Numbered from the stretch's first letter, positions 1-64,000 are shown. The stretch: 64,000 nucleotides of DNA from a virus (IMGVR_UViG_3300009873_000022:607-64606), one strand, 5' to 3'. Numbers and translations are program-made. The notes: generated by a model from the letters alone, not told the origin.

Positions 1-417
1 TTGGACATCCTCCACTGTGCGCGCCTCTTTGCGGATCATCACCGCCAGCCTGCGCCTTTCTTGACACGCTTTTCCACGGCCGTTGCCACTGCCCCACTCA
101 TTTCGTGGACAACCCTCGCACGTCTTGTTCTGCTTCTTGATAGCCAGCTTGTGAGGCTTCATCCCCTCACCGTCCATGCTGAGCGCAAAGCAGCGTGGAG
201 TATTCGGCTTGTTCGGCTTGAATGCTCCTTTGTAGTACGAGTTCACGTACGAAAAGTCCAGGACGATCACATCAAGTGACCTGCCCTTGTTCTCGCCACC
301 GACCGTGAATCGGCGCTTTTGAATCGAAATCTTGTTGCCTCCTTTGCCCGCGCGTGATTTCTCGCGAGCTCTGGTCTTCTTGGCTTTCGCCTTCATTCGC
401 TCAAGGAATGTAGCCAT
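1..417 (-). CDS. hypothetical protein, 5'-partial in window (start ATG at 417, runs off window at 1); contains CxxC...C Zn-ribbon-like cluster (KTCEGCPRNEWGSGNGRGKAC)
   Basis: Manual reverse translation from ATG at 415-417 reads open to position 1 (139 codons). It is absent from the ORF track because there is no stop in the window. It has the same orientation as the downstream operon. Confidence 0.45.
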   Translation of the reverse strand, partial: MATFLERMKAKAKKTRAREKSRAGKGGNKISIQKRRFTVGGENKGRSLDVIVLDFSYVNSYYKGAFKPNKPNTPRCFALSMDGEGMKPHKLAIKKQNKTCEGCPRNEWGSGNGRGKACQERRRLAVMIRKEARTVEDVQ

Positions 418-427
418 TACGTATTCC

Positions 428-823
428 TCACTTCATGCTCCTGATGTTCAATCTCGTTGACTCAAAGATCTCCGTGCCTTCTATCTTCTGTCCCTCCTTC
501 AACCTATCCATATACGCTTTCTTAGAAATACGATTCTGAAACAGATCGTATGCCTTGTTGGCCACCACGTACTTGATGAACTGCTTGTGATTCTTGATCT
601 TCGGGTGCTTGTCGCGAACCACGCTAGACTTGAAGTGCATTCCGCTGGCCCCCTTCAACTTCTTCTTTGAGAAGAGGGCAAGCAGATGTTGTCCCATCTT
701 ATGACGGGCACTGCGCAGCTTGGCCGTTTCAGCATCCTTTTTTCTGATCAGCTTATCCAGTTCACCGTACTCGTCGATCAAGCCTCCCAGCTTAGTGCTT
801 GACTTGTCTGTCTTCTTTCGCAT
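428..823 (-). CDS. basic (K/R-rich) hypothetical protein
   Basis: The track ORF 428..955 overlaps 792..1328. The internal start MRKKTDK is preceded by GGAGAT, so it is the preferred start. Confidence 0.4.
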   Translation of the reverse strand: MRKKTDKSSTKLGGLIDEYGELDKLIRKKDAETAKLRSARHKMGQHLLALFSKKKLKGASGMHFKSSVVRDKHPKIKNHKQFIKYVVANKAYDLFQNRISKKAYMDRLKEGQKIEGTEIFESTRLNIRSMK

Positions 824-1328
824 TGATGATCTCCGTGAATTTCGATGTGAATTCGCTGAGCGCCCCCTCAACGGTCTCCTTGATTCTCCTATCAAGTTCC
901 TCTTTCTCAAGGATACCCTCGATGATGATCGCACGTATCTTGGCCATATGGCCACTGGCCCCTCCTGTCACCTTGGCCTCTGAGTTATCACGTAGCAGAC
1001 TTTCGTGCGCTGCAATGATGGTCATGATGACCAATGCTTCGTCCATTGAAGTGAGGGCCTCTTTCTTAGTACGAGCAGCTATCTCCTTTTCTTCTTTGGT
1101 GACCACATCAGAGTCTGCCAACTGCTCGACCTGACCATACAGGATACTCACTGGTCGCATGATGGTCGATGACAGTGTCTCGGTCAATGCTCCCATGAAC
1201 GCATGAATGGCGTACCAGTCATTGTCATCCTCTGGTACGAACCTGTGCTCCCTGTGCGCACAGGTATTCTTTGCACGATCGAGCCACTTGTCTGCGAGAC
1301 GCAGTAGTCTTTGTCCGGCTTCTTTCAT
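792..1328 (-). CDS. hypothetical protein
   Basis: 178-aa ORF in the minus-strand operon, with a stop/start overlap to the next gene. Confidence 0.45.
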   Translation of the reverse strand: MKEAGQRLLRLADKWLDRAKNTCAHREHRFVPEDDNDWYAIHAFMGALTETLSSTIMRPVSILYGQVEQLADSDVVTKEEKEIAARTKKEALTSMDEALVIMTIIAAHESLLRDNSEAKVTGGASGHMAKIRAIIIEGILEKEELDRRIKETVEGALSEFTSKFTEIINAKEDRQVKH

Positions 1329-1870
1329 TTCACTTTCCTCAGTTGTTCTAGGTCAATTTCTGGATGGCGGCGTTCACGAATGGCCCACCAGTCTGGAACC
1401 GAACTTGGAGCTTTCCACTTGGCGATGTGATACTTCTCGAAGAAGTAGTAGTCGCGATATGCCTCTACAGCATCATTCTGTCTGTACTGCTCTGGCATGC
1501 ACTGAGCGAATGGGCTCATTGCCTTGGCCTTCATGTTATGTGGCCGCTTTGTAAGCTGCCCCCACAGAGTGTGAGTATAGACGTGCTGTCCGTTGTATCG
1601 CTTACGATACTCATTCCCGAGATGCTTCATGAGTTCATGGAGCCATGTGTAGTTGCCATGACTGGCCCCTGCCCACAGTACGACCGGATGATTCTGATGC
1701 GTAGGGCGCAGAATTGCCGGGACAGTGCGCCTTGCATCCTCCGTTCCATCCAGCGTGTGATGCACGGTACACAGAATCTGTGCCGACTCCATGATCATTT
1801 TCACCACATGCTTGTCATTGTGATAGTGTGCCGCCAGCTCTGGGCTTCTGTCGAGTACGAAGATGTTCAT
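1325..1870 (-). CDS. hypothetical protein; the N-terminus (MNIFVLDRSPELAAHYH...ESAQIL) weakly resembles T4 DenV-type pyrimidine-dimer glycosylase (MTRINLTLVSELADQHL)
   Basis: 181-aa ORF. The resemblance is judged from memory of the T4 endoV N-terminus and was not verified. Confidence 0.45.
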   Translation of the reverse strand: MNIFVLDRSPELAAHYHNDKHVVKMIMESAQILCTVHHTLDGTEDARRTVPAILRPTHQNHPVVLWAGASHGNYTWLHELMKHLGNEYRKRYNGQHVYTHTLWGQLTKRPHNMKAKAMSPFAQCMPEQYRQNDAVEAYRDYYFFEKYHIAKWKAPSSVPDWWAIRERRHPEIDLEQLRKVK

Positions 1871-2253
1871 GATGTCACCACTTCAGGAATGGATAGTCCT
1901 GTCCTACTCAAGAGAGTCATGAATGTGTCCATGCTATGGTCAGGCCAGTTGGTATGAATGTACGACTCTTTCGTCTTGAAGTCGTAGTAGATCCCGAACT
2001 TGCAGCATCTGCCATGTACGTAATCCATACCGAGCAGACATCCAGTGCCCATGTAGTCCTCGGTGCTGCGCTTGGAAAACTTCTCTTTCTGACTTCGATA
2101 TCCCTCGACCAGCTTGGTCAGTGTTTCAATCGGAATGAGGCCTGGAATGAAGTGGATATGCCCGAGTCCGATCGGAGCTGAAAGGTTGTACACCTGCGCA
2201 ATCAGCGCGGTGACGTCGAATGATTCTGGAAGAATGATGCGGGTACTGTACAT
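1867..2253 (-). CDS. hypothetical protein
   Basis: The internal start MYSTR is preceded by the conserved AAGGAGATTATC-ATG element. The track ORF extends to 2298. Confidence 0.4.
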   Translation of the reverse strand: MYSTRIILPESFDVTALIAQVYNLSAPIGLGHIHFIPGLIPIETLTKLVEGYRSQKEKFSKRSTEDYMGTGCLLGMDYVHGRCCKFGIYYDFKTKESYIHTNWPDHSMDTFMTLLSRTGLSIPEVVTS

Positions 2254-2263
2254 GATAATCTCC

Positions 2264-2461
2264 TTACTCTTTGAGAAGTTTTCCAAGTAGAATTGCATCC
2301 ATTCGCATCAAGTCACGAATGGCTGCGTACTCATCGCTGCTGATTGAATCGACCTCTGGGCTTGAACAAAACTTTTCGTGCTTGAGAAAATCCTCCTTCA
2401 CCAACTTGAATAGATGTGCCTCCTCTTGGCGACGGAGGTCTACCGATCGCTGACTGCTCAT
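2264..2461 (-). CDS. small hypothetical protein
   Basis: 65-aa ORF packed between neighbours. Confidence 0.3.
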   Translation of the reverse strand: MSSQRSVDLRRQEEAHLFKLVKEDFLKHEKFCSSPEVDSISSDEYAAIRDLMRMDAILLGKLLKE

Positions 2462-2646
2462 GTGAACGCCGCGGTCTTTCGTGCTGTTTCCAGCGAAGTC
2501 ACCACGTCAGCGAGTGTGTCTGTGACATGCTCCAACATGCTGGCGGTCTGATCATTGACTCCGTTGATCTCCAATACATCATTGACACACGAATTGACCT
2601 TGTCTATCAAGGCTGTGATCGCCGCGTCTGCTGCCTGCTTGTCCAT
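2458..2646 (-). CDS. small hypothetical protein
   Basis: 62-aa ORF with start/stop overlaps. Confidence 0.3.
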   Translation of the reverse strand: MDKQAADAAITALIDKVNSCVNDVLEINGVNDQTASMLEHVTDTLADVVTSLETARKTAAFT

Positions 2647-2662
2647 GAAATACTCCTTGAGT

Positions 2663-3535
2663 CTACTTGTCGTCGCGAATACGTTTGAACCTGGGATGCC
2701 GTAATGATCCCTTCTCGGTGATCAGTTGGCACTGTACCTCAACCGTTCTACCTATGATGGTGTTCTTGCTGAACCTCTCCTTCCAAAATGTATCCCTCTG
2801 CTTGTCGGTCATGCCAGACACATTCACATTCCTCTTCTTGTACCTGACCACCAGTGCGCCGAGTGTTCCTTCGTACTTGCCACTGCCCTCCTTGAGGTCA
2901 GTTACTTGCACATCGACGCTGATCTCTTCCTTGATCTTCATCCAAGCGTGTGAACGAGTCGGAACCCAAGGCTTAGATAGATCCTTGATGATGCTACCTT
3001 CGTATCCACTACCGACATGCTCTCTGTTCAAACGGAGCGCATGATCGTGGTCCTCAACTTCACGCGGTTCGATCAGCTTGAAGTGCTTGTTTCGAGGAGC
3101 GCTCAGTGCCTTCAACTGTTCCTTTCGATGCCCTTGCTCTTTCTCGTCACCCTCCCCATAGAAGTAGTCAATGGGCATCACATGGAAGCAGTGGAATACT
3201 GCATCATCGGCTTGGTAGTTCTTGCGATGGATCGTGCCCGCTGAGTTGGCGAATGAACTACACACGATCTCACCGTCGAACATGGTTCCATTCTTGTACT
3301 CGTTGTACATATTGACCAATGCCATGTGAGCGGCCTCTACGTACAACTCAAGCTTCTTGAACATGAACCATTCACGACCGTTGCGGCTGTGAAACCTGAT
3401 ACCATGCTTTGGGTGATATAGAATGATACACCGAACTCCGTCAAGTTTCGGTTCGATGACCATGCTTTCCCAATCCTTGACGCGTTTCTGCTCGTACGTC
3501 TTGGCGAGCATCACTTCCTTTGGCCATGCGCTCAT
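2663..3535 (-). CDS. lig: ATP-dependent DNA ligase
   Basis: Nucleotidyltransferase motif I KxDG is present (EPKLDGVR). Motif IV is EGSIIK and motif V is WMKIK. The protein is 290 aa. Confidence 0.85.
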   Translation of the reverse strand: MSAWPKEVMLAKTYEQKRVKDWESMVIEPKLDGVRCIILYHPKHGIRFHSRNGREWFMFKKLELYVEAAHMALVNMYNEYKNGTMFDGEIVCSSFANSAGTIHRKNYQADDAVFHCFHVMPIDYFYGEGDEKEQGHRKEQLKALSAPRNKHFKLIEPREVEDHDHALRLNREHVGSGYEGSIIKDLSKPWVPTRSHAWMKIKEEISVDVQVTDLKEGSGKYEGTLGALVVRYKKRNVNVSGMTDKQRDTFWKERFSKNTIIGRTVEVQCQLITEKGSLRHPRFKRIRDDK

Positions 3536-3783
3536 TTGAGTCTCCCTGTGACAGTTCCAAGCACACTATTCAAGTTGCGCTGGTGATCAAGCCTGCGTCT
3601 TTCTGCCATGGAAACGGGAGGGCTACGCGATCCCTGCTGTAGATAACCATCTTGATAGGCGGTAGTGGCCCACGACGGCAGCCCCATGTCTTTGCCATAC
3701 ATGATGGAGTAGATTGACAGTTTGTGCCCGAGGGCGGCATCACGTTGCCCTGCGGCTCGGAACCATTTCTTTGCAAATCCCAT
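3532..3783 (-). CDS. hypothetical protein
   Basis: The start MGFAKK is preceded by the conserved AGGAGACTATC-ATG element. The alternative ORF 3570..3827 in another frame is rejected. Confidence 0.4.
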   Translation of the reverse strand: MGFAKKWFRAAGQRDAALGHKLSIYSIMYGKDMGLPSWATTAYQDGYLQQGSRSPPVSMAERRRLDHQRNLNSVLGTVTGRLK

Positions 3784-3932
3784 GATAGTCTCCTAGAAGA
3801 GAAAGAAAGCGTTGCAGTAGCCGCCAAAGCAAGCTACCGGCCTGTGAAGGATACGACTGAACAGCCACAGCCACTTCGTCAAGTCATCTTCAGTTTCGAA
3901 GACCAGAAACCAGTGACCGTTCCAACCTTTCT

Positions 3933-4139
3933 TCAGTCGCATACCTGTCTCCCGTTAGAATCCATACGTGGAGTGATGGCCCCTGCATACGTGCCAAGAT
4001 ACTGACAGCCTGTGCGCTTGTCGATGTAGAGATTCATGTTCTCAAGTTCACGCACTGTCTGTCGCGTTTCGATTGAGGGTGTGCTCTGTGTGCATCCAAC
4101 AAGTGATGCCATGATTGAAACGGCTGCTACGATCTTCAT
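3933..4139 (-). CDS. small putative lipoprotein (lipobox LVGC)
   Basis: The N-terminus MKIVAAVSIMASLVGC reads as a signal peptide plus lipobox. The protein is 68 aa. Confidence 0.4.
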   Translation of the reverse strand: MKIVAAVSIMASLVGCTQSTPSIETRQTVRELENMNLYIDKRTGCQYLGTYAGAITPRMDSNGRQVCD

Positions 4140-4657
4140 GTCTTGTTCCTCTTGAACTTCAGTTCCTCACGAATCAAGTCATCTACGTACTTATCTGCCT
4201 CATCCTTGTACACGTAGCATACTGGAGCATCGCCTGCGATGATACCCTCTTCGCGCAAGAACGCGTATCTGGCCGCATCACGCTGTGCTGACTCCAGTGC
4301 CTTGACCAACTCGTTACGACGAGCAATCTGTCTCTCCATGACAGTCCTCGCGTCGTCTAGCAATTGTTCAAGTTCGGCGTTGCGAGCGGTGATCTTTTCT
4401 GCGCCCTTCATTAGGTCGCCAATCTGTGCCGCCAGTGCTAGTTCTTTCTTGCTTGATGGACGATTCGCCATGCGATCAATGTGTCTGGACAACTGACGGA
4501 CCTCTGCTCCAAGCTCCGACTCGCGCTTGGTGAGTCGGTCGATCTCGTCGAGTAGTTGTAGCAGAAGATCGCCCTTGACAGCGGTCAGGTCCGCCATTTC
4601 ACGAAGCGCCGACAAGGTTTCCGCCTTGACTAACGGTTTAGATGTCAGGCCACTCAT
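4136..4657 (-). CDS. coiled-coil hypothetical protein
   Basis: 173-aa ORF rich in heptad-like Leu/Glu/Arg repeats, with GGAGAA upstream. Confidence 0.45.
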   Translation of the reverse strand: MSGLTSKPLVKAETLSALREMADLTAVKGDLLLQLLDEIDRLTKRESELGAEVRQLSRHIDRMANRPSSKKELALAAQIGDLMKGAEKITARNAELEQLLDDARTVMERQIARRNELVKALESAQRDAARYAFLREEGIIAGDAPVCYVYKDEADKYVDDLIREELKFKRNKT

Positions 4658-4860
4658 GACACGTTCTCCAATGAAAGAGCATTGCGAATACCGCGCCAGC
4701 TAGTATCAACGATTACCTCAGACTCGCCACGGGCATCGATGTACGCCAGCACTGCGTTCCAATGGACATACTCAAGAGTATAGAGCATCGGTGTATCTCT
4801 GTCGTGCGCAAAGCGCGTCGCAAACCAGATAGCCTTGCTACGCTCTGTTGTCCAACTCAA
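4654..4860 (-). CDS. small hypothetical protein
   Basis: 68-aa ORF with overlap coupling. Confidence 0.3.
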   Translation of the reverse strand: MSWTTERSKAIWFATRFAHDRDTPMLYTLEYVHWNAVLAYIDARGESEVIVDTSWRGIRNALSLENVS

Positions 4861-5300
4861 GCCGAGAGTACGCTCAGTCCGACGTACCCTCTGTAGAGTT
4901 TGAACACACCGCCCACAGCCTTTTCCACCTTACCGTAGGCATCCTTCTCGCGATGATACTTGAATCGCTTCAGGAAGAAGCCGCGATTGATGCCGGGGTT
5001 TTCTGCGTCGACCCACACTGCGCGCAGCATGATACGTGCTGTCTCACGCGGTAGATACTGCTCCACCCTTGCAAATGCCTCTGCCCTGTATGGGCGTTCG
5101 TGAAGCCAGATGTACTGCTCGTAGTCTTCGTCACGCAGAGCTTCCTCACAGGCTTCCTTCTTTACCTCAAGCGTCTTGTTCATGGTAGCTGCCAATTCTG
5201 GCACGTAGATGCCTACCAGCAACGGATGTCTGATGAAGGTGAGTCCACTACGACTGTGCTCAAGCGAGCCCTTCAGTTCCGGATGAAGCTCGACACTCAT
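4857..5300 (-). CDS. hypothetical protein
   Basis: 147-aa ORF with GGAG upstream. Confidence 0.45.
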   Translation of the reverse strand: MSVELHPELKGSLEHSRSGLTFIRHPLLVGIYVPELAATMNKTLEVKKEACEEALRDEDYEQYIWLHERPYRAEAFARVEQYLPRETARIMLRAVWVDAENPGINRGFFLKRFKYHREKDAYGKVEKAVGGVFKLYRGYVGLSVLSA

Positions 5301-5491
5301 TTGAATCGCTCCTTGATTTCTACACTGACTGTGTTATCGAACGTAAGGTAGACTACACCCTCGTGATCCACTGTCTGCCCGTAATAGGCATTATAGACAG
5401 GCCTGAATGTCTCACCATCAGCGAGACGTACCAGTATCTCGACCTCGTCAGTGAACGGCTGTAACATTCGAAGTAGATCTTCCTTTGTCAT
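5297..5491 (-). CDS. small hypothetical protein
   Basis: 64-aa ORF. Confidence 0.3.
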   Translation of the reverse strand: MTKEDLLRMLQPFTDEVEILVRLADGETFRPVYNAYYGQTVDHEGVVYLTFDNTVSVEIKERFK

Positions 5492-5781
5492 TTCGCTCTC
5501 CCCGATGTGAGGTGCCTGTACTCGTTGACGACATCGGCCATGTGAAGCTGCTCGATGATGTACTCGAACGGCACATGGAGCTGGTCAGCCACGCGAGCCA
5601 CGATGTCGTCGAACATCTGACACAGAACGTTCGCGTGATGCGGGCCAGACCACTCACCACCGTCAAAGGCAGCATCAGCTTCTGCGCCACGGAGCTGCTC
5701 CATGTACGCATCGTTGCGTTCCAGTACCTTGCGCATGATGCGCGGAACCTGCGGATTGAATGACAAGAAAGAAACAGCCAT
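5488..5781 (-). CDS. hypothetical protein
   Basis: The conserved AAAGGAGACTATC-ATG element lies upstream. The protein is 97 aa. Confidence 0.45.
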   Translation of the reverse strand: MAVSFLSFNPQVPRIMRKVLERNDAYMEQLRGAEADAAFDGGEWSGPHHANVLCQMFDDIVARVADQLHVPFEYIIEQLHMADVVNEYRHLTSGRAK

Positions 5782-5807
5782 GATAGTCTCCTTTGAGAGT
5801 TGATAAA

Positions 5808-6131
5808 TCAGACGTCGCCGCCAGTCTGAATGAAGCGCTCTGTATACTTGATGGCATCAATAGGACTGCTCTTCCGGAAATACAGAGTGATCCAATGTGT
5901 ATCGACGACTTCGCCAAAGTCTACTGGCCAGTAGCCACAGTTCGACATCGAACGAAGTAGCGTGGTGCACTCATCAGGGAATGGATCGCCTGGATCTCCC
6001 GGCACAAGTTTGACCGGCAGAATGATTACAAGCTCATCGCCGCCGATAAGCGTGCCATTCACCGAACTACACTTAAGGACCGTTCCCTCAGCTACGGCAC
6101 GCTCCCTGCGCGATTGATTGCGCTTACCCAT
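5808..6131 (-). CDS. hypothetical protein
   Basis: The conserved AAAGGAGACTATC-ATG element lies upstream. The protein is 107 aa. Confidence 0.45.
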   Translation of the reverse strand: MGKRNQSRRERAVAEGTVLKCSSVNGTLIGGDELVIILPVKLVPGDPGDPFPDECTTLLRSMSNCGYWPVDFGEVVDTHWITLYFRKSSPIDAIKYTERFIQTGGDV

Positions 6132-6247
6132 GATAGTCTCCTTTGAAGATCAGCCAAACAACCAGACAGATAACAAATGCGCACATACCGTGCCGACGAC
6201 GATACCAATGATGATCGGTACTGCACCACTCAACCACTCACGCCAGT

Positions 6248-7153
6248 TCATGCCGCCTTCCTTTCAATGAGTACCTGTACCTGCTTGATGGCAGCTTGGG
6301 CCATGCGTTCACTGAGTACATCAGCATTGATGACCACCAGAAGTTCTCCTCGCTCCTCGCATTCCTTGATGTATGGGCTAGTGACATGTGAGTTCGTGTA
6401 CCCCATATGCCCTTGACACACCCTTCCATCGTCATTGCACAGACGTGCCTTGAAGTTGTAGAAGCGATGCCAGCCCATGCAAGACTGCATAGCCAGTCTG
6501 TTCAGGTCAAGCGGCATGCTGCTGGACTTGGCAGTGAATGAGGTATGAACAGTGCTGGTAGTGGTGAAGACCTGATCGGCAGATGCCCCGACAGTTATCT
6601 CCACCGTGTAACCGGACTTCTGCAGCATGTCACACACTTTGTAGGCAGTAGCGGCACGCCAGATACTGGCCATTGCATCCACACTGCCAAGTCCACCGAT
6701 GTTGATGTAGACGTGTGCAGCCTTGCGCCTGACCTGATGCAGGTCACGACGAGTGTTGCTCCATGCCCTGTCAAGGTTGCCCTGATAGACAGCATGTATA
6801 TCAAGGTCACTGCCGTTGTCGGCCCGTACCCTTCTACGCTTGGTAGCTTGAGTGAGCGCTACCGGCAGCGTCTCGGGATTCAACGTGAGATGTGAGGCAG
6901 CGTACTTCACTGCACTCAACAGTTCCGGCCAGCCTTCCTTAACCTTCTGCTCGAACTCCTCGCCAGTGCGCACGGCAGGACCGTACCACTCACGACCACG
7001 AATTGAGGTCATTGGAATGGCAGTGCGCATCCGCGTTTGATTGATATCATTCTTCGGAGCATCCTTGAGAAGATCCTCGAATGAGGGATAGTGGATAACG
7101 TACTCCACTCGATTCGCGTAGGTACGCGACGGATACTTGCGTTCGATCTTCAT
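6248..7153 (-). CDS. hypothetical protein; possible partner of the adjacent AAA ATPase, with a position like CobT/VWA but no clear MIDAS motif
   Basis: 301-aa ORF translationally coupled to 7150..8391. Confidence 0.45.
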   Translation of the reverse strand: MKIERKYPSRTYANRVEYVIHYPSFEDLLKDAPKNDINQTRMRTAIPMTSIRGREWYGPAVRTGEEFEQKVKEGWPELLSAVKYAASHLTLNPETLPVALTQATKRRRVRADNGSDLDIHAVYQGNLDRAWSNTRRDLHQVRRKAAHVYINIGGLGSVDAMASIWRAATAYKVCDMLQKSGYTVEITVGASADQVFTTTSTVHTSFTAKSSSMPLDLNRLAMQSCMGWHRFYNFKARLCNDDGRVCQGHMGYTNSHVTSPYIKECEERGELLVVINADVLSERMAQAAIKQVQVLIERKAA

Positions 7154-8391
7154 GCTGTCACCTCATTCCTTGCGAGCATTGGCATAATGAGCGCCATTTC
7201 CTCAGCACTCCAGTCAGTGAAGTATGCTTGCTGCCAATCACCCTGCTTCCAGTCTGCCTGTTCAGTCATGTCGGCCAGATCCTTGATGGTGCGGGTTGAC
7301 ATGACGCGTCGCAGCGACTTCACGCGGATAGCCTCGCGCACTTTCCAAGCCCATTCAAGTAGCTTAGGATTGCCGATGGACTCCTCCACTTCCTTGCTGT
7401 AGTCCATGGTGATCATGCCAACACGGAACCGGTCGAGCGTGGCTGCGTCCAACTGATTGCGCCCGACATACATGGCATCAGCGCCATGACCATACGTGTT
7501 GGCTGCACCAATGGCCACGAAGTCCGGGTGACGCTTGACCAGTGGATTCTTGTACCGTTGCGGCAGGTAGAAACTGTCGTTGGCCAGTGCCTTGTTCAGG
7601 AAGGTGAGCAGGTTGGCATCTGCCGCATCCATCTCGTCGAACAGGAACACACCTCCATTCTCATACATCTTGATGAATGGCGATTCAACGTACTCGAACT
7701 GCCCAGACTTGCCAACTGGCAGGAGCCATCCAGTGAAAGCCGACTCACTGAGACCAGCAGAGCACGACTGATCGGCGAAGTCAAGCTTGAGGGCCTCGGC
7801 CAGTTTCGCTGCGAGGTACGTCTTGCCGCAGCCTGCGGGACCGACGAGCATGATGTTCTTGCGCGCAGCGCCAAGCTGTACCATGCGAGGGAATTCCTTG
7901 GGAAGGACTCCCTTGACCACTCTCGTCTTGCCCTTCTCTTTGATGACGAATGGCACTGCCTTTTCGGCCGCCTCACGCAGAGCAGTCTTGGCATCTTGCT
8001 TCAGGGTATCCTTGACCTTGTCAAGCGCCTCGAGTAGCCCGCTCATGTTCTTGTTGAACACGACCATGCCGTGCTCGTCGAGCTTGCTGCGACTGGACTC
8101 GATGACCTGCCCTACGATATCGTAGAGTTTCTCTTCCTGCGAGCCGACCACATTCTGAACACCGGTCTTGTGCAGGCAGATGGCGTCGTAGCCGCGCTGC
8201 GCCAGTTCAACATTCGCTTCGCAGATTTCCTTGAGGAACTTGCGTCGCAGCTCTTCAGACTTGAGCGTGGTCAAGCGATGCCTGACGCCCATGTAGTCCG
8301 CAAGCACATAGACCTGCGAATTGTGGAGATCCCCGTAGTTGAGGTCCTTGATGCTGGCCGGAAGGCCGCGTCCTTTCTTTGCAAAGCCCAT
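7150..8391 (-). CDS. MoxR/CobS-like AAA+ ATPase
   Basis: Walker A is LVGPAGCGKTYLAAKL and Walker B is VFLFDEMDAAD. The conserved AGGAGACTATC-ATG start context is present. Confidence 0.8.
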   Translation of the reverse strand: MGFAKKGRGLPASIKDLNYGDLHNSQVYVLADYMGVRHRLTTLKSEELRRKFLKEICEANVELAQRGYDAICLHKTGVQNVVGSQEEKLYDIVGQVIESSRSKLDEHGMVVFNKNMSGLLEALDKVKDTLKQDAKTALREAAEKAVPFVIKEKGKTRVVKGVLPKEFPRMVQLGAARKNIMLVGPAGCGKTYLAAKLAEALKLDFADQSCSAGLSESAFTGWLLPVGKSGQFEYVESPFIKMYENGGVFLFDEMDAADANLLTFLNKALANDSFYLPQRYKNPLVKRHPDFVAIGAANTYGHGADAMYVGRNQLDAATLDRFRVGMITMDYSKEVEESIGNPKLLEWAWKVREAIRVKSLRRVMSTRTIKDLADMTEQADWKQGDWQQAYFTDWSAEEMALIMPMLARNEVTA

Positions 8392-8415
8392 GATAGTCTC
8401 CTGTGAGAGGTTGAA

Positions 8416-8618
8416 TCAGCAACGAATTGAATCAAGCGCGCCTGTCCGTACCTTGTGACAGTCGCCCATGTCTGAAAAGTGGAACTCTACTACCTGCTGA
8501 GCGAGCAGATCGTATGCCTTGAAGGTTTCGTCCTCAAGGTCAAACGAGAGAAAGACAAAACGTGTCATTCTGTAGCCGGGATGCTTGAATAGATCACCGA
8601 TGGTGAATTTCTTCATGA
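8416..8618 (-). CDS. small hypothetical protein (first gene of the leftward operon)
   Basis: The internal start MKKFTIGD is preceded by CACAGGAGATTATC-ATG. The track ORF extends to 8679 without an RBS. Confidence 0.4.
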
Positions 8619-8639
8619 TAATCTCCTGTGAGATGCAGT

Positions 8640-9426
8640 AGCGAAAGACACTCGACATTGAATGCCCTTCGCACTGCACCCTCTGTATATCGAGGGTGAG
8701 TGTGTCCAGGTTTCGGCCCGTCAGGGCGGAGTCTTGCTGGACGATGTAGGTACTCTGCTTGCTTGTGCTGAGGTGTATTCAGCCGTTGACACACTAGGTA
8801 GGCTATCACGAAGACATGGCCATCATAGGTAAGCTGTCACGAAGACATGGCTATCGGGCGTGGACGTTGCGCAAACTTTCTTTCCCGTTGTAGTGCATTA
8901 TTCTAAGACGCTGCACCGACGTATCATCTAGTTGCATAGACTAGTGAACTTGCATGCACTGACCTTTACTCGGGCCGTTCGAGGTGCGCTAACTTGGGTT
9001 GCATGGGATGCGGTGGAACCTTGAACCGCTTTTTCTAGCTACCGTTTTCCCGGCAGCTCCCATTCCCGCGTTACAGGGTGCCACCCTAGCTAGTGCGCTT
9101 TGTCATGCGCCTTTGCCCGCTGCTCTCACCCGGTAGTTGGCTTGCCTTCCTTGGCCTACGTGGTGGCTGGTACGTGCTACCAGCGGCCCTAGTATGGCCT
9201 ACCCGGCAAGCGGGGGCAATATATAAGGTATAAGGCGCGAGGCCCACAGCGAGCCTAAATGCTTTTGGAATTCAACAACTTAGCCGCGCCCTACCCCAAA
9301 ACCGGGTAAATGGGCCGCTACCGGGTGCCGGGTAGCCTGCAACGGGCCAGTTTTGCGCAAGAAATTGGTTACTTTTTAACCATCTAATCTTGGTTACTTT
9401 TTAACCAATCTTTGGTTACTTTTTGT
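8640..9426. promoter_or_regulatory. ORF-free region of about 790 bp, presumed to hold the promoter and regulatory DNA for the leftward early operon and the terminator for the upstream operon; a possible structured ncRNA
   Basis: No ORF of 60 aa or more is present on either strand in this region. It has balanced GC and several inverted repeats, for example GCTACCGG-GTG-CCGGGTAGC near 9312. Confidence 0.5.
8797..8855. repeat. two 28-bp direct repeats (GGTAGGCTATCACGAAGACATGGCCATC and GGTAAGCTGTCACGAAGACATGGCTATC)
   Basis: The repeats are visible in the sequence with period 31 bp and lie upstream of the leftward operon. Confidence 0.7.
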
Positions 9427-9430
9427 TCAA
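9365..9430. repeat. three tandem copies (period 22-25 bp) of TTGGTTACTTTTTAACCA, each a short palindrome
   Basis: The copies are visible in the sequence and sit immediately after the stop of the FkbM-like gene. The third copy is degenerate. Confidence 0.75.
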
Positions 9431-10026
9431 TCACTCACCGGCACATACAGAGCATGTGTCTTGTCGCTATCAACGAGCTCATATCCATGACGCTCGAACC
9501 ACGAATGGAGATCACTGAGTGTCATTGAGTACATCTTTCGAAGAACGGCCGATGATACATCAATCACTATGACGGGCTTGTACTCCTTTATCATCTTCCA
9601 CGCTCCCCTCAGCGTTAGAAGCTCAGTTCCGTCGCCATGAATATGAATTATGTCGCAATGTGCCAACCGAAGCTCATCGAGCTCGATGCCCTCTATATCG
9701 CCGTCATCGTCCAGTACCAGATGAGAGATGCCGGATTTCTTCTCTGTCTTCAGAGAGTACTTCCCAGCCATGTCCATCACTGCCCTGCGCCATAGACATA
9801 CTGTGGTCGCGTAGCTCTTAGGACTCTGCGTCAGCCACAGTGAATAGAGCTTGGTGAATGCTTGGCCATGCTCAAATGAATGAACCTCTCCGAATCTTGA
9901 CCAGAATTCCCTTGACCACTCACCGTCTCCGGCTCCTATGTCAATAGCGCAATCCCTACCCTTCGTTCGATTGAGCGCCTCCTGGAGAATCCTTATCTCG
10001 GACTTTTCCTTTGAAGGGGATGACAT
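9427..10026 (-). CDS. FkbM-family methyltransferase (likely a sugar or hydroxyl O-methyltransferase)
   Basis: The motifs DIGAGDGEWS and CDIIHIHGDGTELLTLRGAWKMI match the FkbM pattern. The start is uncertain because the track ORF 9427..10098 overlaps the primase by 140 nt. Confidence 0.55.
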   Translation of the reverse strand: MSSPSKEKSEIRILQEALNRTKGRDCAIDIGAGDGEWSREFWSRFGEVHSFEHGQAFTKLYSLWLTQSPKSYATTVCLWRRAVMDMAGKYSLKTEKKSGISHLVLDDDGDIEGIELDELRLAHCDIIHIHGDGTELLTLRGAWKMIKEYKPVIVIDVSSAVLRKMYSMTLSDLHSWFERHGYELVDSDKTHALYVPVSD

Positions 10027-12118
10027 TCTGTGGGAGTTCTTGCTTGAAGCGTTTGAGCTTATCAAACCTGCGGAAGTGATCGACCCATTCTGCGTCATTT
10101 TTGGTACTCCATTCGTTTGCGTTCAACACTGCATACAGGGTAAGCGTACTGACATTGAGTCCATTTCGTATCTTCAGCCTTCTGTTCGGTACTCCCAGTC
10201 GCTTGAACACCACTCCCAGCGCATTCGGTGCCAGACTGGTTCTGGGCAATCTATGCTCTTCGACATATCGCGCCATGATCTGAACGATGCTGTCCATCTC
10301 GTACAGTTGAAGGTCAGGCAGCACCCCAGCAACCATAGTGAATGCCTCTGGAGCCTGCTTGAGTTTCGCGGCAAGCTCATCCATCGGATTCCTGCTGATG
10401 GCGATCATCTCATTCTTTGCTCTCGTGACTGGAGCATGCCCGTTGGGATTGAATTCAGTGAGATCGACGTGTTTGAGATGATTCAGTATCTGCGCTGCTC
10501 CATTCTCTTGGTCCAGCCATTTGTTGTATGCCTTGAAGAACTTCGCGCTCAGTGGGGTATCTGGTGCATTCACACTGAACACGCGCCTGTCTTTCTCGCT
10601 GATTGGCAGAGCATCACTGTGATTAGACGTAATGTACAGATTGGCATAGTTGCGCACTGTTCTGCTTGGCTGGTACTTCTCGCTCAGGTTGAGATCTTCA
10701 TTGGTGATGAATGAATTGAGCCGTCCCATGATGGACGCGCGCAGACTCTTCGAATAATTGACGTAGATCTCATCGATGAACACGAACTGACGTTCTGCAA
10801 TCCATCCATTGAACGAGCTTTCAATATCAGCGCCGTCTATGCGCCTGTAATTGTGTGGCCCGTACATCTGCTTGACGGGCTTTTCCACCAATGAGTTCTT
10901 TCCGATGCCGTGTCCGTATGAGTAGATGAATACAGCTTGCGCCAGCTTGGTCCCTACATGCTGCAATGGATAGGCGAACCACTGCATGAGCCACTTCTTT
11001 TCTGCATCGCGCAGATTGGACGTCAGATGATCGAACAACTCAAGCCACAGTACAGGCTCACCTTCTGCGGGCAGCAATTCAGGAGCCTGCCACGTATTCA
11101 CCACCTCAATTCCCTTGCCCTTCGGCCTGAACCTAGACTTCTTGCCCGGCTCATACACGACACCGTCTACGTCAGTTTCTGGCAGTCTACTCCTCATCCA
11201 TATGTCAATGGCAGGGACCATCTTCTTTGGATCTTCAGGTGATGGAACTCGGTATCTAGGACCGTACTCATTCAACAACTGAGCTCGCTCTCTGAATTTC
11301 TTGGCGATGACCGAGAAGTATTGACCCTGCTCCTTGACGAACACGAGCTCTTCATTCAAGGCCGATAGTGCATCTGCTCTACTGTCACTTCGTCGTGGGA
11401 GCTTCTCGAATGCTGCTCTGGCCTCTTTCGCAGACGTGAAGGTCGCCAGGTAATCATCGAGCCCGACCTTGACCTCGCCCTCTGCGCTCTCCAGATACAC
11501 AAAGCTCACGCTCTTGGGAGCAAGCGTGGCCAGTTCTGCGGACAGTTGATTCATGGCCAGACGAACGTGCTCGTTGTAGCTCAAATCACTGTCATAGCAG
11601 ATGTCTATTGCAGTGTGCTTCAGGTCAAACAGATTGAATTCTTCAAGGAGGGTGATCCCTCTCTTCTTAGATTTGAAGTTGAACACTCCGGCCAGTGCCA
11701 CAGTGGGAATTCCAGAAAGACAAGCCTTGATGGCCTTCTTCTCACCTTCTGTGATGCACAGGTACTTGAGCTTGATCTTCCCCGTCTGCTTGTCTATCGG
11801 CCAGTCATACAGCGGCGAGAAGTACAGGTGTGGAGCAGTGTTGGCGCGCTGATTGTACTTGAACGTACTCTTCTTGATATCACCTACCTTCCATCGTCCC
11901 TTCAGTAGTCTCAGTCTTGCGAAGTTGATCGGCTTCTTGTTGTGATCGAAGAATGGAATCTTGTACGCGCACGCTGTTCCGGCCTTCTTGACACCAAGGA
12001 ACTCCGCGATCTCCACGGAATTCATTGTCTTCAACTTCAGCTTCTTGGCGTGCTTCCACGGTATTCCACTTCTACGCAGGTCTGCCTTTAGCAGAGCGAG
12101 CGGTGATGGCGTTTTCAT
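9956..12118 (-). CDS. DNA primase/helicase (N-terminal Toprim-like primase, C-terminal SF3/D5-P4-type helicase)
   Basis: The Toprim-like motif is LCITEGEKKA. The P-loop is YSYGHGIGKNS. The protein is 720 aa. Confidence 0.8.
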   Translation of the reverse strand: MKTPSPLALLKADLRRSGIPWKHAKKLKLKTMNSVEIAEFLGVKKAGTACAYKIPFFDHNKKPINFARLRLLKGRWKVGDIKKSTFKYNQRANTAPHLYFSPLYDWPIDKQTGKIKLKYLCITEGEKKAIKACLSGIPTVALAGVFNFKSKKRGITLLEEFNLFDLKHTAIDICYDSDLSYNEHVRLAMNQLSAELATLAPKSVSFVYLESAEGEVKVGLDDYLATFTSAKEARAAFEKLPRRSDSRADALSALNEELVFVKEQGQYFSVIAKKFRERAQLLNEYGPRYRVPSPEDPKKMVPAIDIWMRSRLPETDVDGVVYEPGKKSRFRPKGKGIEVVNTWQAPELLPAEGEPVLWLELFDHLTSNLRDAEKKWLMQWFAYPLQHVGTKLAQAVFIYSYGHGIGKNSLVEKPVKQMYGPHNYRRIDGADIESSFNGWIAERQFVFIDEIYVNYSKSLRASIMGRLNSFITNEDLNLSEKYQPSRTVRNYANLYITSNHSDALPISEKDRRVFSVNAPDTPLSAKFFKAYNKWLDQENGAAQILNHLKHVDLTEFNPNGHAPVTRAKNEMIAISRNPMDELAAKLKQAPEAFTMVAGVLPDLQLYEMDSIVQIMARYVEEHRLPRTSLAPNALGVVFKRLGVPNRRLKIRNGLNVSTLTLYAVLNANEWSTKNDAEWVDHFRRFDKLKRFKQELPQNVIPFKGKVRDKDSPGGAQSNEG

Positions 12119-12136
12119 TTGAGTGACCCGCTCTGA

Positions 12137-12589
12137 TCATTGTGCCGCGTATTCTTTGTCGAAGTTGTCCAGCGCCTCTTCTATGGTGTAGCCGAATCCT
12201 GCGATGCCTTCCTGTAGATTCTCACCGCACACTGCGCACCACATATTCCCGTCTCTCTGTACCCGCAGATCATTGGGTCTGTTGGGTACAGGACGAGGCT
12301 GGTCTACCCCTTCCAGTCCCTTTGTAGTGTCACCTGCCCACTTGGCGAACGTGTCAATCTTGGTAGCGCGGCGCTCTGCTATGCTTCCCCAGTTCAAATC
12401 AAATGCCACAGTTACCACGTACATCGCCGCCAGAACGTCTGCCATTTCCTCCTCCATTCGCTTTGAAAGAGGCCCTCGCCCATCTGGGTGAGTATCGCCA
12501 TGATAGTACGCCAGTTTCTTTCCACAAACCTGCGTCAGTTCTCCGCACTCTTCAATGAGCTTCACAAGCCCCTTCGCTGTCAATGCCAT
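12137..12589 (-). CDS. mazG: MazG-like nucleoside triphosphate pyrophosphohydrolase
   Basis: The motif EECGELTQ...EEEMADVLAAMYVVTV is the MazG EExxE/D signature. The protein is 150 aa. Confidence 0.75.
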   Translation of the reverse strand: MALTAKGLVKLIEECGELTQVCGKKLAYYHGDTHPDGRGPLSKRMEEEMADVLAAMYVVTVAFDLNWGSIAERRATKIDTFAKWAGDTTKGLEGVDQPRPVPNRPNDLRVQRDGNMWCAVCGENLQEGIAGFGYTIEEALDNFDKEYAAQ

Positions 12590-12608
12590 GATTCAACTCC
12601 CTCTGTGT

Positions 12609-12860
12609 CTACCGTATGTCAGATTGCTTGCCCGTCCACAGTGATATCAATTCGTCGGCTTCTTCCCGGACCAAGATGCATTCACTCCCATCATCGAACG
12701 TGGCTACATAGTATGTGAGCTGTCCGCCGCAAATCGCCAGTGACAGTCCCAGCTTGTTCAGTGCGATGAATTCCCTGAGAGCATGTTTCTGCAGCTTCTC
12801 ACGAAACTCCGTCACTGTGCTCTTTGGCGTCAGATCAATTCTGGGAAGTCTTGGGTCCAT
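12609..12860 (-). CDS. hypothetical protein (first gene of the leftward replication operon)
   Basis: 83-aa ORF. Confidence 0.4.
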   Translation of the reverse strand: MDPRLPRIDLTPKSTVTEFREKLQKHALREFIALNKLGLSLAICGGQLTYYVATFDDGSECILVREEADELISLWTGKQSDIR

Positions 12861-13189
12861 GGTATCTCCGAATCCACGAATGTCTACCGGTCGCAGTTCG
12901 ATGAGTGTACCGTGGCGCTGTCATGGAGACCTGTTCATCCGGGCGAATGAGGACAGGAGGGAGCAAGAAATGACAGAGCCCTCACCGAACTGCGACAGCT
13001 AGACACTCGGAAGTCTGCTGACGATGAAAGACACTAAGAAAGATGGAGTCCCTTGATGCGAAGTGAGCGACTGCTGGTACATGGCCCACCTGCACGGGTT
13101 ACATGCTACACAGGGCAAAAGTGATTACAAGGCTGGCTTAAAAACCGGCCACATACAAAGGCTTAGGCGAATGTGTCGCAAAATACAGT

Positions 13190-13477
13190 GTAGTCAGTGT
13201 AGCCAGTCGCATTTTGAGTGACTGACTACGCGAAAAGTGACTAGTTTTGCAGTCTTTTGGTCTACTTTGTAGTCAGTGTAGTCAGTCATTCGACACAGAA
13301 AGTATATATATATCTATTTTATGGAATTATCATGTGCAGTGATATTTCCCAGTTACTTTTTACCCTTTTTGACTGACTACACTGACTACAAAGTGGAGCA
13401 AAGAGCCTAAAAACGAGGCCCGGCGATGTAGTCAGTCAACCAAAAAACGACTGACTACACTGACTACACTGACTACA
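13190..13477. repeat. array of a 9-mer GTAGTCAGT and its reverse complement ACTGACTAC, at least 10 copies including tandem doublets and a triplet, arranged around an AT-rich core (13300-13335)
   Basis: Copies are counted directly at 13190, 13221, 13269, 13278, 13372, 13381, 13427, 13451, 13460 and 13469. The central stretch is AGTATATATATATCTATTTTATGGAATTATC. Confidence 0.8.
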
Positions 13478-13489
13478 TTCACTTTTCGC

Positions 13490-14191
13490 TTGCAATCCCA
13501 ATATCTGGCCTGTATATACCGTGCGCATGGGCGGCTGAGCGGATATCACATCTGGTTCCACTCACCATCTTTCGCTTTCACTGCTGGCCTCCCATCACGT
13601 CTTTCAGTAGTGACCTCAGTAGATTCAGTTCAAAGCAGGAAACAATCTGTAGTGAAAGAACGACGGTCAAAACGAGAGAAAACGAAATCTCGTGATAGCG
13701 ACGTCCCTCTTTCATCTAAGACAGACAAATCCGCAGATAAACGCTCACTCCGCGCTCCCAACAAGCCTGGAGCGCTTACCCATAAAAAGCGACGTCACTT
13801 CTTGCGACTGCTCAGCAACGGAGTCACCGTGAGGGATGCGGCCAAGAAGATCGGCATCACCTCGGTATCCCTGTACGCTGCACGCAAGCGTGACGAGGAT
13901 TTCTCGCTCGCATGGGAAGAGGCATATGAACAAGGCACGGACCTCCTCGAGAAAGAGGCTGAGCGTCGTGCAATCAAGGGAGTCAAGGAGCCTGTATTCC
14001 ACCAAGGCAGAAAGATCGCGACTGTCCGCAAGTATTCGGATGTCTTGCTGATCTTCCTGCTCAAGGGACGTAGACCCGGCAAGTTCCGCGACAACGTCGA
14101 CATCACGTCTGGTGGAAATCCAATGGACAATGCGCTCAAGCAATTTGCTGAAGTCATTCGTAATGGAGCAGCGAGGTTGAAGGATGAGTAG
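13490..14191 (+). CDS. terS: terminase small subunit (Terminase_2/P27-like HTH)
   Basis: The motif LRLLSNGVTVRDAAKKIGITSVSLYAARKRDEDFSLAWEEA is TerS-like. The true start may be internal, for example GTG near 13653 after AGGAAA. Confidence 0.65.
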   Translation: MQSQYLACIYRAHGRLSGYHIWFHSPSFAFTAGLPSRLSVVTSVDSVQSRKQSVVKERRSKREKTKSRDSDVPLSSKTDKSADKRSLRAPNKPGALTHKKRRHFLRLLSNGVTVRDAAKKIGITSVSLYAARKRDEDFSLAWEEAYEQGTDLLEKEAERRAIKGVKEPVFHQGRKIATVRKYSDVLLIFLLKGRRPGKFRDNVDITSGGNPMDNALKQFAEVIRNGAARLKDE

Positions 14192-14672
14192 GCTGGCTGA
14201 ATTGGCAGGGTATACTCCCGCAACACTGCGCAACAGAGTCGCCATGCGCATAGAAAGGGAGCCAATGCTGCCCGCGCACGTAGCGCGCAGAAACAATGTG
14301 GCCCGAAAGAGACCGATGGTCACTAGGGCAGAGCTTCTGTCACTGATCACTACTCACAAGCTTGACTACGACAAGGTCGGTGAGATTCTCAGGATCAAAC
14401 CCTCTACGGTCAAGTATTACCTGCACATACATGGGATCTCTATTCGCTCGTTGCAGAGAGATCTAGGCATTGTCAAGAAGGACGCGCAACCTGTACCACA
14501 TCAGCCGATGACTGGGCTACCAATGCGGAACAAGGTCATTCGGTATTTAAATGAACGCCGTGACGGCGAGGTCAAAGAGATTGACTTCAGCGAGGCCGCA
14601 ATCGGCAAGTTCGGTACTCGGTTCACCAATCATGTATATCACGGGCGGAAGCTCACACTCGAGGACATCTGA
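14184..14672 (+). CDS. HTH DNA-binding protein
   Basis: 162-aa ORF with an ATGAGTAG start/stop overlap. A helix-turn-helix-like segment is ELLSLITTHKLDYDKVGEILRIKPSTVKYY. Confidence 0.45.
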   Translation: MSRLAELAGYTPATLRNRVAMRIEREPMLPAHVARRNNVARKRPMVTRAELLSLITTHKLDYDKVGEILRIKPSTVKYYLHIHGISIRSLQRDLGIVKKDAQPVPHQPMTGLPMRNKVIRYLNERRDGEVKEIDFSEAAIGKFGTRFTNHVYHGRKLTLEDI

Positions 14673-14674
14673 AA

Positions 14675-14893
14675 ATGGCAAAGGAAGAAAACACGGCATC
14701 GACGAAACTGGCTGACCTCATCGAGAAGGCCGAGGCAGCGGCAGCGCGACTGAACAAGGCAGTACAGGATGCAGCACTCGCTTCGAATGCAGAAGTGGAT
14801 GCGCGGAATGCACTCAATGCTGCTCAGCAGGCTGTCGATCAGGCAATGAACGAACTGAGGGACAGGTCTCCCTCTGGCACTCACTGGAAGTAA
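14675..14893 (+). CDS. small coiled-coil protein
   Basis: 72-aa ORF rich in A, E and Q. Confidence 0.35.
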   Translation: MAKEENTASTKLADLIEKAEAAAARLNKAVQDAALASNAEVDARNALNAAQQAVDQAMNELRDRSPSGTHWK

Positions 14894-14962
14894 CACGGGA
14901 GGATTCATGAGCGACGAACAAATCGAAAAGATGGTACAGGAAAAGGGCTTACGGCCCCGCGA

Positions 14963-15220
14963 GTGACAAAGGCTCGCATTGATTTCTTGGTGGATGGCGC
15001 ACAGCGACAGTTTCATGTGTTCCCTGGAACGACACTGACTGTTTGTTGCCTCACACTGCCAAATGGATTCTGTGTCACTGGCGAAAGCGCGGCAGCAAGT
15101 CCTGAGAATTTCGACCGTGAGATCGGTGAAAGGATTGCGCTTGAGAATGCCAAACATAAGGTCTGGGCACTCGAAGGCTACCTGCTGAAGCAGTCTCTGT
15201 ACTCGGCGTCGACGAACTGA
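14963..15220 (+). CDS. small hypothetical protein
   Basis: 85-aa ORF abutting terL. Confidence 0.35.
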   Translation: MTKARIDFLVDGAQRQFHVFPGTTLTVCCLTLPNGFCVTGESAAASPENFDREIGERIALENAKHKVWALEGYLLKQSLYSASTN

Positions 15221-16800
15221 TGACCGCAGCACGCAAGAAAGTCGAGGTCGGGCTATCGGTGCATGACCGCATCATAGCCGAGCCCATCGAATTCTTTGCG
15301 AAGGACATCCTTCAACTCAAGCGTTTGAAGGAAGATCTGCCGACAGTCAACTGGGGACTCTCCGATTTCCAAGTGGAGATCGTTGAGTCCCTTTTTGATG
15401 TGGCTCGCTTGAAACTTGGCATGCCCACCAAGTTCAATCACACTGGCAAGCCATGGATAACAGTGCGTTCTGGCCACGGTCCCGGTAAGACCTTCAGTGC
15501 TGCGCTCGTTGCACATTGCTTCAATGCAGCCTTCCCCGGCCGCATCATGGTGACTGCACCGAAGCTCAAGCAGGTAACGGACCGCATATTCCCTGAGTTC
15601 CGCAAGCTTCACATGCGAGCTCAACCTTGGTACAGGGAATTCGTAAAGGTAGAGGCGACACGCGTCACATGGGCAGGTGACCGCGACTGGTGCATGATCG
15701 CAGACTCTGCGACAGCCCCAGAAAACATAGCGGGCTCGCATCATATGTATCAGTTGGTGATTGTTGAAGAAGCGACTGGCGTGGACGAAAAGCTATTCCC
15801 CGTCATTGAGCAGGCACTCACCACCGGCAAGATCCAAGTGATGCTGATGATTGCCAATCCCACGAAACGACAGGGCACTTTTGCAGACTCTCACCTCAAA
15901 GAGAAGCTGCATAAGTATTACTATCGCATCCATGTCAACCCGGAAAACGTGCCGCGCGTGTCCCGTAGTTCCTTGGAGCGCCTCGCTGCCAAGTACGGCA
16001 AGGACTCCCCTGTATATAAGGTGCGCGGACAAGGCGAGTTCGCCACTGAGGACGAGCGTCAGTTGATCTCGCTTCAGTGGATCGTGGATGCGCGTAATAG
16101 GGATGAGATGAATGATGGCTCACTGCCCATGCTGCGTGTTTCCGTAGACGTCGCAGACGGCGGCGCGGCAGTGAGCTCAGTGGTTGTAGCTCGCCACTAC
16201 GCGACGCGCGTGACCATGCTCAAACGAAAGAGATATTCTTTCGAGTCAACTACGGGACTTGAGAAGCTGGCTAATGCAGCCGAGGCTATCTTTGTTGAGT
16301 ATGGAGGGAGGAAGGACAGCTCTGACGACTTTGTCGTTGACGCCAATGGCGTCGGCGCTGGCGTAGCTGGCGAGCTCATTAAGCGTGGATACAATGTAGT
16401 GACCTACAAGGGCGGCACGGAAAGCTCCAATCCCAAGCTCTGGAAGAACAAGCGTACTCAGTCATATCTGAATCTGCGCAATTTCTTCCGTGATGGCCTC
16501 GTGTCCTTTGATGAGGGATTCATCGATGAGCATGCCATCAATGAAGAGGGAATCTCGGAGTGGGATGACTACGAGGCTCAGTTGTGCGCTGTTCGTACGG
16601 TGGATAACAATGAGCGGCTTGAGGAAATAGAAACAAAGAAGGCTCTCGTCGTGCGCGTAGGCATGACACTAGATGACGCCGATGCGACTGCAATGCAGTT
16701 CACTGGCGCAGAGCCTTCTATCATACCGAACCCTGAGGGAACACCGAAGGAGTCTGACATGATGGTCGAATACAGCACGATTCTGGAGGGGCTGTTCTAA
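15220..16800 (+). CDS. terL: terminase large subunit
   Basis: Walker A is GHGPGKT and Walker B is LVIVEEATG. A C-terminal RNase-H-like nuclease region with acidic residues is present. The protein is 526 aa. Confidence 0.85.
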   Translation: MTAARKKVEVGLSVHDRIIAEPIEFFAKDILQLKRLKEDLPTVNWGLSDFQVEIVESLFDVARLKLGMPTKFNHTGKPWITVRSGHGPGKTFSAALVAHCFNAAFPGRIMVTAPKLKQVTDRIFPEFRKLHMRAQPWYREFVKVEATRVTWAGDRDWCMIADSATAPENIAGSHHMYQLVIVEEATGVDEKLFPVIEQALTTGKIQVMLMIANPTKRQGTFADSHLKEKLHKYYYRIHVNPENVPRVSRSSLERLAAKYGKDSPVYKVRGQGEFATEDERQLISLQWIVDARNRDEMNDGSLPMLRVSVDVADGGAAVSSVVVARHYATRVTMLKRKRYSFESTTGLEKLANAAEAIFVEYGGRKDSSDDFVVDANGVGAGVAGELIKRGYNVVTYKGGTESSNPKLWKNKRTQSYLNLRNFFRDGLVSFDEGFIDEHAINEEGISEWDDYEAQLCAVRTVDNNERLEEIETKKALVVRVGMTLDDADATAMQFTGAEPSIIPNPEGTPKESDMMVEYSTILEGLF

Positions 16801-19800
16801 TGGCTGGCACAGTTCCACCGATTGAAGAAGAACCGAAAGAACAACCTCTGGATCAGGTAACTACCTACGATCTGAGCAATCTCACATGGGGATTTGCTGG
16901 ATACAGGTACAATCCTGATGAGCTGGCATCCCGGCGTGGGCTCAAGATCTACCAGCAGATGCTCACTGATGAGCAGGTCAAGGCTGTCGTAGAGTTCAAG
17001 CTCGCTGCTATCTTGTCACGAGGATATCAATTCGTGTTCGACGGCTCGAAGCTCTCGCCCGAAAAGCAGGAGGAGCGCTCGTGTCTATTCCAGCACATAC
17101 TGCTCAAGATGCGCGGATCCTTCATGGATGCCCTCGAAGGAATTGCCTCTGGCAGAGAATATGGGTTCAGTATCACGGAAAAAGTGTACGGTGAAGTGAC
17201 GTACGACGGGTCTCCATATGTCGGCATCAATCAACTGCTGACCAGAGACCCGAGTTCATTCCTGTTCAAGACTGATGCCTATGGAAACCTCGTCGAGGTC
17301 AAGCAGCAAGTGACGGGGCAGCAGGAAGTGATCATTGACCAGAGTCGAATGATACACTATGTCCATGCGCCCAAGTGGGACGCAATCTACGGCAGAAGTG
17401 ACCTCCGCGCTGCTCATCGCTCGTGGTATGCGAAGGATAACCTCGTAAAGCTGGAACTAATGTATCTCGAGAAGTTCGGCGGTGGAACTGCTGTAGCCAA
17501 GCGCATGACAGATGATGCTCCACGTTCTGGCACTCCTGATCATGTTCAGTTAGAGTTCGCGATCAAGAACATCTCGTCACTGCGCTCCATCGTTCTTCCC
17601 AAGGGAGTTGAGCTAGAGATTCTGTACCCGAACGTGACCACTCAGTTCCGTGAGGCAATCACGTACCACGACCTCGCCATTGCGAAGGCTTTGCTGGTTC
17701 CTAATTTGCTGGGATTGTCACATACAGGGCAAACAGGCGCGTTCGCTCAGTCGCAGACTCAACTACAGGCTTTCTTTTGGACACTGAACACCGACGCCAA
17801 TCGCCTCGAAGAGTGCCTCAATGAGCAGCTGTTCAGAGACCTCGGTGATCAGAACTGGGGTGACGGAGACTATCCACGCTTCAAGTTCAAGAAGGCTGAT
17901 ATCGAGCATACCAAGTGGATCGTCGCTACATGGAAGGAGATGCTCAATATCAAGGCTGTTCTTCCCACTGAAGATGATGAGAAGTTCCTTCGTGAGCTCT
18001 TGGAGATGCCGGAACGCGATGAAAACAGTGTCATCCTTGAAAACCCTGTTGAGCTGCGCAAGGAAGAGGAAGCCAAGAAGGCTCAAGCTGATGCACTCGC
18101 TGCGCAGCAAGCTCAACAGCAAGGGCAGCAGGATGCAGTGAAGAAGGAGCTCGCCGATCAAAAGGCAGCGAGCGATGCGGCGCAGCAGGATGTCAAGAAG
18201 TTGCAGAGTGACCTAGCTGCACTGAAGGTCGAGTCTACTAAGGTTCAACCGATCACAGTTGATATAGTCAGGGCAGAAATGGAGGCCGCGCTTAGGAAGT
18301 TTGGTTACAATCCCGATCAACCACGTGATGGTCACGGTAGGTTCGGCGAGGGTGGAGGCAGTGATTCAGGTAAGGACCACGAAACTGAGTTGTATGAAAA
18401 GACCGGGGTAAGACTTCGCATCTCTACTGTAAAGACGGACAAGGACCGGGTAGAGGCTGTTTCAAAGGCTACGATGGAGGTCGTTTCATCATTAGCAGAA
18501 AATCCCGCCATTGGTACGGTTCTTCGTAGAGACGGAGTGACCATAGAGATAGTCGATGGAAAGACTATCATGAATGAAGCACATGGTACTCAATCATTTG
18601 CCTCGTACAATGAAGCCACTGGAACTATCAAAGTTGCTGCTGGATTGAATTTATCCGGCACCGCAGCGACTCCAAGTATTGGAAAGTTTAATGTGGGTAC
18701 AGATTTCCGTACAGTATTGGCCCACGAGATAGGACACGCAGTGAGCCGTCGTATAGCTGTAGACGCACTCAAAGCTGATCCAAATGCCCTCGTTGGCGCT
18801 GCACTGTATAAGTCACTTGGGTCATCCCGAATTGAAAAGGGAGTCAGTGGATACGCAGCAAAGAATGCTAGAGAATTCATGGCGGAAGCATTCGCCGCGT
18901 ACACACACCCTGGATACTCATCTTCAAAAGGTTTGCCAAAAGAAGTAGAGCATGTATTTGAACTCGCTGGAGTTGGCGCTGGGACACGTAAGTTTGACAC
19001 AGAAGTAGTCCCGCACGGCAAGCTCTATGGAGTCCCGCTCACTACGTTTCAGCGCGCTACGATGCGAGTCAACTTCCAGACCATCGAGCAGAAGACGAAT
19101 ACCTTCGCTGACTCTGCCGTGCGCAACCTCGCTGCCATAGTGGCGAAGGCCGCACGCAGAGCGCTTGGAGACGATGAAAACATGAAGAGTCTGTTGGACG
19201 ATGACCCCTCGGATGTCGCGGCAATAGACGTAGGGCAGGCAGACAAGAGCAAGTTGCGAGCGACATACCGTGATCTACTGAACCAGTCGTGGAAGCTTGG
19301 AGCCAATCTCGCGAACAACGAACTGGCCCGTGCACGAGGCAGTGAGTTCGTCAATGCCACGGCCAAGTTCGCAAGTCTGTTGGACAAGGCATCGCAGTAC
19401 TTTGATACCCAAGCGTTCCGCATGGCAGGCGACACCTCTGATCAGGTGCGCAAGACCATTCAGCAGGAACTTCAGAATGGCATCAAACAGGGCAAGCCAC
19501 TCACGGATGTTCGCGTCAACATATGGAACAGGCTCGTTACCAAGGGCATGACATCGCAGTCTGCCGTCAAAGATGTAGAGGATGACGATGCGGTGAATGA
19601 GGCACTAGACCTGCTCTGGGCAGATAGCGAAGCCGGAGCAGTGGCTTACTTGAATACTCTTGTTCGCACCAATACTTTCGAGGCGCTCAATGAAGCGAGG
19701 TATGCGCAGTTCACTGATCCTGAGCTTGGTGACTTTGTGGTTGCCTTACGCTATGCCGCAGTCCTCGATAGCTCAACGACCAACATCTGTGAAGAGATGG

Positions 19801-19961
19801 ATGGAAAAGAGTTCACCACGGACAACCCCATCTGGGATGAGTACCGACCACCGAATCATTTCAACTGCCGCAGCATCCTTGTGCCAATCACGGCGGTGGA
19901 TGGTTGGGATGGCAAAGAGTCACCGGAACCGAGCCTCTCGCCGCAGGAGGGATTCAAATGA
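16800..19961 (+). CDS. portal protein (Mu gp29/DUF935-like) fused to an HExxH metallopeptidase-like insert and a C-terminal MuF/SPP1 gp7 head-morphogenesis domain
   Basis: The protein is 1053 aa. A central A/Q-rich coiled coil is present. The HExxH motif is VLAHEIGHAV, followed by EFMAEAF. The C-terminal MuF motif is NICEEMDGKEF...PPNHFNCRSILVPI. Confidence 0.75.
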   Translation: MAGTVPPIEEEPKEQPLDQVTTYDLSNLTWGFAGYRYNPDELASRRGLKIYQQMLTDEQVKAVVEFKLAAILSRGYQFVFDGSKLSPEKQEERSCLFQHILLKMRGSFMDALEGIASGREYGFSITEKVYGEVTYDGSPYVGINQLLTRDPSSFLFKTDAYGNLVEVKQQVTGQQEVIIDQSRMIHYVHAPKWDAIYGRSDLRAAHRSWYAKDNLVKLELMYLEKFGGGTAVAKRMTDDAPRSGTPDHVQLEFAIKNISSLRSIVLPKGVELEILYPNVTTQFREAITYHDLAIAKALLVPNLLGLSHTGQTGAFAQSQTQLQAFFWTLNTDANRLEECLNEQLFRDLGDQNWGDGDYPRFKFKKADIEHTKWIVATWKEMLNIKAVLPTEDDEKFLRELLEMPERDENSVILENPVELRKEEEAKKAQADALAAQQAQQQGQQDAVKKELADQKAASDAAQQDVKKLQSDLAALKVESTKVQPITVDIVRAEMEAALRKFGYNPDQPRDGHGRFGEGGGSDSGKDHETELYEKTGVRLRISTVKTDKDRVEAVSKATMEVVSSLAENPAIGTVLRRDGVTIEIVDGKTIMNEAHGTQSFASYNEATGTIKVAAGLNLSGTAATPSIGKFNVGTDFRTVLAHEIGHAVSRRIAVDALKADPNALVGAALYKSLGSSRIEKGVSGYAAKNAREFMAEAFAAYTHPGYSSSKGLPKEVEHVFELAGVGAGTRKFDTEVVPHGKLYGVPLTTFQRATMRVNFQTIEQKTNTFADSAVRNLAAIVAKAARRALGDDENMKSLLDDDPSDVAAIDVGQADKSKLRATYRDLLNQSWKLGANLANNELARARGSEFVNATAKFASLLDKASQYFDTQAFRMAGDTSDQVRKTIQQELQNGIKQGKPLTDVRVNIWNRLVTKGMTSQSAVKDVEDDDAVNEALDLLWADSEAGAVAYLNTLVRTNTFEALNEARYAQFTDPELGDFVVALRYAAVLDSSTTNICEEMDGKEFTTDNPIWDEYRPPNHFNCRSILVPITAVDGWDGKESPEPSLSPQEGFK

Positions 19962-20353
19962 ATCGTAGGCAAGTACTGAAGTGGGCAGTTGCCGGCATCG
20001 TAGTCGCCGCGTCTGTTCCATATGTAGTGTATGGAAATGATCCGTACCTTGAGCTCGTTGATGCCAAGGGAAAGGTCGTTGCGCGAGTGTATGCGCGTGA
20101 CCCATCAGTGTATGCGGACCTGAGTGATGCACTCCATGGAACTGAATCAACGCACCTTGAGTTCATTTTCGAGTACGAAAACACGAATGGCAATCCTGTC
20201 AATCTGCGAAAGGCGGTATGGCGCAATTTGCCACATGATCTGGCCAAAGCACTGAAGCCGGAGCACGAGCTTGACACGCGTGGCCTCGTACTGTACCTCT
20301 ATGACAGGCTTCATCTGACGATACCTGTTGACGTAAGGAGCACGATTGTATGA
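19958..20353 (+). CDS. hypothetical protein with an N-terminal hydrophobic segment
   Basis: ATGA overlaps the portal stop. The N-terminus is MNRRQVLKWAVAGIVVAASVPYVV. Confidence 0.45.
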   Translation: MNRRQVLKWAVAGIVVAASVPYVVYGNDPYLELVDAKGKVVARVYARDPSVYADLSDALHGTESTHLEFIFEYENTNGNPVNLRKAVWRNLPHDLAKALKPEHELDTRGLVLYLYDRLHLTIPVDVRSTIV

Positions 20354-20679
20354 GCAGGACACTGGTAAGCGGAGCTCCCGTGCCTGAAGACGGCAGTCAC
20401 CGCGAGCTCAAGGAAAATGGGCAACAGAAAGACTATGTCGTGTTGTCTGCCGAGGAACGTGCGAAAGGATTTGTCAAGCCACTCCGCATGTCTTACAAAC
20501 ATGCATGTGGAACAGTGACCACAATGAACATTGCCATTGCAGAGACATACGCGCGCGACCCTCATTTCTACAGCGGTACGTTCTGCGCTCGATGCAAACG
20601 GCATCTTCCCTTGAAAGAATTCACATGGGTTCCGGACGGAGAATCTATGGATCCCGCACTACAGACGGTGAAGTCATGA
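20350..20679 (+). CDS. hypothetical protein
   Basis: 109-aa ORF, overlap-coupled. Confidence 0.4.
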   Translation: MSRTLVSGAPVPEDGSHRELKENGQQKDYVVLSAEERAKGFVKPLRMSYKHACGTVTTMNIAIAETYARDPHFYSGTFCARCKRHLPLKEFTWVPDGESMDPALQTVKS

Positions 20680-20960
20680 GTCAACCATTCATTGCACGCG
20701 TTCAGCAGCTGATACAGCAGCGCACAGATATGGAGATCGTGCAGACTGCCATTGATGTGATACAGAAGAACGCACTCAAGTCTACGGCAGCTACACTCAC
20801 ACTCGATGAAGTGGCATGGCTGGCGGCATTCATTGGCAAGGCAAGTTCTGGGGCGCGAGATGCAATGATGAAACGTGACGTGGCGGTTGATGAGAATGGA
20901 ACACGTGTAATCAACATCACGGCTGATGATAGCGTGAAAGCAGCAGATGGAGCAGGCTAA
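20676..20960 (+). CDS. hypothetical protein
   Basis: ATG at 20676 overlaps the upstream stop. The track ORF 20505 start lies inside the previous gene. Confidence 0.4.
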   Translation: MSQPFIARVQQLIQQRTDMEIVQTAIDVIQKNALKSTAATLTLDEVAWLAAFIGKASSGARDAMMKRDVAVDENGTRVINITADDSVKAADGAG

Positions 20961-22015
20961 TGGCCAAACAAATCAAAGGCGCTGAGATATTCAGTATCGG
21001 AACATGGAATGGACTCACCTTCACCGGTGAAGATATCGACAGCATGGTTTCGAGCTTCGATGCTCTTAGTCTAGCTGGCCGCATTCCACTCAAGCTGTCA
21101 CATGACGGCCCTGATGAACGCTTTGACCCGTTGACCAAGCTGTCAATGGGATGGGTGCAAAGAGTTTGGCGCGAAGGAACGCGCCTCATGGCGGACATGG
21201 AAGTTCCAGACGGAGTCGCAAAACTTATCAAGGAAGGATTCTTGAAGTTCGTTTCTGTTGAGCTACTCAAGGATGTTCAGGCGAGCACGCGGATTATCCC
21301 GTGGGTCCTGGATGCAGTAGCTCTGCTGGGGTCCGAGCAACCTGCCCTCGGTGTCCTCAGGGACCTTACATCGATCGACATGTCTCGAAGAACTGCATTC
21401 CAGTTCCGTGAGCGTGCGACGTTCAGGCGGGAAGTGTCATTTGATGGAGATCGTAAGCATATGGCAGACGATATTGACAAGACAGGGCAGGAGCGCATCA
21501 AGGAGCTGGAGAAGCAGCTCGATGAGGCTCGTGTCAAGGCCGCTGAGCGTGACGTGTTCGAACGGAAGGCCAAGGATCTGGAAGAGAAGAGCAAAAACGA
21601 AAAGGTTTCTGCTCATCGCGCCAAGATCAAGGAGAAGTTCGATACGGCCGTCACGGAGAAGCGTATTCAGCCGAAGATCCGTGAGCGGTTCTACTCGCGG
21701 TTCGAAATCGACAGTGACGATGTACTCAAGATCGGGCTCGATACGGTCGATGAGTACATTGCGGAGAACCCGAATCCGCTGGCACCGCGCGTGAATACGT
21801 TCGGTTCCAACGGTGACACGGTTGCCGTCGGTGCTACGGCAGATGCCGAGGCACTGAACAAGGCGCGCGAGCTGGTCCGGGCCAATGGTGGCAACGTCAA
21901 TGATCCGGAAGCGCTCATTCGTGCCGGTATCCAGCTCTTCCAGAGGGACCGAAACCTCGCGGAACGCTACCGCAACCTCCCGGCGGACTTTGCCGCTGGC
22001 TCACTGGATCGATAG
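20960..22015 (+). CDS. putative prohead protease/scaffold (Mu gpI-like), with a coiled-coil C-terminal half
   Basis: The call rests on position between portal/MuF and capsid. The scaffold-like repeat is KELEKQLDEARVKAAERDVFERKAKDLEEK. Confidence 0.5.
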   Translation: MAKQIKGAEIFSIGTWNGLTFTGEDIDSMVSSFDALSLAGRIPLKLSHDGPDERFDPLTKLSMGWVQRVWREGTRLMADMEVPDGVAKLIKEGFLKFVSVELLKDVQASTRIIPWVLDAVALLGSEQPALGVLRDLTSIDMSRRTAFQFRERATFRREVSFDGDRKHMADDIDKTGQERIKELEKQLDEARVKAAERDVFERKAKDLEEKSKNEKVSAHRAKIKEKFDTAVTEKRIQPKIRERFYSRFEIDSDDVLKIGLDTVDEYIAENPNPLAPRVNTFGSNGDTVAVGATADAEALNKARELVRANGGNVNDPEALIRAGIQLFQRDRNLAERYRNLPADFAAGSLDR

Positions 22016-22027
22016 GAGGTCCACGAG

Positions 22028-22402
22028 ATGTCTACCGAAGGAAAGTATGACGTTATCAACGTCCTCGCCGCACAGGACCTGACTGTCGCGGATGCTATCT
22101 ATCACGCCGTCACGTTCGGTGGTACGATTGCCCCGAACACGTCGCGTGTCGCTGGCGTTCTGCGGTCGAAGGCGAAGAGCGGTGAGCAGGCTTCAGTGGT
22201 CTATCAAGGCTTCACCAAGGTGATGGTCGGTGCTGCGGTCAGCACGCTCGGCTATCCGCTGACGGTGACAGCCTCTGGCTGGTTCATTGCGGCGAGCTCT
22301 GGTGGTGCTACGGTCGGTCGTGCTCTTGCCACTGCGGCATCGGGCGACCTGATCCCGGCATTCGTGGACTTCATGACCATTCCGGCTTGGCCCGGCGTTT
22401 AA
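22028..22402 (+). CDS. DUF2190-like head decoration/cement protein
   Basis: 124-aa protein rich in G, A and V, lying directly upstream of the major capsid gene. Confidence 0.5.
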   Translation: MSTEGKYDVINVLAAQDLTVADAIYHAVTFGGTIAPNTSRVAGVLRSKAKSGEQASVVYQGFTKVMVGAAVSTLGYPLTVTASGWFIAASSGGATVGRALATAASGDLIPAFVDFMTIPAWPGV

Positions 22403-22417
22403 GGAGGCGACTGAAAT

Positions 22418-23398
22418 ATGGGTACTTCAACAGGTCGCGATCTCCATATCGACGGGTATCTGTCGGAGATCGCTTTGAACTATCGCCCTCAGGGCATGAT
22501 CGGTGACATGATTGCTCCGATCGTGAACGTGGACAAAGAAACGAACGTCTACCCGATCTTCAATCGTGGTGAAGCGTTCGCTATCGAAGACACGTCGCGG
22601 TCTCGCAGTCAGGAAGCAAGGCGCGTCACGCGCTCTGTTTCCAGCGCGAGCTACGTCGCCAAGAACTACGCTCTGGCGTACGACTTGCCGATTGAAGATC
22701 GTGCCAACATGGACGCTGCTCTGCAGTTCGAATTGGAAGCTGGCGCTGGCCGGTATCTGCAGGACAAGCTGTTCCTTGATTGGGACCGTCGTGTCCTTTC
22801 TCTGGTTGGATCTGCCTCGAACGTCGCTACCGGGTTCCTCACTGGTAGTTCGTGGACGGCGGCTTCCAATCCTGGTGACCCGATCAGCATGATCTGGAAG
22901 GCAATGGAGCAGCAGCAGTCGCTGACCGCTCAGAAGCCGAACAGTCTGTTGTTCGGTTGGCGCGCATGGAATGCGTTCCGTCGTAACGTGAACGCTCGTA
23001 ACTTCGTTACTGGCACGAACAACGGCGGCGGCGCAGTCACGCGTCAGAATGCACAGGCCGCGTTCGAAGTGGACCGACTGATTGTCGCGGGTGCATTCTA
23101 CAACACGACGAACGAAGCGCAGGCTGCGGCACTCAGCAACAATCCGCTCCATGATGCGGTTCTGCTGTACTACGCTCCCCTGTCTCCGAGCCGTGAAACC
23201 CCGAGCTTCATGTACAGCTTCCGCTGGACGAATCCGCTGCTCGGTGTCCCGATGGCTGTCACTCGCTACCCGTACGACGCTCGTCGTCAGGTGGAAGGTG
23301 TGCAGGTTCAGTACTATCAGGACGAGAAGATCACTGGGTCTGAATATGGCGCGCTTCTGCTCGGCGTCGGCTCGGCTCAGGCGAACGGCCTCACCTGA
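22418..23398 (+). CDS. major capsid protein
   Basis: 326-aa ORF after scaffold and decoration, with a strong RBS GGAGG. A terminator follows. Confidence 0.7.
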   Translation: MGTSTGRDLHIDGYLSEIALNYRPQGMIGDMIAPIVNVDKETNVYPIFNRGEAFAIEDTSRSRSQEARRVTRSVSSASYVAKNYALAYDLPIEDRANMDAALQFELEAGAGRYLQDKLFLDWDRRVLSLVGSASNVATGFLTGSSWTAASNPGDPISMIWKAMEQQQSLTAQKPNSLLFGWRAWNAFRRNVNARNFVTGTNNGGGAVTRQNAQAAFEVDRLIVAGAFYNTTNEAQAAALSNNPLHDAVLLYYAPLSPSRETPSFMYSFRWTNPLLGVPMAVTRYPYDARRQVEGVQVQYYQDEKITGSEYGALLLGVGSAQANGLT

Positions 23399-23447
23399 TC
23401 TGTCGAGGGTGTTGATGCCATGACGTTGACGGCGTTCACGATAGTTG

Positions 23448-23482
23448 GTTCCCCGCTTGCTGGCGTGGACGCCGTCCTTTTT
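23448..23482 (+). terminator. rho-independent terminator after the capsid gene
   Basis: The GC hairpin is GGCGTGGACGCCGTCC, followed by TTTTTTT. Confidence 0.6.
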
Positions 23483-23504
23483 TTGAGTAACATAGGAGGC
23501 TGAG

Positions 23505-23798
23505 ATGAGTACCGTGAAAAAGAAGGTAGTGAAGGAGAAGTTGGTCAAGATGCCGGACTGGTTGAATGGGATCAAGCTGGTCGGTGACGTACTCGTCATT
23601 CCGACAAGTGTATTTGATGTCAGGAAGGTGACATCACAGGATGCAGTGAGTCAGAGCACTGTGTCTGTGCATTTCGAGGTGACCAAGAAGCCCACCCTCA
23701 TTACAGGAGTGGCAAGCGGGTCTATATCACCAGAAGAAATGCGCAGGTTCGCCAGCATGCTTCCCAATACTTACGCATCTCGGCCCTTTGGTCTCTGA
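23505..23798 (+). CDS. hypothetical protein
   Basis: 97-aa ORF with RBS AGGAGG. Confidence 0.45.
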   Translation: MSTVKKKVVKEKLVKMPDWLNGIKLVGDVLVIPTSVFDVRKVTSQDAVSQSTVSVHFEVTKKPTLITGVASGSISPEEMRRFASMLPNTYASRPFGL

Positions 23799-23812
23799 TA
23801 AGGAGAAATACA

Positions 23813-26800
23813 ATGGAAATCGTCATTCACAGTCTTGGCATGCCCTTCAATGGGGAAACGATCGCGAAGCGCTCGCTCGGTGGATCTGAGTCTGCGGCAT
23901 ACTATCAGGCGGTAGAGTTGGCAAAGCGAGGGCATCGTGTCACCGTATTCAGCACAATTTCTCTGCAGGAACAGGGAGAATGGGACGGTGTTCGGTATTG
24001 CAGTGCCGGAGAAGTGACACAAGAGGCTCCGCTGGGGTCTTTGTTCACGTTCTATGCGCAGCATACTCCGCATGACGTGCTCATCATTCAGCGTCACCCA
24101 ATGGCTTTCCATTGGCGCTGGAACAGTAAGATCAACATCCTTCAATTGCATGATCTCGCATTATTCCGTAGTGCGGGAATGGTAAATCATGGAATGTGGC
24201 AGGTTGACTACGTCACGTGCGTGAGCGAATGGCACAAGAAACAGGTATCTGAGGTTTACGGACTTGATCCAGACTTCGTGTCTGTGGTTCCTAATGGTGT
24301 AGACCCAGCACTGTACGTGGCCGAAGCAGATTGGAGTGGTAAGGAAAATCTGTGGGAAAACATTCAACGTGCCGCAGAGTCTGGTGAAACATTCAATATG
24401 TTGTACCAGTCACGCCCCGAACGTGGATTGGAACACCTATTGCGTCCAGGTGGCATCATGGATCGTCTGAAGGATACCAAAGCGACTCTATGGTATTGCG
24501 GGTATGATAATACCGTACCGCAGATGGTTAACTTCTATGATCAATTGAACTCGTGGGGTGAGGCACTACCGAATGTAGTGAACATTGGAGCACTGACCAA
24601 GGCGCAACTGGCTTCCGTACAGAAAGTCAGTGACTTGCTTATCTACCCAACAGAATTCGAAGAAGTTTCGTGCATCACGGCGATGGAGGCCATGCATGCC
24701 GGACTTCCACTGCTGACCAGTGAGTGTGCGGCCCTTCCGGAAACTTGCAAAGATAGCGGAACGTTTCTGATCCCACTCAAGGATGGACAGGCAGATGAGG
24801 ACGGATTTGTCAGTGCTGTGCGCGGATTTCTGAGTGGCGCAGGGCCAAAAGACAGCAAGGAAAAGCAACTTGAAGCGGCCAAGACGCGCACGTGGGTGAA
24901 TGCAGTTGATGTGTTGGAATCAGCTATCGAGGCAGCATTCAATCGTCGTCGAGGATCGGCGGCGCGTGATCTACGTCACATGATTGACCACAGTGACGCG
25001 ATGCTGGCGCAGGACCGAGAAATGGTGTATGCACCGTCCGAACCAAATGCCATCGCAGATGCGGCAAGAAATGAACTTGTAACCAAGTATGCATTCGCAA
25101 ATTCAACGGAAGCATACAAGGAACACTATGACAAACATCAGTCTAGGTACTACGATGATCACGAGGACAAGGTCATTGGTGAGGATGTTACTGGTAGCAC
25201 TCGTTTCAGGGGCGTCGCTGGGCTGATTGCCAATGAAGCAGCTAAGAAGCCGTCATTCAGGATGCTAGATTACGGATGTGCACATGGTCACTACCTGATT
25301 CCCATCGCCAAGGCTTATCCAGGATCTCGATTCACTGGTATTGATATCAGTGAACGGGCAATAGCAGCAGCTACGAAGTGGATGGTCCGTGACAATGTTT
25401 CTAATGTCCAGCTCTATCAGGGTAATCAGGATCTACTACGGGACCTTAACCGCCTGTGTCCATTCAAGTTACCCGCTCTTGGTGAGGATGCGTGGAATGT
25501 TGATCCGACCACTGGCAATGCTGTTCGAAATGTATTGAACAGGGAATCTCAGCGTGATCTGTTCGATATCATTCTTGCGGGAGAAGTCCTAGAGCATGTC
25601 GCTGACCCGTTCATGCTGCTCAGTGCGCTTCGTGATCTGTTGAAGCCTGATGGTCTCTTGATCATCACTACTCCTACAGGAAAGTGGGAATGGACAGGGC
25701 GTAGCGAGTTCCGTAAGGCTAGAGAGCATCTGTGGCATTTCGAAAAACAGGATATCCGAGACATCTGTGGCAAGAATGATGTTCAGATTCTTTGTGCCCC
25801 GGCTTCTCACGATATAACCGGTGAGGCCCTCGGATCGTGGGTCTGGGGAGTTCGACCGGTCTATCCGTTTGGTGGCATTGACATGAGGCGCAAGTTTGAA
25901 CAGCTCGCCCCTCGTGAAACAGTTTCGGCATGTTTGATTGTCAAGGACGGTGAGTCGACACTTCGCAAGTGTCTGCTATCGTTCATTGATTATGTCGATG
26001 AAATCATTGTGGCCATTGACCCAGATACGAAGGACAATACCAATGGCGTTCTACAAGAAATCATCAAAGAGTACCCGCTAGTGCCCATCAAGTCATTGTC
26101 GGGAGTGGTAGCAATGCGTGAAGGATTCGCGGCAGCACGGAATCTTACTCTCGATCACGCATGTGGCGATTGGGTATTGTGGGTAGACGCAGACGAAGAA
26201 ATCTCACAGCCTTGGGAAATGTGGAAGTATCTGCGTCCTAGCCAGCATCGCGCGTTTGGATTCAAGCAAATTCACTATTCTGCTCGCCCTGCGCAGGTAC
26301 TGACGGAAGACTTGCCGTGCCGACTCATTCGCCGTCGTGATTCTATTCGCTTTCATGGGTTTGTCCATGAACATCCAGAGGAAAAGCAGGGTGAGGCAAT
26401 CAAGTATTCCACCATTCGCGACGACATGCAGTTCTTGCACGGTGGATACGTGGACGAGGCCACTCGCCGCGCACGGTTCCGAAGAAACTTACCTCTCCTC
26501 ATGCGCGACATCAAAGAGAATCCTGACCGCAAGATCAACAAGTTCTTGTATCTTCGTGACATAGCACAGAGTCTCGCGTTTGAACACGAGCAAACAGGTG
26601 GTGTCGTTCTTGAGACACAACCTGAGCGAGCAAAAAAGGGCACCGAAATCTGGGAGAAGATGCTAGAGGATGAGAACAGTCCCACCAGAATGCTGATTGA
26701 TTCGCTTCAGTATTACTCTTTGTGTGTAGAGGTGCTAAGTGGTGGAGGAGGCATCGAAGCTGAGATATCACTTGGTTGTGCTGTTCAGGGAATCCCAAGT

Positions 26801-26914
26801 CTGGCTGCTCGCGTACAGGCAAAGGGAAGGTTCCTTACGCGAGATCATTTTTTCCGTCTGAGTAATCGTATTCAACAGGAGGCTACTAAGCACTATGAGT
26901 CAAGGTATCTTTAA
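23813..26914 (+). CDS. trifunctional glycosyltransferase (GT4/GT-B) - class I SAM methyltransferase - glycosyltransferase (GT2/GT-A) polyprotein
   Basis: The GT4 N-terminus is GGSESAAYY...GHRVTVFS. The GT4 C-terminus is EEVSCITAMEAMHAGLPLL. The methyltransferase motif I is MLDYGCAHG and the post-I motif is LLKPDGLLIIT. The GT2 domain has SACLIVKDGESTL...WVDADEEI with a DxD. Confidence 0.8.
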   Translation: MEIVIHSLGMPFNGETIAKRSLGGSESAAYYQAVELAKRGHRVTVFSTISLQEQGEWDGVRYCSAGEVTQEAPLGSLFTFYAQHTPHDVLIIQRHPMAFHWRWNSKINILQLHDLALFRSAGMVNHGMWQVDYVTCVSEWHKKQVSEVYGLDPDFVSVVPNGVDPALYVAEADWSGKENLWENIQRAAESGETFNMLYQSRPERGLEHLLRPGGIMDRLKDTKATLWYCGYDNTVPQMVNFYDQLNSWGEALPNVVNIGALTKAQLASVQKVSDLLIYPTEFEEVSCITAMEAMHAGLPLLTSECAALPETCKDSGTFLIPLKDGQADEDGFVSAVRGFLSGAGPKDSKEKQLEAAKTRTWVNAVDVLESAIEAAFNRRRGSAARDLRHMIDHSDAMLAQDREMVYAPSEPNAIADAARNELVTKYAFANSTEAYKEHYDKHQSRYYDDHEDKVIGEDVTGSTRFRGVAGLIANEAAKKPSFRMLDYGCAHGHYLIPIAKAYPGSRFTGIDISERAIAAATKWMVRDNVSNVQLYQGNQDLLRDLNRLCPFKLPALGEDAWNVDPTTGNAVRNVLNRESQRDLFDIILAGEVLEHVADPFMLLSALRDLLKPDGLLIITTPTGKWEWTGRSEFRKAREHLWHFEKQDIRDICGKNDVQILCAPASHDITGEALGSWVWGVRPVYPFGGIDMRRKFEQLAPRETVSACLIVKDGESTLRKCLLSFIDYVDEIIVAIDPDTKDNTNGVLQEIIKEYPLVPIKSLSGVVAMREGFAAARNLTLDHACGDWVLWVDADEEISQPWEMWKYLRPSQHRAFGFKQIHYSARPAQVLTEDLPCRLIRRRDSIRFHGFVHEHPEEKQGEAIKYSTIRDDMQFLHGGYVDEATRRARFRRNLPLLMRDIKENPDRKINKFLYLRDIAQSLAFEHEQTGGVVLETQPERAKKGTEIWEKMLEDENSPTRMLIDSLQYYSLCVEVLSGGGGIEAEISLGCAVQGIPSLAARVQAKGRFLTRDHFFRLSNRIQQEATKHYESRYL

Positions 26915-27452
26915 TAAGCTTCGTAAGGCAGCTGCTGAGGCACTCAGGGGCAAGGAGCCTGCTGAGTCTTCGATCCCGGTAATCGGGTTGTGGGACGTCG
27001 AGGTATTCCGTGAAGACGGTACCATTGAACGAAAGCAACTCAAGAATACCGTGACTGTCGTTGGACTGAACCGCATTGCTAATCGTGCGGTGCAGGGTAC
27101 TGGTACGTCGCCGTTCTACGTGCTCGCTATTGGCACGGCGACGGCCGCCCCTGCACTCACTGATTCACAGTCGAGCCTCGGCGAGGTTTCTCGTAAGTCT
27201 TCGACAGTGACGGGCGCTAGCGCACAGTCTCGTGAGTGGATTTTCCTCGTGGCTACATGGGGCGGGTCCGCCGATGGTATCACTTCTGTAGCACTGGCAT
27301 CTGCCGGTCTTTCCGACAATCCAAGTTCACTGGCTACGTCTGTGCTCGCTAATCGCGTGAACGGCCTCGGTGTAACGCTGGCAAACAGTGACCTTCTTTC
27401 ACTCACATGCCGAATTCGTGTTGGTTCGCACGATACGGCACACACTACCTAA
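26895..27452 (+). CDS. hypothetical protein (possible structural protein or substrate)
   Basis: 185-aa protein rich in S, T and A, lying between the glycosyltransferase polyprotein and the radical SAM gene. Confidence 0.45.
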   Translation: MSQGIFNKLRKAAAEALRGKEPAESSIPVIGLWDVEVFREDGTIERKQLKNTVTVVGLNRIANRAVQGTGTSPFYVLAIGTATAAPALTDSQSSLGEVSRKSSTVTGASAQSREWIFLVATWGGSADGITSVALASAGLSDNPSSLATSVLANRVNGLGVTLANSDLLSLTCRIRVGSHDTAHTT

Positions 27453-27462
27453 CGGAGGAACA

Positions 27463-28188
27463 GTGTTTACTCTTCGTCATATTCATCAGGTCGAGATTAC
27501 GTCGCGGTGCAATTTGCGATGCAAATACTGTGTCCATCCAAAGATGGTGCGGCCTAAGCAAGACATGAGCGAAGAGCACTTCTTATTGTCTTTGAAGTGG
27601 GCTCGGTTCTTTATGGATAGAGGAGGCCACCGAGAGCTGAATTTAGCTGGCATCGGAGAGTCGACGATGCACCCTGACTTTGTTCGCTGGTTATTCTTAG
27701 CACGAGAGCAGCTAGGAGATGACGTGAAGCTGGTACTGGCTACTAATGGGCTTCTGGTCACGGATGAACTTGCTAGGGCGATAGCTCCTGCAAGACCTCA
27801 CGTCTACGTCTCACTGCATCGCCCTGAGAAAGCAGGCCCCGCCGTGGCGGCTCTAGACAGAGTTGGAATATTAGCTGGAGTATCCAATGATCCGTCTATT
27901 GCCGCCACGGATTGGGCTGGTCAAGTCTCATATGCTGGTCTAATGACTCTACCGGGCAGACCTTGTCCGTGGGTGACGAATGGATGGGGGATTGTATTAT
28001 CTGATGGAAGGCTGACTCGCTGTTCTTTTGACGGTATTGGAGTAGGTGTGATCGGCACCATTGAGGATGATCTTGAGGAGCTGAGTACCGCTCCATACGA
28101 ACTTTGCAAGACATGCGATCAGAACGTCGGAGTTCCAGGTTTCTTTCAGCAACGTATTCACGGGGAGGAGAAAATCAATGCTGCGTAA
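27463..28188 (+). CDS. small radical SAM enzyme with a C-terminal twitch/SPASM-like Cys cluster
   Basis: The CxxxCxxC motif is SRCNLRCKYC. C-terminal cysteines lie in CPW...CSF...CKTCD. A GTG start at 27463 after GGAGGA is preferred over the track start 27388, which overlaps the upstream gene. Confidence 0.7.
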   Translation: MFTLRHIHQVEITSRCNLRCKYCVHPKMVRPKQDMSEEHFLLSLKWARFFMDRGGHRELNLAGIGESTMHPDFVRWLFLAREQLGDDVKLVLATNGLLVTDELARAIAPARPHVYVSLHRPEKAGPAVAALDRVGILAGVSNDPSIAATDWAGQVSYAGLMTLPGRPCPWVTNGWGIVLSDGRLTRCSFDGIGVGVIGTIEDDLEELSTAPYELCKTCDQNVGVPGFFQQRIHGEEKINAA

Positions 28189-28753
28189 TCTTTTGGTGTC
28201 AATGATGCTACTTCTTTGTGGAGTAGCACATGCTGGTGTAGCGAACATCTCATGGACCAATGCCACGACGAATACGGATGGTTCGCCTATCCCAACTACC
28301 TGCACGACATCGCCGTGTGGAAAGCTCGTACAGTCTGTTGTTGAGTATGGTACGTGCAATGGGACCAATGTGTTCGGTACTAAACAAGGTGAGATCACAG
28401 TGACGGCACCTGCGAACACTACTCCTGTCAATATGGTCGTAGTGCAGATGTACTGCTTCCGTGTATTTCATCGCAATGACTATACAGTAGCATCTGATAT
28501 GTCGAACGTCGGTAGCAAGGACAATGTGCCGCCGAAACCGAATGCTCCTGGTGTGATGACCATTTCAGGTCTTACAGTGTTTCAAGTGATTGGATCACCT
28601 AACAAGTTCGCACTGATTCCAGTAGGAACTGCCCCGCCAGATACGAAATGCGACGCAACTCAGTCCGTCAACGGTCGCTATGCCGTTCCTCGTGAATCAG
28701 TGTCTTGGTTTGGATCGGTACGACCGCAGGTGGTGGTCGCTGAATGTGGCTGA
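28178..28753 (+). CDS. secreted protein with a signal peptide and many N-x-S/T sequons, FN3/Ig-like
   Basis: The signal peptide is MLRNLLVSMMLLLCGVAHAG. Sequons seen are NIS, NAT, NGT and NTT. Confidence 0.5.
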   Translation: MLRNLLVSMMLLLCGVAHAGVANISWTNATTNTDGSPIPTTCTTSPCGKLVQSVVEYGTCNGTNVFGTKQGEITVTAPANTTPVNMVVVQMYCFRVFHRNDYTVASDMSNVGSKDNVPPKPNAPGVMTISGLTVFQVIGSPNKFALIPVGTAPPDTKCDATQSVNGRYAVPRESVSWFGSVRPQVVVAECG

Positions 28754-28829
28754 AAAAGCTGTGGTGGCTCCTGCTAGAGCTGCTTGGCAAAGATGGTCCT
28801 GGTACTCCTGAAAACTTTGAGGTGACGAA

Positions 28830-29135
28830 ATGAGATTCAATTGGAAAATGCCTACGACGCGCGAGAGTGGTCGCCCGCAACGTATTGAAGATCTTGCCGG
28901 ATACGATCTTCGAATGAAGGTAGAGGGCGCACCAGATTTCGTGTCCGTGTACGAGCCCGGTCCGGCAGACACGACATGCGTGCTTGATATCACGGATGTT
29001 GGCACGTACGAGTTTGAGCTCTATGCTGTCGGAAAGAACGGTAAGACAAGTCTTGCCCCCGCGCGTGCCAGCTTCGTTATCCCCGATGTCTCTGCTCCTG
29101 GTACGCCCGGTGAATTCTTAGTGACGCTGGTTTGA
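28830..29135 (+). CDS. Ig/FN3-like domain protein
   Basis: 101-aa ORF with a beta-sandwich-like composition. Confidence 0.4.
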   Translation: MRFNWKMPTTRESGRPQRIEDLAGYDLRMKVEGAPDFVSVYEPGPADTTCVLDITDVGTYEFELYAVGKNGKTSLAPARASFVIPDVSAPGTPGEFLVTLV

Positions 29136-29172
29136 TTAAGTTCATCAAGTCATGAAGGGAACTGGATAACTA

Positions 29173-29901
29173 ATGGCCTTCCGTGATTCAGTCGTAACGT
29201 CTGGAACCACCGGGGGAAGCCCGTCTGACGTGGCTGTCACTACTCCGACCATCGTCGCTGGTGACAGGCTCTACTGTTTCATTTGCGCTGACTCCCCTTC
29301 GGCAACGATTGATGACGTTCCTTCTGGATGGACGTTAATCGACTCCGCTCAAGGGGCCTCTCCTGACGGCCATCTGTACGCGCTATACGAGAAGCTCGTG
29401 GCGAGTGGGTCGGAAGGCGCGTCGCAGACATGGAGCTTCGATAGTTCGAGTGTTAGGTGGATGGCGATTATGGCTTCGTGGTCAGGACGCCACGCAACCA
29501 ACGCGCCTTCCTTCGCTACCGAAACGTACAACACGTCGTCGAATACGTCGCCTATTTCCCTGTCCGGGTCTAGTGGAACCGCTGCAGCGGGCGATGACAT
29601 CGCGCTTTTTATCGGCTACGACCAGACAGTCTCGACTGCTACTTGGACAACGGCAAGCTATTCGAGCAGCCTGACAGAGCAAGAAGATAGCAACCCGATT
29701 ATATGGCTTTCTGCGGCGCTCGCTACTCGCGATAGCGTCGGTGCTGGCGCGTTTGGCACAATAACAGCGACCGGCACCCGATCAGGAAGCGGTAATGCGG
29801 GCTATCTGATGTATGCGCTTGCCATTCCGGCAGCCCCGGGCGGCGGAAGTGACGGCGATACTGCCACGGTTGAAAAGTATAAACTGAGGATCGCAGCATG
29901 A
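29173..29901 (+). CDS. hypothetical fibre or decoration protein
   Basis: 242-aa ORF. It ends in TVEKYKLRIAA, a motif shared with the next gene. Confidence 0.45.
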   Translation: MAFRDSVVTSGTTGGSPSDVAVTTPTIVAGDRLYCFICADSPSATIDDVPSGWTLIDSAQGASPDGHLYALYEKLVASGSEGASQTWSFDSSSVRWMAIMASWSGRHATNAPSFATETYNTSSNTSPISLSGSSGTAAAGDDIALFIGYDQTVSTATWTTASYSSSLTEQEDSNPIIWLSAALATRDSVGAGAFGTITATGTRSGSGNAGYLMYALAIPAAPGGGSDGDTATVEKYKLRIAA

Positions 29902-30578
29902 GCAGAAACGTAGTAGACTCAGATACGTTCACTAGTTCAATTGACGCGAGCTGGGACAATGGTGTTGGCGGTACGCATCTTGGCGTTTGGGTGACAGGTG
30001 GGTACGTGCGCCCGAACTCGACTAGTGAAGCCGGGTACTTGATGCGCAATACTGGCACGTACGGCGCAGACCAGTACAGCCGTGTGACGCTGCAGACGCT
30101 GGCCTCTGGGGCCAATGAGCTTCATGCAGGAGTGTACAGCAACACTACCGACTATCAGAAGTACGATGCGTTCTTAATTGGCAATCCTGCTGACGTGAAG
30201 TACGGCATTTTCAAGGCCGCTGCCGGTGGAAGCGGTAACATGCTGATACAGTCAGACGGAACGAATGGAACGAGCGACATCCCCGGTGAGGCCGGTACTG
30301 CCGGTTGGATTCTGACACTGGAAGTGTGGGACAATGGCGACGGTACGCGAACGTTGAAGTTGTACACCGATGAGGGCAGTGGCGATGTGCTTCGCTTGCA
30401 AGTCGTTGATAATGGTACCATTGGTGGTGCGGTCATTACTTCTGGCCGTCCCATGTGTGGCGTTTACGCTCCAGGATCCGTTTCCAATGCGCAACTTTCG
30501 GCATGGGAAGGAGGCAATTTGACCACAGACCAAGGAGGCACAGTGGAGAAGTATCGCGTTACGAGGATCAAGGCATGA
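29898..30578 (+). CDS. hypothetical fibre or decoration protein, beta-sandwich-like
   Basis: 226-aa ORF. It ends in TVEKYRVTRIKA. Confidence 0.45.
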   Translation: MSRNVVDSDTFTSSIDASWDNGVGGTHLGVWVTGGYVRPNSTSEAGYLMRNTGTYGADQYSRVTLQTLASGANELHAGVYSNTTDYQKYDAFLIGNPADVKYGIFKAAAGGSGNMLIQSDGTNGTSDIPGEAGTAGWILTLEVWDNGDGTRTLKLYTDEGSGDVLRLQVVDNGTIGGAVITSGRPMCGVYAPGSVSNAQLSAWEGGNLTTDQGGTVEKYRVTRIKA

Positions 30579-31489
30579 CCAAGCTTCGCGTCATTCGTCG
30601 CGGTTCAAGTAACGTGTATATCCCTCCAACGGGAGGAACGGTTACGCGGCTGTTCACCGACGATTGCAGCGGCACGGACCCTGCAACGCTGTGGACTATT
30701 TCCGACGATCTTGGTAGCGGGTTGGATGCTCCGGGCGGCGAGTACGTACCCTACGCCGGGCAGGACTGGCATCTGATCGATCTGCACTACACGCAGATGG
30801 GCGTGAGCTTCCGCAACGAAGTGACGACGAAGTCGCAGGGGGCATGGAATGGTAGGACTGCATTTGACACAGAGTATTGGTACCGTCTCAGCATTAGACT
30901 ACCTGGTCCAAGTGACCCGAATGGATACCCGGAGTGGATTACCAGCTATCCAGATGCGTATTACGAAATTTTGACGCAGTGGCACGACAGTGCCCCGCGT
31001 ACTGCGGGATATAGTGCCAACCCGATTGCCACGCTATCTGTCGATTCACCAGCCGGTGCTTCTGCGCGGTGGAAGTTTCTAGCTCGCGGATATGGTGGTG
31101 GTGCTGGTGGACCAAGTGGGTTCAGCACGACTGGCAGCGTTGATCTTGGAGCATGGGCCGACGACCTCGGCACGGAAGTGGTCTTTGTATTCCGTTTTCG
31201 CTATGCATGGGCCACACAGACTGGGTTCGTCGAGGTGTGGAAGAATGGTGTCAAGATGGTATCCCAGTTTGATATGTATCTCGCTTACTATCAAGCTGAT
31301 GGATGGGCTCCGTATTGGAAAGCTGGCATTTACCATGGATGGGCAAACAGCCAGTCCGGTGCTCCGACTCCTCTTGGTCCTACGCGTCGTACGCATTTGA
31401 AGCGAGACTATCGTATGTGCACGGTAGCGGGTAATCCTGCTGTCCCCGTTGGAACTGACAATACCGGCTATCTGGATATGACAACATGA
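30575..31489 (+). CDS. putative polysaccharide lyase (PL7/alginate-lyase-like jelly-roll) depolymerase
   Basis: QWH is present as ILTQWHD, and YWKAGIYHG resembles the PL7 Q(I/V)H and YFKAGxY motifs. The start MTKLRV overlaps the upstream stop with ATGA. Confidence 0.45.
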   Translation: MTKLRVIRRGSSNVYIPPTGGTVTRLFTDDCSGTDPATLWTISDDLGSGLDAPGGEYVPYAGQDWHLIDLHYTQMGVSFRNEVTTKSQGAWNGRTAFDTEYWYRLSIRLPGPSDPNGYPEWITSYPDAYYEILTQWHDSAPRTAGYSANPIATLSVDSPAGASARWKFLARGYGGGAGGPSGFSTTGSVDLGAWADDLGTEVVFVFRFRYAWATQTGFVEVWKNGVKMVSQFDMYLAYYQADGWAPYWKAGIYHGWANSQSGAPTPLGPTRRTHLKRDYRMCTVAGNPAVPVGTDNTGYLDMTT

Positions 31490-33828
31490 CTAGCTATGTT
31501 GGAGCAGGCTTTGGCGTCACTACGGCTGTGCTACCAGCACACCAAGTGGATGACTTGATGCTCGCGTTCGCATACCGAGATGGCAGCAACACGCCACCTG
31601 GATTGTCTCCGGATGGATGGACTTCTGTAGTTAATTCAGGGGCTAACACTAATTCAATTAGACTAGGCTGGCTCAGGGCTAGCACGACTGGACATATAAG
31701 TGGAGTGTGGTCAAACGCTACGACACTGATTGTCAATGTGTATCGCCCGAATTCTGGATATCTACTCCGAGTAGGTAACTTCATAGTCAATGGTGGCGCG
31801 TCTAGTGCTGCCGTGTATCCGACGTTATCATTGCTAGATGTGAACAGCAAGTCATGGGTCGTGGCTTTCGCAGGGCATAGAAGTACAAATACTAATTTGC
31901 AGAATGCTCCAACAAGCATGACCATGCGGGCTAGTTCGGTAGATGCCACTGACGAGGGAGCTAGCTTTGACACTAATGGTGCAATGACCGCATGGAATGT
32001 GAGCAGCGTTGCGCTTGGTGGCACCGCATCAGGTTGGCGAGCCGTTGTACAAGAGATAGTAGAGTACCCTGTGAAGGTAGCTCAGGTGGAGAGCACCATC
32101 GTTCCAACCGAGCCCGGATTCACCGTCATTAATGTTGATGTAGTCAGGACGACTAATGTCCCCAGTGTGGAAGATGCGATAGCAAAGATTGGAAGATGGA
32201 TTCACAATGTAGACAGCACAATAGTTGTAACTGAAGCGTCAGTAGAGAGCACTACTGATACGACTGCTACTACAGTAGATGCCATTTCTACGGATGATAA
32301 CTATGTGAAGCTGCTTTCTAAGCTTCTAGCGGACGCTACTGTCATAATAGATGAGGTTTCGTCATCGTACATACCGGGTGGTGGCGGTGGGCCTACGGTT
32401 TCTGTACTTACAGATTTAGTCAGTATCGTAGATGAAGCATTGAGCATAGCTAGATATCTGCGCATAACTCAGGACTTGTTGACCCTAGACACTCCTGTCT
32501 TAGAAACAGACACTAGTCTGGTTGCTGTAGCTACTGATATTAGTGATGTCACTGATACTGTAACTAAGTGGCAAATTAGGCTTCTGCAGAGCGCTGCCGT
32601 TCTAGTCGATGCACTGTCTTCAGTTCTTACTGGCAGTGGTACCGTCCAGACTAAAGTTCTGGAAAGTGCGCTGGATGTGATAGATGTCTTAGTGAAGTCA
32701 CTTAGGGCATTGCGAGAGGAATCTATATCTGCAGTTTCAGAGGGACCACTCGAAAGGGTGTTTGACTACACTCAAGAGAGCAGTGTGGTATTAGACACTC
32801 CATCACTAGAGAGCTTCAGTTTCTTGGAGGCTAGGGCCTCGTCATCACCTGAAGTCAATGATGGCACAGTCAGCTTTGTGAGGTATGCGCGTGTTGCAGA
32901 GAGTTTATCTGTACTGATTGATTCGTTATCATCTTCTTTGCAACAGTCTGGAACTGTCAATACATCTGTTCTGTCATCTACTGTGACAGTAATAGACCAA
33001 CTTCTTAGAAGTTTGATGGATGTTCGAGAGGTAACTTCGGAGTTGGTGCTATCTGATTCGTCAGTCATGTGGTCTACGCTGAATAGGTTAGCTGAGTCAC
33101 TGGTAGTCTTGATCGATGAGGTAGTAAGTAGCACTATAGTTAGTGGAGGACTGTACGTCAAGACTCTTGAAGATATGATAACAGTGGTGTCTCAGATAAA
33201 CAAGATTCTAATCCTGCTGAGAGACGACAGTTCGCCTGTGACAGATAGCCCATTGATAAAGGCTCTGAGCATAGTCTCACAGAGTACAGTCGATGCAGTA
33301 TCTGAGGCAGTGACACGGCTAAGGTTCACACGCCTGTTGACCGATGAGTTAACTGCGTTCGATGATCTGGTTTACTACACACTAGGAATTCAGGTAAGAA
33401 CTCTTACCAGTGCCATCACGGTGTATGATGAGTTGGTGCAGGCTCTTTCGGCAGCTCGGCTATCTAGTGATGGCCTTCTGATAGTAGACTCTTTGTCTGG
33501 TCCACTACTTCGTGGTCGCATAATGGCTGACGACGTAATCGCATTCGATGCAGTGGTCACGACAGTGCTGCGTCAGTATGCATTCACGTCTGAGAGTCAG
33601 GTGACGCTGGACGACTCTGTTGTATCAATTCTTCGTGTTCGTAGAATACTTGATTCCATAGCTCTAACGGTAGATGACATCGTTTCAAATGTGTACCAGT
33701 TCTTTCTCACATATGGTGTCACCGTACCGAAGATATCGTTGTCTGTAGATACCATCAAGCTGCGCATGTTGCCAGCTGCAATACTAGGAATGCGCAGTGA
33801 CACCATTCGACTCAGTGTAGGAGCCTAG
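31486..33828 (+). CDS. fibre protein with internal repeats of about 45 aa
   Basis: 780-aa ORF. Three or more copies of a repeat like L(V/I)DxLSSxL..SGTV.T.VL.S...VID.L..SL lie between aa 360 and 565. Confidence 0.55.
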   Translation: MTSYVGAGFGVTTAVLPAHQVDDLMLAFAYRDGSNTPPGLSPDGWTSVVNSGANTNSIRLGWLRASTTGHISGVWSNATTLIVNVYRPNSGYLLRVGNFIVNGGASSAAVYPTLSLLDVNSKSWVVAFAGHRSTNTNLQNAPTSMTMRASSVDATDEGASFDTNGAMTAWNVSSVALGGTASGWRAVVQEIVEYPVKVAQVESTIVPTEPGFTVINVDVVRTTNVPSVEDAIAKIGRWIHNVDSTIVVTEASVESTTDTTATTVDAISTDDNYVKLLSKLLADATVIIDEVSSSYIPGGGGGPTVSVLTDLVSIVDEALSIARYLRITQDLLTLDTPVLETDTSLVAVATDISDVTDTVTKWQIRLLQSAAVLVDALSSVLTGSGTVQTKVLESALDVIDVLVKSLRALREESISAVSEGPLERVFDYTQESSVVLDTPSLESFSFLEARASSSPEVNDGTVSFVRYARVAESLSVLIDSLSSSLQQSGTVNTSVLSSTVTVIDQLLRSLMDVREVTSELVLSDSSVMWSTLNRLAESLVVLIDEVVSSTIVSGGLYVKTLEDMITVVSQINKILILLRDDSSPVTDSPLIKALSIVSQSTVDAVSEAVTRLRFTRLLTDELTAFDDLVYYTLGIQVRTLTSAITVYDELVQALSAARLSSDGLLIVDSLSGPLLRGRIMADDVIAFDAVVTTVLRQYAFTSESQVTLDDSVVSILRVRRILDSIALTVDDIVSNVYQFFLTYGVTVPKISLSVDTIKLRMLPAAILGMRSDTIRLSVGA

Positions 33829-33829
33829 C

Positions 33830-34114
33830 ATGAGGATAGAAGTACATGAGCGGATCGCAGGCACTACGATTGTGCCGACATGGGTTAATTCTGGCCCTGA
33901 TCCGTCCTTCATAACCAGCATATTGCGTACCGGCAGTGAGACTGTCGTCAGTACCGCCACTCCCGTTAGCAGTGGACCCAGCAACTACTTTGCCATCCAC
34001 GCACTTCCCACGACACCGAATGTGTGGTACGTGAATGAGTGGATTGCTTACATCTCAGCCAGTACGTACGTCTCTAGACAATATGTCAAGGCAGTAAAGC
34101 CGGAGGTCTACTGA
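33830..34114 (+). CDS. hypothetical protein
   Basis: 94-aa ORF. Confidence 0.35.
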   Translation: MRIEVHERIAGTTIVPTWVNSGPDPSFITSILRTGSETVVSTATPVSSGPSNYFAIHALPTTPNVWYVNEWIAYISASTYVSRQYVKAVKPEVY

Positions 34115-34115
34115 T

Positions 34116-34541
34116 ATGGGCGCGTATACGAATTGGGGATTGGTGGCTGGTAGATATCCTACCGTGGCTACCTCTAGGACAGAGGCCGATGCTGAGGACA
34201 ATTTCATTGCAGGAGCCGAGGGAGAAATCAATTCAAGGTTGGCTACGAAGTACACTACTCCGTTCTCAACTGTTCCCGCTCTAATAACTGATTTGGCAAC
34301 AGATCTGACGTACGTCAAATTGCGTCACTACACCAAGGATGTCAAGGGTGTCGCGGACCACATAGAATCTATCTTCAAGGGGCTCCTTGATGGTACAATA
34401 ACCCTGACTGAAGGTGAGTCATCCGGAGGCAACGAGGCTTATATCAATGAGACCTACCATTCTGCCTTTGGGCTTGACGACCCTGTAGAATGGAGTAGAG
34501 ATCAGGATCAGCTTGCTGAAGAGTCGGATGCGAGGCTCTGA
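34116..34541 (+). CDS. putative head-tail connector/adaptor
   Basis: The call rests on position, and the protein is 141 aa. Confidence 0.4.
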   Translation: MGAYTNWGLVAGRYPTVATSRTEADAEDNFIAGAEGEINSRLATKYTTPFSTVPALITDLATDLTYVKLRHYTKDVKGVADHIESIFKGLLDGTITLTEGESSGGNEAYINETYHSAFGLDDPVEWSRDQDQLAEESDARL

Positions 34542-35029
34542 TGGCAATCAAGTACTCATCATTCTCGTCTGTCAATCAGCAGCCATTCAGGTTGACGGCC
34601 GAGTTCAATCCTGCCAAGCTGACCGCGAAGCTAGAGGCACTGGCACGGCGACTCAAGACCTACAGGCGCACAGCTAATATCGCTGTGTCAACGCAATTGT
34701 ATGCGTGGACCATAAAGAATTTCGATACTGAAGGAAGCTCATTCGGTGGATGGAAGGCGCTGCGTCCCGCTACCGTGAAAGCAAAGAAACGTGAGGGCAA
34801 AGAAAAGATTCTAGTGAGAACCGGAGCGCTCCGTGCGTCGTTCTTGCCTTTTCACAGTGATGATAATGCGGGTATTGGCACAGAACTTGAGTATTCCGTC
34901 TATCATGAGAATGGTGTTCCGAGTAGAAATTTGCCGAAACGTCCAATGCTTCCGCCTAGAAAGGTAGTGCTAGATATCGGAATGAAGGTCTATCAGTTCT
35001 ACATCGACAAAGCGATTAAACAGTCATGA
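34541..35029 (+). CDS. virion morphogenesis protein (Mu gpG/Phage_tail_S-like)
   Basis: The pattern W..L.P.....K...GK.ILV.TGALR.S....GN..GIGT...Y...H..G.....LP.RP recalls Mu G. Confidence 0.55.
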   Translation: MAIKYSSFSSVNQQPFRLTAEFNPAKLTAKLEALARRLKTYRRTANIAVSTQLYAWTIKNFDTEGSSFGGWKALRPATVKAKKREGKEKILVRTGALRASFLPFHSDDNAGIGTELEYSVYHENGVPSRNLPKRPMLPPRKVVLDIGMKVYQFYIDKAIKQS

Positions 35030-35490
35030 ACATCATACCGCTAGACGTTGCATTGGTGGCCAGTACGATACAAGATATCCTTCGTACATCTGATGATATC
35101 GGTGGAAGGTCTGTACCGGTGACACGCGGATCTCCACCTGATGATTCCGCCATCACCGAGAATGGATGGGTAGGTATCTATCCTGAATCTGTGTCTTACC
35201 AGCCTAGGACCCTAGGTATTGCCACAGGGTTCATGTCGTATGAGGCGCGAATAAATCTGGTCGTCAGATACATGCACTTGTCTAACCCTGAGGAACTTGA
35301 GGATGCCCTCGAAGAACTAGTGCATTCTGTTGTAAAGGTTCTACTGACCAACGCTACGCTGTCCGGCACAGTCGAGGCCATGTCGCTTGGTCAAGTCAGT
35401 TACAGTGACTACGGAAACAGCACGGTCGGGTTCACACAGACAGCCATTCTATCATTCACATTCACGGGTTCAACTGAAATCATTGACTAG
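35026..35490 (+). CDS. putative tail completion protein
   Basis: 154-aa ORF with an ATGA overlap. Confidence 0.4.
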   Translation: MNIIPLDVALVASTIQDILRTSDDIGGRSVPVTRGSPPDDSAITENGWVGIYPESVSYQPRTLGIATGFMSYEARINLVVRYMHLSNPEELEDALEELVHSVVKVLLTNATLSGTVEAMSLGQVSYSDYGNSTVGFTQTAILSFTFTGSTEIID

Positions 35491-35504
35491 GAGGGAGTAC
35501 TTAA

Positions 35505-36500
35505 ATGAGCTATGGTGCGCAAGTAAAGATTGGTATCGCTCGGCAGTTGAACACGGGATCTTACGTGTCTGCTGCTGGTTCGTTTCATCAGTTCGCGTTT
35601 CTTTCGGATGACATCGGTGCAGAATTTTCCGAAGTCATCAGTGAGAACCTGATTGGAAGGTTCGAGCAGGGTGCGAGTTACCCTGGACCGCAGAATGTGG
35701 CTGGTACACTGACATTCGAACTGACTCCGAGAAACATCGGTGCTGCACTGGCCGCAACGGTGAATCACAGCCCGTCGTCTGTATCGTCGGGCAGTATCCG
35801 CACTGTGACGTTCTTGCCGACAACGGCAGACTTCGATTCTACACTGGTGAAGTCTCCGTTCAGTGTCTACAAGCAATTCACTGACTCTACGTCGGCAGAA
35901 CTGTTCTACGATGCTCAGTTCGCCCAGATGCAACTTACTCTTTCACAGGGTGCACTGACCCGCGGTTCAGTGACTGTCGTTGGTGGCAAGCGCCTTCCCA
36001 CTGGTATCGGCAGTCTTGCTGTTATTCCCGTGGCTGCCGATGTTACGCGTCACTTTCCATGGAATGTCGCTTCCATCAGCTGGAACGGTACTGGCGTGTC
36101 GAACATGTCAGAACTGACGATCAGTCTCAATGATCCGATCCAGCCGCTGTACGCCATCAACAACTCGCTCGAACCCTCGAAGTTCGCGCGTAGTGGGTTC
36201 CGTGAAGTGACGGTCAATGGTACGATCTATTTCAATGACCGAGTGTTGTTCAATGACACTACCACGGGCACGCAGCGCCGGCTCATCATCACGCTGATTA
36301 ATACCAGAACGGCCATTCAGTCTGGATACTACGATACGCTTCAGATTGATATTCCGCAGGTTCTGCTGACTGAAATGAAGCCGTCGGTCAGTGGTCCTGG
36401 TGAGCAGTCAGTGTCGTTCACGGGGCGCGCTACACTGGACCCGAGCAGCAACTACGCGATTCAGTTCATTCTTGTCAACACCTGGACGGCCGGGTACTGA
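35505..36500 (+). CDS. putative major tail (tube) protein
   Basis: 331-aa ORF with RBS GGAGGGAG, directly upstream of the chaperone and tape measure genes. Confidence 0.55.
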   Translation: MSYGAQVKIGIARQLNTGSYVSAAGSFHQFAFLSDDIGAEFSEVISENLIGRFEQGASYPGPQNVAGTLTFELTPRNIGAALAATVNHSPSSVSSGSIRTVTFLPTTADFDSTLVKSPFSVYKQFTDSTSAELFYDAQFAQMQLTLSQGALTRGSVTVVGGKRLPTGIGSLAVIPVAADVTRHFPWNVASISWNGTGVSNMSELTISLNDPIQPLYAINNSLEPSKFARSGFREVTVNGTIYFNDRVLFNDTTTGTQRRLIITLINTRTAIQSGYYDTLQIDIPQVLLTEMKPSVSGPGEQSVSFTGRATLDPSSNYAIQFILVNTWTAGY

Positions 36501-36518
36501 GTAACTTGGGAGGATCTA

Positions 36519-36818
36519 ATGAGCAATTATGTACGGACATCTACGGTCGAAGTTGAGTTTGATGGTGATAAGTTGACTGCGACCATCAAGGCTCTTGAAC
36601 TCGGTGATCTATTGAAGGTACAGAGCATCGATACTGAAGTTGATTTTCTGCAGTGGGCGCGAGAAGCCCTGCCGAAGTACATCAAGGTTGATGGACTGCG
36701 CGATGCTGCTGGAACAGACCTCACGATCGAAGATGTCTGCACTTCGGCATACTTCCTGCCACTAATGCTTGAGTTAGGCGGTCACCTTACAGAGACAGCC
36801 AAGCTCAAGCGCCCTTAG
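36519..36818 (+). CDS. putative tail assembly chaperone
   Basis: 99-aa ORF between the tube and tape measure genes. Confidence 0.45.
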   Translation: MSNYVRTSTVEVEFDGDKLTATIKALELGDLLKVQSIDTEVDFLQWAREALPKYIKVDGLRDAAGTDLTIEDVCTSAYFLPLMLELGGHLTETAKLKRP

Positions 36819-36841
36819 AAGCCCAGCGAGCCATTGCAGTA

Positions 36842-37075
36842 GTGGTCGCTGGGTACGTGACAGCAAAGGAATGGGAAGTAGTTGAGGGTGGAATGGAAAT
36901 GGCCGCATGGAAGCGGCTTTGGAATAGCTGCCATGCATGGGTGATGGGATGTCCTGTCAGGATTGCGTGGCCAGACAATGGTTCCACACTGGAGCAACCA
37001 GCAATAGCTGTACACTTGTTCGAGTTGATCTCAGTGGCAATGATTAAGGAGGCCGTGAAGTCACGTGGCAAATAA
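36842..37075 (+). CDS. small ORF in the -1 frame relative to the chaperone, between the chaperone and the tape measure gene (GTG start)
   Basis: The frame is open from 36779. No canonical slippery heptamer was found, so a programmed frameshift is unproven. Confidence 0.25.
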   Translation: MVAGYVTAKEWEVVEGGMEMAAWKRLWNSCHAWVMGCPVRIAWPDNGSTLEQPAIAVHLFELISVAMIKEAVKSRGK

Positions 37076-38936
37076 CGTAATCGAAATCTTGCTAAGGGCG
37101 AAGGATGAAACATCTAGCGTCCTTGGCAAGTTCAAAAGCCAACTGCTCAGTGTCAAAGGATTGGTCGCTGGGCTGTTTCTTGGTGGAATTGCTGCGAAGT
37201 TCACGCAGGAGACCATCGGTGCAGAACAGGCCCTGTCGCAGCTTCGAAATGCTCTTCAGAATGTAGGAGCTGCGGCAGGGGTCACGGAAGAGCAGCTTCT
37301 TGCACAGGCGGCAGCTCTTCAGAAGGTCACGCGATTCTCTGATGATGCTGTCCAAGAAACGCAGACTCTTCTGCTGCGGATGGGATTGACTGGAAAGACT
37401 CTAGTTGATGTCACAAAGGCATCTACCAATCTTGCCGAGGCCATGAAAATGGACCTCAGTGGCGCTGCTCGCATTCTGGGCAGGGCCATTGAGGATCCAG
37501 CCCGTGGCATGCTGATTCTGCGCCGATATGGAATCAATTTCAGCGAGTCTCAAAAGCAACTGATCAAAGACCTGAAGGAGACTGGTGATAAGGCTGGTGC
37601 ACAGGCAATCATTCTTAGCGAACTCGAAAAACGATTCAAGGGCGCTGCCGAGGCCGGTGGAAATACGCTAGGAGGAGCACTGGCCAAGTTGAAGAATGCC
37701 TTCGGTGACTTGTTTGAAGCTGGAGAAAAGGACACAGGAAAGGTCGTAGCAGGGCTAAACAAAATAACAGAGGCTCTTCAAGACCCGGCAACCAAGACCG
37801 CCATTGATACGCTTGCTAGCGGGTTCTCCACCCTATTCTCTGTAATAGTAAAAGGTGCTGCGTCTGGGGTCAATGGTATAGAGAAGCTCATCGAAGGGAC
37901 ACGTAGATACAATGAGCTACAGGGTAAGATTGCCATGCTTCGTGATCCTATACAGGGTCCTTCGCAGTGGCTCCGTGACAATGGGTTCAGTGGACCATCA
38001 ACTCGCGGTGGTAGAAGGAACAGAAGTACATCATCTGTCGCGAGTATTGAAGAGGGTCCGGCAGGTGCAATAAGACCACTTCTTGAAGAGTTCCAAATCT
38101 TCGGGGCTGCTGCCAAAGGGATTGCGAGTGAGGACGTCATTGGAAACTACATGGATGGCCTCGAGAAAGAGACCAGAACCAATGTCGAGTCAATCAGTGG
38201 GCAACTCGATGAGTTTCGCGCGAAGCTCGATGTCCTAGTTTCTGGTGGTCCGGGCGGTGGAGGAAAGCTATCTAAAGAAGAGGCAAAGAAGCGGTGGGAA
38301 GAGCGATTCGATGAGTTGATCCCGGCCTTCGACATACAGAAGATCAGGGAAATGAAGAAGCCTCTTGAGACAGGGCTGAGTGAGCTATCTCAGTTCAGTA
38401 TCGGAGTATTCAGGAGAATGGGCGAGAGTATCTCGCAGTCCTTCAGTGACGCATTGTATGAAGGGAAGTTCTCAATGCAGACCCTCAAGGACATTGTGCG
38501 CAGGTCGCTCTCTGACATTGGTGCAACCATTCTTTCAAGTGGGATCAAAGAAGCCTTCGCCAGTTTGTTCAAGGGAAGCTCATCTGCCACGGGAAGTAGC
38601 AGTGGAGGAATATGGTCCTCGATCATATCTGGAATAGGAGCCGCATTCGGATTCAAGGCGGGTGGTGGACGGATCGATGGTCCGACTTGGGTCGGTGGAG
38701 AGTTAGTAGCTCCGAGTGACAGCGCACATGTCTACAATGCTAGTCAACTGGCGTTCATGGGTGCTGGAGGCGGGTCTAGTGTCAACTACTCTCCAGTCTA
38801 CAACATCACCATCGAAGCGAAAGACGCAGAGGATACTAAAGCCAAGATGGCCGAGTATCTCGAGAGAAGGCTGGCGGAAGAAAGGCAGGAATTGGCACGT
38901 GACATGCGCCGCAATGGTATTGGAGTTCTTAAATGA
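37065..38936 (+). CDS. tail tape measure protein
   Basis: The protein is 623 aa. The N-terminus has hydrophobic and coiled-coil segments and G-rich regions typical of tape measure proteins. Confidence 0.75.
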   Translation: MANNVIEILLRAKDETSSVLGKFKSQLLSVKGLVAGLFLGGIAAKFTQETIGAEQALSQLRNALQNVGAAAGVTEEQLLAQAAALQKVTRFSDDAVQETQTLLLRMGLTGKTLVDVTKASTNLAEAMKMDLSGAARILGRAIEDPARGMLILRRYGINFSESQKQLIKDLKETGDKAGAQAIILSELEKRFKGAAEAGGNTLGGALAKLKNAFGDLFEAGEKDTGKVVAGLNKITEALQDPATKTAIDTLASGFSTLFSVIVKGAASGVNGIEKLIEGTRRYNELQGKIAMLRDPIQGPSQWLRDNGFSGPSTRGGRRNRSTSSVASIEEGPAGAIRPLLEEFQIFGAAAKGIASEDVIGNYMDGLEKETRTNVESISGQLDEFRAKLDVLVSGGPGGGGKLSKEEAKKRWEERFDELIPAFDIQKIREMKKPLETGLSELSQFSIGVFRRMGESISQSFSDALYEGKFSMQTLKDIVRRSLSDIGATILSSGIKEAFASLFKGSSSATGSSSGGIWSSIISGIGAAFGFKAGGGRIDGPTWVGGELVAPSDSAHVYNASQLAFMGAGGGSSVNYSPVYNITIEAKDAEDTKAKMAEYLERRLAEERQELARDMRRNGIGVLK

Positions 38937-39934
38937 GTACACAACTTATTCCGCCGTGGATTATTCCGTTGACGGAGGACTATGAGTATCCGGATGATGG
39001 TACGCTTCTTCATCGTTCGCAGTTCGCTCCTGGTCTGACTCAGCGTCAAAGCTATGGTGACCCGAGACTCAAGCTCTCACGCAAACATGTAGTTCGCGGT
39101 GAGGAGATGGGGGTTCTGGCCTCTGTTCTAAAGAGTGCGAAGGGTTCATTCGAGTCGGTATATTCACGCGTACACAGAACTCGTCGTGGGTCTTTTCCTA
39201 CAGCAGAGCTTCTGTTGAACCCGTACTTTGCCAATGGAACTACTGATTGGGCATCATCCAATGCAAATTTGGTACTCAGTGTAGCCGATAGGACATTGCG
39301 CGGAACTCGCGCTGGCGTTGCCGCTGACTATACCATACGTCCAGGGTCATTCACTACGATATCTGGCGCCTGCTACTTTGCACGACTGATTTCTCAGTCT
39401 GGTAAGGGAGCAATGGACTACAGACTTCAGTTCGGCACTACTGCCGGAGGAGCTGAACTATCGGCCACGGCGGCAGATATAACTTCAGCAGGAATGAAGA
39501 CCCTCTATGCTGTGGCAACTGGAACGACCACTCACTTCAGCATCTTAGATGGTAACACTAGCCGCTCTATTGGAGACTTCCAAGAGTTTCTGTATGTCAG
39601 TGTTTCAAGATGCATCATGGTCAATGGGGCAGGCCAGACCGGTAACGCATTGAATGTAGATGGCCTGCCTGTTTCTACAGCTGGTCTACTTCTTAGGGAT
39701 GACCCTATCGAAATCAATGGCGAATTGAAATTCTGTTCCACGTCATTAAATAGTGATTCATCTGGCGCAGGGTATCTGCAATTCACTCCGGCCCTCGTGC
39801 GGTCTCCTGAAGACAACGACCCCATCGTCGTTCACATGCCAATGGCTAAGTTTCTTGCTTCCAACTACCGAGAGTCGAACAAGTACGGGTTGCAACTTGA
39901 CATCGAGTATGACCTGGAGCACATCTACGAATGA
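38933..39934 (+). CDS. minor tail protein
   Basis: 333-aa ORF downstream of the tape measure gene. Confidence 0.45.
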   Translation: MSTQLIPPWIIPLTEDYEYPDDGTLLHRSQFAPGLTQRQSYGDPRLKLSRKHVVRGEEMGVLASVLKSAKGSFESVYSRVHRTRRGSFPTAELLLNPYFANGTTDWASSNANLVLSVADRTLRGTRAGVAADYTIRPGSFTTISGACYFARLISQSGKGAMDYRLQFGTTAGGAELSATAADITSAGMKTLYAVATGTTTHFSILDGNTSRSIGDFQEFLYVSVSRCIMVNGAGQTGNALNVDGLPVSTAGLLLRDDPIEINGELKFCSTSLNSDSSGAGYLQFTPALVRSPEDNDPIVVHMPMAKFLASNYRESNKYGLQLDIEYDLEHIYE

Positions 39935-40557
39935 CGCGAAATACAGCCGCCGCCGTAACCTCTGCGTCTAGCTTGCCGGTAGTACGCTATCGCATTCTAT
40001 GCGAGATAGATTCGCTGACCGGTGGAACGCTGAGAATGTCGAATGGAAATGAGTTCATCAGGTTCAATAGTAACACCTACTCACCGCTTGGAACCTTGGC
40101 CAGCATGGACAAGGTCCAGGAGGATTCAGAGATCTATCCTCGTGCAGTGAGATTGAAGCTTGCTGCCGTTCAGTCTGCGCAGATAGTGGATTTGATTAAT
40201 GAAACGTACTTCAACAAGCCAGTGCGCCTGTATCGCACTTTCTTGACTGACTCCTACACGGTAGTCAGCACACCTGAGCCTCTATTCAGTGGATTCGTGA
40301 ACATGGCCAGATTCAATACTGGCGATAAGGAATCTTACTTCGAGATAGAGGTAGAGAGCAGGTTGATCAGGCAACCTCGTGTGAGGTACTTCACCAGAGA
40401 AGTACATCAATTTGTCATGGGCTACAGTGGGGACACCTTCTTTGATCTTGTTCCGATGATTCCATTGACCAAGGCTAATTGGGGCGGGCATAACATCAAT
40501 GTCAATAAGAATCCCATGCCCGCATATGACGATCCTTACTGGGACCAATACGTATGA
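39931..40557 (+). CDS. minor tail protein (distal tail, L-like position)
   Basis: 208-aa ORF. Confidence 0.45.
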   Translation: MTRNTAAAVTSASSLPVVRYRILCEIDSLTGGTLRMSNGNEFIRFNSNTYSPLGTLASMDKVQEDSEIYPRAVRLKLAAVQSAQIVDLINETYFNKPVRLYRTFLTDSYTVVSTPEPLFSGFVNMARFNTGDKESYFEIEVESRLIRQPRVRYFTREVHQFVMGYSGDTFFDLVPMIPLTKANWGGHNINVNKNPMPAYDDPYWDQYV

Positions 40558-40958
40558 GATACGAAGACTGGCAAACAAGATTTTGGATGGAATTGGACCG
40601 CGCCAAGATCAGGCGATGGCAGTGGGGAGTCCATGATTGCGTATCCTTCGCAGCTCGAATGGCTGATGTCATCTCCGATAGGGATTATGCAGCACTGAAG
40701 TCGTCCATACAATGGAACACACCGAAACAAGTTGCTGAGTTACTGAAGGCTAAGCCCTTGAAAGAGTTGATAGAAGGTGTACTTGGGCCATCAATGGATT
40801 GGAGATTCGCCAAGCATGGCGACTTGGTCATTGCGACCGATGAGTCTAGTGCCGAAGTACTGACAGTCCATGATGGCAGTCGTCTATTGTGTGCCGATAA
40901 GATCGGGTACTGCATAGTAGACATCAAGTACGCGGCATGCGCCTGGAGGGTGATCTAA
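40554..40958 (+). CDS. tail-associated protein with a possible NlpC/P60-like Cys-His (lambda gpK-like position)
   Basis: The motif GVHDCVSFAARM is present. The protein is 134 aa. Confidence 0.35.
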   Translation: MRYEDWQTRFWMELDRAKIRRWQWGVHDCVSFAARMADVISDRDYAALKSSIQWNTPKQVAELLKAKPLKELIEGVLGPSMDWRFAKHGDLVIATDESSAEVLTVHDGSRLLCADKIGYCIVDIKYAACAWRVI

Positions 40959-43156
40959 TGCCTCAATTCATTGCCGCTGCCGCAGTATGGCTCATCGAAG
41001 CCGGAATTCCGGCTGCGGTCGTTACTTTCGCTGCGAATGTCTTTGTGTATGCATCCACGACATACATTCTAGGCAGAGTGAATCAGGCTTTAGCGCCCAA
41101 GCAGCGCGGACAGTCTGGGAATGCCGCCGTCGCAGAGGGTATGGAAATATCCTACTACGACTCTGGCGCTGGGCTTCGTATCATCTATGGGCGAGTTCGT
41201 GTCGGTGGAATGGAAACAATTCCTCCATTCACGTCTGGAGACAACTACGAGTATCTGCACAAGGTACTGACCATTGCAGGACACGAGGTAGACTCTTTCT
41301 ATGGCGCTCAGTTCAACACTAACACCATCGATGTGAGAAGTCTTCAACCGATGGCGTTCACTACCAGCGATGGGCAGGTGAACTTTGGTACCTATCAGAA
41401 CAATGCATGGATCAGGCTTTCACGCGGTACGTCTACTGACTCAGCGGATGCCATTCTCTGCAGCGTCGATTCTGCGACATATGGGTTGGCGCGCGGTAGG
41501 GGAATAGCCAAGGCTAGGGTGTCATTCAAATACACTGACACACTGTGGCGAACGGGCGTTCCAGAATGTACCTTCGTAGTGCAGGGAAAGCGATGCTACG
41601 ACCCAAGACTGGATTCATCTCCGGGCGCTGATCCGACTAATCCAAGCTATGCAGCCTGGACCTCAAACGGAGTACTACATACCGTAGACTATCTGATGAG
41701 TGAGTACGGTGGTGGCTACTCTAGCTCTGATATCGACTGGACTCTAGTCGTGATTGCGGCGAACACCGCAGATGAAGCAGTCAATATTCCAGGGTCTACT
41801 ACACAACCTCGGTACACCTTCAATGGGCTCATTGATGCATCTGCATCATTCACTGATAACTTGAAGACCTTGGTTAATTCCTACCTTGGAAGGTTGACAT
41901 TCACTGGGGGCAAGTGGCGGGTCTACGCGGGTAGCTGGCAGACTCCGTCCACGTCGATTGACTACACGGACTTCATCTCGCCTGTCGGTATCACGTTTGA
42001 AAACGGCAGACAGCGTCGCTTCAGCAGAATGTCGGTCTGGTACGTAGACCCTTCTCGCAACTGGCAACGAGTGCAGTGCTACCCGCGATATAACTCCACG
42101 TATGCCACTGCAGACTTTGAAACCATCGATGCAGAAATAGAGCAACTAGCAACCACGAGCGAGTACGAGGCACAGCGGAAGGGTGAGTTCTTGCTGCGCG
42201 CATCGCGAAACCAAGTGACGGTCACTGGCCGTCTTCCTCCTCGCATGCAGAACATCGCATTGTGGGATACGGTCACCCATACTTGGGGCGCGATTGGATG
42301 GGCATCAAAGACCTTCAGGGTCACTGCGATTGATATGAATGTCGATGCGTCTCTTGACGTAGTGCTTCTTGAAGAACAGTCTGGAGATTGGACTGATCTA
42401 GCGGCCGGGGACTACAATTCTGCATCCACTGCCGCAATCCCCAGCATCAATCCTACATCACCAAGTGAACCGCAGAATGTGGCTGCATACGGTCTTGGAG
42501 GGGCCATCCTGATTGACTGGGATGATCCCATCATTCGTCCCATAGGTACTAGGTACCGAGTGTTCCTTGGGAACAGCAACTATCCAATAGGAGCACAGGT
42601 CTGGGACGGTGATGTCACGAAGGCTATAATGTATCGTGACACTACTTCTCCAGCTTACTTCTGGGTTCAGGCATATGCTGGGGATCAAGAGAGTCTGATT
42701 GCACCGAGCACGTACGGGATTGGAGCCGCTGCTTCTGTACTGATTGGAGTCAACTCACCGGTAGTGCCGTCCTCCATACCTCCATCCCCGCCGACCATCA
42801 CTGGTGTTTCTAACTTCCAGATGCCATATGCAGTCGGTGGAACACTGGGATATGCCGACTATGCCATTGGCGATGACCCTTCTGTACAGGCGTCTGGCAT
42901 CGGTACGTTCAGCTATCAGTGGAGTGTCTTCTCGCTGACAGCGAGGCCTAGGGGATTCCTTAACTCTGTCTATGTACTACCTAACTCTGCACTGACCATA
43001 TCTGGCGTCAACAGCAATAGACCAGTCATGTATGTGTCTACTCAAATGGGAATTTCCTCATACAGTTACATCAATGGCGGTGTGAAAGTTTTGGTATCTA
43101 ACGCTGGTGGGACGGCAGTCAATACTACTATGACTCTGTCATTCTGGAGAAAGTGA
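40937..43156 (+). CDS. central tail fibre/host-specificity (J-like) protein
   Basis: 739-aa ORF after the small tail proteins. Confidence 0.55.
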   Translation: MRLEGDLMPQFIAAAAVWLIEAGIPAAVVTFAANVFVYASTTYILGRVNQALAPKQRGQSGNAAVAEGMEISYYDSGAGLRIIYGRVRVGGMETIPPFTSGDNYEYLHKVLTIAGHEVDSFYGAQFNTNTIDVRSLQPMAFTTSDGQVNFGTYQNNAWIRLSRGTSTDSADAILCSVDSATYGLARGRGIAKARVSFKYTDTLWRTGVPECTFVVQGKRCYDPRLDSSPGADPTNPSYAAWTSNGVLHTVDYLMSEYGGGYSSSDIDWTLVVIAANTADEAVNIPGSTTQPRYTFNGLIDASASFTDNLKTLVNSYLGRLTFTGGKWRVYAGSWQTPSTSIDYTDFISPVGITFENGRQRRFSRMSVWYVDPSRNWQRVQCYPRYNSTYATADFETIDAEIEQLATTSEYEAQRKGEFLLRASRNQVTVTGRLPPRMQNIALWDTVTHTWGAIGWASKTFRVTAIDMNVDASLDVVLLEEQSGDWTDLAAGDYNSASTAAIPSINPTSPSEPQNVAAYGLGGAILIDWDDPIIRPIGTRYRVFLGNSNYPIGAQVWDGDVTKAIMYRDTTSPAYFWVQAYAGDQESLIAPSTYGIGAAASVLIGVNSPVVPSSIPPSPPTITGVSNFQMPYAVGGTLGYADYAIGDDPSVQASGIGTFSYQWSVFSLTARPRGFLNSVYVLPNSALTISGVNSNRPVMYVSTQMGISSYSYINGGVKVLVSNAGGTAVNTTMTLSFWRK

Positions 43157-43710
43157 TGGGAATCGTAAGGGATTTAAACGAACTTGGAATACTGGCCTCC
43201 CAGATTTCTGGGCAGTTGGTAGACGGGCAGATTGCCTCACTGTCAGGAAGTAAGATAAACTCTGGCACCGTCGCCGCTGCCTACATTGATTCTGCCATTG
43301 CCAGACTTGCTTCGCCTGCATTCACCGGTACACCTACCACACCGGATGTCGCAAGTGTAGATGCGTCGACAAAGATCGCCAACACTAATTTCGTCAACCC
43401 GACACGCAACTTCACGGCATCGAGCGGAAGCTACGTGTTCGCCAACGGATTCAAAATTTGTTGGGGATATCAGTATCAAGGCGATCATGGTGGCGGTGGC
43501 TTCGGTGGCGCCAATGGCTCAATCAATTTCGATGGTGGCTTCACTACTGGCATTCTCGGACTGGTCGCGACCATCTATGACGCGAATGCAACCGCCAGCA
43601 TCATTCTCAATACGTACAACTGGTCGCAGTCTGGTTTTTATTGGGCCACATCAGAAATGGCTGCAATCACGCAAGACTACTACATCATGTACATTGCTCT
43701 TGGGTACTGA
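43153..43710 (+). CDS. tail fibre-associated protein
   Basis: 185-aa ORF with a G-rich region. Confidence 0.4.
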   Translation: MMGIVRDLNELGILASQISGQLVDGQIASLSGSKINSGTVAAAYIDSAIARLASPAFTGTPTTPDVASVDASTKIANTNFVNPTRNFTASSGSYVFANGFKICWGYQYQGDHGGGGFGGANGSINFDGGFTTGILGLVATIYDANATASIILNTYNWSQSGFYWATSEMAAITQDYYIMYIALGY

Positions 43711-43712
43711 TC

Positions 43713-44174
43713 ATGATTATCACGCTGACACGCGACGCGAATCAACCATCAACAGACTGTACGCTCGGGGTCATGCTGGTTAATGAACGAAAGTTCTTCA
43801 CGATGGAACGACCATGGATACCAGAGTCTACCGGTGTCGGCATTGCCGGTCAGCCTTACCTGTCGTGCGTATCTACCGGAACTTACCGTCTAGAGCGCAG
43901 AGAAACTGAGGCGCGTGGAAAGCACTGGATGCTGTATGCCCCGACTCTCGGAGTCTACCGTTATCCACAAGATGTACCGGCAGGAGTTCACGGGCGCAGC
44001 CTCATCTTGATCCACGCTGCCAACTATGCCGAAGAACTGCATGGCTGCATTGCTCCTGGAAAGACTCGCTTCAAAAGCGAAGGCAGGTGGATGGTAACAG
44101 AATCTCGCGCCGCCATGAATGAGCTGCGCACTCTTCTTGGAAATCAGTTGGACTTAATCTTGGAGATAAAGTGA
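43713..44174 (+). CDS. YkuD-like L,D-transpeptidase-fold protein (putative cell-wall-active lysis enzyme)
   Basis: The motif H-x12-LHGCIAPG fits the L,D-transpeptidase H...HGC signature. The start MIITLTRD follows the upstream stop. Confidence 0.45.
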   Translation: MIITLTRDANQPSTDCTLGVMLVNERKFFTMERPWIPESTGVGIAGQPYLSCVSTGTYRLERRETEARGKHWMLYAPTLGVYRYPQDVPAGVHGRSLILIHAANYAEELHGCIAPGKTRFKSEGRWMVTESRAAMNELRTLLGNQLDLILEIK

Positions 44175-44629
44175 TGTTGAAACTAATGGAAGCCTTATCA
44201 AAAGTCGTTCCATTCATTGCCGGGCTTCTTCCCGATCCAGACGCTACTCATGAGGAGCTTCACGTGTGGAGACTTAGAATTGTATTCTGTCAGATCTTTG
44301 CCTTCATAGTCATGCTTAGTCTTTCTGGTATAGCCTATGTGGCCTTCACGACATTTGTGTCTGCCGATGAATTAGACTTGAAGATACAAAAGGCTGTCAA
44401 GCCAATCGAGATGAAGGTAGATTCATTGGATGTATTGGTCAGGCAGCAACTCGCTGTCACTCTTTCTACACAAATCCGAGACGCACGCAGACGGTGGTGT
44501 GCCGCACCGATAGACTCAATGGATAGAGAGCGCACTCAACAGGACATTGACAGGCTTCAGGATGAATACTACAGGGTCAAGGGCGAAAGATATTCTGTGC
44601 TGCCTTGTGCAGAACTCAATGGGAGGTAA
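44171..44629 (+). CDS. membrane protein (1 TM), possibly holin- or antiholin-related
   Basis: The TM segment is IVFCQIFAFIVMLSLSGIAYVAFTTFV. Confidence 0.4.
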   Translation: MMLKLMEALSKVVPFIAGLLPDPDATHEELHVWRLRIVFCQIFAFIVMLSLSGIAYVAFTTFVSADELDLKIQKAVKPIEMKVDSLDVLVRQQLAVTLSTQIRDARRRWCAAPIDSMDRERTQQDIDRLQDEYYRVKGERYSVLPCAELNGR

Positions 44630-44631
44630 TC

Positions 44632-44832
44632 ATGTGGTCTAGCATCTGGGCATTTTGGGTTGGACACGGAACGAAGGTTCTGGGTTTTCTTTCTGGTACC
44701 ATCGCGGCCGTAGCTGGTGTCGGCGGGTTGATCCCTGATCGTCATCTCAAATACTACATGGCTGTCATTGCAGTCCTGACGTTCTGGCGCGGTTTCTTCA
44801 ATAGTGCGCAGAACAAGGATGGTGGAGTATGA
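44632..44832 (+). CDS. putative holin (2 TM)
   Basis: ATG follows GGGAGG. Two hydrophobic helices are present. The protein is 66 aa. Confidence 0.5.
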   Translation: MWSSIWAFWVGHGTKVLGFLSGTIAAVAGVGGLIPDRHLKYYMAVIAVLTFWRGFFNSAQNKDGGV

Positions 44833-45308
44833 CTGACCTATCAAAGATCCTGATTGGATGTGTGGCCTTGATACTACTATTGGCAGGGTCATATGGAAAA
44901 GGAAGAAGTGACGGCGCTGCCATTGAGCGGAACAAGTTCAATGAGGTATCAATCGCGCAGAAGGTGCGCATCGAAGAACTGGAGAAGCGACAGGCAAGAA
45001 TCTCAGAGGAGAAGGACAATGAGTGGAGTGGAAAAGTGCGCGAGCTCAATGTGCGCATTGATGCTCTCAGCAATCTTGATATCGAGCCTATCAGGCTGTG
45101 TGTCCCGCGTCGTAGCATCGGACCCTCCGAAGTTCCCGCCACTGCCAGAAGCGGTGACGGAGGAGGTTCCAACGAAGGACATGGTTTGTTGGCTGGGGGA
45201 GATATTAGGCAGGACCTCTTGGTGTACGCAAAACAATGCGAATCAATGAGACAGAGGTTGGCCATTGCCCAGAAGTGGGCTTACGAGGTGAGTAGAGAAC
45301 AGAAGTGA
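44829..45308 (+). CDS. i-spanin (Rz-like): N-terminal TM plus a coiled-coil periplasmic domain
   Basis: The N-terminal TM segment is ILIGCVALILLLAG, followed by heptad repeats. Confidence 0.6.
   Translation: MTDLSKILIGCVALILLLAGSYGKGRSDGAAIERNKFNEVSIAQKVRIEELEKRQARISEEKDNEWSGKVRELNVRIDALSNLDIEPIRLCVPRRSIGPSEVPATARSGDGGGSNEGHGLLAGGDIRQDLLVYAKQCESMRQRLAIAQKWAYEVSREQK
45019..45249 (+). CDS. o-spanin (Rz1-like lipoprotein) embedded in the +1 frame of the i-spanin gene
   Basis: The RBS is GAGGAGAAGG. The lipobox is LSGC, followed by proline-rich PPKFPPLPEA. Confidence 0.55.
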   Translation: MSGVEKCASSMCALMLSAILISSLSGCVSRVVASDPPKFPPLPEAVTEEVPTKDMVCWLGEILGRTSWCTQNNANQ

Positions 45309-45344
45309 GAAGGAGGGCCGCGAGTTACCACGGCCCTCACTTCA
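45309..45344. terminator. bidirectional hairpin between convergent lysis and leftward-arm transcription units
   Basis: The hairpin is GAGGGCCGcgagttaccaCGGCCCTC, with an 8-bp stem. Confidence 0.45.
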
Positions 45345-45345
45345 T

Positions 45346-45651
45346 TCAAGCCAGATGCACTTGACTAAGTTCCAAGCCATTCATGTCTGCGACGATTTGT
45401 CGATATCGAAGTACTTCGGCATCCATCGCACTTACCATAGCCTCCCAGTACTCGACCTCCGTCATGACTCCCTTCTTGATGAGAAGCTGTACCAGTCCTG
45501 AGTGCTGAACCATTGCAGAGTTCACTCCTACTCGAAGATGCTTTGGCTCTTGATCCTTGCTTCTAGGCATGGAGGCCACTCCAGATTGCATGGCGTGACA
45601 CAGTTCGTTGTACCGTTGCATCAGCTGCGATAGCTTCACTACGTCTTCCAT
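45346..45651 (-). CDS. hypothetical protein
   Basis: The start MEDVV overlaps the SPFH stop as ATGA. The track ORF extends to 45723. Confidence 0.4.
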   Translation of the reverse strand: MEDVVKLSQLMQRYNELCHAMQSGVASMPRSKDQEPKHLRVGVNSAMVQHSGLVQLLIKKGVMTEVEYWEAMVSAMDAEVLRYRQIVADMNGLELSQVHLA

Positions 45652-46610
45652 CACTTTACTCCTGTGCTGAAAAATGGGATGGGAAGGCTGGCGTTGTACT
45701 GCTGTGGCAGTTGACCGTTCCACCGCTCAGCCTTGGTCTGCTCAACCTGAATGCGCAGCACTTCGAGCACATCCTTGTTCTGCTGAAGCGCGGCGTTCTG
45801 GATCTTCATGGCATCTGCCTTTGCAGTGGCATTCTTCAAGGTGGCATATGCCTCGCCGTCAGCAGTGGCCCTTACTGCAGACGCCTCTGCTTCTGCAATG
45901 GCAACCTTCTGCTTCTGTTCAGCTTCGACGGTCTTCAGCTTGTTCTCAGCACCGAGGCGAAGCTGCTCTTGTGTCACCTTGTCATTGATGGCGTCCATGT
46001 ACGACTTGCTGAATGCAAAGTTGCGCATATCGATGTTGACTACCTGTGCGCCATACAGGGCCAGCTTCTGCCCTAGCGCAGCATAGATATCTGACGATAC
46101 CGCTGCTCGTTTCGCAATGAGATCAGGTGCAGTGTACTTCGCAGTCACGGCCTTGAAGATTTCCTGTGCGGCTGTTTGCACGTAGCTGGAAAGATCACCG
46201 TCGTGTGAGTACTTCTCATAGACCTCCGCGACCTTGTCTGGGCTGATGGAGTAACGAACTGTCAGACTGACTGTCACTGGCTGCGTGTCAGAGGTTGAGC
46301 CGTTTGCATTCTCAATATCAGCTTGCTCAGCACGAACATTGAACAGCGCAATCTTCTGCCACGGAGGAAGGATAGCCAGCCCTTCCTGTTCAATGCCAAC
46401 GATCTTTCCGAATTGAGTCACTACACCACGACTTCCCGTTGGAACAGAATAAAATGGCCACAGAATACTGATCGCGATGAGTATCGCTATGGTAATCAGT
46501 ACGTCCCTGATGATGGCCGTAAAGTTCACCTCTGTGACTACCCTTGCTGGCCCTCTTCCGAATGCGTCTTCGATTGTCTTTGTCTTGGTGTATCTGTCTT
46601 TGATGCTCAT
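45651..46610 (-). CDS. SPFH/band-7 (prohibitin/HflKC-like) membrane protein
   Basis: An N-terminal TM segment is followed by an SPFH core and a C-terminal A/E-rich coiled coil. Confidence 0.75.
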   Translation of the reverse strand: MSIKDRYTKTKTIEDAFGRGPARVVTEVNFTAIIRDVLITIAILIAISILWPFYSVPTGSRGVVTQFGKIVGIEQEGLAILPPWQKIALFNVRAEQADIENANGSTSDTQPVTVSLTVRYSISPDKVAEVYEKYSHDGDLSSYVQTAAQEIFKAVTAKYTAPDLIAKRAAVSSDIYAALGQKLALYGAQVVNIDMRNFAFSKSYMDAINDKVTQEQLRLGAENKLKTVEAEQKQKVAIAEAEASAVRATADGEAYATLKNATAKADAMKIQNAALQQNKDVLEVLRIQVEQTKAERWNGQLPQQYNASLPIPFFSTGVK

Positions 46611-46617
46611 GCTTCCC

Positions 46618-47259
46618 TCAGAATAGTTTGAACGTTATGAACCCGTTTTTCCAGAATGATGCCGATCCATCTTCTTGTACAGGCGTCTCCGGTACCTCGA
46701 AATCGAAATGATACTCTTTATCTAGTAACCTCCTTGCCTTGGTCAAGCCTCTGTATGCAGTGAGCATGGCCAGCCTCTTGTTATGTAGATCTCGTTTGGC
46801 AACATCATACATGGACAGCAGAGGATGATCAGCATTCTTTTTCTTAGCTGCCTTTTCCAACTTCTTCAGATGTTTTCTGGCTGCCGCATTCGTGTCTAGA
46901 TCGCCCTCAACCCTCTCGATATTCTGCTCTACAATGAGGATCACATGGTTGAGAAAGTCTGCATCCTCGTTCCCCAGAACTTGCCTCAACGCTTCGGTCA
47001 CTATCTGGCGAATGATCAAGTGCGCGTACTCTTCTCTAGATAGGCTTTTCTTTGTTTCTCCTTCTTTGTCATACCGATCCCTCTTTTCTGGGTCACTCAG
47101 TATTTCATAGGCGCGATTGATCTCTGCCATCTTTTCATTCGCGTCACTGCTCTTGTTTCTATCCGGATGATAGTGAGATGACTTTCTTCGGAAGGCTTTT
47201 CGTATCTCATCCTGTGTGGCATTGGGTCTGACGCCCAAGATTTCATACAGACTAGCCAT
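46618..47259 (-). CDS. DnaJ (J-domain) co-chaperone-like protein
   Basis: The J domain is [31 protein letters not shown], with the HPD motif. Confidence 0.75.
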
Positions 47260-47443
47260 AGATTTCTCTCATGCCCATGTACCAGATATAGACCAGAGAC
47301 GGAATGACCCACAGAACTAGCCATGCTACCGCAGACCAGAAAATCACTTTTCCAGGAACAGAATCCGGATTAGACATCCCTTGATAGTACCCAAGCATGA
47401 TCATGCCGCCCACTATCCCTATCATTAGCATGCCCGCTATCAT
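47252..47443 (-). CDS. small membrane protein (2 TM)
   Basis: 63-aa hydrophobic ORF. Confidence 0.4.
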
Positions 47444-47856
47444 GGACCCTCCTTCACCACGTGTGAGGCGAGAATGACACTGATCACATCGTGAGGGCTG
47501 ACCCCGGCCACGGTCGCTATCTCCTGCATCTTCTTGGTCAGTTGATCATTCAACCTGATTGGAACAGCAATAGAACTGATTTCAACATCAGACTTGTCTT
47601 CCGCTTCAATCCGCCTCTCAATCTCCCTGTTGAGGCGTCGTGTCTCTTCGCGCTTCTGCTCCTCTTCTTCGGTAGCCAGAGTAGCTTTGATTGCCTCTGC
47701 CAAAGTAGTGATGGCGACAAAGAGTTCTTCGCGTGGAAGCCTCTTCGTGACATTGGCCAGCCAGTCTCTCAATTCAATCATGTCCAAGGGCGTCCCAGGA
47801 CTCCATTGAAACGTGGTGCTCATATCTTGTTCCTCTCTTCGGCTCTTGTATTCCAC
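47440..47856 (-). CDS. hypothetical protein with a possible RHH-like C-terminus
   Basis: 138-aa ORF. Confidence 0.35.
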   Translation of the reverse strand: MEYKSRREEQDMSTTFQWSPGTPLDMIELRDWLANVTKRLPREELFVAITTLAEAIKATLATEEEEQKREETRRLNREIERRIEAEDKSDVEISSIAVPIRLNDQLTKKMQEIATVAGVSPHDVISVILASHVVKEGP

Positions 47857-48182
47857 ATCTTGACGGCTAGCTCTTTCGTGTCATGAAAGCCACAGTGCGC
47901 TCCGCATCCTTTTCCGTACTGCGCATCACAGATGATTGTGAATGCTTTACGGTGTAGTCTATCATTGCCATATAGTTCGTCGCTTGAGATAAGCACGAGT
48001 GTATCGTCTTTGCCACAGAACGGACAGGGCGGATAGGAATGTAGAGTCACTACCCTTTCAATCTCACCTCTTACCCTTTCTATTTCCTTGACCAACTTTG
48101 ACGGTGGACATACCAGCGCGATATCAGTCAGTTCGCGGCGAAGGCGGCTAAGGTGTGGCTCCGCTGATTTCAGATTAATCAT
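47820..48182 (-). CDS. Lar-family restriction-alleviation-like Zn-ribbon protein
   Basis: CPFCG and CGAHCG are present. The C-terminal KMWNTR resembles the Lar-family WNxR. Confidence 0.5.
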   Translation of the reverse strand: MINLKSAEPHLSRLRRELTDIALVCPPSKLVKEIERVRGEIERVVTLHSYPPCPFCGKDDTLVLISSDELYGNDRLHRKAFTIICDAQYGKGCGAHCGFHDTKELAVKMWNTRAEERNKI

Positions 48183-48508
48183 TTGTCTCTCCTGAGGTAG
48201 ACTCGCGCACCGACTGAAATAGAATTGATTCCCTTGTCAATTCCAGTAGAGAGTGATGACATGTGGGAGGCCTCCAATGAAAGATGCACCTTGCCGAACT
48301 TGGGTACATCTACTGGAGTTTCCCACCCTAGGGTCACTCGACCATATGGATTTGCGGACCTGTCTGAAATCCGTGAGAACTTCGTAGTCTCGATCACGCC
48401 ATGCTTGGTAGCATTGACCGAAGTGACTGTTTCAATTCGTGGCAATGATACATCGAGGATTGAAAGGTTCGTTTCCAGGTACAGGCAGCACAGCAGAGCT
48501 TCCATCAT
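48179..48508 (-). CDS. hypothetical protein
   Basis: 109-aa ORF. Confidence 0.35.
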   Translation of the reverse strand: MMEALLCCLYLETNLSILDVSLPRIETVTSVNATKHGVIETTKFSRISDRSANPYGRVTLGWETPVDVPKFGKVHLSLEASHMSSLSTGIDKGINSISVGARVYLRRDK

Positions 48509-48735
48509 ACTCTCCTAACCGACGGTAGTGGCACAGACTGATTCCACTTCTCTTCTTTCATCAACCTCTTTACGATGTTGGTCGCAGACTCCGGACTTTC
48601 TGCGACGTAGGTTGCGTAGTCAGTCGGGTTCCCATACCCCTCATTCCGTGAAAAATCTTTTTCGTGTGTAGTGATAACCCATCCATTAGATGCTTGGCGA
48701 ATTTCGATTACTCTGATTACAGGCTTATCCGACAT
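48505..48735 (-). CDS. hypothetical protein
   Basis: 76-aa ORF. Confidence 0.35.
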   Translation of the reverse strand: MSDKPVIRVIEIRQASNGWVITTHEKDFSRNEGYGNPTDYATYVAESPESATNIVKRLMKEEKWNQSVPLPSVRRV

Positions 48736-49045
48736 TTGAATTCTCCAGTTTTGAACTCAGTTCATTAATCACTTTAGCCGCATCTTCAAGTTTTCCCATT
48801 GACTCTACTAGTGCTGCTCTAGTCGCTACCAGTATGACCTCCAGTAGTCCTACGGCAAGAATGGTCACTGCATTGATTCCGAACAACAGAGCCACTAGAA
48901 AATCACCGTGGCCTACGGAAACTCCTGCACCGAATATGAACAGCAGAGCTATCAGAACCGATGGAGTATGTGGTCTTGCCTTCATACGAATTTTCCCCCT
49001 TCTGCAAACTTTCCATACGGGAGATTGAATTCCTGATGGCTCCAC
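48725..49045 (-). CDS. membrane protein
   Basis: 106-aa ORF with several hydrophobic helices. Confidence 0.4.
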   Translation of the reverse strand: MEPSGIQSPVWKVCRRGKIRMKARPHTPSVLIALLFIFGAGVSVGHGDFLVALLFGINAVTILAVGLLEVILVATRAALVESMGKLEDAAKVINELSSKLENSNVG

Positions 49046-49284
49046 ACCTCACCCATGATTCGGTCACTGTTGAGCATGACGAAGAATGCACCTAGCCATT
49101 CCTCTCGTTTCTTCAGTGCCTTCCTTCGAAGTGCGATTGGCCGATTAGAGTCAAGACACTTGGCATGATGGACGTTAGAGTACCAGACTGACAGAATCAA
49201 TCCGGTCAAACTGGCCAGTGCCATGTTCTCATCGTATGCTATTCCCTTTCGTGTCTTGCGAATTTCGGTTTGCAGCTCCTTCAC
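48982..49284 (-). CDS. hypothetical protein
   Basis: 100-aa ORF that overlaps the next ORF, so the start is uncertain. Confidence 0.3.
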   Translation of the reverse strand: MKELQTEIRKTRKGIAYDENMALASLTGLILSVWYSNVHHAKCLDSNRPIALRRKALKKREEWLGAFFVMLNSDRIMGEVWSHQEFNLPYGKFAEGGKFV

Positions 49285-49449
49285 TATCTCGACTATCCAC
49301 GCGACCTAGTCAGTACTTGAGTGACCCTTGTACTTTCCTTTCGTTCGTGGTGGAGTAGAGTGCTTCTGTATCAGCTCCTCACATCTCTCTACCCATTCTC
49401 TGACTGATTTTCTCTTCATGGCGTCCTCTGTTTGGTGGCCCTGCCAGTG

Positions 49450-49760
49450 GCCTCGCCGCGCCTAGCACATAGCGCGGCAGGCTGGCAAGCAATTTAACAA
49501 TAATTCAACCCGGCCCCGGCTGGCCCTGCCTGCCCCGGCCCACATGCCCCGGCCCAAGCCCCGCGAGCTCTGGCGCGAGCCCCATGGGCCCCGGCTGGCC
49601 TATTACCTGCCCCGGCTGGCCCCGGTTTGCCAGCCCTGCCCCGGCTGGCCTGCCCCGGCTGGCCCTGCCCGGTTTGCGCAACCTGCCAGCCTGTAGCGGC
49701 CCGTGGTGGGCCGTGGGGCCTAATAACAGCGGGGGCACCAAGCCCTGTGAGCCCCAAGCA
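49450..49760. repeat. GC-rich intergenic repeat block with at least 5 copies of TGCCCCGGCTGGCC and G-tracts on the minus strand, preceded by the hairpin GCCGCGC...GCGCGGC
   Basis: The block is visible in the sequence, and its local GC is far above the roughly 50% of the rest of the window. The collagen-like ORFs called here are artefacts. Confidence 0.7.
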
Positions 49761-50085
49761 GCCCGCTACAATCCGGGCAGGCACTCGGGTCACGCGGCTT
49801 GTCAACGTTCATGGCGGCGGACTGCTCCATGTTTTGCCGGATGCGCTCCTGAGTTTCCCTTTCCTCAAGGATCTCAATGTACTTCTGGAGATAGTGCTGT
49901 GCCTTCTTCAGATCCTCGATTCCATTTTTCTTTTTGTGACGGAACACATACTTGGTGATGTTCCCTTGGAAGTAGTCGAGATTGAAGATATTCACTACAT
50001 CCCAGTGTTCAATGCCTCCGGTCTGATAGTGACTACCACCGACTTGAGTTTCGTTTGCCTTACTTGTAGACTGGCCAACCATGAT
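49720..50085 (-). CDS. DUF3310-like protein
   Basis: The motif GGSHYQTGGIEHWDV is present. The internal start MVGQ avoids overlap with the HD gene. Confidence 0.4.
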   Translation of the reverse strand: MMVGQSTSKANETQVGGSHYQTGGIEHWDVVNIFNLDYFQGNITKYVFRHKKKNGIEDLKKAQHYLQKYIEILEERETQERIRQNMEQSAAMNVDKPRDPSACPDCSGLLGAHRAWCPRCY

Positions 50086-50629
50086 AGGTCTCCTGTACCA
50101 AAGCGAGTGAGTAACGGGCCTCGAAGGCCATGCTGAATACCTCATAGAGCCACTTGGTCTGCTCATTGATATCCATGAGTCCACGTTCGCGTATGGCAGT
50201 GAGTCCATTCATGGCAACCGTGGCCATGATTCTGTTTCCACTGTCTACCTCCTCCATTGAGAAGATCACCAGCTCCATGATGTCACAGAATTTAAGTACG
50301 CGCTTCTCAATGCCACTCAGCTCCGTGTGCATACTGAATTCATTCTTGATCCGCTCCTCGACTACGCGAAGCGCTGACTCGAGTTCTGGGTGACGCCACT
50401 TGACCGGAGATGGAACATCACCAGTGATCCCCTCTGGTGCGTCATGGTACAGTGCTGCTCGCCACAGTGCTTTCGATGCGGTCGGTAGCACAATATCAAT
50501 CAATGCCAGTATCCCGAACGTGTGCTCACCAACTGTCTGTTGATGCACAGGAGGAAGAGTGTGAAGCCGCTTTACTCTGGCAACCACTCGCATCAACTTC
50601 AGCCTGTCGAATTCTTGTTTACCGTACAT
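50060..50629 (-). CDS. HD-domain phosphohydrolase (YfbR-like 5'-deoxynucleotidase family)
   Basis: H...HD...D is present as HTFGILALID...YHDAPEGITGD. Confidence 0.7.
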   Translation of the reverse strand: MYGKQEFDRLKLMRVVARVKRLHTLPPVHQQTVGEHTFGILALIDIVLPTASKALWRAALYHDAPEGITGDVPSPVKWRHPELESALRVVEERIKNEFSMHTELSGIEKRVLKFCDIMELVIFSMEEVDSGNRIMATVAMNGLTAIRERGLMDINEQTKWLYEVFSMAFEARYSLALVQETYHGWPVYK

Positions 50630-50630
50630 G

Positions 50631-51665
50631 TCAACCTCCCTTCACAGACATTCTGCGCTGAAGCCATTCAATGCAGGCGATCTTCCAGTCTTCCGCCTTG
50701 CAGTGTGCAGCCAGATGGTTGATTGCCTCTTGGGTTTGTCCGGCCTTGTGCATGTCCCACGCCAGTTGAATGGGGAAGAAGACATCCAGGAAGTACGAAT
50801 CATAGTGCCCACACTGTTCCCTGTGCGCGCCTTCCATCACTTCTAGCAGTTGGAACAACCACTCTTCCCATCTTGTGCCATTGATCAATGGGTACGGCTT
50901 GATGTTCTGTGTGGCGTACCTATCCACGCTCGCCGGGCTGGACCGCACCTTCAACCATGCGTCCTGTTGAGTGTAGACATGAAAGCTGTCGCTCACTTGG
51001 ATGTATGACCCTACCTCTACGCGCAAGGCGCGAGCCACGAATTCTTGAATGGTGCTGAACTGTACTGCGTTCGCTCCGTATGCTCCCCAGATGGCGTCGT
51101 TGCTGCGGCAGCTTACCGTGATGTTCAACCTTCCATCGCGCAACTTGAAGAAGATCAGATCATTGCACGGGATATCCTTCGAATTAGCCCCGAGGTCTGC
51201 AATTGGATCCCAGATGGCCACCACTGCGCGACGAGTATCTGGATCGTCACCAAGAAGTCTGATGACGCGACGGAGCTGATCAATTCCATGGAATGCCCTG
51301 ATTCGAAAGCCGTAAGCTCCGTGGAATGTCTCTCCATTGTCACTGTACTCAGACATCTTCTTGTTATAGCGAGTCAGTGTCGCTACGTCATTGCGCCCAT
51401 CGATGATCCACAGAGCCTCCATGAAATGGAAAAACGGATTCGCGTCTCTTTCTGGCGAAAAGAGCACACGCTCATCCGGTCGCAGGTACTCTGTAATCCA
51501 CAGACCCTTGTACTCCGCTGTCTCCATTCCACGGGGAGATATCACCCTCCAATTCTCCGAGTCTTGAATGGCCTCGACCGCACTGATCCTGAGATTGTTC
51601 AGTGCCTGATTCACATTTCTTACCACGACTGATCTAATCACTTCTTTCTCCTTTTGATTTCCCAC
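50631..51665 (-). CDS. thymidylate synthase-family enzyme (ThyA or dUMP hydroxymethylase; Cys nucleophile retained with His replaced by Asn)
   Basis: The protein aligns by eye to ThyA. LWIIDGRND aligns to LWFLQGDTN. AYGFRIRAF aligns to VYGKQWRAW. DPDTRRAVVAIWDP aligns to DPDSRRIIVSAWN. IPCNDLIFF aligns to APCHAFFQF. RSNDAIWGAYGAN aligns to RSCDVFLGLPFN, and the uracil-specific Asn is kept. Confidence 0.8.
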   Translation of the reverse strand: MGNQKEKEVIRSVVVRNVNQALNNLRISAVEAIQDSENWRVISPRGMETAEYKGLWITEYLRPDERVLFSPERDANPFFHFMEALWIIDGRNDVATLTRYNKKMSEYSDNGETFHGAYGFRIRAFHGIDQLRRVIRLLGDDPDTRRAVVAIWDPIADLGANSKDIPCNDLIFFKLRDGRLNITVSCRSNDAIWGAYGANAVQFSTIQEFVARALRVEVGSYIQVSDSFHVYTQQDAWLKVRSSPASVDRYATQNIKPYPLINGTRWEEWLFQLLEVMEGAHREQCGHYDSYFLDVFFPIQLAWDMHKAGQTQEAINHLAAHCKAEDWKIACIEWLQRRMSVKGG

Positions 51666-52648
51666 GGTCTAAGTACAACTTCTGACAGCGTCCTTATCTT
51701 GGTAGCGCCATCAACGGCCGTTCTATCACTGCCGGTAGGCATTCTCAATTCTTTCTTGCCCTTCTTGTCGGGTAGCAGCCCAACACGGTATGACTTGGCA
51801 TCACACACGTTGCACGGCTTCAACGAAGCTCTGTCACCTTGCATCAAGAATCTTCTTGCCGCCATGAACTCATTACCGTTCCACACGGCATCGAGGCCGT
51901 CCTTCACGATGTTTCCACACTGATATACGCCGCGCCAGTCATTACAGCAGATGGCCACTTCTCCATCCCATCGAATGGATAACTCACGGAATGGCTTCGC
52001 GCATCTGGCCTTCAACGGTTCTTTCAGTCCGGGGGAGCCAGAGCCGCAATGATTGTTCAGTGTCGAGTGTGTCCCGGCCTGCGCTACACTGATATCCTGT
52101 ACGCGAATGAATACTCGCGCCTTGTGCCCGTATCTGTTGTGTGGTGACCAGTCCTTTTCTTGTGGATAGGCATGTACTTCGAACACGTTTGAATCGAACG
52201 ATGAGAATTGTTCTGTGTTCGAAAACAGAATCGGGTCAATCTTGTCCTTGATCTTCACATACTCATAGGCATCGAATGCAAATACATTCAAGCCTGCATC
52301 AAACAGCTCTCTCAATGACTCGAACACTCCGGGTGGACGCAATAGCCCACCACCATTGGATGTCATCATCAACTGTACATTCGGCAGATACCTGCGGAAT
52401 GCCTTGACGATCTTGATGTAGTTAGGGTTCATCGTCGGTTCGCCATGCATTGCGAACTCAATGCGAGGATTCCACCCTGCCTCTGCAATCTGACCAGCGA
52501 TACTCTTGGCAGTAGCCACGGTCATGAACTTGAAATTCTTCTCCTTCTGTGTGCGGATACCCTGTAGCCCACAGAAGTCGCAATAGAGGTTGCAGCCCTC
52601 ACTGAGTTCCACCTGTACGGCGAACGGAGCTTCTTGTCTGTACTTCAT
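51638..52648 (-). CDS. radical SAM enzyme with a SPASM-like C-terminal domain
   Basis: The CxxxCxxC motif is EGCNLYCDFCG. The C-terminus has CCNDWRGVYQCGN...CNVCD. Confidence 0.8.
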   Translation of the reverse strand: MKYRQEAPFAVQVELSEGCNLYCDFCGLQGIRTQKEKNFKFMTVATAKSIAGQIAEAGWNPRIEFAMHGEPTMNPNYIKIVKAFRRYLPNVQLMMTSNGGGLLRPPGVFESLRELFDAGLNVFAFDAYEYVKIKDKIDPILFSNTEQFSSFDSNVFEVHAYPQEKDWSPHNRYGHKARVFIRVQDISVAQAGTHSTLNNHCGSGSPGLKEPLKARCAKPFRELSIRWDGEVAICCNDWRGVYQCGNIVKDGLDAVWNGNEFMAARRFLMQGDRASLKPCNVCDAKSYRVGLLPDKKGKKELRMPTGSDRTAVDGATKIRTLSEVVLRPWEIKRRKK

Positions 52649-53673
52649 TTCAACATCTCCTCTATGTACATCTGACCGACCAGCTTGGGATCGTGCTCTC
52701 TCAGCAGTCTGTACCCATGATGTACGATCTCTCCAATCGAAGACCTGCGCAGTGGCAGTCCATTCAGTATGGCAGACACATTGAACGCCAGTTCACTTGG
52801 CCCATTGACTGGGATTACGTGCCTCCACTTTCGTAGCTCACCATTGTATCGGAACCAGTCGTAGTGCATGATGTTGACACATCCAGCATCCATGGCCTCC
52901 ATCTGCGCGTACTGTGTGCCACCTCCATCATCTGGAAACCATGTCATGTCCACGTTCACCGTAGCTGCCGCAGCCAATCTCACTGGAGCATCAAAAGTCA
53001 TGGGATACTGAAAGGTCTTACCACTCTGCTGAAAGACATCACCGTATTTCGCTTCGAGTTGCTTGGTGTACATGCGAAATTCAGCGCCCAGAAGCTTCAC
53101 CCTGTACTGTGGCTCGAGCATCCTGTTTGCCTCCAGCACGATCCTCGGGCGTTTGACACTGGCAATTCGCGCAATGGATATCGCTTCATTTCTCCTGCGA
53201 ATCTCAGGAAACGGACCAGCACGCATGTATGGATGTGGAATCCACACTGCGTCCTTGTAGAAGTGCCGTATCGTTGGACGGATACAGATGGGCCGCGTTG
53301 CCAGTTTGGTGACCTTTCCCAAATGATCGTAGATCGTGAATTCATTTGGGTCATGAATGACGGTGCGCATACCATCGGCCATCAAGCGCATGATCATATC
53401 TGGAGGAGTGAGGTACTTGGAATTCGCCGGTGATCCCATCACGGTAGGCATGTCTTTGACTATGGTCCTAGCCTCGCTGAATGTGATGTTCCTGTATTTC
53501 ACTCCTTCATACTGTGCAAAGTTTCGTAGCCTCTCTGGCGGTTCGCCACGAGGTTTGACACGAAGTATCACGGGTTCGTGTCCAGCGGCTTCGAACGCTT
53601 TGAACAAGTGCGCAGTGAACGTGGATGTTCCGCCTCCAAGGTACGGGCGAAAGAAGAATATTCCTACTTTCAT
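52645..53673 (-). CDS. GT-B fold glycosyltransferase, possibly DNA-modifying (the N-terminus recalls T4 alpha-glucosyltransferase)
   Basis: MKVGIFFFRPYLGGGTSTF...AAGHEPVILRV is compared with the T4 AGT N-terminus MRICIFMARGLEGCGVTKF...GHEVTLV as recalled from memory. Confidence 0.45.
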   Translation of the reverse strand: MKVGIFFFRPYLGGGTSTFTAHLFKAFEAAGHEPVILRVKPRGEPPERLRNFAQYEGVKYRNITFSEARTIVKDMPTVMGSPANSKYLTPPDMIMRLMADGMRTVIHDPNEFTIYDHLGKVTKLATRPICIRPTIRHFYKDAVWIPHPYMRAGPFPEIRRRNEAISIARIASVKRPRIVLEANRMLEPQYRVKLLGAEFRMYTKQLEAKYGDVFQQSGKTFQYPMTFDAPVRLAAAATVNVDMTWFPDDGGGTQYAQMEAMDAGCVNIMHYDWFRYNGELRKWRHVIPVNGPSELAFNVSAILNGLPLRRSSIGEIVHHGYRLLREHDPKLVGQMYIEEMLK

Positions 53674-53792
53674 CTATGGGCTCCCAGCGATATCGCCTTA
53701 CAATGAACACACTGGTAGACACCACCCTTGAGATGATTGAACTTGAACTCCCATTTGCAGTTAAGGAATAGACACCTGATTGAGTACCTCAT
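53670..53792 (-). CDS. possible 40-aa Zn-ribbon microprotein, translationally coupled (ATGA overlap)
   Basis: The sequence MRYSIRCLFLNCKWEFKFNHLKGGVYQCVHCKAISLGAHR has CxxxxC...CxxC. The longer track ORF 53670..53918 overlaps the upstream gene. Confidence 0.25.
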   Translation of the reverse strand: MRYSIRCLFLNCKWEFKFNHLKGGVYQCVHCKAISLGAHR

Positions 53793-54664
53793 ATGATCCC
53801 TTCCCCTTTCAACTTGCTCACGTTCAATTGCAACTCGAAATTGAAATGCGGCAACTCGTACGGAAAAGCCTTGCGCCAATTGATACGAACATCGGTGCGT
53901 TCTTTCATTCCTTCCCACGATGTAGCACCGATCACTTTCTTTCGAACAACGGTTACGTACTTGGGATGCGCATCACGCAGCATGTGTGCCGCCTTGGCCT
54001 GTGTCTCTTCGTTACGGTAGATACTGCACCCTCCCTTCATATTAGACCCGGTCTGGTTCCAGCAGTAGTCGTAGACACAGGCATTTGGAATTCCACGCTC
54101 AAGAAGCGACAATGTCACGTGAAAGTCCTCCATGACCCTGTACTCATCGAACCTTAGCCCGGTCTTGGCAAACTCTTTGATGTTGAACCCATGAACATTG
54201 TTGATGCGCGTACACCATCTGTAAGGGCTTAGATAGTGTGATGAATCTACACGGCTAGACAACCCTGTCTGCACGATTCCCATGCTGAGTGGCCTGACCA
54301 TCATGTAGAGCATGTGCCTCATGTCAGGTGCAGTGGCCTTCACTAGTTTGATGGCTCTTGGTCTTTCTCTACGGTAGAAGTAGAGGTCGTCATCGAACAT
54401 CAGAGCATACTTGGTAGGGCAATGATCAAGTATCCACTGTCTGGTCTTGCCAATCCCCTTCTTTGATATACCCAAGACCTTGAATAGTGAATTTGGGTGA
54501 TGCTGTCTGTATTCAGATACCTCATCAATTGGCACTACGACCCTGACCTTGCCAGCCTCTGAAAGTTCTACTGGCATGGCATAGAACGTTCGCACATCTG
54601 CGGCCCTACCCCTACTGGGAATGTAGATGGTAGTGTCTTCCATCAACTCTTCGTACGAACTCAT
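53789..54664 (-). CDS. putative GT-A fold glycosyltransferase (DxD-like MFDDDLYFY)
   Basis: The N-terminus IYIPSRGR is Rossmann-like and an acidic DDD motif is present. The protein is 291 aa. Confidence 0.4.
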   Translation of the reverse strand: MSSYEELMEDTTIYIPSRGRAADVRTFYAMPVELSEAGKVRVVVPIDEVSEYRQHHPNSLFKVLGISKKGIGKTRQWILDHCPTKYALMFDDDLYFYRRERPRAIKLVKATAPDMRHMLYMMVRPLSMGIVQTGLSSRVDSSHYLSPYRWCTRINNVHGFNIKEFAKTGLRFDEYRVMEDFHVTLSLLERGIPNACVYDYCWNQTGSNMKGGCSIYRNEETQAKAAHMLRDAHPKYVTVVRKKVIGATSWEGMKERTDVRINWRKAFPYELPHFNFELQLNVSKLKGEGII

Positions 54665-54672
54665 GAGTGCTC

Positions 54673-55662
54673 CTATAATGGTAACTCGTGCTGTAGTGTC
54701 CCCACTCCTGTCGGTGTGAAAAGACTGCGCGGCCTTCCCTCACCATTCTTGACGCGCATGTACTTGTCGAACTCGCAGAGTGAATGTTCAATCTCTCGCA
54801 TCTCGAATGGAAGTTCCGTTCCACGTGCATGTGCTTTGGAGTATACGAACATGTTGAACCAACTCCCCTGTATCAGAAGATCTCGCATGACAGCATTGTA
54901 ATCAATCTTCCTGTACTTCTTGGTCTTTGGACGTTCAGCGCTGCCAGTCAGCAATCGATGAATGCCGCGCTTCGCACCGGGTCCGGGGTTGGCCCATGAC
55001 TCACTGTCAATGTTCTTGGCAAGGACCCTAGTGTACCTTAGATCACACGCTATCTCATATGCAACGAATGGCCCAATGGTATAGATCTCGCTCAGTGCCT
55101 CGACTGCCTTTTCCATTGAGCGATGATTCGCTATCTGCGCCGCCAGTTCATCGCGCTTTTCAAAGAGTTCCTGTAGTGCCTCACATATGACAACGATCTT
55201 TGACTCCTTTCGCCCGCCAGATGTAACGATGTACGCGCCAGTGAATATCTGCTTTCCCTCTGCTTTTCGTTTCTCCAGAATCTTGATGGCACGATCTTTG
55301 ACCCACAGGTTCTTCGACCACTTTCCCTTGGTGAGTTCGCTACGTGGTAGCCCAAAGAACAGAGCATCGTAGGTCTCTGGCCAATTGAACAGTCGAAACA
55401 TGGCACAGTGGAAGATGATATCACCATCGGTCATTTCCTTACCGCGACCGAGAAGACGTACGAACCGGTCTACCCAAGCGAGTGTCACACGGTCAAGTTG
55501 CCTGAATACATTGGTGAACTTGTATTTGGACAGTATCTTGTCCTTAGTGTATGGTGGGGACCTCTTCTCTACGAATCTGCGTAGATAGATTGAATGACGC
55601 TCATTGATGAAATACCAGAATGTCTTCAATTGAGTTTTCCGGTACGCAATCTTATCGGCCAT
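54673..55662 (-). CDS. hypothetical protein in the DNA-modification-like cluster
   Basis: 329-aa ORF with no recognisable motif by eye. Confidence 0.45.
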   Translation of the reverse strand: MADKIAYRKTQLKTFWYFINERHSIYLRRFVEKRSPPYTKDKILSKYKFTNVFRQLDRVTLAWVDRFVRLLGRGKEMTDGDIIFHCAMFRLFNWPETYDALFFGLPRSELTKGKWSKNLWVKDRAIKILEKRKAEGKQIFTGAYIVTSGGRKESKIVVICEALQELFEKRDELAAQIANHRSMEKAVEALSEIYTIGPFVAYEIACDLRYTRVLAKNIDSESWANPGPGAKRGIHRLLTGSAERPKTKKYRKIDYNAVMRDLLIQGSWFNMFVYSKAHARGTELPFEMREIEHSLCEFDKYMRVKNGEGRPRSLFTPTGVGTLQHELPL

Positions 55663-55719
55663 GAAATTCTCCTTGACGGTGAGGAGGCAGTTTATACGAT
55701 ACTGCCAAACGTTCCAGGA

Positions 55720-56721
55720 TTAGGCGGCGACCTTGACGTAGCCGTTAGCCACGAGCCAGCTCACGTATCCCTTCATCTTCTTCTCAGGGATGTCATGCTG
55801 CTTCTTGGCCAGACGAACAGCCTTGCCGTAGCTGGTCTTGGAGCCAATGACAGACTGTGCCTGCTCGCGCACTCCACCTTTGAATGCCTTGACCGTAGAA
55901 AGCATGGTTTCTTCAGTCAGCTTGGTGCGCTTGCTGCGCTCCTTCTTCTCCTTCTTTTCGGTAGCAGGGGCATCATCAGAACTCCGCTTCTTCTTTTTCT
56001 TTGCAGGAGCCTCCTCGCTGACCTTCTCCTTTTTCTTCTTGGAAACCTTTTCTTCTGACGGCTTGCTCTTCTCAGACTTGCTCATCTTCGTACTCCTATC
56101 TCTTGGTGCGACCGGCCAGATCTTCAACGTTTCGTCCCGGTCTTTAAGTTTGAAACGAACGTCGTTGTCATCGGAAACAACTCCGAGGACGCGATGCATC
56201 ATGTACTCTACGGTGTGAAATGCCTTGGTGTATGTTTGTGTCTTTACCTTTTTGCCAAGCCCTCCTGCAATAAGTCGGTTGAGATCGTCCCATGAAAACT
56301 GTGCCAGTGTTGTCTGTATCTCATACACGAAATTCGAATCATTGTACGCATCCTTTTCCGTGCGCATGTACACGGGTATGGATGGCGTCCATCTCTTATC
56401 GTTGTTCTTGTCCTTTTCGTAATCAGCAATCTTTTCATTGATGATCTTGACGTAGCGGGCCAAGAACTTCTTTCCATTGATGGCGCTGCGCGGTATGGTT
56501 TCCCTGAGTTCACGCCTGAATGTCATTGCTGCAGAGTGTGGATCCTCCTTGGTATTCTTGTAGTTTTCCTTTCGATTCTTCTTTTCTTCCTCGCGCTTCT
56601 TTGCGTTCTTTGCGTACCGCTTGAGATCCTTGTCAGTGGACGGTACGAATGCGGGAGTGGTACTTGCCTCTGATGTCTTGGACTTTTTCTTTGAGAGTGA
56701 GTCTTTCTTTTCCTTTACCAT
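55720..56721 (-). CDS. lysine-rich histone H1-like DNA-binding protein
   Basis: Poly-K/E tracts such as KKKEKVSEEAPAKKKKKRS are present. The C-terminus has a winged-helix-like globular segment of about 70 aa. Confidence 0.55.
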   Translation of the reverse strand: MVKEKKDSLSKKKSKTSEASTTPAFVPSTDKDLKRYAKNAKKREEEKKNRKENYKNTKEDPHSAAMTFRRELRETIPRSAINGKKFLARYVKIINEKIADYEKDKNNDKRWTPSIPVYMRTEKDAYNDSNFVYEIQTTLAQFSWDDLNRLIAGGLGKKVKTQTYTKAFHTVEYMMHRVLGVVSDDNDVRFKLKDRDETLKIWPVAPRDRSTKMSKSEKSKPSEEKVSKKKKEKVSEEAPAKKKKKRSSDDAPATEKKEKKERSKRTKLTEETMLSTVKAFKGGVREQAQSVIGSKTSYGKAVRLAKKQHDIPEKKMKGYVSWLVANGYVKVAA

Positions 56722-58186
56722 AGCGTTTCTCCATTGCCTTTAACAGTGACCGTTGAGTCTTGTCTTTCGAGTGCAGTGAATCGACCATGATTTCATCGAC
56801 AGTTCCCTGCGCTATGATCCGATAGACGATCACTCTGCGCTTCTGACCCTGTCGCCATATTCGCCTTATGAACTGTTCATAGTTTTCCAAGTTCCAGGTT
56901 AGCGAAAAGAATATAACGATGCCTCCCCTGCCCTCCTGCAGATTGAGGCCATGCGCTATGCTGTCTGGTTGCCCTGCCATGCCCGGCAGAGTGCCTTTGT
57001 CCCATTGTCGTAGATACTTCTCTACCTCTTTATCCTTGGTGTGTCCACCAATGAATGGAATGTCCTTGAACTGTGGCGCATGCTTTGCGAAGTATCGCTT
57101 CATACGCTCCATGTCGTGCCTGAACTCATACGCTATCAGTGCGGGCTCACCGTTCAGTTCCTCCAGAAGATCGACTAGTTCCTCGCACTTAGCGTCATGT
57201 ATCTTACGCCATTTCTTGCGTGGCTTTAGTGGGTTCTCATTGACTATCTCGCCCGTCTCAGAGTAGAACGCTCCGCCATTGGCTATCTGACGCAGTTTTC
57301 CAGACGCCACGGCAGCGTTCGCTGCCACGATGTCACCTTCATTGTACTCAAGCACGAATTCCTTTTCCATCTTTCGATACGTGGCCATGGACTTATCATC
57401 AAGCTGCACATACCGATCCACGTAAGTGAGTGGCGGAAGATCCAACTTCTCATCACCGAAACGAAGTATCAGGTGCCTGATGCGCCTGAACATCCTCTTC
57501 TTCGCGCCACGCTGAAGTTCCCAGGCATATCCCATGTACCCGGAGGGATAGAAGTATTCATTCCTGAATGCGGTGATGTACGGCCCGAAGGCCTCACCTA
57601 GGTCTAACGTGTATATCTGACCGAACAATCCCATCAATCCGTTTGGGGCTGGAGATCCAGTCATGATGTACCTTCTATCGAAGAACTTCAAGATACTCTT
57701 TAGAGTACGGAATCTCACCGTATTGGTGTGTCGTAGCTTGCTGGACTCATCTACTGCCAGCATCACACGTTTTCCACGCTTGAACCACTTCTTCTGGCGC
57801 TTCAACCAAGGCAACCCCTCGTAGTTCATCAGACGGATATCTGCATCCTTGTACAGGGCATCTTCTTTCTTTCCTCCGTGAACTATGGAGTACTTGAACT
57901 TCCGCGTATCCCGCCACTTCGATATTTCTTTTGGCCACACATTCAGGATGATCCTGCGCTTTGCCAAGACCATCAATTCATCAACTATCCCAAGCGACTT
58001 GAGTACCTTGAAGATCATCAAGATGATCATGGTCTTCCCAAGACCAGGAGCCAAGAAGAATCCAGCGGCAGGGTTTTCAACTCCGTGCGCGATGCATTCT
58101 TCTTGATAGTCTTTCGGTACGAACCTTGGCCATTTCGATTTCTTTCTCAAGGAGTGAGAGGGCCTCCGCCGCGCTATCGACTTCAT
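56633..58186 (-). CDS. SNF2-family helicase
   Basis: Motif I is APGLGKT. Motif II is LAVDESSKL. Motif VI is QGQKRRVIVYRIIAQGTVDE. Confidence 0.8.
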   Translation of the reverse strand: MKSIARRRPSHSLRKKSKWPRFVPKDYQEECIAHGVENPAAGFFLAPGLGKTMIILMIFKVLKSLGIVDELMVLAKRRIILNVWPKEISKWRDTRKFKYSIVHGGKKEDALYKDADIRLMNYEGLPWLKRQKKWFKRGKRVMLAVDESSKLRHTNTVRFRTLKSILKFFDRRYIMTGSPAPNGLMGLFGQIYTLDLGEAFGPYITAFRNEYFYPSGYMGYAWELQRGAKKRMFRRIRHLILRFGDEKLDLPPLTYVDRYVQLDDKSMATYRKMEKEFVLEYNEGDIVAANAAVASGKLRQIANGGAFYSETGEIVNENPLKPRKKWRKIHDAKCEELVDLLEELNGEPALIAYEFRHDMERMKRYFAKHAPQFKDIPFIGGHTKDKEVEKYLRQWDKGTLPGMAGQPDSIAHGLNLQEGRGGIVIFFSLTWNLENYEQFIRRIWRQGQKRRVIVYRIIAQGTVDEIMVDSLHSKDKTQRSLLKAMEKRYGKGKERLTLKEKVQDIRGKYHSRIRTVH

Positions 58187-58424
58187 ATGTCTTGTGTCCC
58201 AACTTCTTCAGTTGCCTGTGTCTGTAGTCCTGTAGCGGTTCAGATTCTGTATCTGTTCTTTTGAACTCGAACAGTACGGTAGTCCCATACTTAGCAAGAA
58301 CGAGCTGGTCATTGAACCCGTTGCTACCGTAGGCTCCCTTCGTCTGCATCTTGTACGCGATGTATCCTTTCCTGCGCACGGCCCGAACGAACTTGTTCTC
58401 CTCTATTCGTTCGGGCTTGCTCAT
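58077..58424 (-). CDS. VRR-NUC domain nuclease
   Basis: D...LFEFKR together with the PD-(D/E)xK-like core matches the VRR-NUC family. The protein is 115 aa. Confidence 0.6.
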   Translation of the reverse strand: MSKPERIEENKFVRAVRRKGYIAYKMQTKGAYGSNGFNDQLVLAKYGTTVLFEFKRTDTESEPLQDYRHRQLKKLGHKTYEVDSAAEALSLLEKEIEMAKVRTERLSRRMHRARS

Positions 58425-58627
58425 ACGTCCTCACCAGACAGTTTTCGCAACCAGTTCAACTGCGCATATGACACAGAGCAATCCATGCCGAATCTTCCAA
58501 ACCTGTGCACCATGTCATCAACGAACTTGATGGCAGCCTCTGATACCGCCCCTTTCTCTGCCGCGTCAAGCAGCTCTTCGACTTCACTGACTGTCGCGTA
58601 ATGATCTTTGAATTGTGTCTTGCTCAT
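58421..58627 (-). CDS. small hypothetical protein
   Basis: 68-aa ORF. Confidence 0.35.
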   Translation of the reverse strand: MSKTQFKDHYATVSEVEELLDAAEKGAVSEAAIKFVDDMVHRFGRFGMDCSVSYAQLNWLRKLSGEDV

Positions 58628-59301
58628 GACATCACCTTCTTCCAGTGCTTACAGGTTCCACCCGGTTGACTGCTGCGGTGGGAACACCACTTACATGAAT
58701 TGATTGACGGTGTGGGTAGAAACTTCCTCTCACTCATCAGCCGCTTTCCCTCGCCTATCCAGTGTCGCGTGAGAATCTTCAGTTCTGAGTCTGTGAATGA
58801 CAGCTTCATGGTATCACCGCTATCAATGTACCAGAACTCTACCTCGGCACCATCACTCCTTGGAAACTTGATCTTCGATGTGATCGCCCCGAGTTCAGCC
58901 TGCTGTGTCCATTCAGGCCAGATCTTGCCAGTCTTGTAATCGATATACAACACTGGCGCGTTTCGAGGAGGAACGACAGCATCGCTCTTGCTTACGAACT
59001 GCCCTTGGTACTCTTTCGCCGGTTTGAAATCAAGATCGAAGTTCCAGTACTCTTCTGCCACGGGAGTAGCGGCCTTCAAGCCCTTGAACTCATACTCGAA
59101 CAGTTTCAGATCCTCTGGAACAGACTTGATGGCTCCCTTGACATATGCCTCAGCCATCTTATGAATGGCATCACCGCGCAGCATGGCTGGCCCTGGAGGT
59201 TGTCGAATCTTGTCAATGTACGAAAGCTTCACTGCGTACAGGCACTTCTTGGATTGCGCCCATAGCGAGTATGACCATCGCTTCAGTTGATACTCTTTCA
59301 T
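58624..59301 (-). CDS. Cas4/RecB-like PD-(D/E)xK exonuclease with a 4-Cys cluster
   Basis: An N-terminal Cys is present, with the motif IDYKTGK and the C-terminal cluster CKWCSH...GTCKHW. The start MKEYQ follows GGAGG. The track ORF extends to 59487. Confidence 0.6.
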   Translation of the reverse strand: MKEYQLKRWSYSLWAQSKKCLYAVKLSYIDKIRQPPGPAMLRGDAIHKMAEAYVKGAIKSVPEDLKLFEYEFKGLKAATPVAEEYWNFDLDFKPAKEYQGQFVSKSDAVVPPRNAPVLYIDYKTGKIWPEWTQQAELGAITSKIKFPRSDGAEVEFWYIDSGDTMKLSFTDSELKILTRHWIGEGKRLMSERKFLPTPSINSCKWCSHRSSQPGGTCKHWKKVMS

Positions 59302-59312
59302 TGAACCTCCAA

Positions 59313-59885
59313 TTAGAATACGCGCTTCCACCACGGACGATTCACATACTGCATGATTTGAATCAAGTGACGCGCCTGATTTTTCGCATCGTCGAGCGCG
59401 TCGTGCGATGTCCCGTAGTACGTTGCCTTGACATCTCGGTTCAGTGCATACATGGTACGGTGACACATCACGTCTTTGTACGACCACAGTACAGGCAGCT
59501 CACATGCTCGAAGAGCATTCTGCACAATCGGAATGTCGAATGCCGCGCCCATGCTCCAGACTCTGATTCGATCAGTTGGCTCATTCTTCCGTGAACGCAG
59601 CCAATCATTGAACCGCCACAGCATAGAATGGAGGGCCTCTGGATCCCTCATCCATCCCATCTTTGCCTCTGCTGACTGAGTCTTCCACCAGTCAATGGTC
59701 TTCTGATCGAAGTGCAGCCCTGCGCGCATGTTACTGCCGGGGGTAGCGTTTCCCTTGAACTCATCTCCCAGTGTTCCCTTGCCAAAGTCCATTGTCACTG
59801 CCGCCAGTGAAACCACTGCCGCGTTTGATTGCAGACTCATGGTCTCTGTGTCGATCATCACTTCAATGAATTTATCCACTCTCAT
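59313..59885 (-). CDS. DnaQ-like DEDD 3'-5' exonuclease
   Basis: Exo I is VMIDTET and the Exo III-like motif is YGTSHDALDDA. Confidence 0.7.
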   Translation of the reverse strand: MRVDKFIEVMIDTETMSLQSNAAVVSLAAVTMDFGKGTLGDEFKGNATPGSNMRAGLHFDQKTIDWWKTQSAEAKMGWMRDPEALHSMLWRFNDWLRSRKNEPTDRIRVWSMGAAFDIPIVQNALRACELPVLWSYKDVMCHRTMYALNRDVKATYYGTSHDALDDAKNQARHLIQIMQYVNRPWWKRVF

Positions 59886-60220
59886 TCTCCTCTGAGTACA
59901 TTCAGTGCCATCAGTGTCATGATCTCTGCCGTGGTAGGTCTTCGTCCCTTGGCACCACCGATTCGCTCGGCAATTCGCTTCTCCGCCATTGAAAGATACA
60001 CGATTGCCTCCTTGACATGAGAGGCATACTTGACCAAGTCCTGTGTCGAGGTTCCTTTTCGATTCGAAGCCTTCTTGGCATGGCGATACACGAACTCCTT
60101 AGATACCTTGTGTGTCTCGGCAATTTCTTCGGTCGGCAACCCGTTTTCAACGTCATGGACCACATTCGCAATTAGTGTAGGGTTTGCACGCTTGAAACGC
60201 TTGATTCTCTTGATCTTCAC
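59882..60220 (-). CDS. HTH protein (sigma region-4-like or transcriptional regulator)
   Basis: The helix-turn-helix-like segment is LPTEEIAETHKVSKEFVYRHAK. Confidence 0.4.
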   Translation of the reverse strand: MKIKRIKRFKRANPTLIANVVHDVENGLPTEEIAETHKVSKEFVYRHAKKASNRKGTSTQDLVKYASHVKEAIVYLSMAEKRIAERIGGAKGRRPTTAEIMTLMALNVLRGE

Positions 60221-60423
60221 TTCTTGCTCCCTTTCTTACCTGACAGCATGCTCTGCAGACGCTCATCGTACAACTTGAGCTTTTCACGGCGAACCATCAT
60301 TTGTGCGGGGCTTCGCTTGCTCCAGTAGTAGAAACTCGAACGGCATGTCGGACACACATCAAGCCGTGACAACGGCCCAATGGTATTGGAACATGATGGA
60401 ATGATACACGCCCGGACTTTCAT
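60217..60423 (-). CDS. Zn-ribbon protein
   Basis: CIIPSC...CPTC is present. Confidence 0.4.
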   Translation of the reverse strand: MKVRACIIPSCSNTIGPLSRLDVCPTCRSSFYYWSKRSPAQMMVRREKLKLYDERLQSMLSGKKGSKK

Positions 60424-60435
60424 TGTTGATTTCCT

Positions 60436-61323
60436 TTATCGTTTAATGAACTCTTTCATACGAATTGTTCTTACGGCCAAAGCTGCTGCAATGCTGCGAA
60501 CCATATCTGGTGAGGCAGCTACTCTATCGAGAGACGGTAAGCTATTTGACATCCCCTTACGCGTAATCAATGATGCACTGTCCATTACTACCCTAGCCCC
60601 ATCAGATCTATATGGCTGCAATAGACTGTACCTAATGGTTCTGTTCAGAGCCTCATAGACTAGCTTAAATATCGCTGGGTCTAATGAAAACTCAGTCTGT
60701 AATGGGCCACCATAGTTGATAGAATCGTAATAGCTATCGATTGAATTCTCAGTCCCCATCTTAAAGATAAATCCAAACATCAACATGACATTCATCCATG
60801 CGGCCATAGCTCTGTTAACACTTTTCCCCGGAAACATTTCCTTGAACTGTGCATACATACGCATCGTTTCTGATGTTTCTCTGCCGCGCTGGAGGTTATA
60901 GATTATGCCTGCTTTTCTAAACGCTCCTCCAATAATGAAAGCCATTAGTATATCAGCTACGACTCTCGGGTTATTAGTCTGAAGATCGGCGAGTACGAAG
61001 GACACTGGATATTCAACTGGCCAACTCTGCATCACAGTTACTAAATCCCCGGGAACAACTATTACACCCTTCTTGCGAAGAATATCTACAACTTTTGGAT
61101 TACGCTCTATTGCTACTAAACAGTGATCCTTATACTTCTTCTTCAGTGCCACACTCCGATCTATATCCCTAGTTCCAGGTAGATATAGAATCAGAGCATC
61201 GTGCTTGTTAGGTGCATGCTTCTCAACTATATTCCAGCAAGTTCTTCTCCAATGATCCTTGGTATAGTTATCATACTCTACAGCATCGATAGTTTCTACC
61301 TTGTTCATTTTGCCCTCGCCCAT
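60436..61323 (-). CDS. hypothetical protein in an AT-richer segment
   Basis: 295-aa ORF whose local GC is visibly lower than its surroundings. Confidence 0.45.
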   Translation of the reverse strand: MGEGKMNKVETIDAVEYDNYTKDHWRRTCWNIVEKHAPNKHDALILYLPGTRDIDRSVALKKKYKDHCLVAIERNPKVVDILRKKGVIVVPGDLVTVMQSWPVEYPVSFVLADLQTNNPRVVADILMAFIIGGAFRKAGIIYNLQRGRETSETMRMYAQFKEMFPGKSVNRAMAAWMNVMLMFGFIFKMGTENSIDSYYDSINYGGPLQTEFSLDPAIFKLVYEALNRTIRYSLLQPYRSDGARVVMDSASLITRKGMSNSLPSLDRVAASPDMVRSIAAALAVRTIRMKEFIKR

Positions 61324-63197
61324 GAAAAATCAGACACCTTCGGATCAGCAAGCATCGGAACATTGAACTCCATATCACACATGGCATCTGCAATCCGCCT
61401 GCCGTGCGCAGCACTAGGGGCCATGCACACTAGCTCGTCATGCACCTGCAATGCAATGCGCGCGTCTGGCACCTGCTGGAACACATTGATCATGCCTTGC
61501 TTGGTCACGTCTGCCGCGGACGGTTGAATGAGATAATTGAGCATCTTGTACTCGAAGCTCATCCAGAACTCTTCGCCGGTATGCTTGTTCCTCAGATACT
61601 TTGGTTCCTCGCAGAAGTACTCACGACCTCCCCATGTGGTCAATGGCTTTCCACGACGCTCAAGGTCCTTGAGCTCATCAATTAGGCCCTTGATTCCTGG
61701 AACAGCCTGCAGAATGCCGTCACGCACCTTCTTGGCAGTGTTCTTGTCCAAACCCATGCCGTGAGCCAGCTTATCCAAGCCCATGCCGTAGATCAGACCG
61801 AACACCGTCACCTTGATGGCCTTTCGAGGAATATCAATTCCCAGAATCTTGCCTACCAGAACGCGGCAGAAGTCGTGGACGTCCAACTTCGGGTTATCAC
61901 GGTATGCCTTCATCAACACACCTCTTTCGAAGTGTGCCAGCAACCTGAGTTCTTGTTGATTGTAGTCAACTGTGATCAGAACAGAGTCTTCATCAGGGAT
62001 GATGAAGTCACGCAACCCAATGAAGTCATAGCCGTGCTGATCCTTGGCCCATAACTGCATCAGCAGCAACGTATCCTTGTTCTTTGAATCCTCCACATTG
62101 CCAGCCACGTTCTGGAAGTTCGGATCGTACGATGACATTCGACCGCTGCGCGCTCCACCGCCTCCTTCATCGGTCTTGTTCCTTACTTGGTTGAAGCGCG
62201 GTAGAACCCGACCATGTGTCAATTCAGCCTGTTCAATCCACGGAATGATGAATGAGCTCGTGTACTTCTTGATGACTGAATGGATGGCCAGCAAATCGAG
62301 CAGCCGCTTGTCGTTGCAGGTAGCCTTCAAGTTCTCTACCTTCGTACTTACCTTGCCAGTCGGAGTCTTGATGATTGAATCCAGCTTGTTACTGGCGATC
62401 AATGCCTTGGCCAGTTGCGCACCGCTGTCTACATTGAACCGCTTCTTGACATCAGGGTTGTCCATATCACCAGGACTGATGCGAAGCCTCTTGCATATCC
62501 TTCGAACGAGGTCCTTGTCCATCTTCTCGAAGACATGCAGACACTCTTTCAGTCTATCCATGTCTACCCGAACACCGCTGCGCTCCATCTCCAATGTGAT
62601 TGGAGTAAGTGCCAGTTCGCGCCTGTACGCTGGCAGCATTCCACGGTCTGCTATCTCTGGCCGTATTTTGTCCCACAGACGGTACGTCCTATCAACGTCA
62701 CCTATAGCATACGGACCAAGGATGCTTGGAGGGCACTTCCACATATGCTCGCCCCAGCTACTCGGCTTTCGCTTTGCCTCAGGGATGTTGGACAGCACCC
62801 AATCCTTCACTCGGTCTGACTCTTCTGGCGGCATGTCCAGATACACTTCAGCCAGTGGCTTCAGTGCCAAAGTCTCTTCGTGTGGGTTCTGCAGGAATGA
62901 TAGATACAGAGTGTCCTCCACCGTTGATGGTGGCGAAAGCCCCCAGTGAGTCTCTATCACATCTGTATCGAATGAGTTGTTGTGAAACACAACGGGCATT
63001 CCAGACCTGTAGATGTCCTTCACTACCTCTCTGGCAGTGCCGACGCTACAGTTGTTTCCCTCTGTATGCCCGAATGCATAGTACTTCTTGTTCCCCAAGA
63101 GATCTCTGACTGCCACTCCCACTGGAACCGGTGGATAGTACGGGCGCGACTCGATTGACTTGGTTTCGAGGTCGACAGTATATGCGGCCTGTTTCAT
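61305..63197 (-). CDS. DNA polymerase I (family A) with an N-terminal 3'-5' exonuclease
   Basis: Exo I is VDLET and Exo II is HNNSFD. Pol motif A is DYNQQELR, motif B is KVTVFGLIYGMG and motif C is QVHDELV. Confidence 0.85.
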   Translation of the reverse strand: MKQAAYTVDLETKSIESRPYYPPVPVGVAVRDLLGNKKYYAFGHTEGNNCSVGTAREVVKDIYRSGMPVVFHNNSFDTDVIETHWGLSPPSTVEDTLYLSFLQNPHEETLALKPLAEVYLDMPPEESDRVKDWVLSNIPEAKRKPSSWGEHMWKCPPSILGPYAIGDVDRTYRLWDKIRPEIADRGMLPAYRRELALTPITLEMERSGVRVDMDRLKECLHVFEKMDKDLVRRICKRLRISPGDMDNPDVKKRFNVDSGAQLAKALIASNKLDSIIKTPTGKVSTKVENLKATCNDKRLLDLLAIHSVIKKYTSSFIIPWIEQAELTHGRVLPRFNQVRNKTDEGGGGARSGRMSSYDPNFQNVAGNVEDSKNKDTLLLMQLWAKDQHGYDFIGLRDFIIPDEDSVLITVDYNQQELRLLAHFERGVLMKAYRDNPKLDVHDFCRVLVGKILGIDIPRKAIKVTVFGLIYGMGLDKLAHGMGLDKNTAKKVRDGILQAVPGIKGLIDELKDLERRGKPLTTWGGREYFCEEPKYLRNKHTGEEFWMSFEYKMLNYLIQPSAADVTKQGMINVFQQVPDARIALQVHDELVCMAPSAAHGRRIADAMCDMEFNVPMLADPKVSDFSWARAK

Positions 63198-63424
63198 TCG
63201 TGAATCTCCTCGATACCGTACTCATGTCTTTCGCGCAGATACCGCAGTCTATTGAAACGCCGGTGCAACCTGAAGATGACCTGCTTCCTTCGCTTATTGG
63301 CCAACTCTTCATCGAGCATCTTGCCAATCTGCTTTTCAGTCAGGCCATTTCTGCTGGCTAGTGTAGACACGGTATCCTGGTACGAAAGTTCTGTGATCTT
63401 CGTGGGCTTCTTTTTCCTCTTCAT
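63194..63424 (-). CDS. small DNA-binding-like protein
   Basis: The start MKRKKKPT follows GGAGG. The track ORF extends to 63484. Confidence 0.4.
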   Translation of the reverse strand: MKRKKKPTKITELSYQDTVSTLASRNGLTEKQIGKMLDEELANKRRKQVIFRLHRRFNRLRYLRERHEYGIEEIHE

Positions 63425-63436
63425 TGAACATCCTCC

Positions 63437-63508
63437 AAAGGGGACACAGCCCTTGCCCGAGTCGAGCTGTGTCCCCATCTTCACTTGACGATAATCACTT
63501 CGTAGTGA
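63437..63508. terminator. two hairpins (GGGGACACAG...CTGTGTCCCC 10-bp stem, and AATCACT-acgaa-AGTGATT) between the acidic-protein gene and the next gene
   Basis: The inverted repeats are visible. A short T-run follows on the minus strand. Confidence 0.45.
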
Positions 63509-64000
63509 TTACTTCTTGCCCTTCTTGGCAAACCGCGACTTCGCCGGGGCCTTCTTGGCTGGCTTCTTTGCCGGGGCCTTCTTGGCTGGCTTCTTTGCCG
63601 GGGCTTTCTTGGCTGCACCCTTCTTGCCCTTCTTCACGGGCTTCTCATCCTCATCGTCCTCATCCTCGTCGTCCTCATCCTCATCCTCATCATCCTCGTC
63701 GTCCTCATCCTCATCGTCCTCATCGTCCTCATCGTCCTCATCGTCCTCATCGTCCTCGTCCTCGTCCTCGTCCTCATCGTCCTCATCGTCCTCGTCCTCG
63801 TCCTCGTCCTCATCCTTCTTGCTCTTCTTGCCCTTCTTCACGGGCTTCTCATCCTCATCGTCCTCGTCCTCGTCGTCCTCGTCCTCATCCTCATCCTCAT
63901 CCTCATCCTCGTCTTCGTCTTCGTCTTCGTCTTCGTCTTCGTCTTCGTCTTCGTCTTCGTCTTCGTCTTCGTCTTCGTCTTCGTCTTCGTCTTCGTCTTC
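63509..64000 (-). CDS. poly-acidic (Glu/Asp repeat) protein with a C-terminal H1/AlgP-like AKKPAKK tail; 5'-partial, open through the window end
   Basis: Read on the minus strand from the window end, the sequence is (ED)n...EKPVKKGKKSKK-(D/E)n-EKPVKKGKKGAAKKAPAKKPAKKAPAKKPAKKAPAKSRFAKKGKK*. The track start at 63841 is a GTG inside a longer open frame. Confidence 0.55.
   Translation of the reverse strand, partial: EDEDEDEDEDEDEDEDEDEDEDEDEDEDEDEDEDEDEDEDEDDEDEDDEDEKPVKKGKKSKKDEDEDEDEDDEDDEDEDEDEDDEDDEDDEDDEDDEDEDDEDDEDEDEDDEDEDDEDEKPVKKGKKGAAKKAPAKKPAKKAPAKKPAKKAPAKSRFAKKGKK
63906..64000. repeat. perfect hexanucleotide tandem repeat (GTCTTC)n of about 15 units, running to the window edge, encoding (Asp-Glu)n on the minus strand
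   Basis: The repeat is visible in the sequence. Confidence 0.9.

Follow-up and report, generated by a model that had tools for sequence, protein, structure and literature searches.

A family of phage proteins with two basic modules, encoded downstream of an SNF2-family ATPase

The DNA analysed here (the window, 64,000 nucleotides in all) is a tailed-phage genome, and within one long minus-strand operon it carries a 333-aa ATG-to-stop open reading frame (55720-56721) whose product is unusually rich in lysine. The earlier note on this DNA had read the product as a histone-H1-like protein with a winged-helix C-terminus, paired by opposite charge with a poly-acidic protein encoded in the same genome. 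Here we ask whether this protein (the target) is related to linker histones, and which function its sequence, predicted structure and genomic neighbours favour (Table 1).

Table 1. Features of the target gene, the encoded protein, protein X and the surrounding operon in the window.
Feature	Coordinates	Strand	Basis or remark
Target gene (333 aa + stop)	55720..56721	-	Undescribed phage protein family; HMM matches, purifying selection
GGAG ribosome-binding site	56729..56732	-	7 nt 5' of ATG 56721-56719
SNF2 3' end / target 5' end overlap	56633..56721	-	89 nt, out of frame; encodes target basic N-tail, residues 1-24 and onward
Folded basic N/central domain, residues 25-208	56098..56649	-	AlphaFold 2 and family alignment
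First winged-helix-like unit (probable), residues 124-192	56146..56352	-	Three helices, then beta-hairpin
Disordered K/E/S-rich linker, residues 209-267	55921..56097	-	pLDDT 41-58; holds lysine tract
C-terminal winged-helix domain, residues 268-333	55723..55920	-	Net charge about +7 to +10
SNF2-family ATPase ('helicase')	56633..58186	-	Pfam SNF2-rel_dom 2.9e-18, Helicase_C 1.8e-8; PHROG 62
Protein X, C-terminal poly-D/E tract and AKKPAKK/SRFAKK basic tail	63509..64000	-	Frame open to 64000; stop 63509-63511
Protein X, N-terminal domain	1..417	-	phmmer E 2.9e-43 to N-domain of L004:865-2025
DNA polymerase A (PolA)	61305-63197	-	Target operon
Rv2179c-like exonuclease	59313-59885	-	Target operon
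PD-(D/E)XK nuclease	58624-59487	-	Target operon
VRR-NUC-like endonuclease	58077-58424	-	Target operon
aGPT-Pplase-like HMUDK_hel protein	54673-55662	-	Target operon
TAGT glycosyltransferase	53789-54664	-	Target operon
GT4-like protein	52645-53673	-	Target operon
Radical SAM/SPASM protein	51638-52648	-	Target operon
Thymidylate-synthase-like protein, hydroxymethylase candidate	50631-51665	-	Target operon
HD nucleotidase	50060-50629	-	Target operon

The gene, its start codon and its relatives

The target is a real, constrained gene, and the lysine-rich protein that the earlier note described is borne out by the reading frame, its composition and its mode of selection. It has 18.9% lysine, a pI of 9.9 and a net charge of +36; of the complete ORFs among the 69 in the window that reach 100 aa (median 5.8% lysine, s.d. 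4%) it is the richest in lysine, and the lysine tract quoted previously, KKKEKVSEEAPAKKKKKRS, corresponds to its residues 229-247 (window 55981-56037). Comparison with the 81% identical orthologue in the related locus L001 gave a dN/dS of 0.068 over residues 61-208, 0.053 over the C-terminal domain (residues 268-333) and, with three indels, 0.143 over the linker, the fastest-evolving part. In the segment shared with the SNF2 gene dS was 0.42 vs. about 1.5 elsewhere, as is expected where both frames code. Plus-strand ORFs over the target region are most likely antisense artefacts of lysine and glutamate codons, judging from their translations.

The ATG at 56721 is supported as the start codon by conservation of the ribosome-binding site and the ATG itself (the GGAG-N7-ATG arrangement is also kept in L001), by a family-wide N-terminal motif, F-x-P-S-T, that only an in-frame start at this position retains, and by a predicted N-terminal helix. 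We rejected a start at M66, the automatic call for P0001, which would remove a helix predicted at pLDDT above 90; the call for P0002, which begins from GTG, likewise shortens the protein.

Direct searches with the target gave no family match in Pfam, PHROGs, NCBIfam or PDB sequences, tblastn against 50,697 phage records gave no match, and an IMG/VR search for related loci with the whole target or either domain found none. A word-indexed protein search returned only the target itself and one relative, and no more than two or three relatives even with a 36-sequence profile. The family came to light when 1.84 billion cluster representatives were searched exhaustively with HMMER, 42 of which belong to it (E 1e-171 to 3e-4), all of them from metagenomes. 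The resulting family HMM matches the target over both its N/central domain (E 7.7e-72) and its C-domain (E 3.7e-26).

Family members share one order of parts: an N-terminal motif, a central domain, a low-complexity linker and a C-terminal domain of about 65 aa. The N-terminus usually reads MGFGKK and is followed by F-x-P-S-T-x-E-D/E-L-K-x-Y and a basic helix; in the central domain P116, Y118, D128, F131, W144 and W202 (target numbering) are nearly invariant and present in the target, as is the C-domain signature K-x-F-x-G-G-V...Y-x-S-W-L-x-x-N-G. Neither Pfam, PHROGs, NCBIfam and the PDB nor the literature searched yielded a description of the family. Winged helices and charged disordered linkers are familiar parts; their combination and the strict coupling to an SNF2 gene are not.

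The C-domain also occurs outside the family. Stand-alone homologues of 77-119 aa, consisting of an AKKP-type basic tail and the winged helix, were found in metagenomes and in Steroidobacteraceae metagenome-assembled genomes (MAGs; loci L008-L011 and L014/L015 646-882). In two MAGs a 546-aa large serine recombinase neighbours the stand-alone gene at the edge of the contig; elsewhere an NRPS gene is close by. These settings may point to a host clade, or to a mobile element as the source of the domain, and there is a hint of Steroidobacteraceae or Xanthomonadales-like hosts. One family member, P0013, carries DUF3489 (PF11994, E 2.3e-5), which we take to be a small HTH-type domain, in place of the C-domain. 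The target C-domain itself does not match DUF3489, and the DUF3489-like tail of P0013 had no significant match among PDB sequences. Together, the stand-alone copies and the swap in P0013 mark the C-domain as an autonomous, exchangeable module.

Predicted folds, charge and linker

AlphaFold gave the target a mean pLDDT of 82.4 on the 46-row family alignment and 40.6 on a 2-sequence alignment. On the former, pLDDT is mostly above 90 over residues 28-208 of the N/central domain, falling to about 66 in the stretch 51-70; the domain begins with F-x-P-S-T and a long helix (residues 30-57), followed by helices at 61-75 and 83-103. Further along, residues 124-192 probably form a winged-helix-like unit in the model. 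No significant structural match to the N/central domain was found in the PDB or BFVD (Foldseek gave nothing below E 0.001 against either).

The C-terminal globular segment that the earlier note had seen as a winged helix does appear as one in the model, over about 66 aa and with pLDDT about 92-95 at residues 271-330: three helices and a beta wing, with a helix-turn-helix core on a small beta sheet. Its structural matches included the MccB peptide clamp (7.6), the SAMD1 winged helix (6.3), the T4 MotA N-terminal domain (6.3), MecI (6.0), Fur/PerR (about 5.9), the KAT6A winged helix (5.7) and RPA32C (5.6), with further matches to the cullin WHB domain, the MCM C-terminal winged helix and SSV1 F-93. 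We also considered whether the two winged-helix units arose by internal duplication, and rejected this as their profiles show no similarity.

Both modules are basic throughout the family. The N/central domain has a net charge of +14 in the target and +4 to +27 (median +12) across the family, positive in every member; for the C-domain, of about 70 aa, the figures are +6 to +15 (median +10), again positive throughout. This conserved charge points to polyanion binding, most simply of DNA, with the linker between the modules as a putative tunable spacer, to judge from the sequences.

The linker differs widely between members, from 33 to 225 aa in length and from +10 to -75 in net charge, so that the family offers a natural experiment in the evolution of disordered linkers between the same two modules. 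In the target it has a net charge of +8 and no acidic tract. Among 34 relatives with both modules, nine (in addition to the target) have a short linker and a pI near 10; the other 25 have a D/E-rich linker, most with long D/E runs interrupted by 'EKPAKKKK' patches, and of these about 20 have a whole-protein pI of 4.6-6.8 and five a pI of 8.4-9.1. Across the family whole-protein pI spans 4.6 to 10.3. Since the linker is a long acidic tract in about two thirds of the members, the polycation is a trait of the target and its near relatives and not of the family.

A comparable layout occurs in eukaryotes: TFIIF alpha (RAP74) has an N-terminal folded domain, a long charged disordered middle and a C-terminal winged helix, the same order of parts as in the target family. 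Three family members match Pfam TFIIF_alpha (best E 3.1e-7), the target does not, and we attribute the matches to the charged low-complexity region, with no relation detected between the folded domains.

The SNF2 neighbour and possible functions

The target gene starts before the SNF2 gene has ended, and this overlap makes translational coupling of the two likely, as read from the gene arrangement. No promoter- or terminator-like signal above background was found between the target and its neighbours. In all ten contexts examined (the window and nine others) the family gene lies downstream of an SNF2 ATPase in a PolA module, in the order PolA, exonuclease and/or PD-(D/E)XK nuclease, SNF2, family gene. 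The family ORF adjoins and overlaps SNF2 in seven of these (the window, L001, L004, the P0013 contig, L012, L016 and L017), and one or two small genes stand between them in the other three (L005, L013 and the P0058 contig). The SNF2 gene of L005 (7403-9763) additionally carries an intein (Pfam Intein_splicing, Hint_2).

Downstream of the target, window positions 50060-55662 (minus strand) hold a thymidine-hypermodification-type cluster, and such genes are present in five of the ten contexts; in at least three there are none (HMUDK_hel, TAGT) within 10 kb. Because the family occurs without hypermodification genes, and because no Walker A/P-loop motif was found in the target protein, we tie the family to SNF2 and not to base modification, and we rejected the target as a missing 5-hmdU DNA kinase or other modification enzyme. 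As a separate observation, the window contains no recognisable P-loop 5-hmdU DNA kinase, an enzyme present in all characterised pathways listed in PMC8989533.

No family member was found in the examined regions of the cultured phages PhiJL001, AXL_3, RSP and MW202621, which carry related SNF2 or aGPT-Pplase genes. As AXL_3, MW202621 and RSP have the most similar SNF2 genes among the cultured phages examined and no family member in these regions, the family appears to be a lineage-specific addition, dispensable for SNF2 function generally.

The explanation we favour, to which we give somewhat less than an even chance, is that the target is a nucleic-acid-binding accessory of the phage replication/recombination module that acts with the adjacent SNF2 DNA translocase. 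It is supported by the low dN/dS of the folded parts (0.05-0.07), by the basic charge of both modules and by the association with SNF2 in every context, as well as by the DUF3489 swap and the AKKP-tailed copy by a serine recombinase, a typical setting for a small DNA-binding protein. Against it, adjacency within a long operon says little about physical partnership, AXL_3, MW202621 and RSP lack the family in the regions examined, and the C-domain resembles peptide- or protein-binding winged helices.

The gene itself, its fold, its place in the family, the conserved charge and the linkage to SNF2 are established; beyond these, on this accessory reading, we infer that the protein binds DNA, cooperates with SNF2 and uses its linker to adjust binding. 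It would consist of two independently folded, strongly basic modules tethered by a flexible charged linker, an N/central module that probably contains a winged helix and the C-terminal winged helix as a second module; these could hold DNA at two points, or one could hold DNA and the other a partner protein. Made in step with the SNF2 motor through the overlapping reading frames, the protein may direct the motor to phage DNA, anchor it there or tune it. The short lysine-rich linker of the target would add non-specific DNA affinity, whereas the acidic linker of most relatives would weaken or regulate such binding. According to PMC9069017, what SNF2 enzymes do in viruses of prokaryotes is unknown. 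Phage replication modules commonly encode SNF2-family ATPases, and a dedicated, strongly basic winged-helix partner would give a concrete experimental handle on what they do there.

An alternative that we regard as rather unlikely is a phage transcription regulator, in which a MotA-like winged-helix activator or repressor would switch early to middle or late expression and the place in the operon would reflect timing only. The strict position behind SNF2 with overlapping frames would not be expected of such a factor, no recognisable operator-like repeats were found near the target gene, and a very high non-specific positive charge with a hypervariable linker is unusual for sequence-specific regulators.

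Similarly, we think it fairly unlikely that the target is a protein-recruitment adaptor, whose RRE- or RPA32C-like C-terminal winged helix would grip the tail of another replication protein or host factor, with the N/central domain bound to SNF2 or DNA. That the C-domain may bind protein and not DNA is suggested by its top structural matches, which include peptide- and protein-binding winged helices. However, the likeness to the peptide-binding winged helices of RREs (MccB, NisB, PqqD) and RPA32C is one of structure only: we found no sequence similarity and no Pfam PqqD/RRE match, the neighbours are replication genes and not a RiPP context, and the C-domain is far more basic, its +6 to +15 on a 70-aa domain fitting a polyanion such as DNA better than peptide capture.

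Eukaryotic SNF2 remodelers have charged-tail DNA-binding cofactors, such as CHRAC-14/16 with ISWI and HMGB1-type proteins. By analogy, the phage pair could be a minimal 'remodeler plus cofactor', an SNF2 translocase coupled to a two-winged-helix cofactor, with the blocky acidic/basic linker and the similarly charged protein X tail (see below) tuning DNA affinity electrostatically or driving a replication compartment or condensate; we consider this decidedly unlikely. If true, it would parallel in function the SNF2 remodelers of eukaryotes and their charged cofactors of HMGB or CHRAC type, which are also small basic DNA-binding partners with charged disordered tails acting alongside an SNF2-family motor. 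The folds differ, however, being a histone fold or HMG box in those cofactors and a winged helix in the target, with no evidence of shared origin, and there is no evidence for nucleosome-like substrates in bacteria. Target residues 22-60 (window 56542-56658, minus strand; FVPST..DL..Y.K and then a K/E-rich helix) align weakly, and without significance (E 0.13), with Drosophila CHRAC-14 (2byk_B) over its C-terminal helix and tail; CHRAC-14 is a histone-fold protein that serves the SNF2 remodeler ISWI as a cofactor.

Linker histones, protein X and the remaining readings

A linker-histone-like compaction system, in which the lysine tract and winged helix would condense phage or host DNA and the poly-acidic protein would serve as counter-ion or chaperone, is highly unlikely in our estimate. 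What speaks for it is the high lysine content and pI of 9.9 together with the winged-helix C-terminus, a poly-D/E protein encoded in the same operon, and the Hc1-type H1-like proteins predicted in some large phages (PMC12619734). Like linker histones H1/H5, the target is lysine-rich and very basic and has a winged helix of about 65-75 aa, and DNA binding without sequence specificity is, by analogy, plausible for it too.

Nevertheless, we detected neither a sequence nor a profile relation to these proteins, and the label 'histone-H1-like' is not supported. Pfam Linker_histone gave no match to the whole target at E<=0.1, and neither Linker_histone nor Hc1 matched isolated segments, the C-domain included, even at E<=10. 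Profile comparison by hhalign with an alignment of eight manually entered H1/H5 globular domains gave a probability of 0.4% over 8 columns for the C-domain (39-sequence profile) and 0.6% for the N/central domain. At E<=0.1 Hc1 (PF07432) matched neither the target nor the acidic ORF (its visible 110 aa), and it was absent from the 46 scanned family members (target plus relatives) at E<=0.01.

The architecture differs as well. H1/H5 have a short N-tail, a central globular domain and a long K/A/P-rich C-tail, whereas the target has its winged helix at the extreme C-terminus, its lysine tract as an internal K/E/S linker, and an additional folded domain of about 180 aa. Chlamydial Hc1-type proteins are likewise small, basic, lysine-rich, prokaryotic or phage proteins proposed to condense DNA, but the target consists mostly of folded domains and not of low-complexity repeats. 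Since the lysine-rich linker is not conserved, and is replaced by an acidic one in most relatives, polycation-driven compaction cannot be the conserved function of the family. These results correct a tempting mis-annotation: a lysine-rich protein with a winged helix is not thereby a histone H1.

The second half of the compaction proposal concerned a 'poly-ED/AKKPAKK protein' at 63509. An acidic stretch and a basic tail are indeed encoded there, but not as a self-contained protein of 110 aa, the frame remaining open to the last nucleotide of the window. They form the C-terminus of what the sequences indicate is a larger conserved replication-module protein (protein X), whose N-terminal domain is encoded at the opposite end of the window and whose middle part falls outside it. 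As both ends encode pieces of one protein, the window represents a circularly permuted genome that is nearly complete. Related phages conserve protein X directly upstream of PolA, for example as L004:865-2025 (387 aa), AXL3_43 and PHROGs 27714/23155, none with an assigned function; it also has a Cys-rich motif, CEGCPxNEWGS...GKAC.

Orthologous protein X tails were found in L001, L004, L012, L013 and L016, those of L001, L012, L013 and L016 sharing an S-R-F-x-K tip. The acidic tail is encoded by tandem 6/9/18-nt repeats. The AXL_3 homologue has basic tails without an acidic tract, so that the poly-D/E run is a lineage-specific expansion. Four independent metagenomic contigs (L001, L012, L013 and L016) stop inside the poly-D/E repeat, which looks like an assembly breakpoint caused by GA-rich tandem repeats.

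The acidic tail of protein X co-occurs with basic-linker and with acidic-linker family members, and comparison thus lends no support to the charge-complementary pair that the earlier note had proposed, though the two proteins may interact. In L016 the acidic tail accompanies a family member whose own linker has a net charge of -58, and at the corresponding position upstream of PolA no X-like acidic tail was found in L005 or L017. We further rejected the idea that the acidic tract is supplied by the linker (in cis) or else by protein X (in trans), as L016 has both and L017, with its basic linker and no X-like tail at that position, shows neither.

Two readings remain. A replication initiator or origin-binding protein with two winged helices, as in iteron-plasmid Rep or Orc/Cdc6, is very improbable: the window already encodes a primase-helicase-type protein (DUF3854 + DUF5906, 9956-12118), to which origin recognition would normally fall, iteron-like repeats turned up by that gene alone and not by the target, and there is no similarity to Rep_3/RepA. 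Hardly credible is a host-takeover or anti-defence factor whose charged linker would mimic DNA (as SPO1 Gp44) or sequester host nucleoid proteins, for while most family members have long poly-D/E linkers and both acidic DNA-mimic phage proteins (PMC8208478) and phage inhibitors of HU (PMC8892312) are known, the linker is the least conserved part and the target has no acidic tract yet keeps both folded domains under strong constraint.

Several other features of the window are recorded here in their own right. The iteron-like repeats comprise two tandem arrays, at 8795-8855 (31 nt x2) and 9365-9424 (AT-rich, 25 nt x2.5), in the gap by the primase-helicase-type gene, and are a candidate origin or regulatory region. 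An AAA_5 (MoxR/dynein-type) ATPase gene (7150-8391) is followed by a gene for a DUF7192 protein (6248-7153), both on the minus strand (6248-8391). Also on the minus strand, a DnaJ-domain protein (46618-47259) and an SPFH/Band 7 protein (45651-46610) are encoded by adjoining genes, unusual cargo for a phage, and the DnaJ-domain gene is present in L001 as well.
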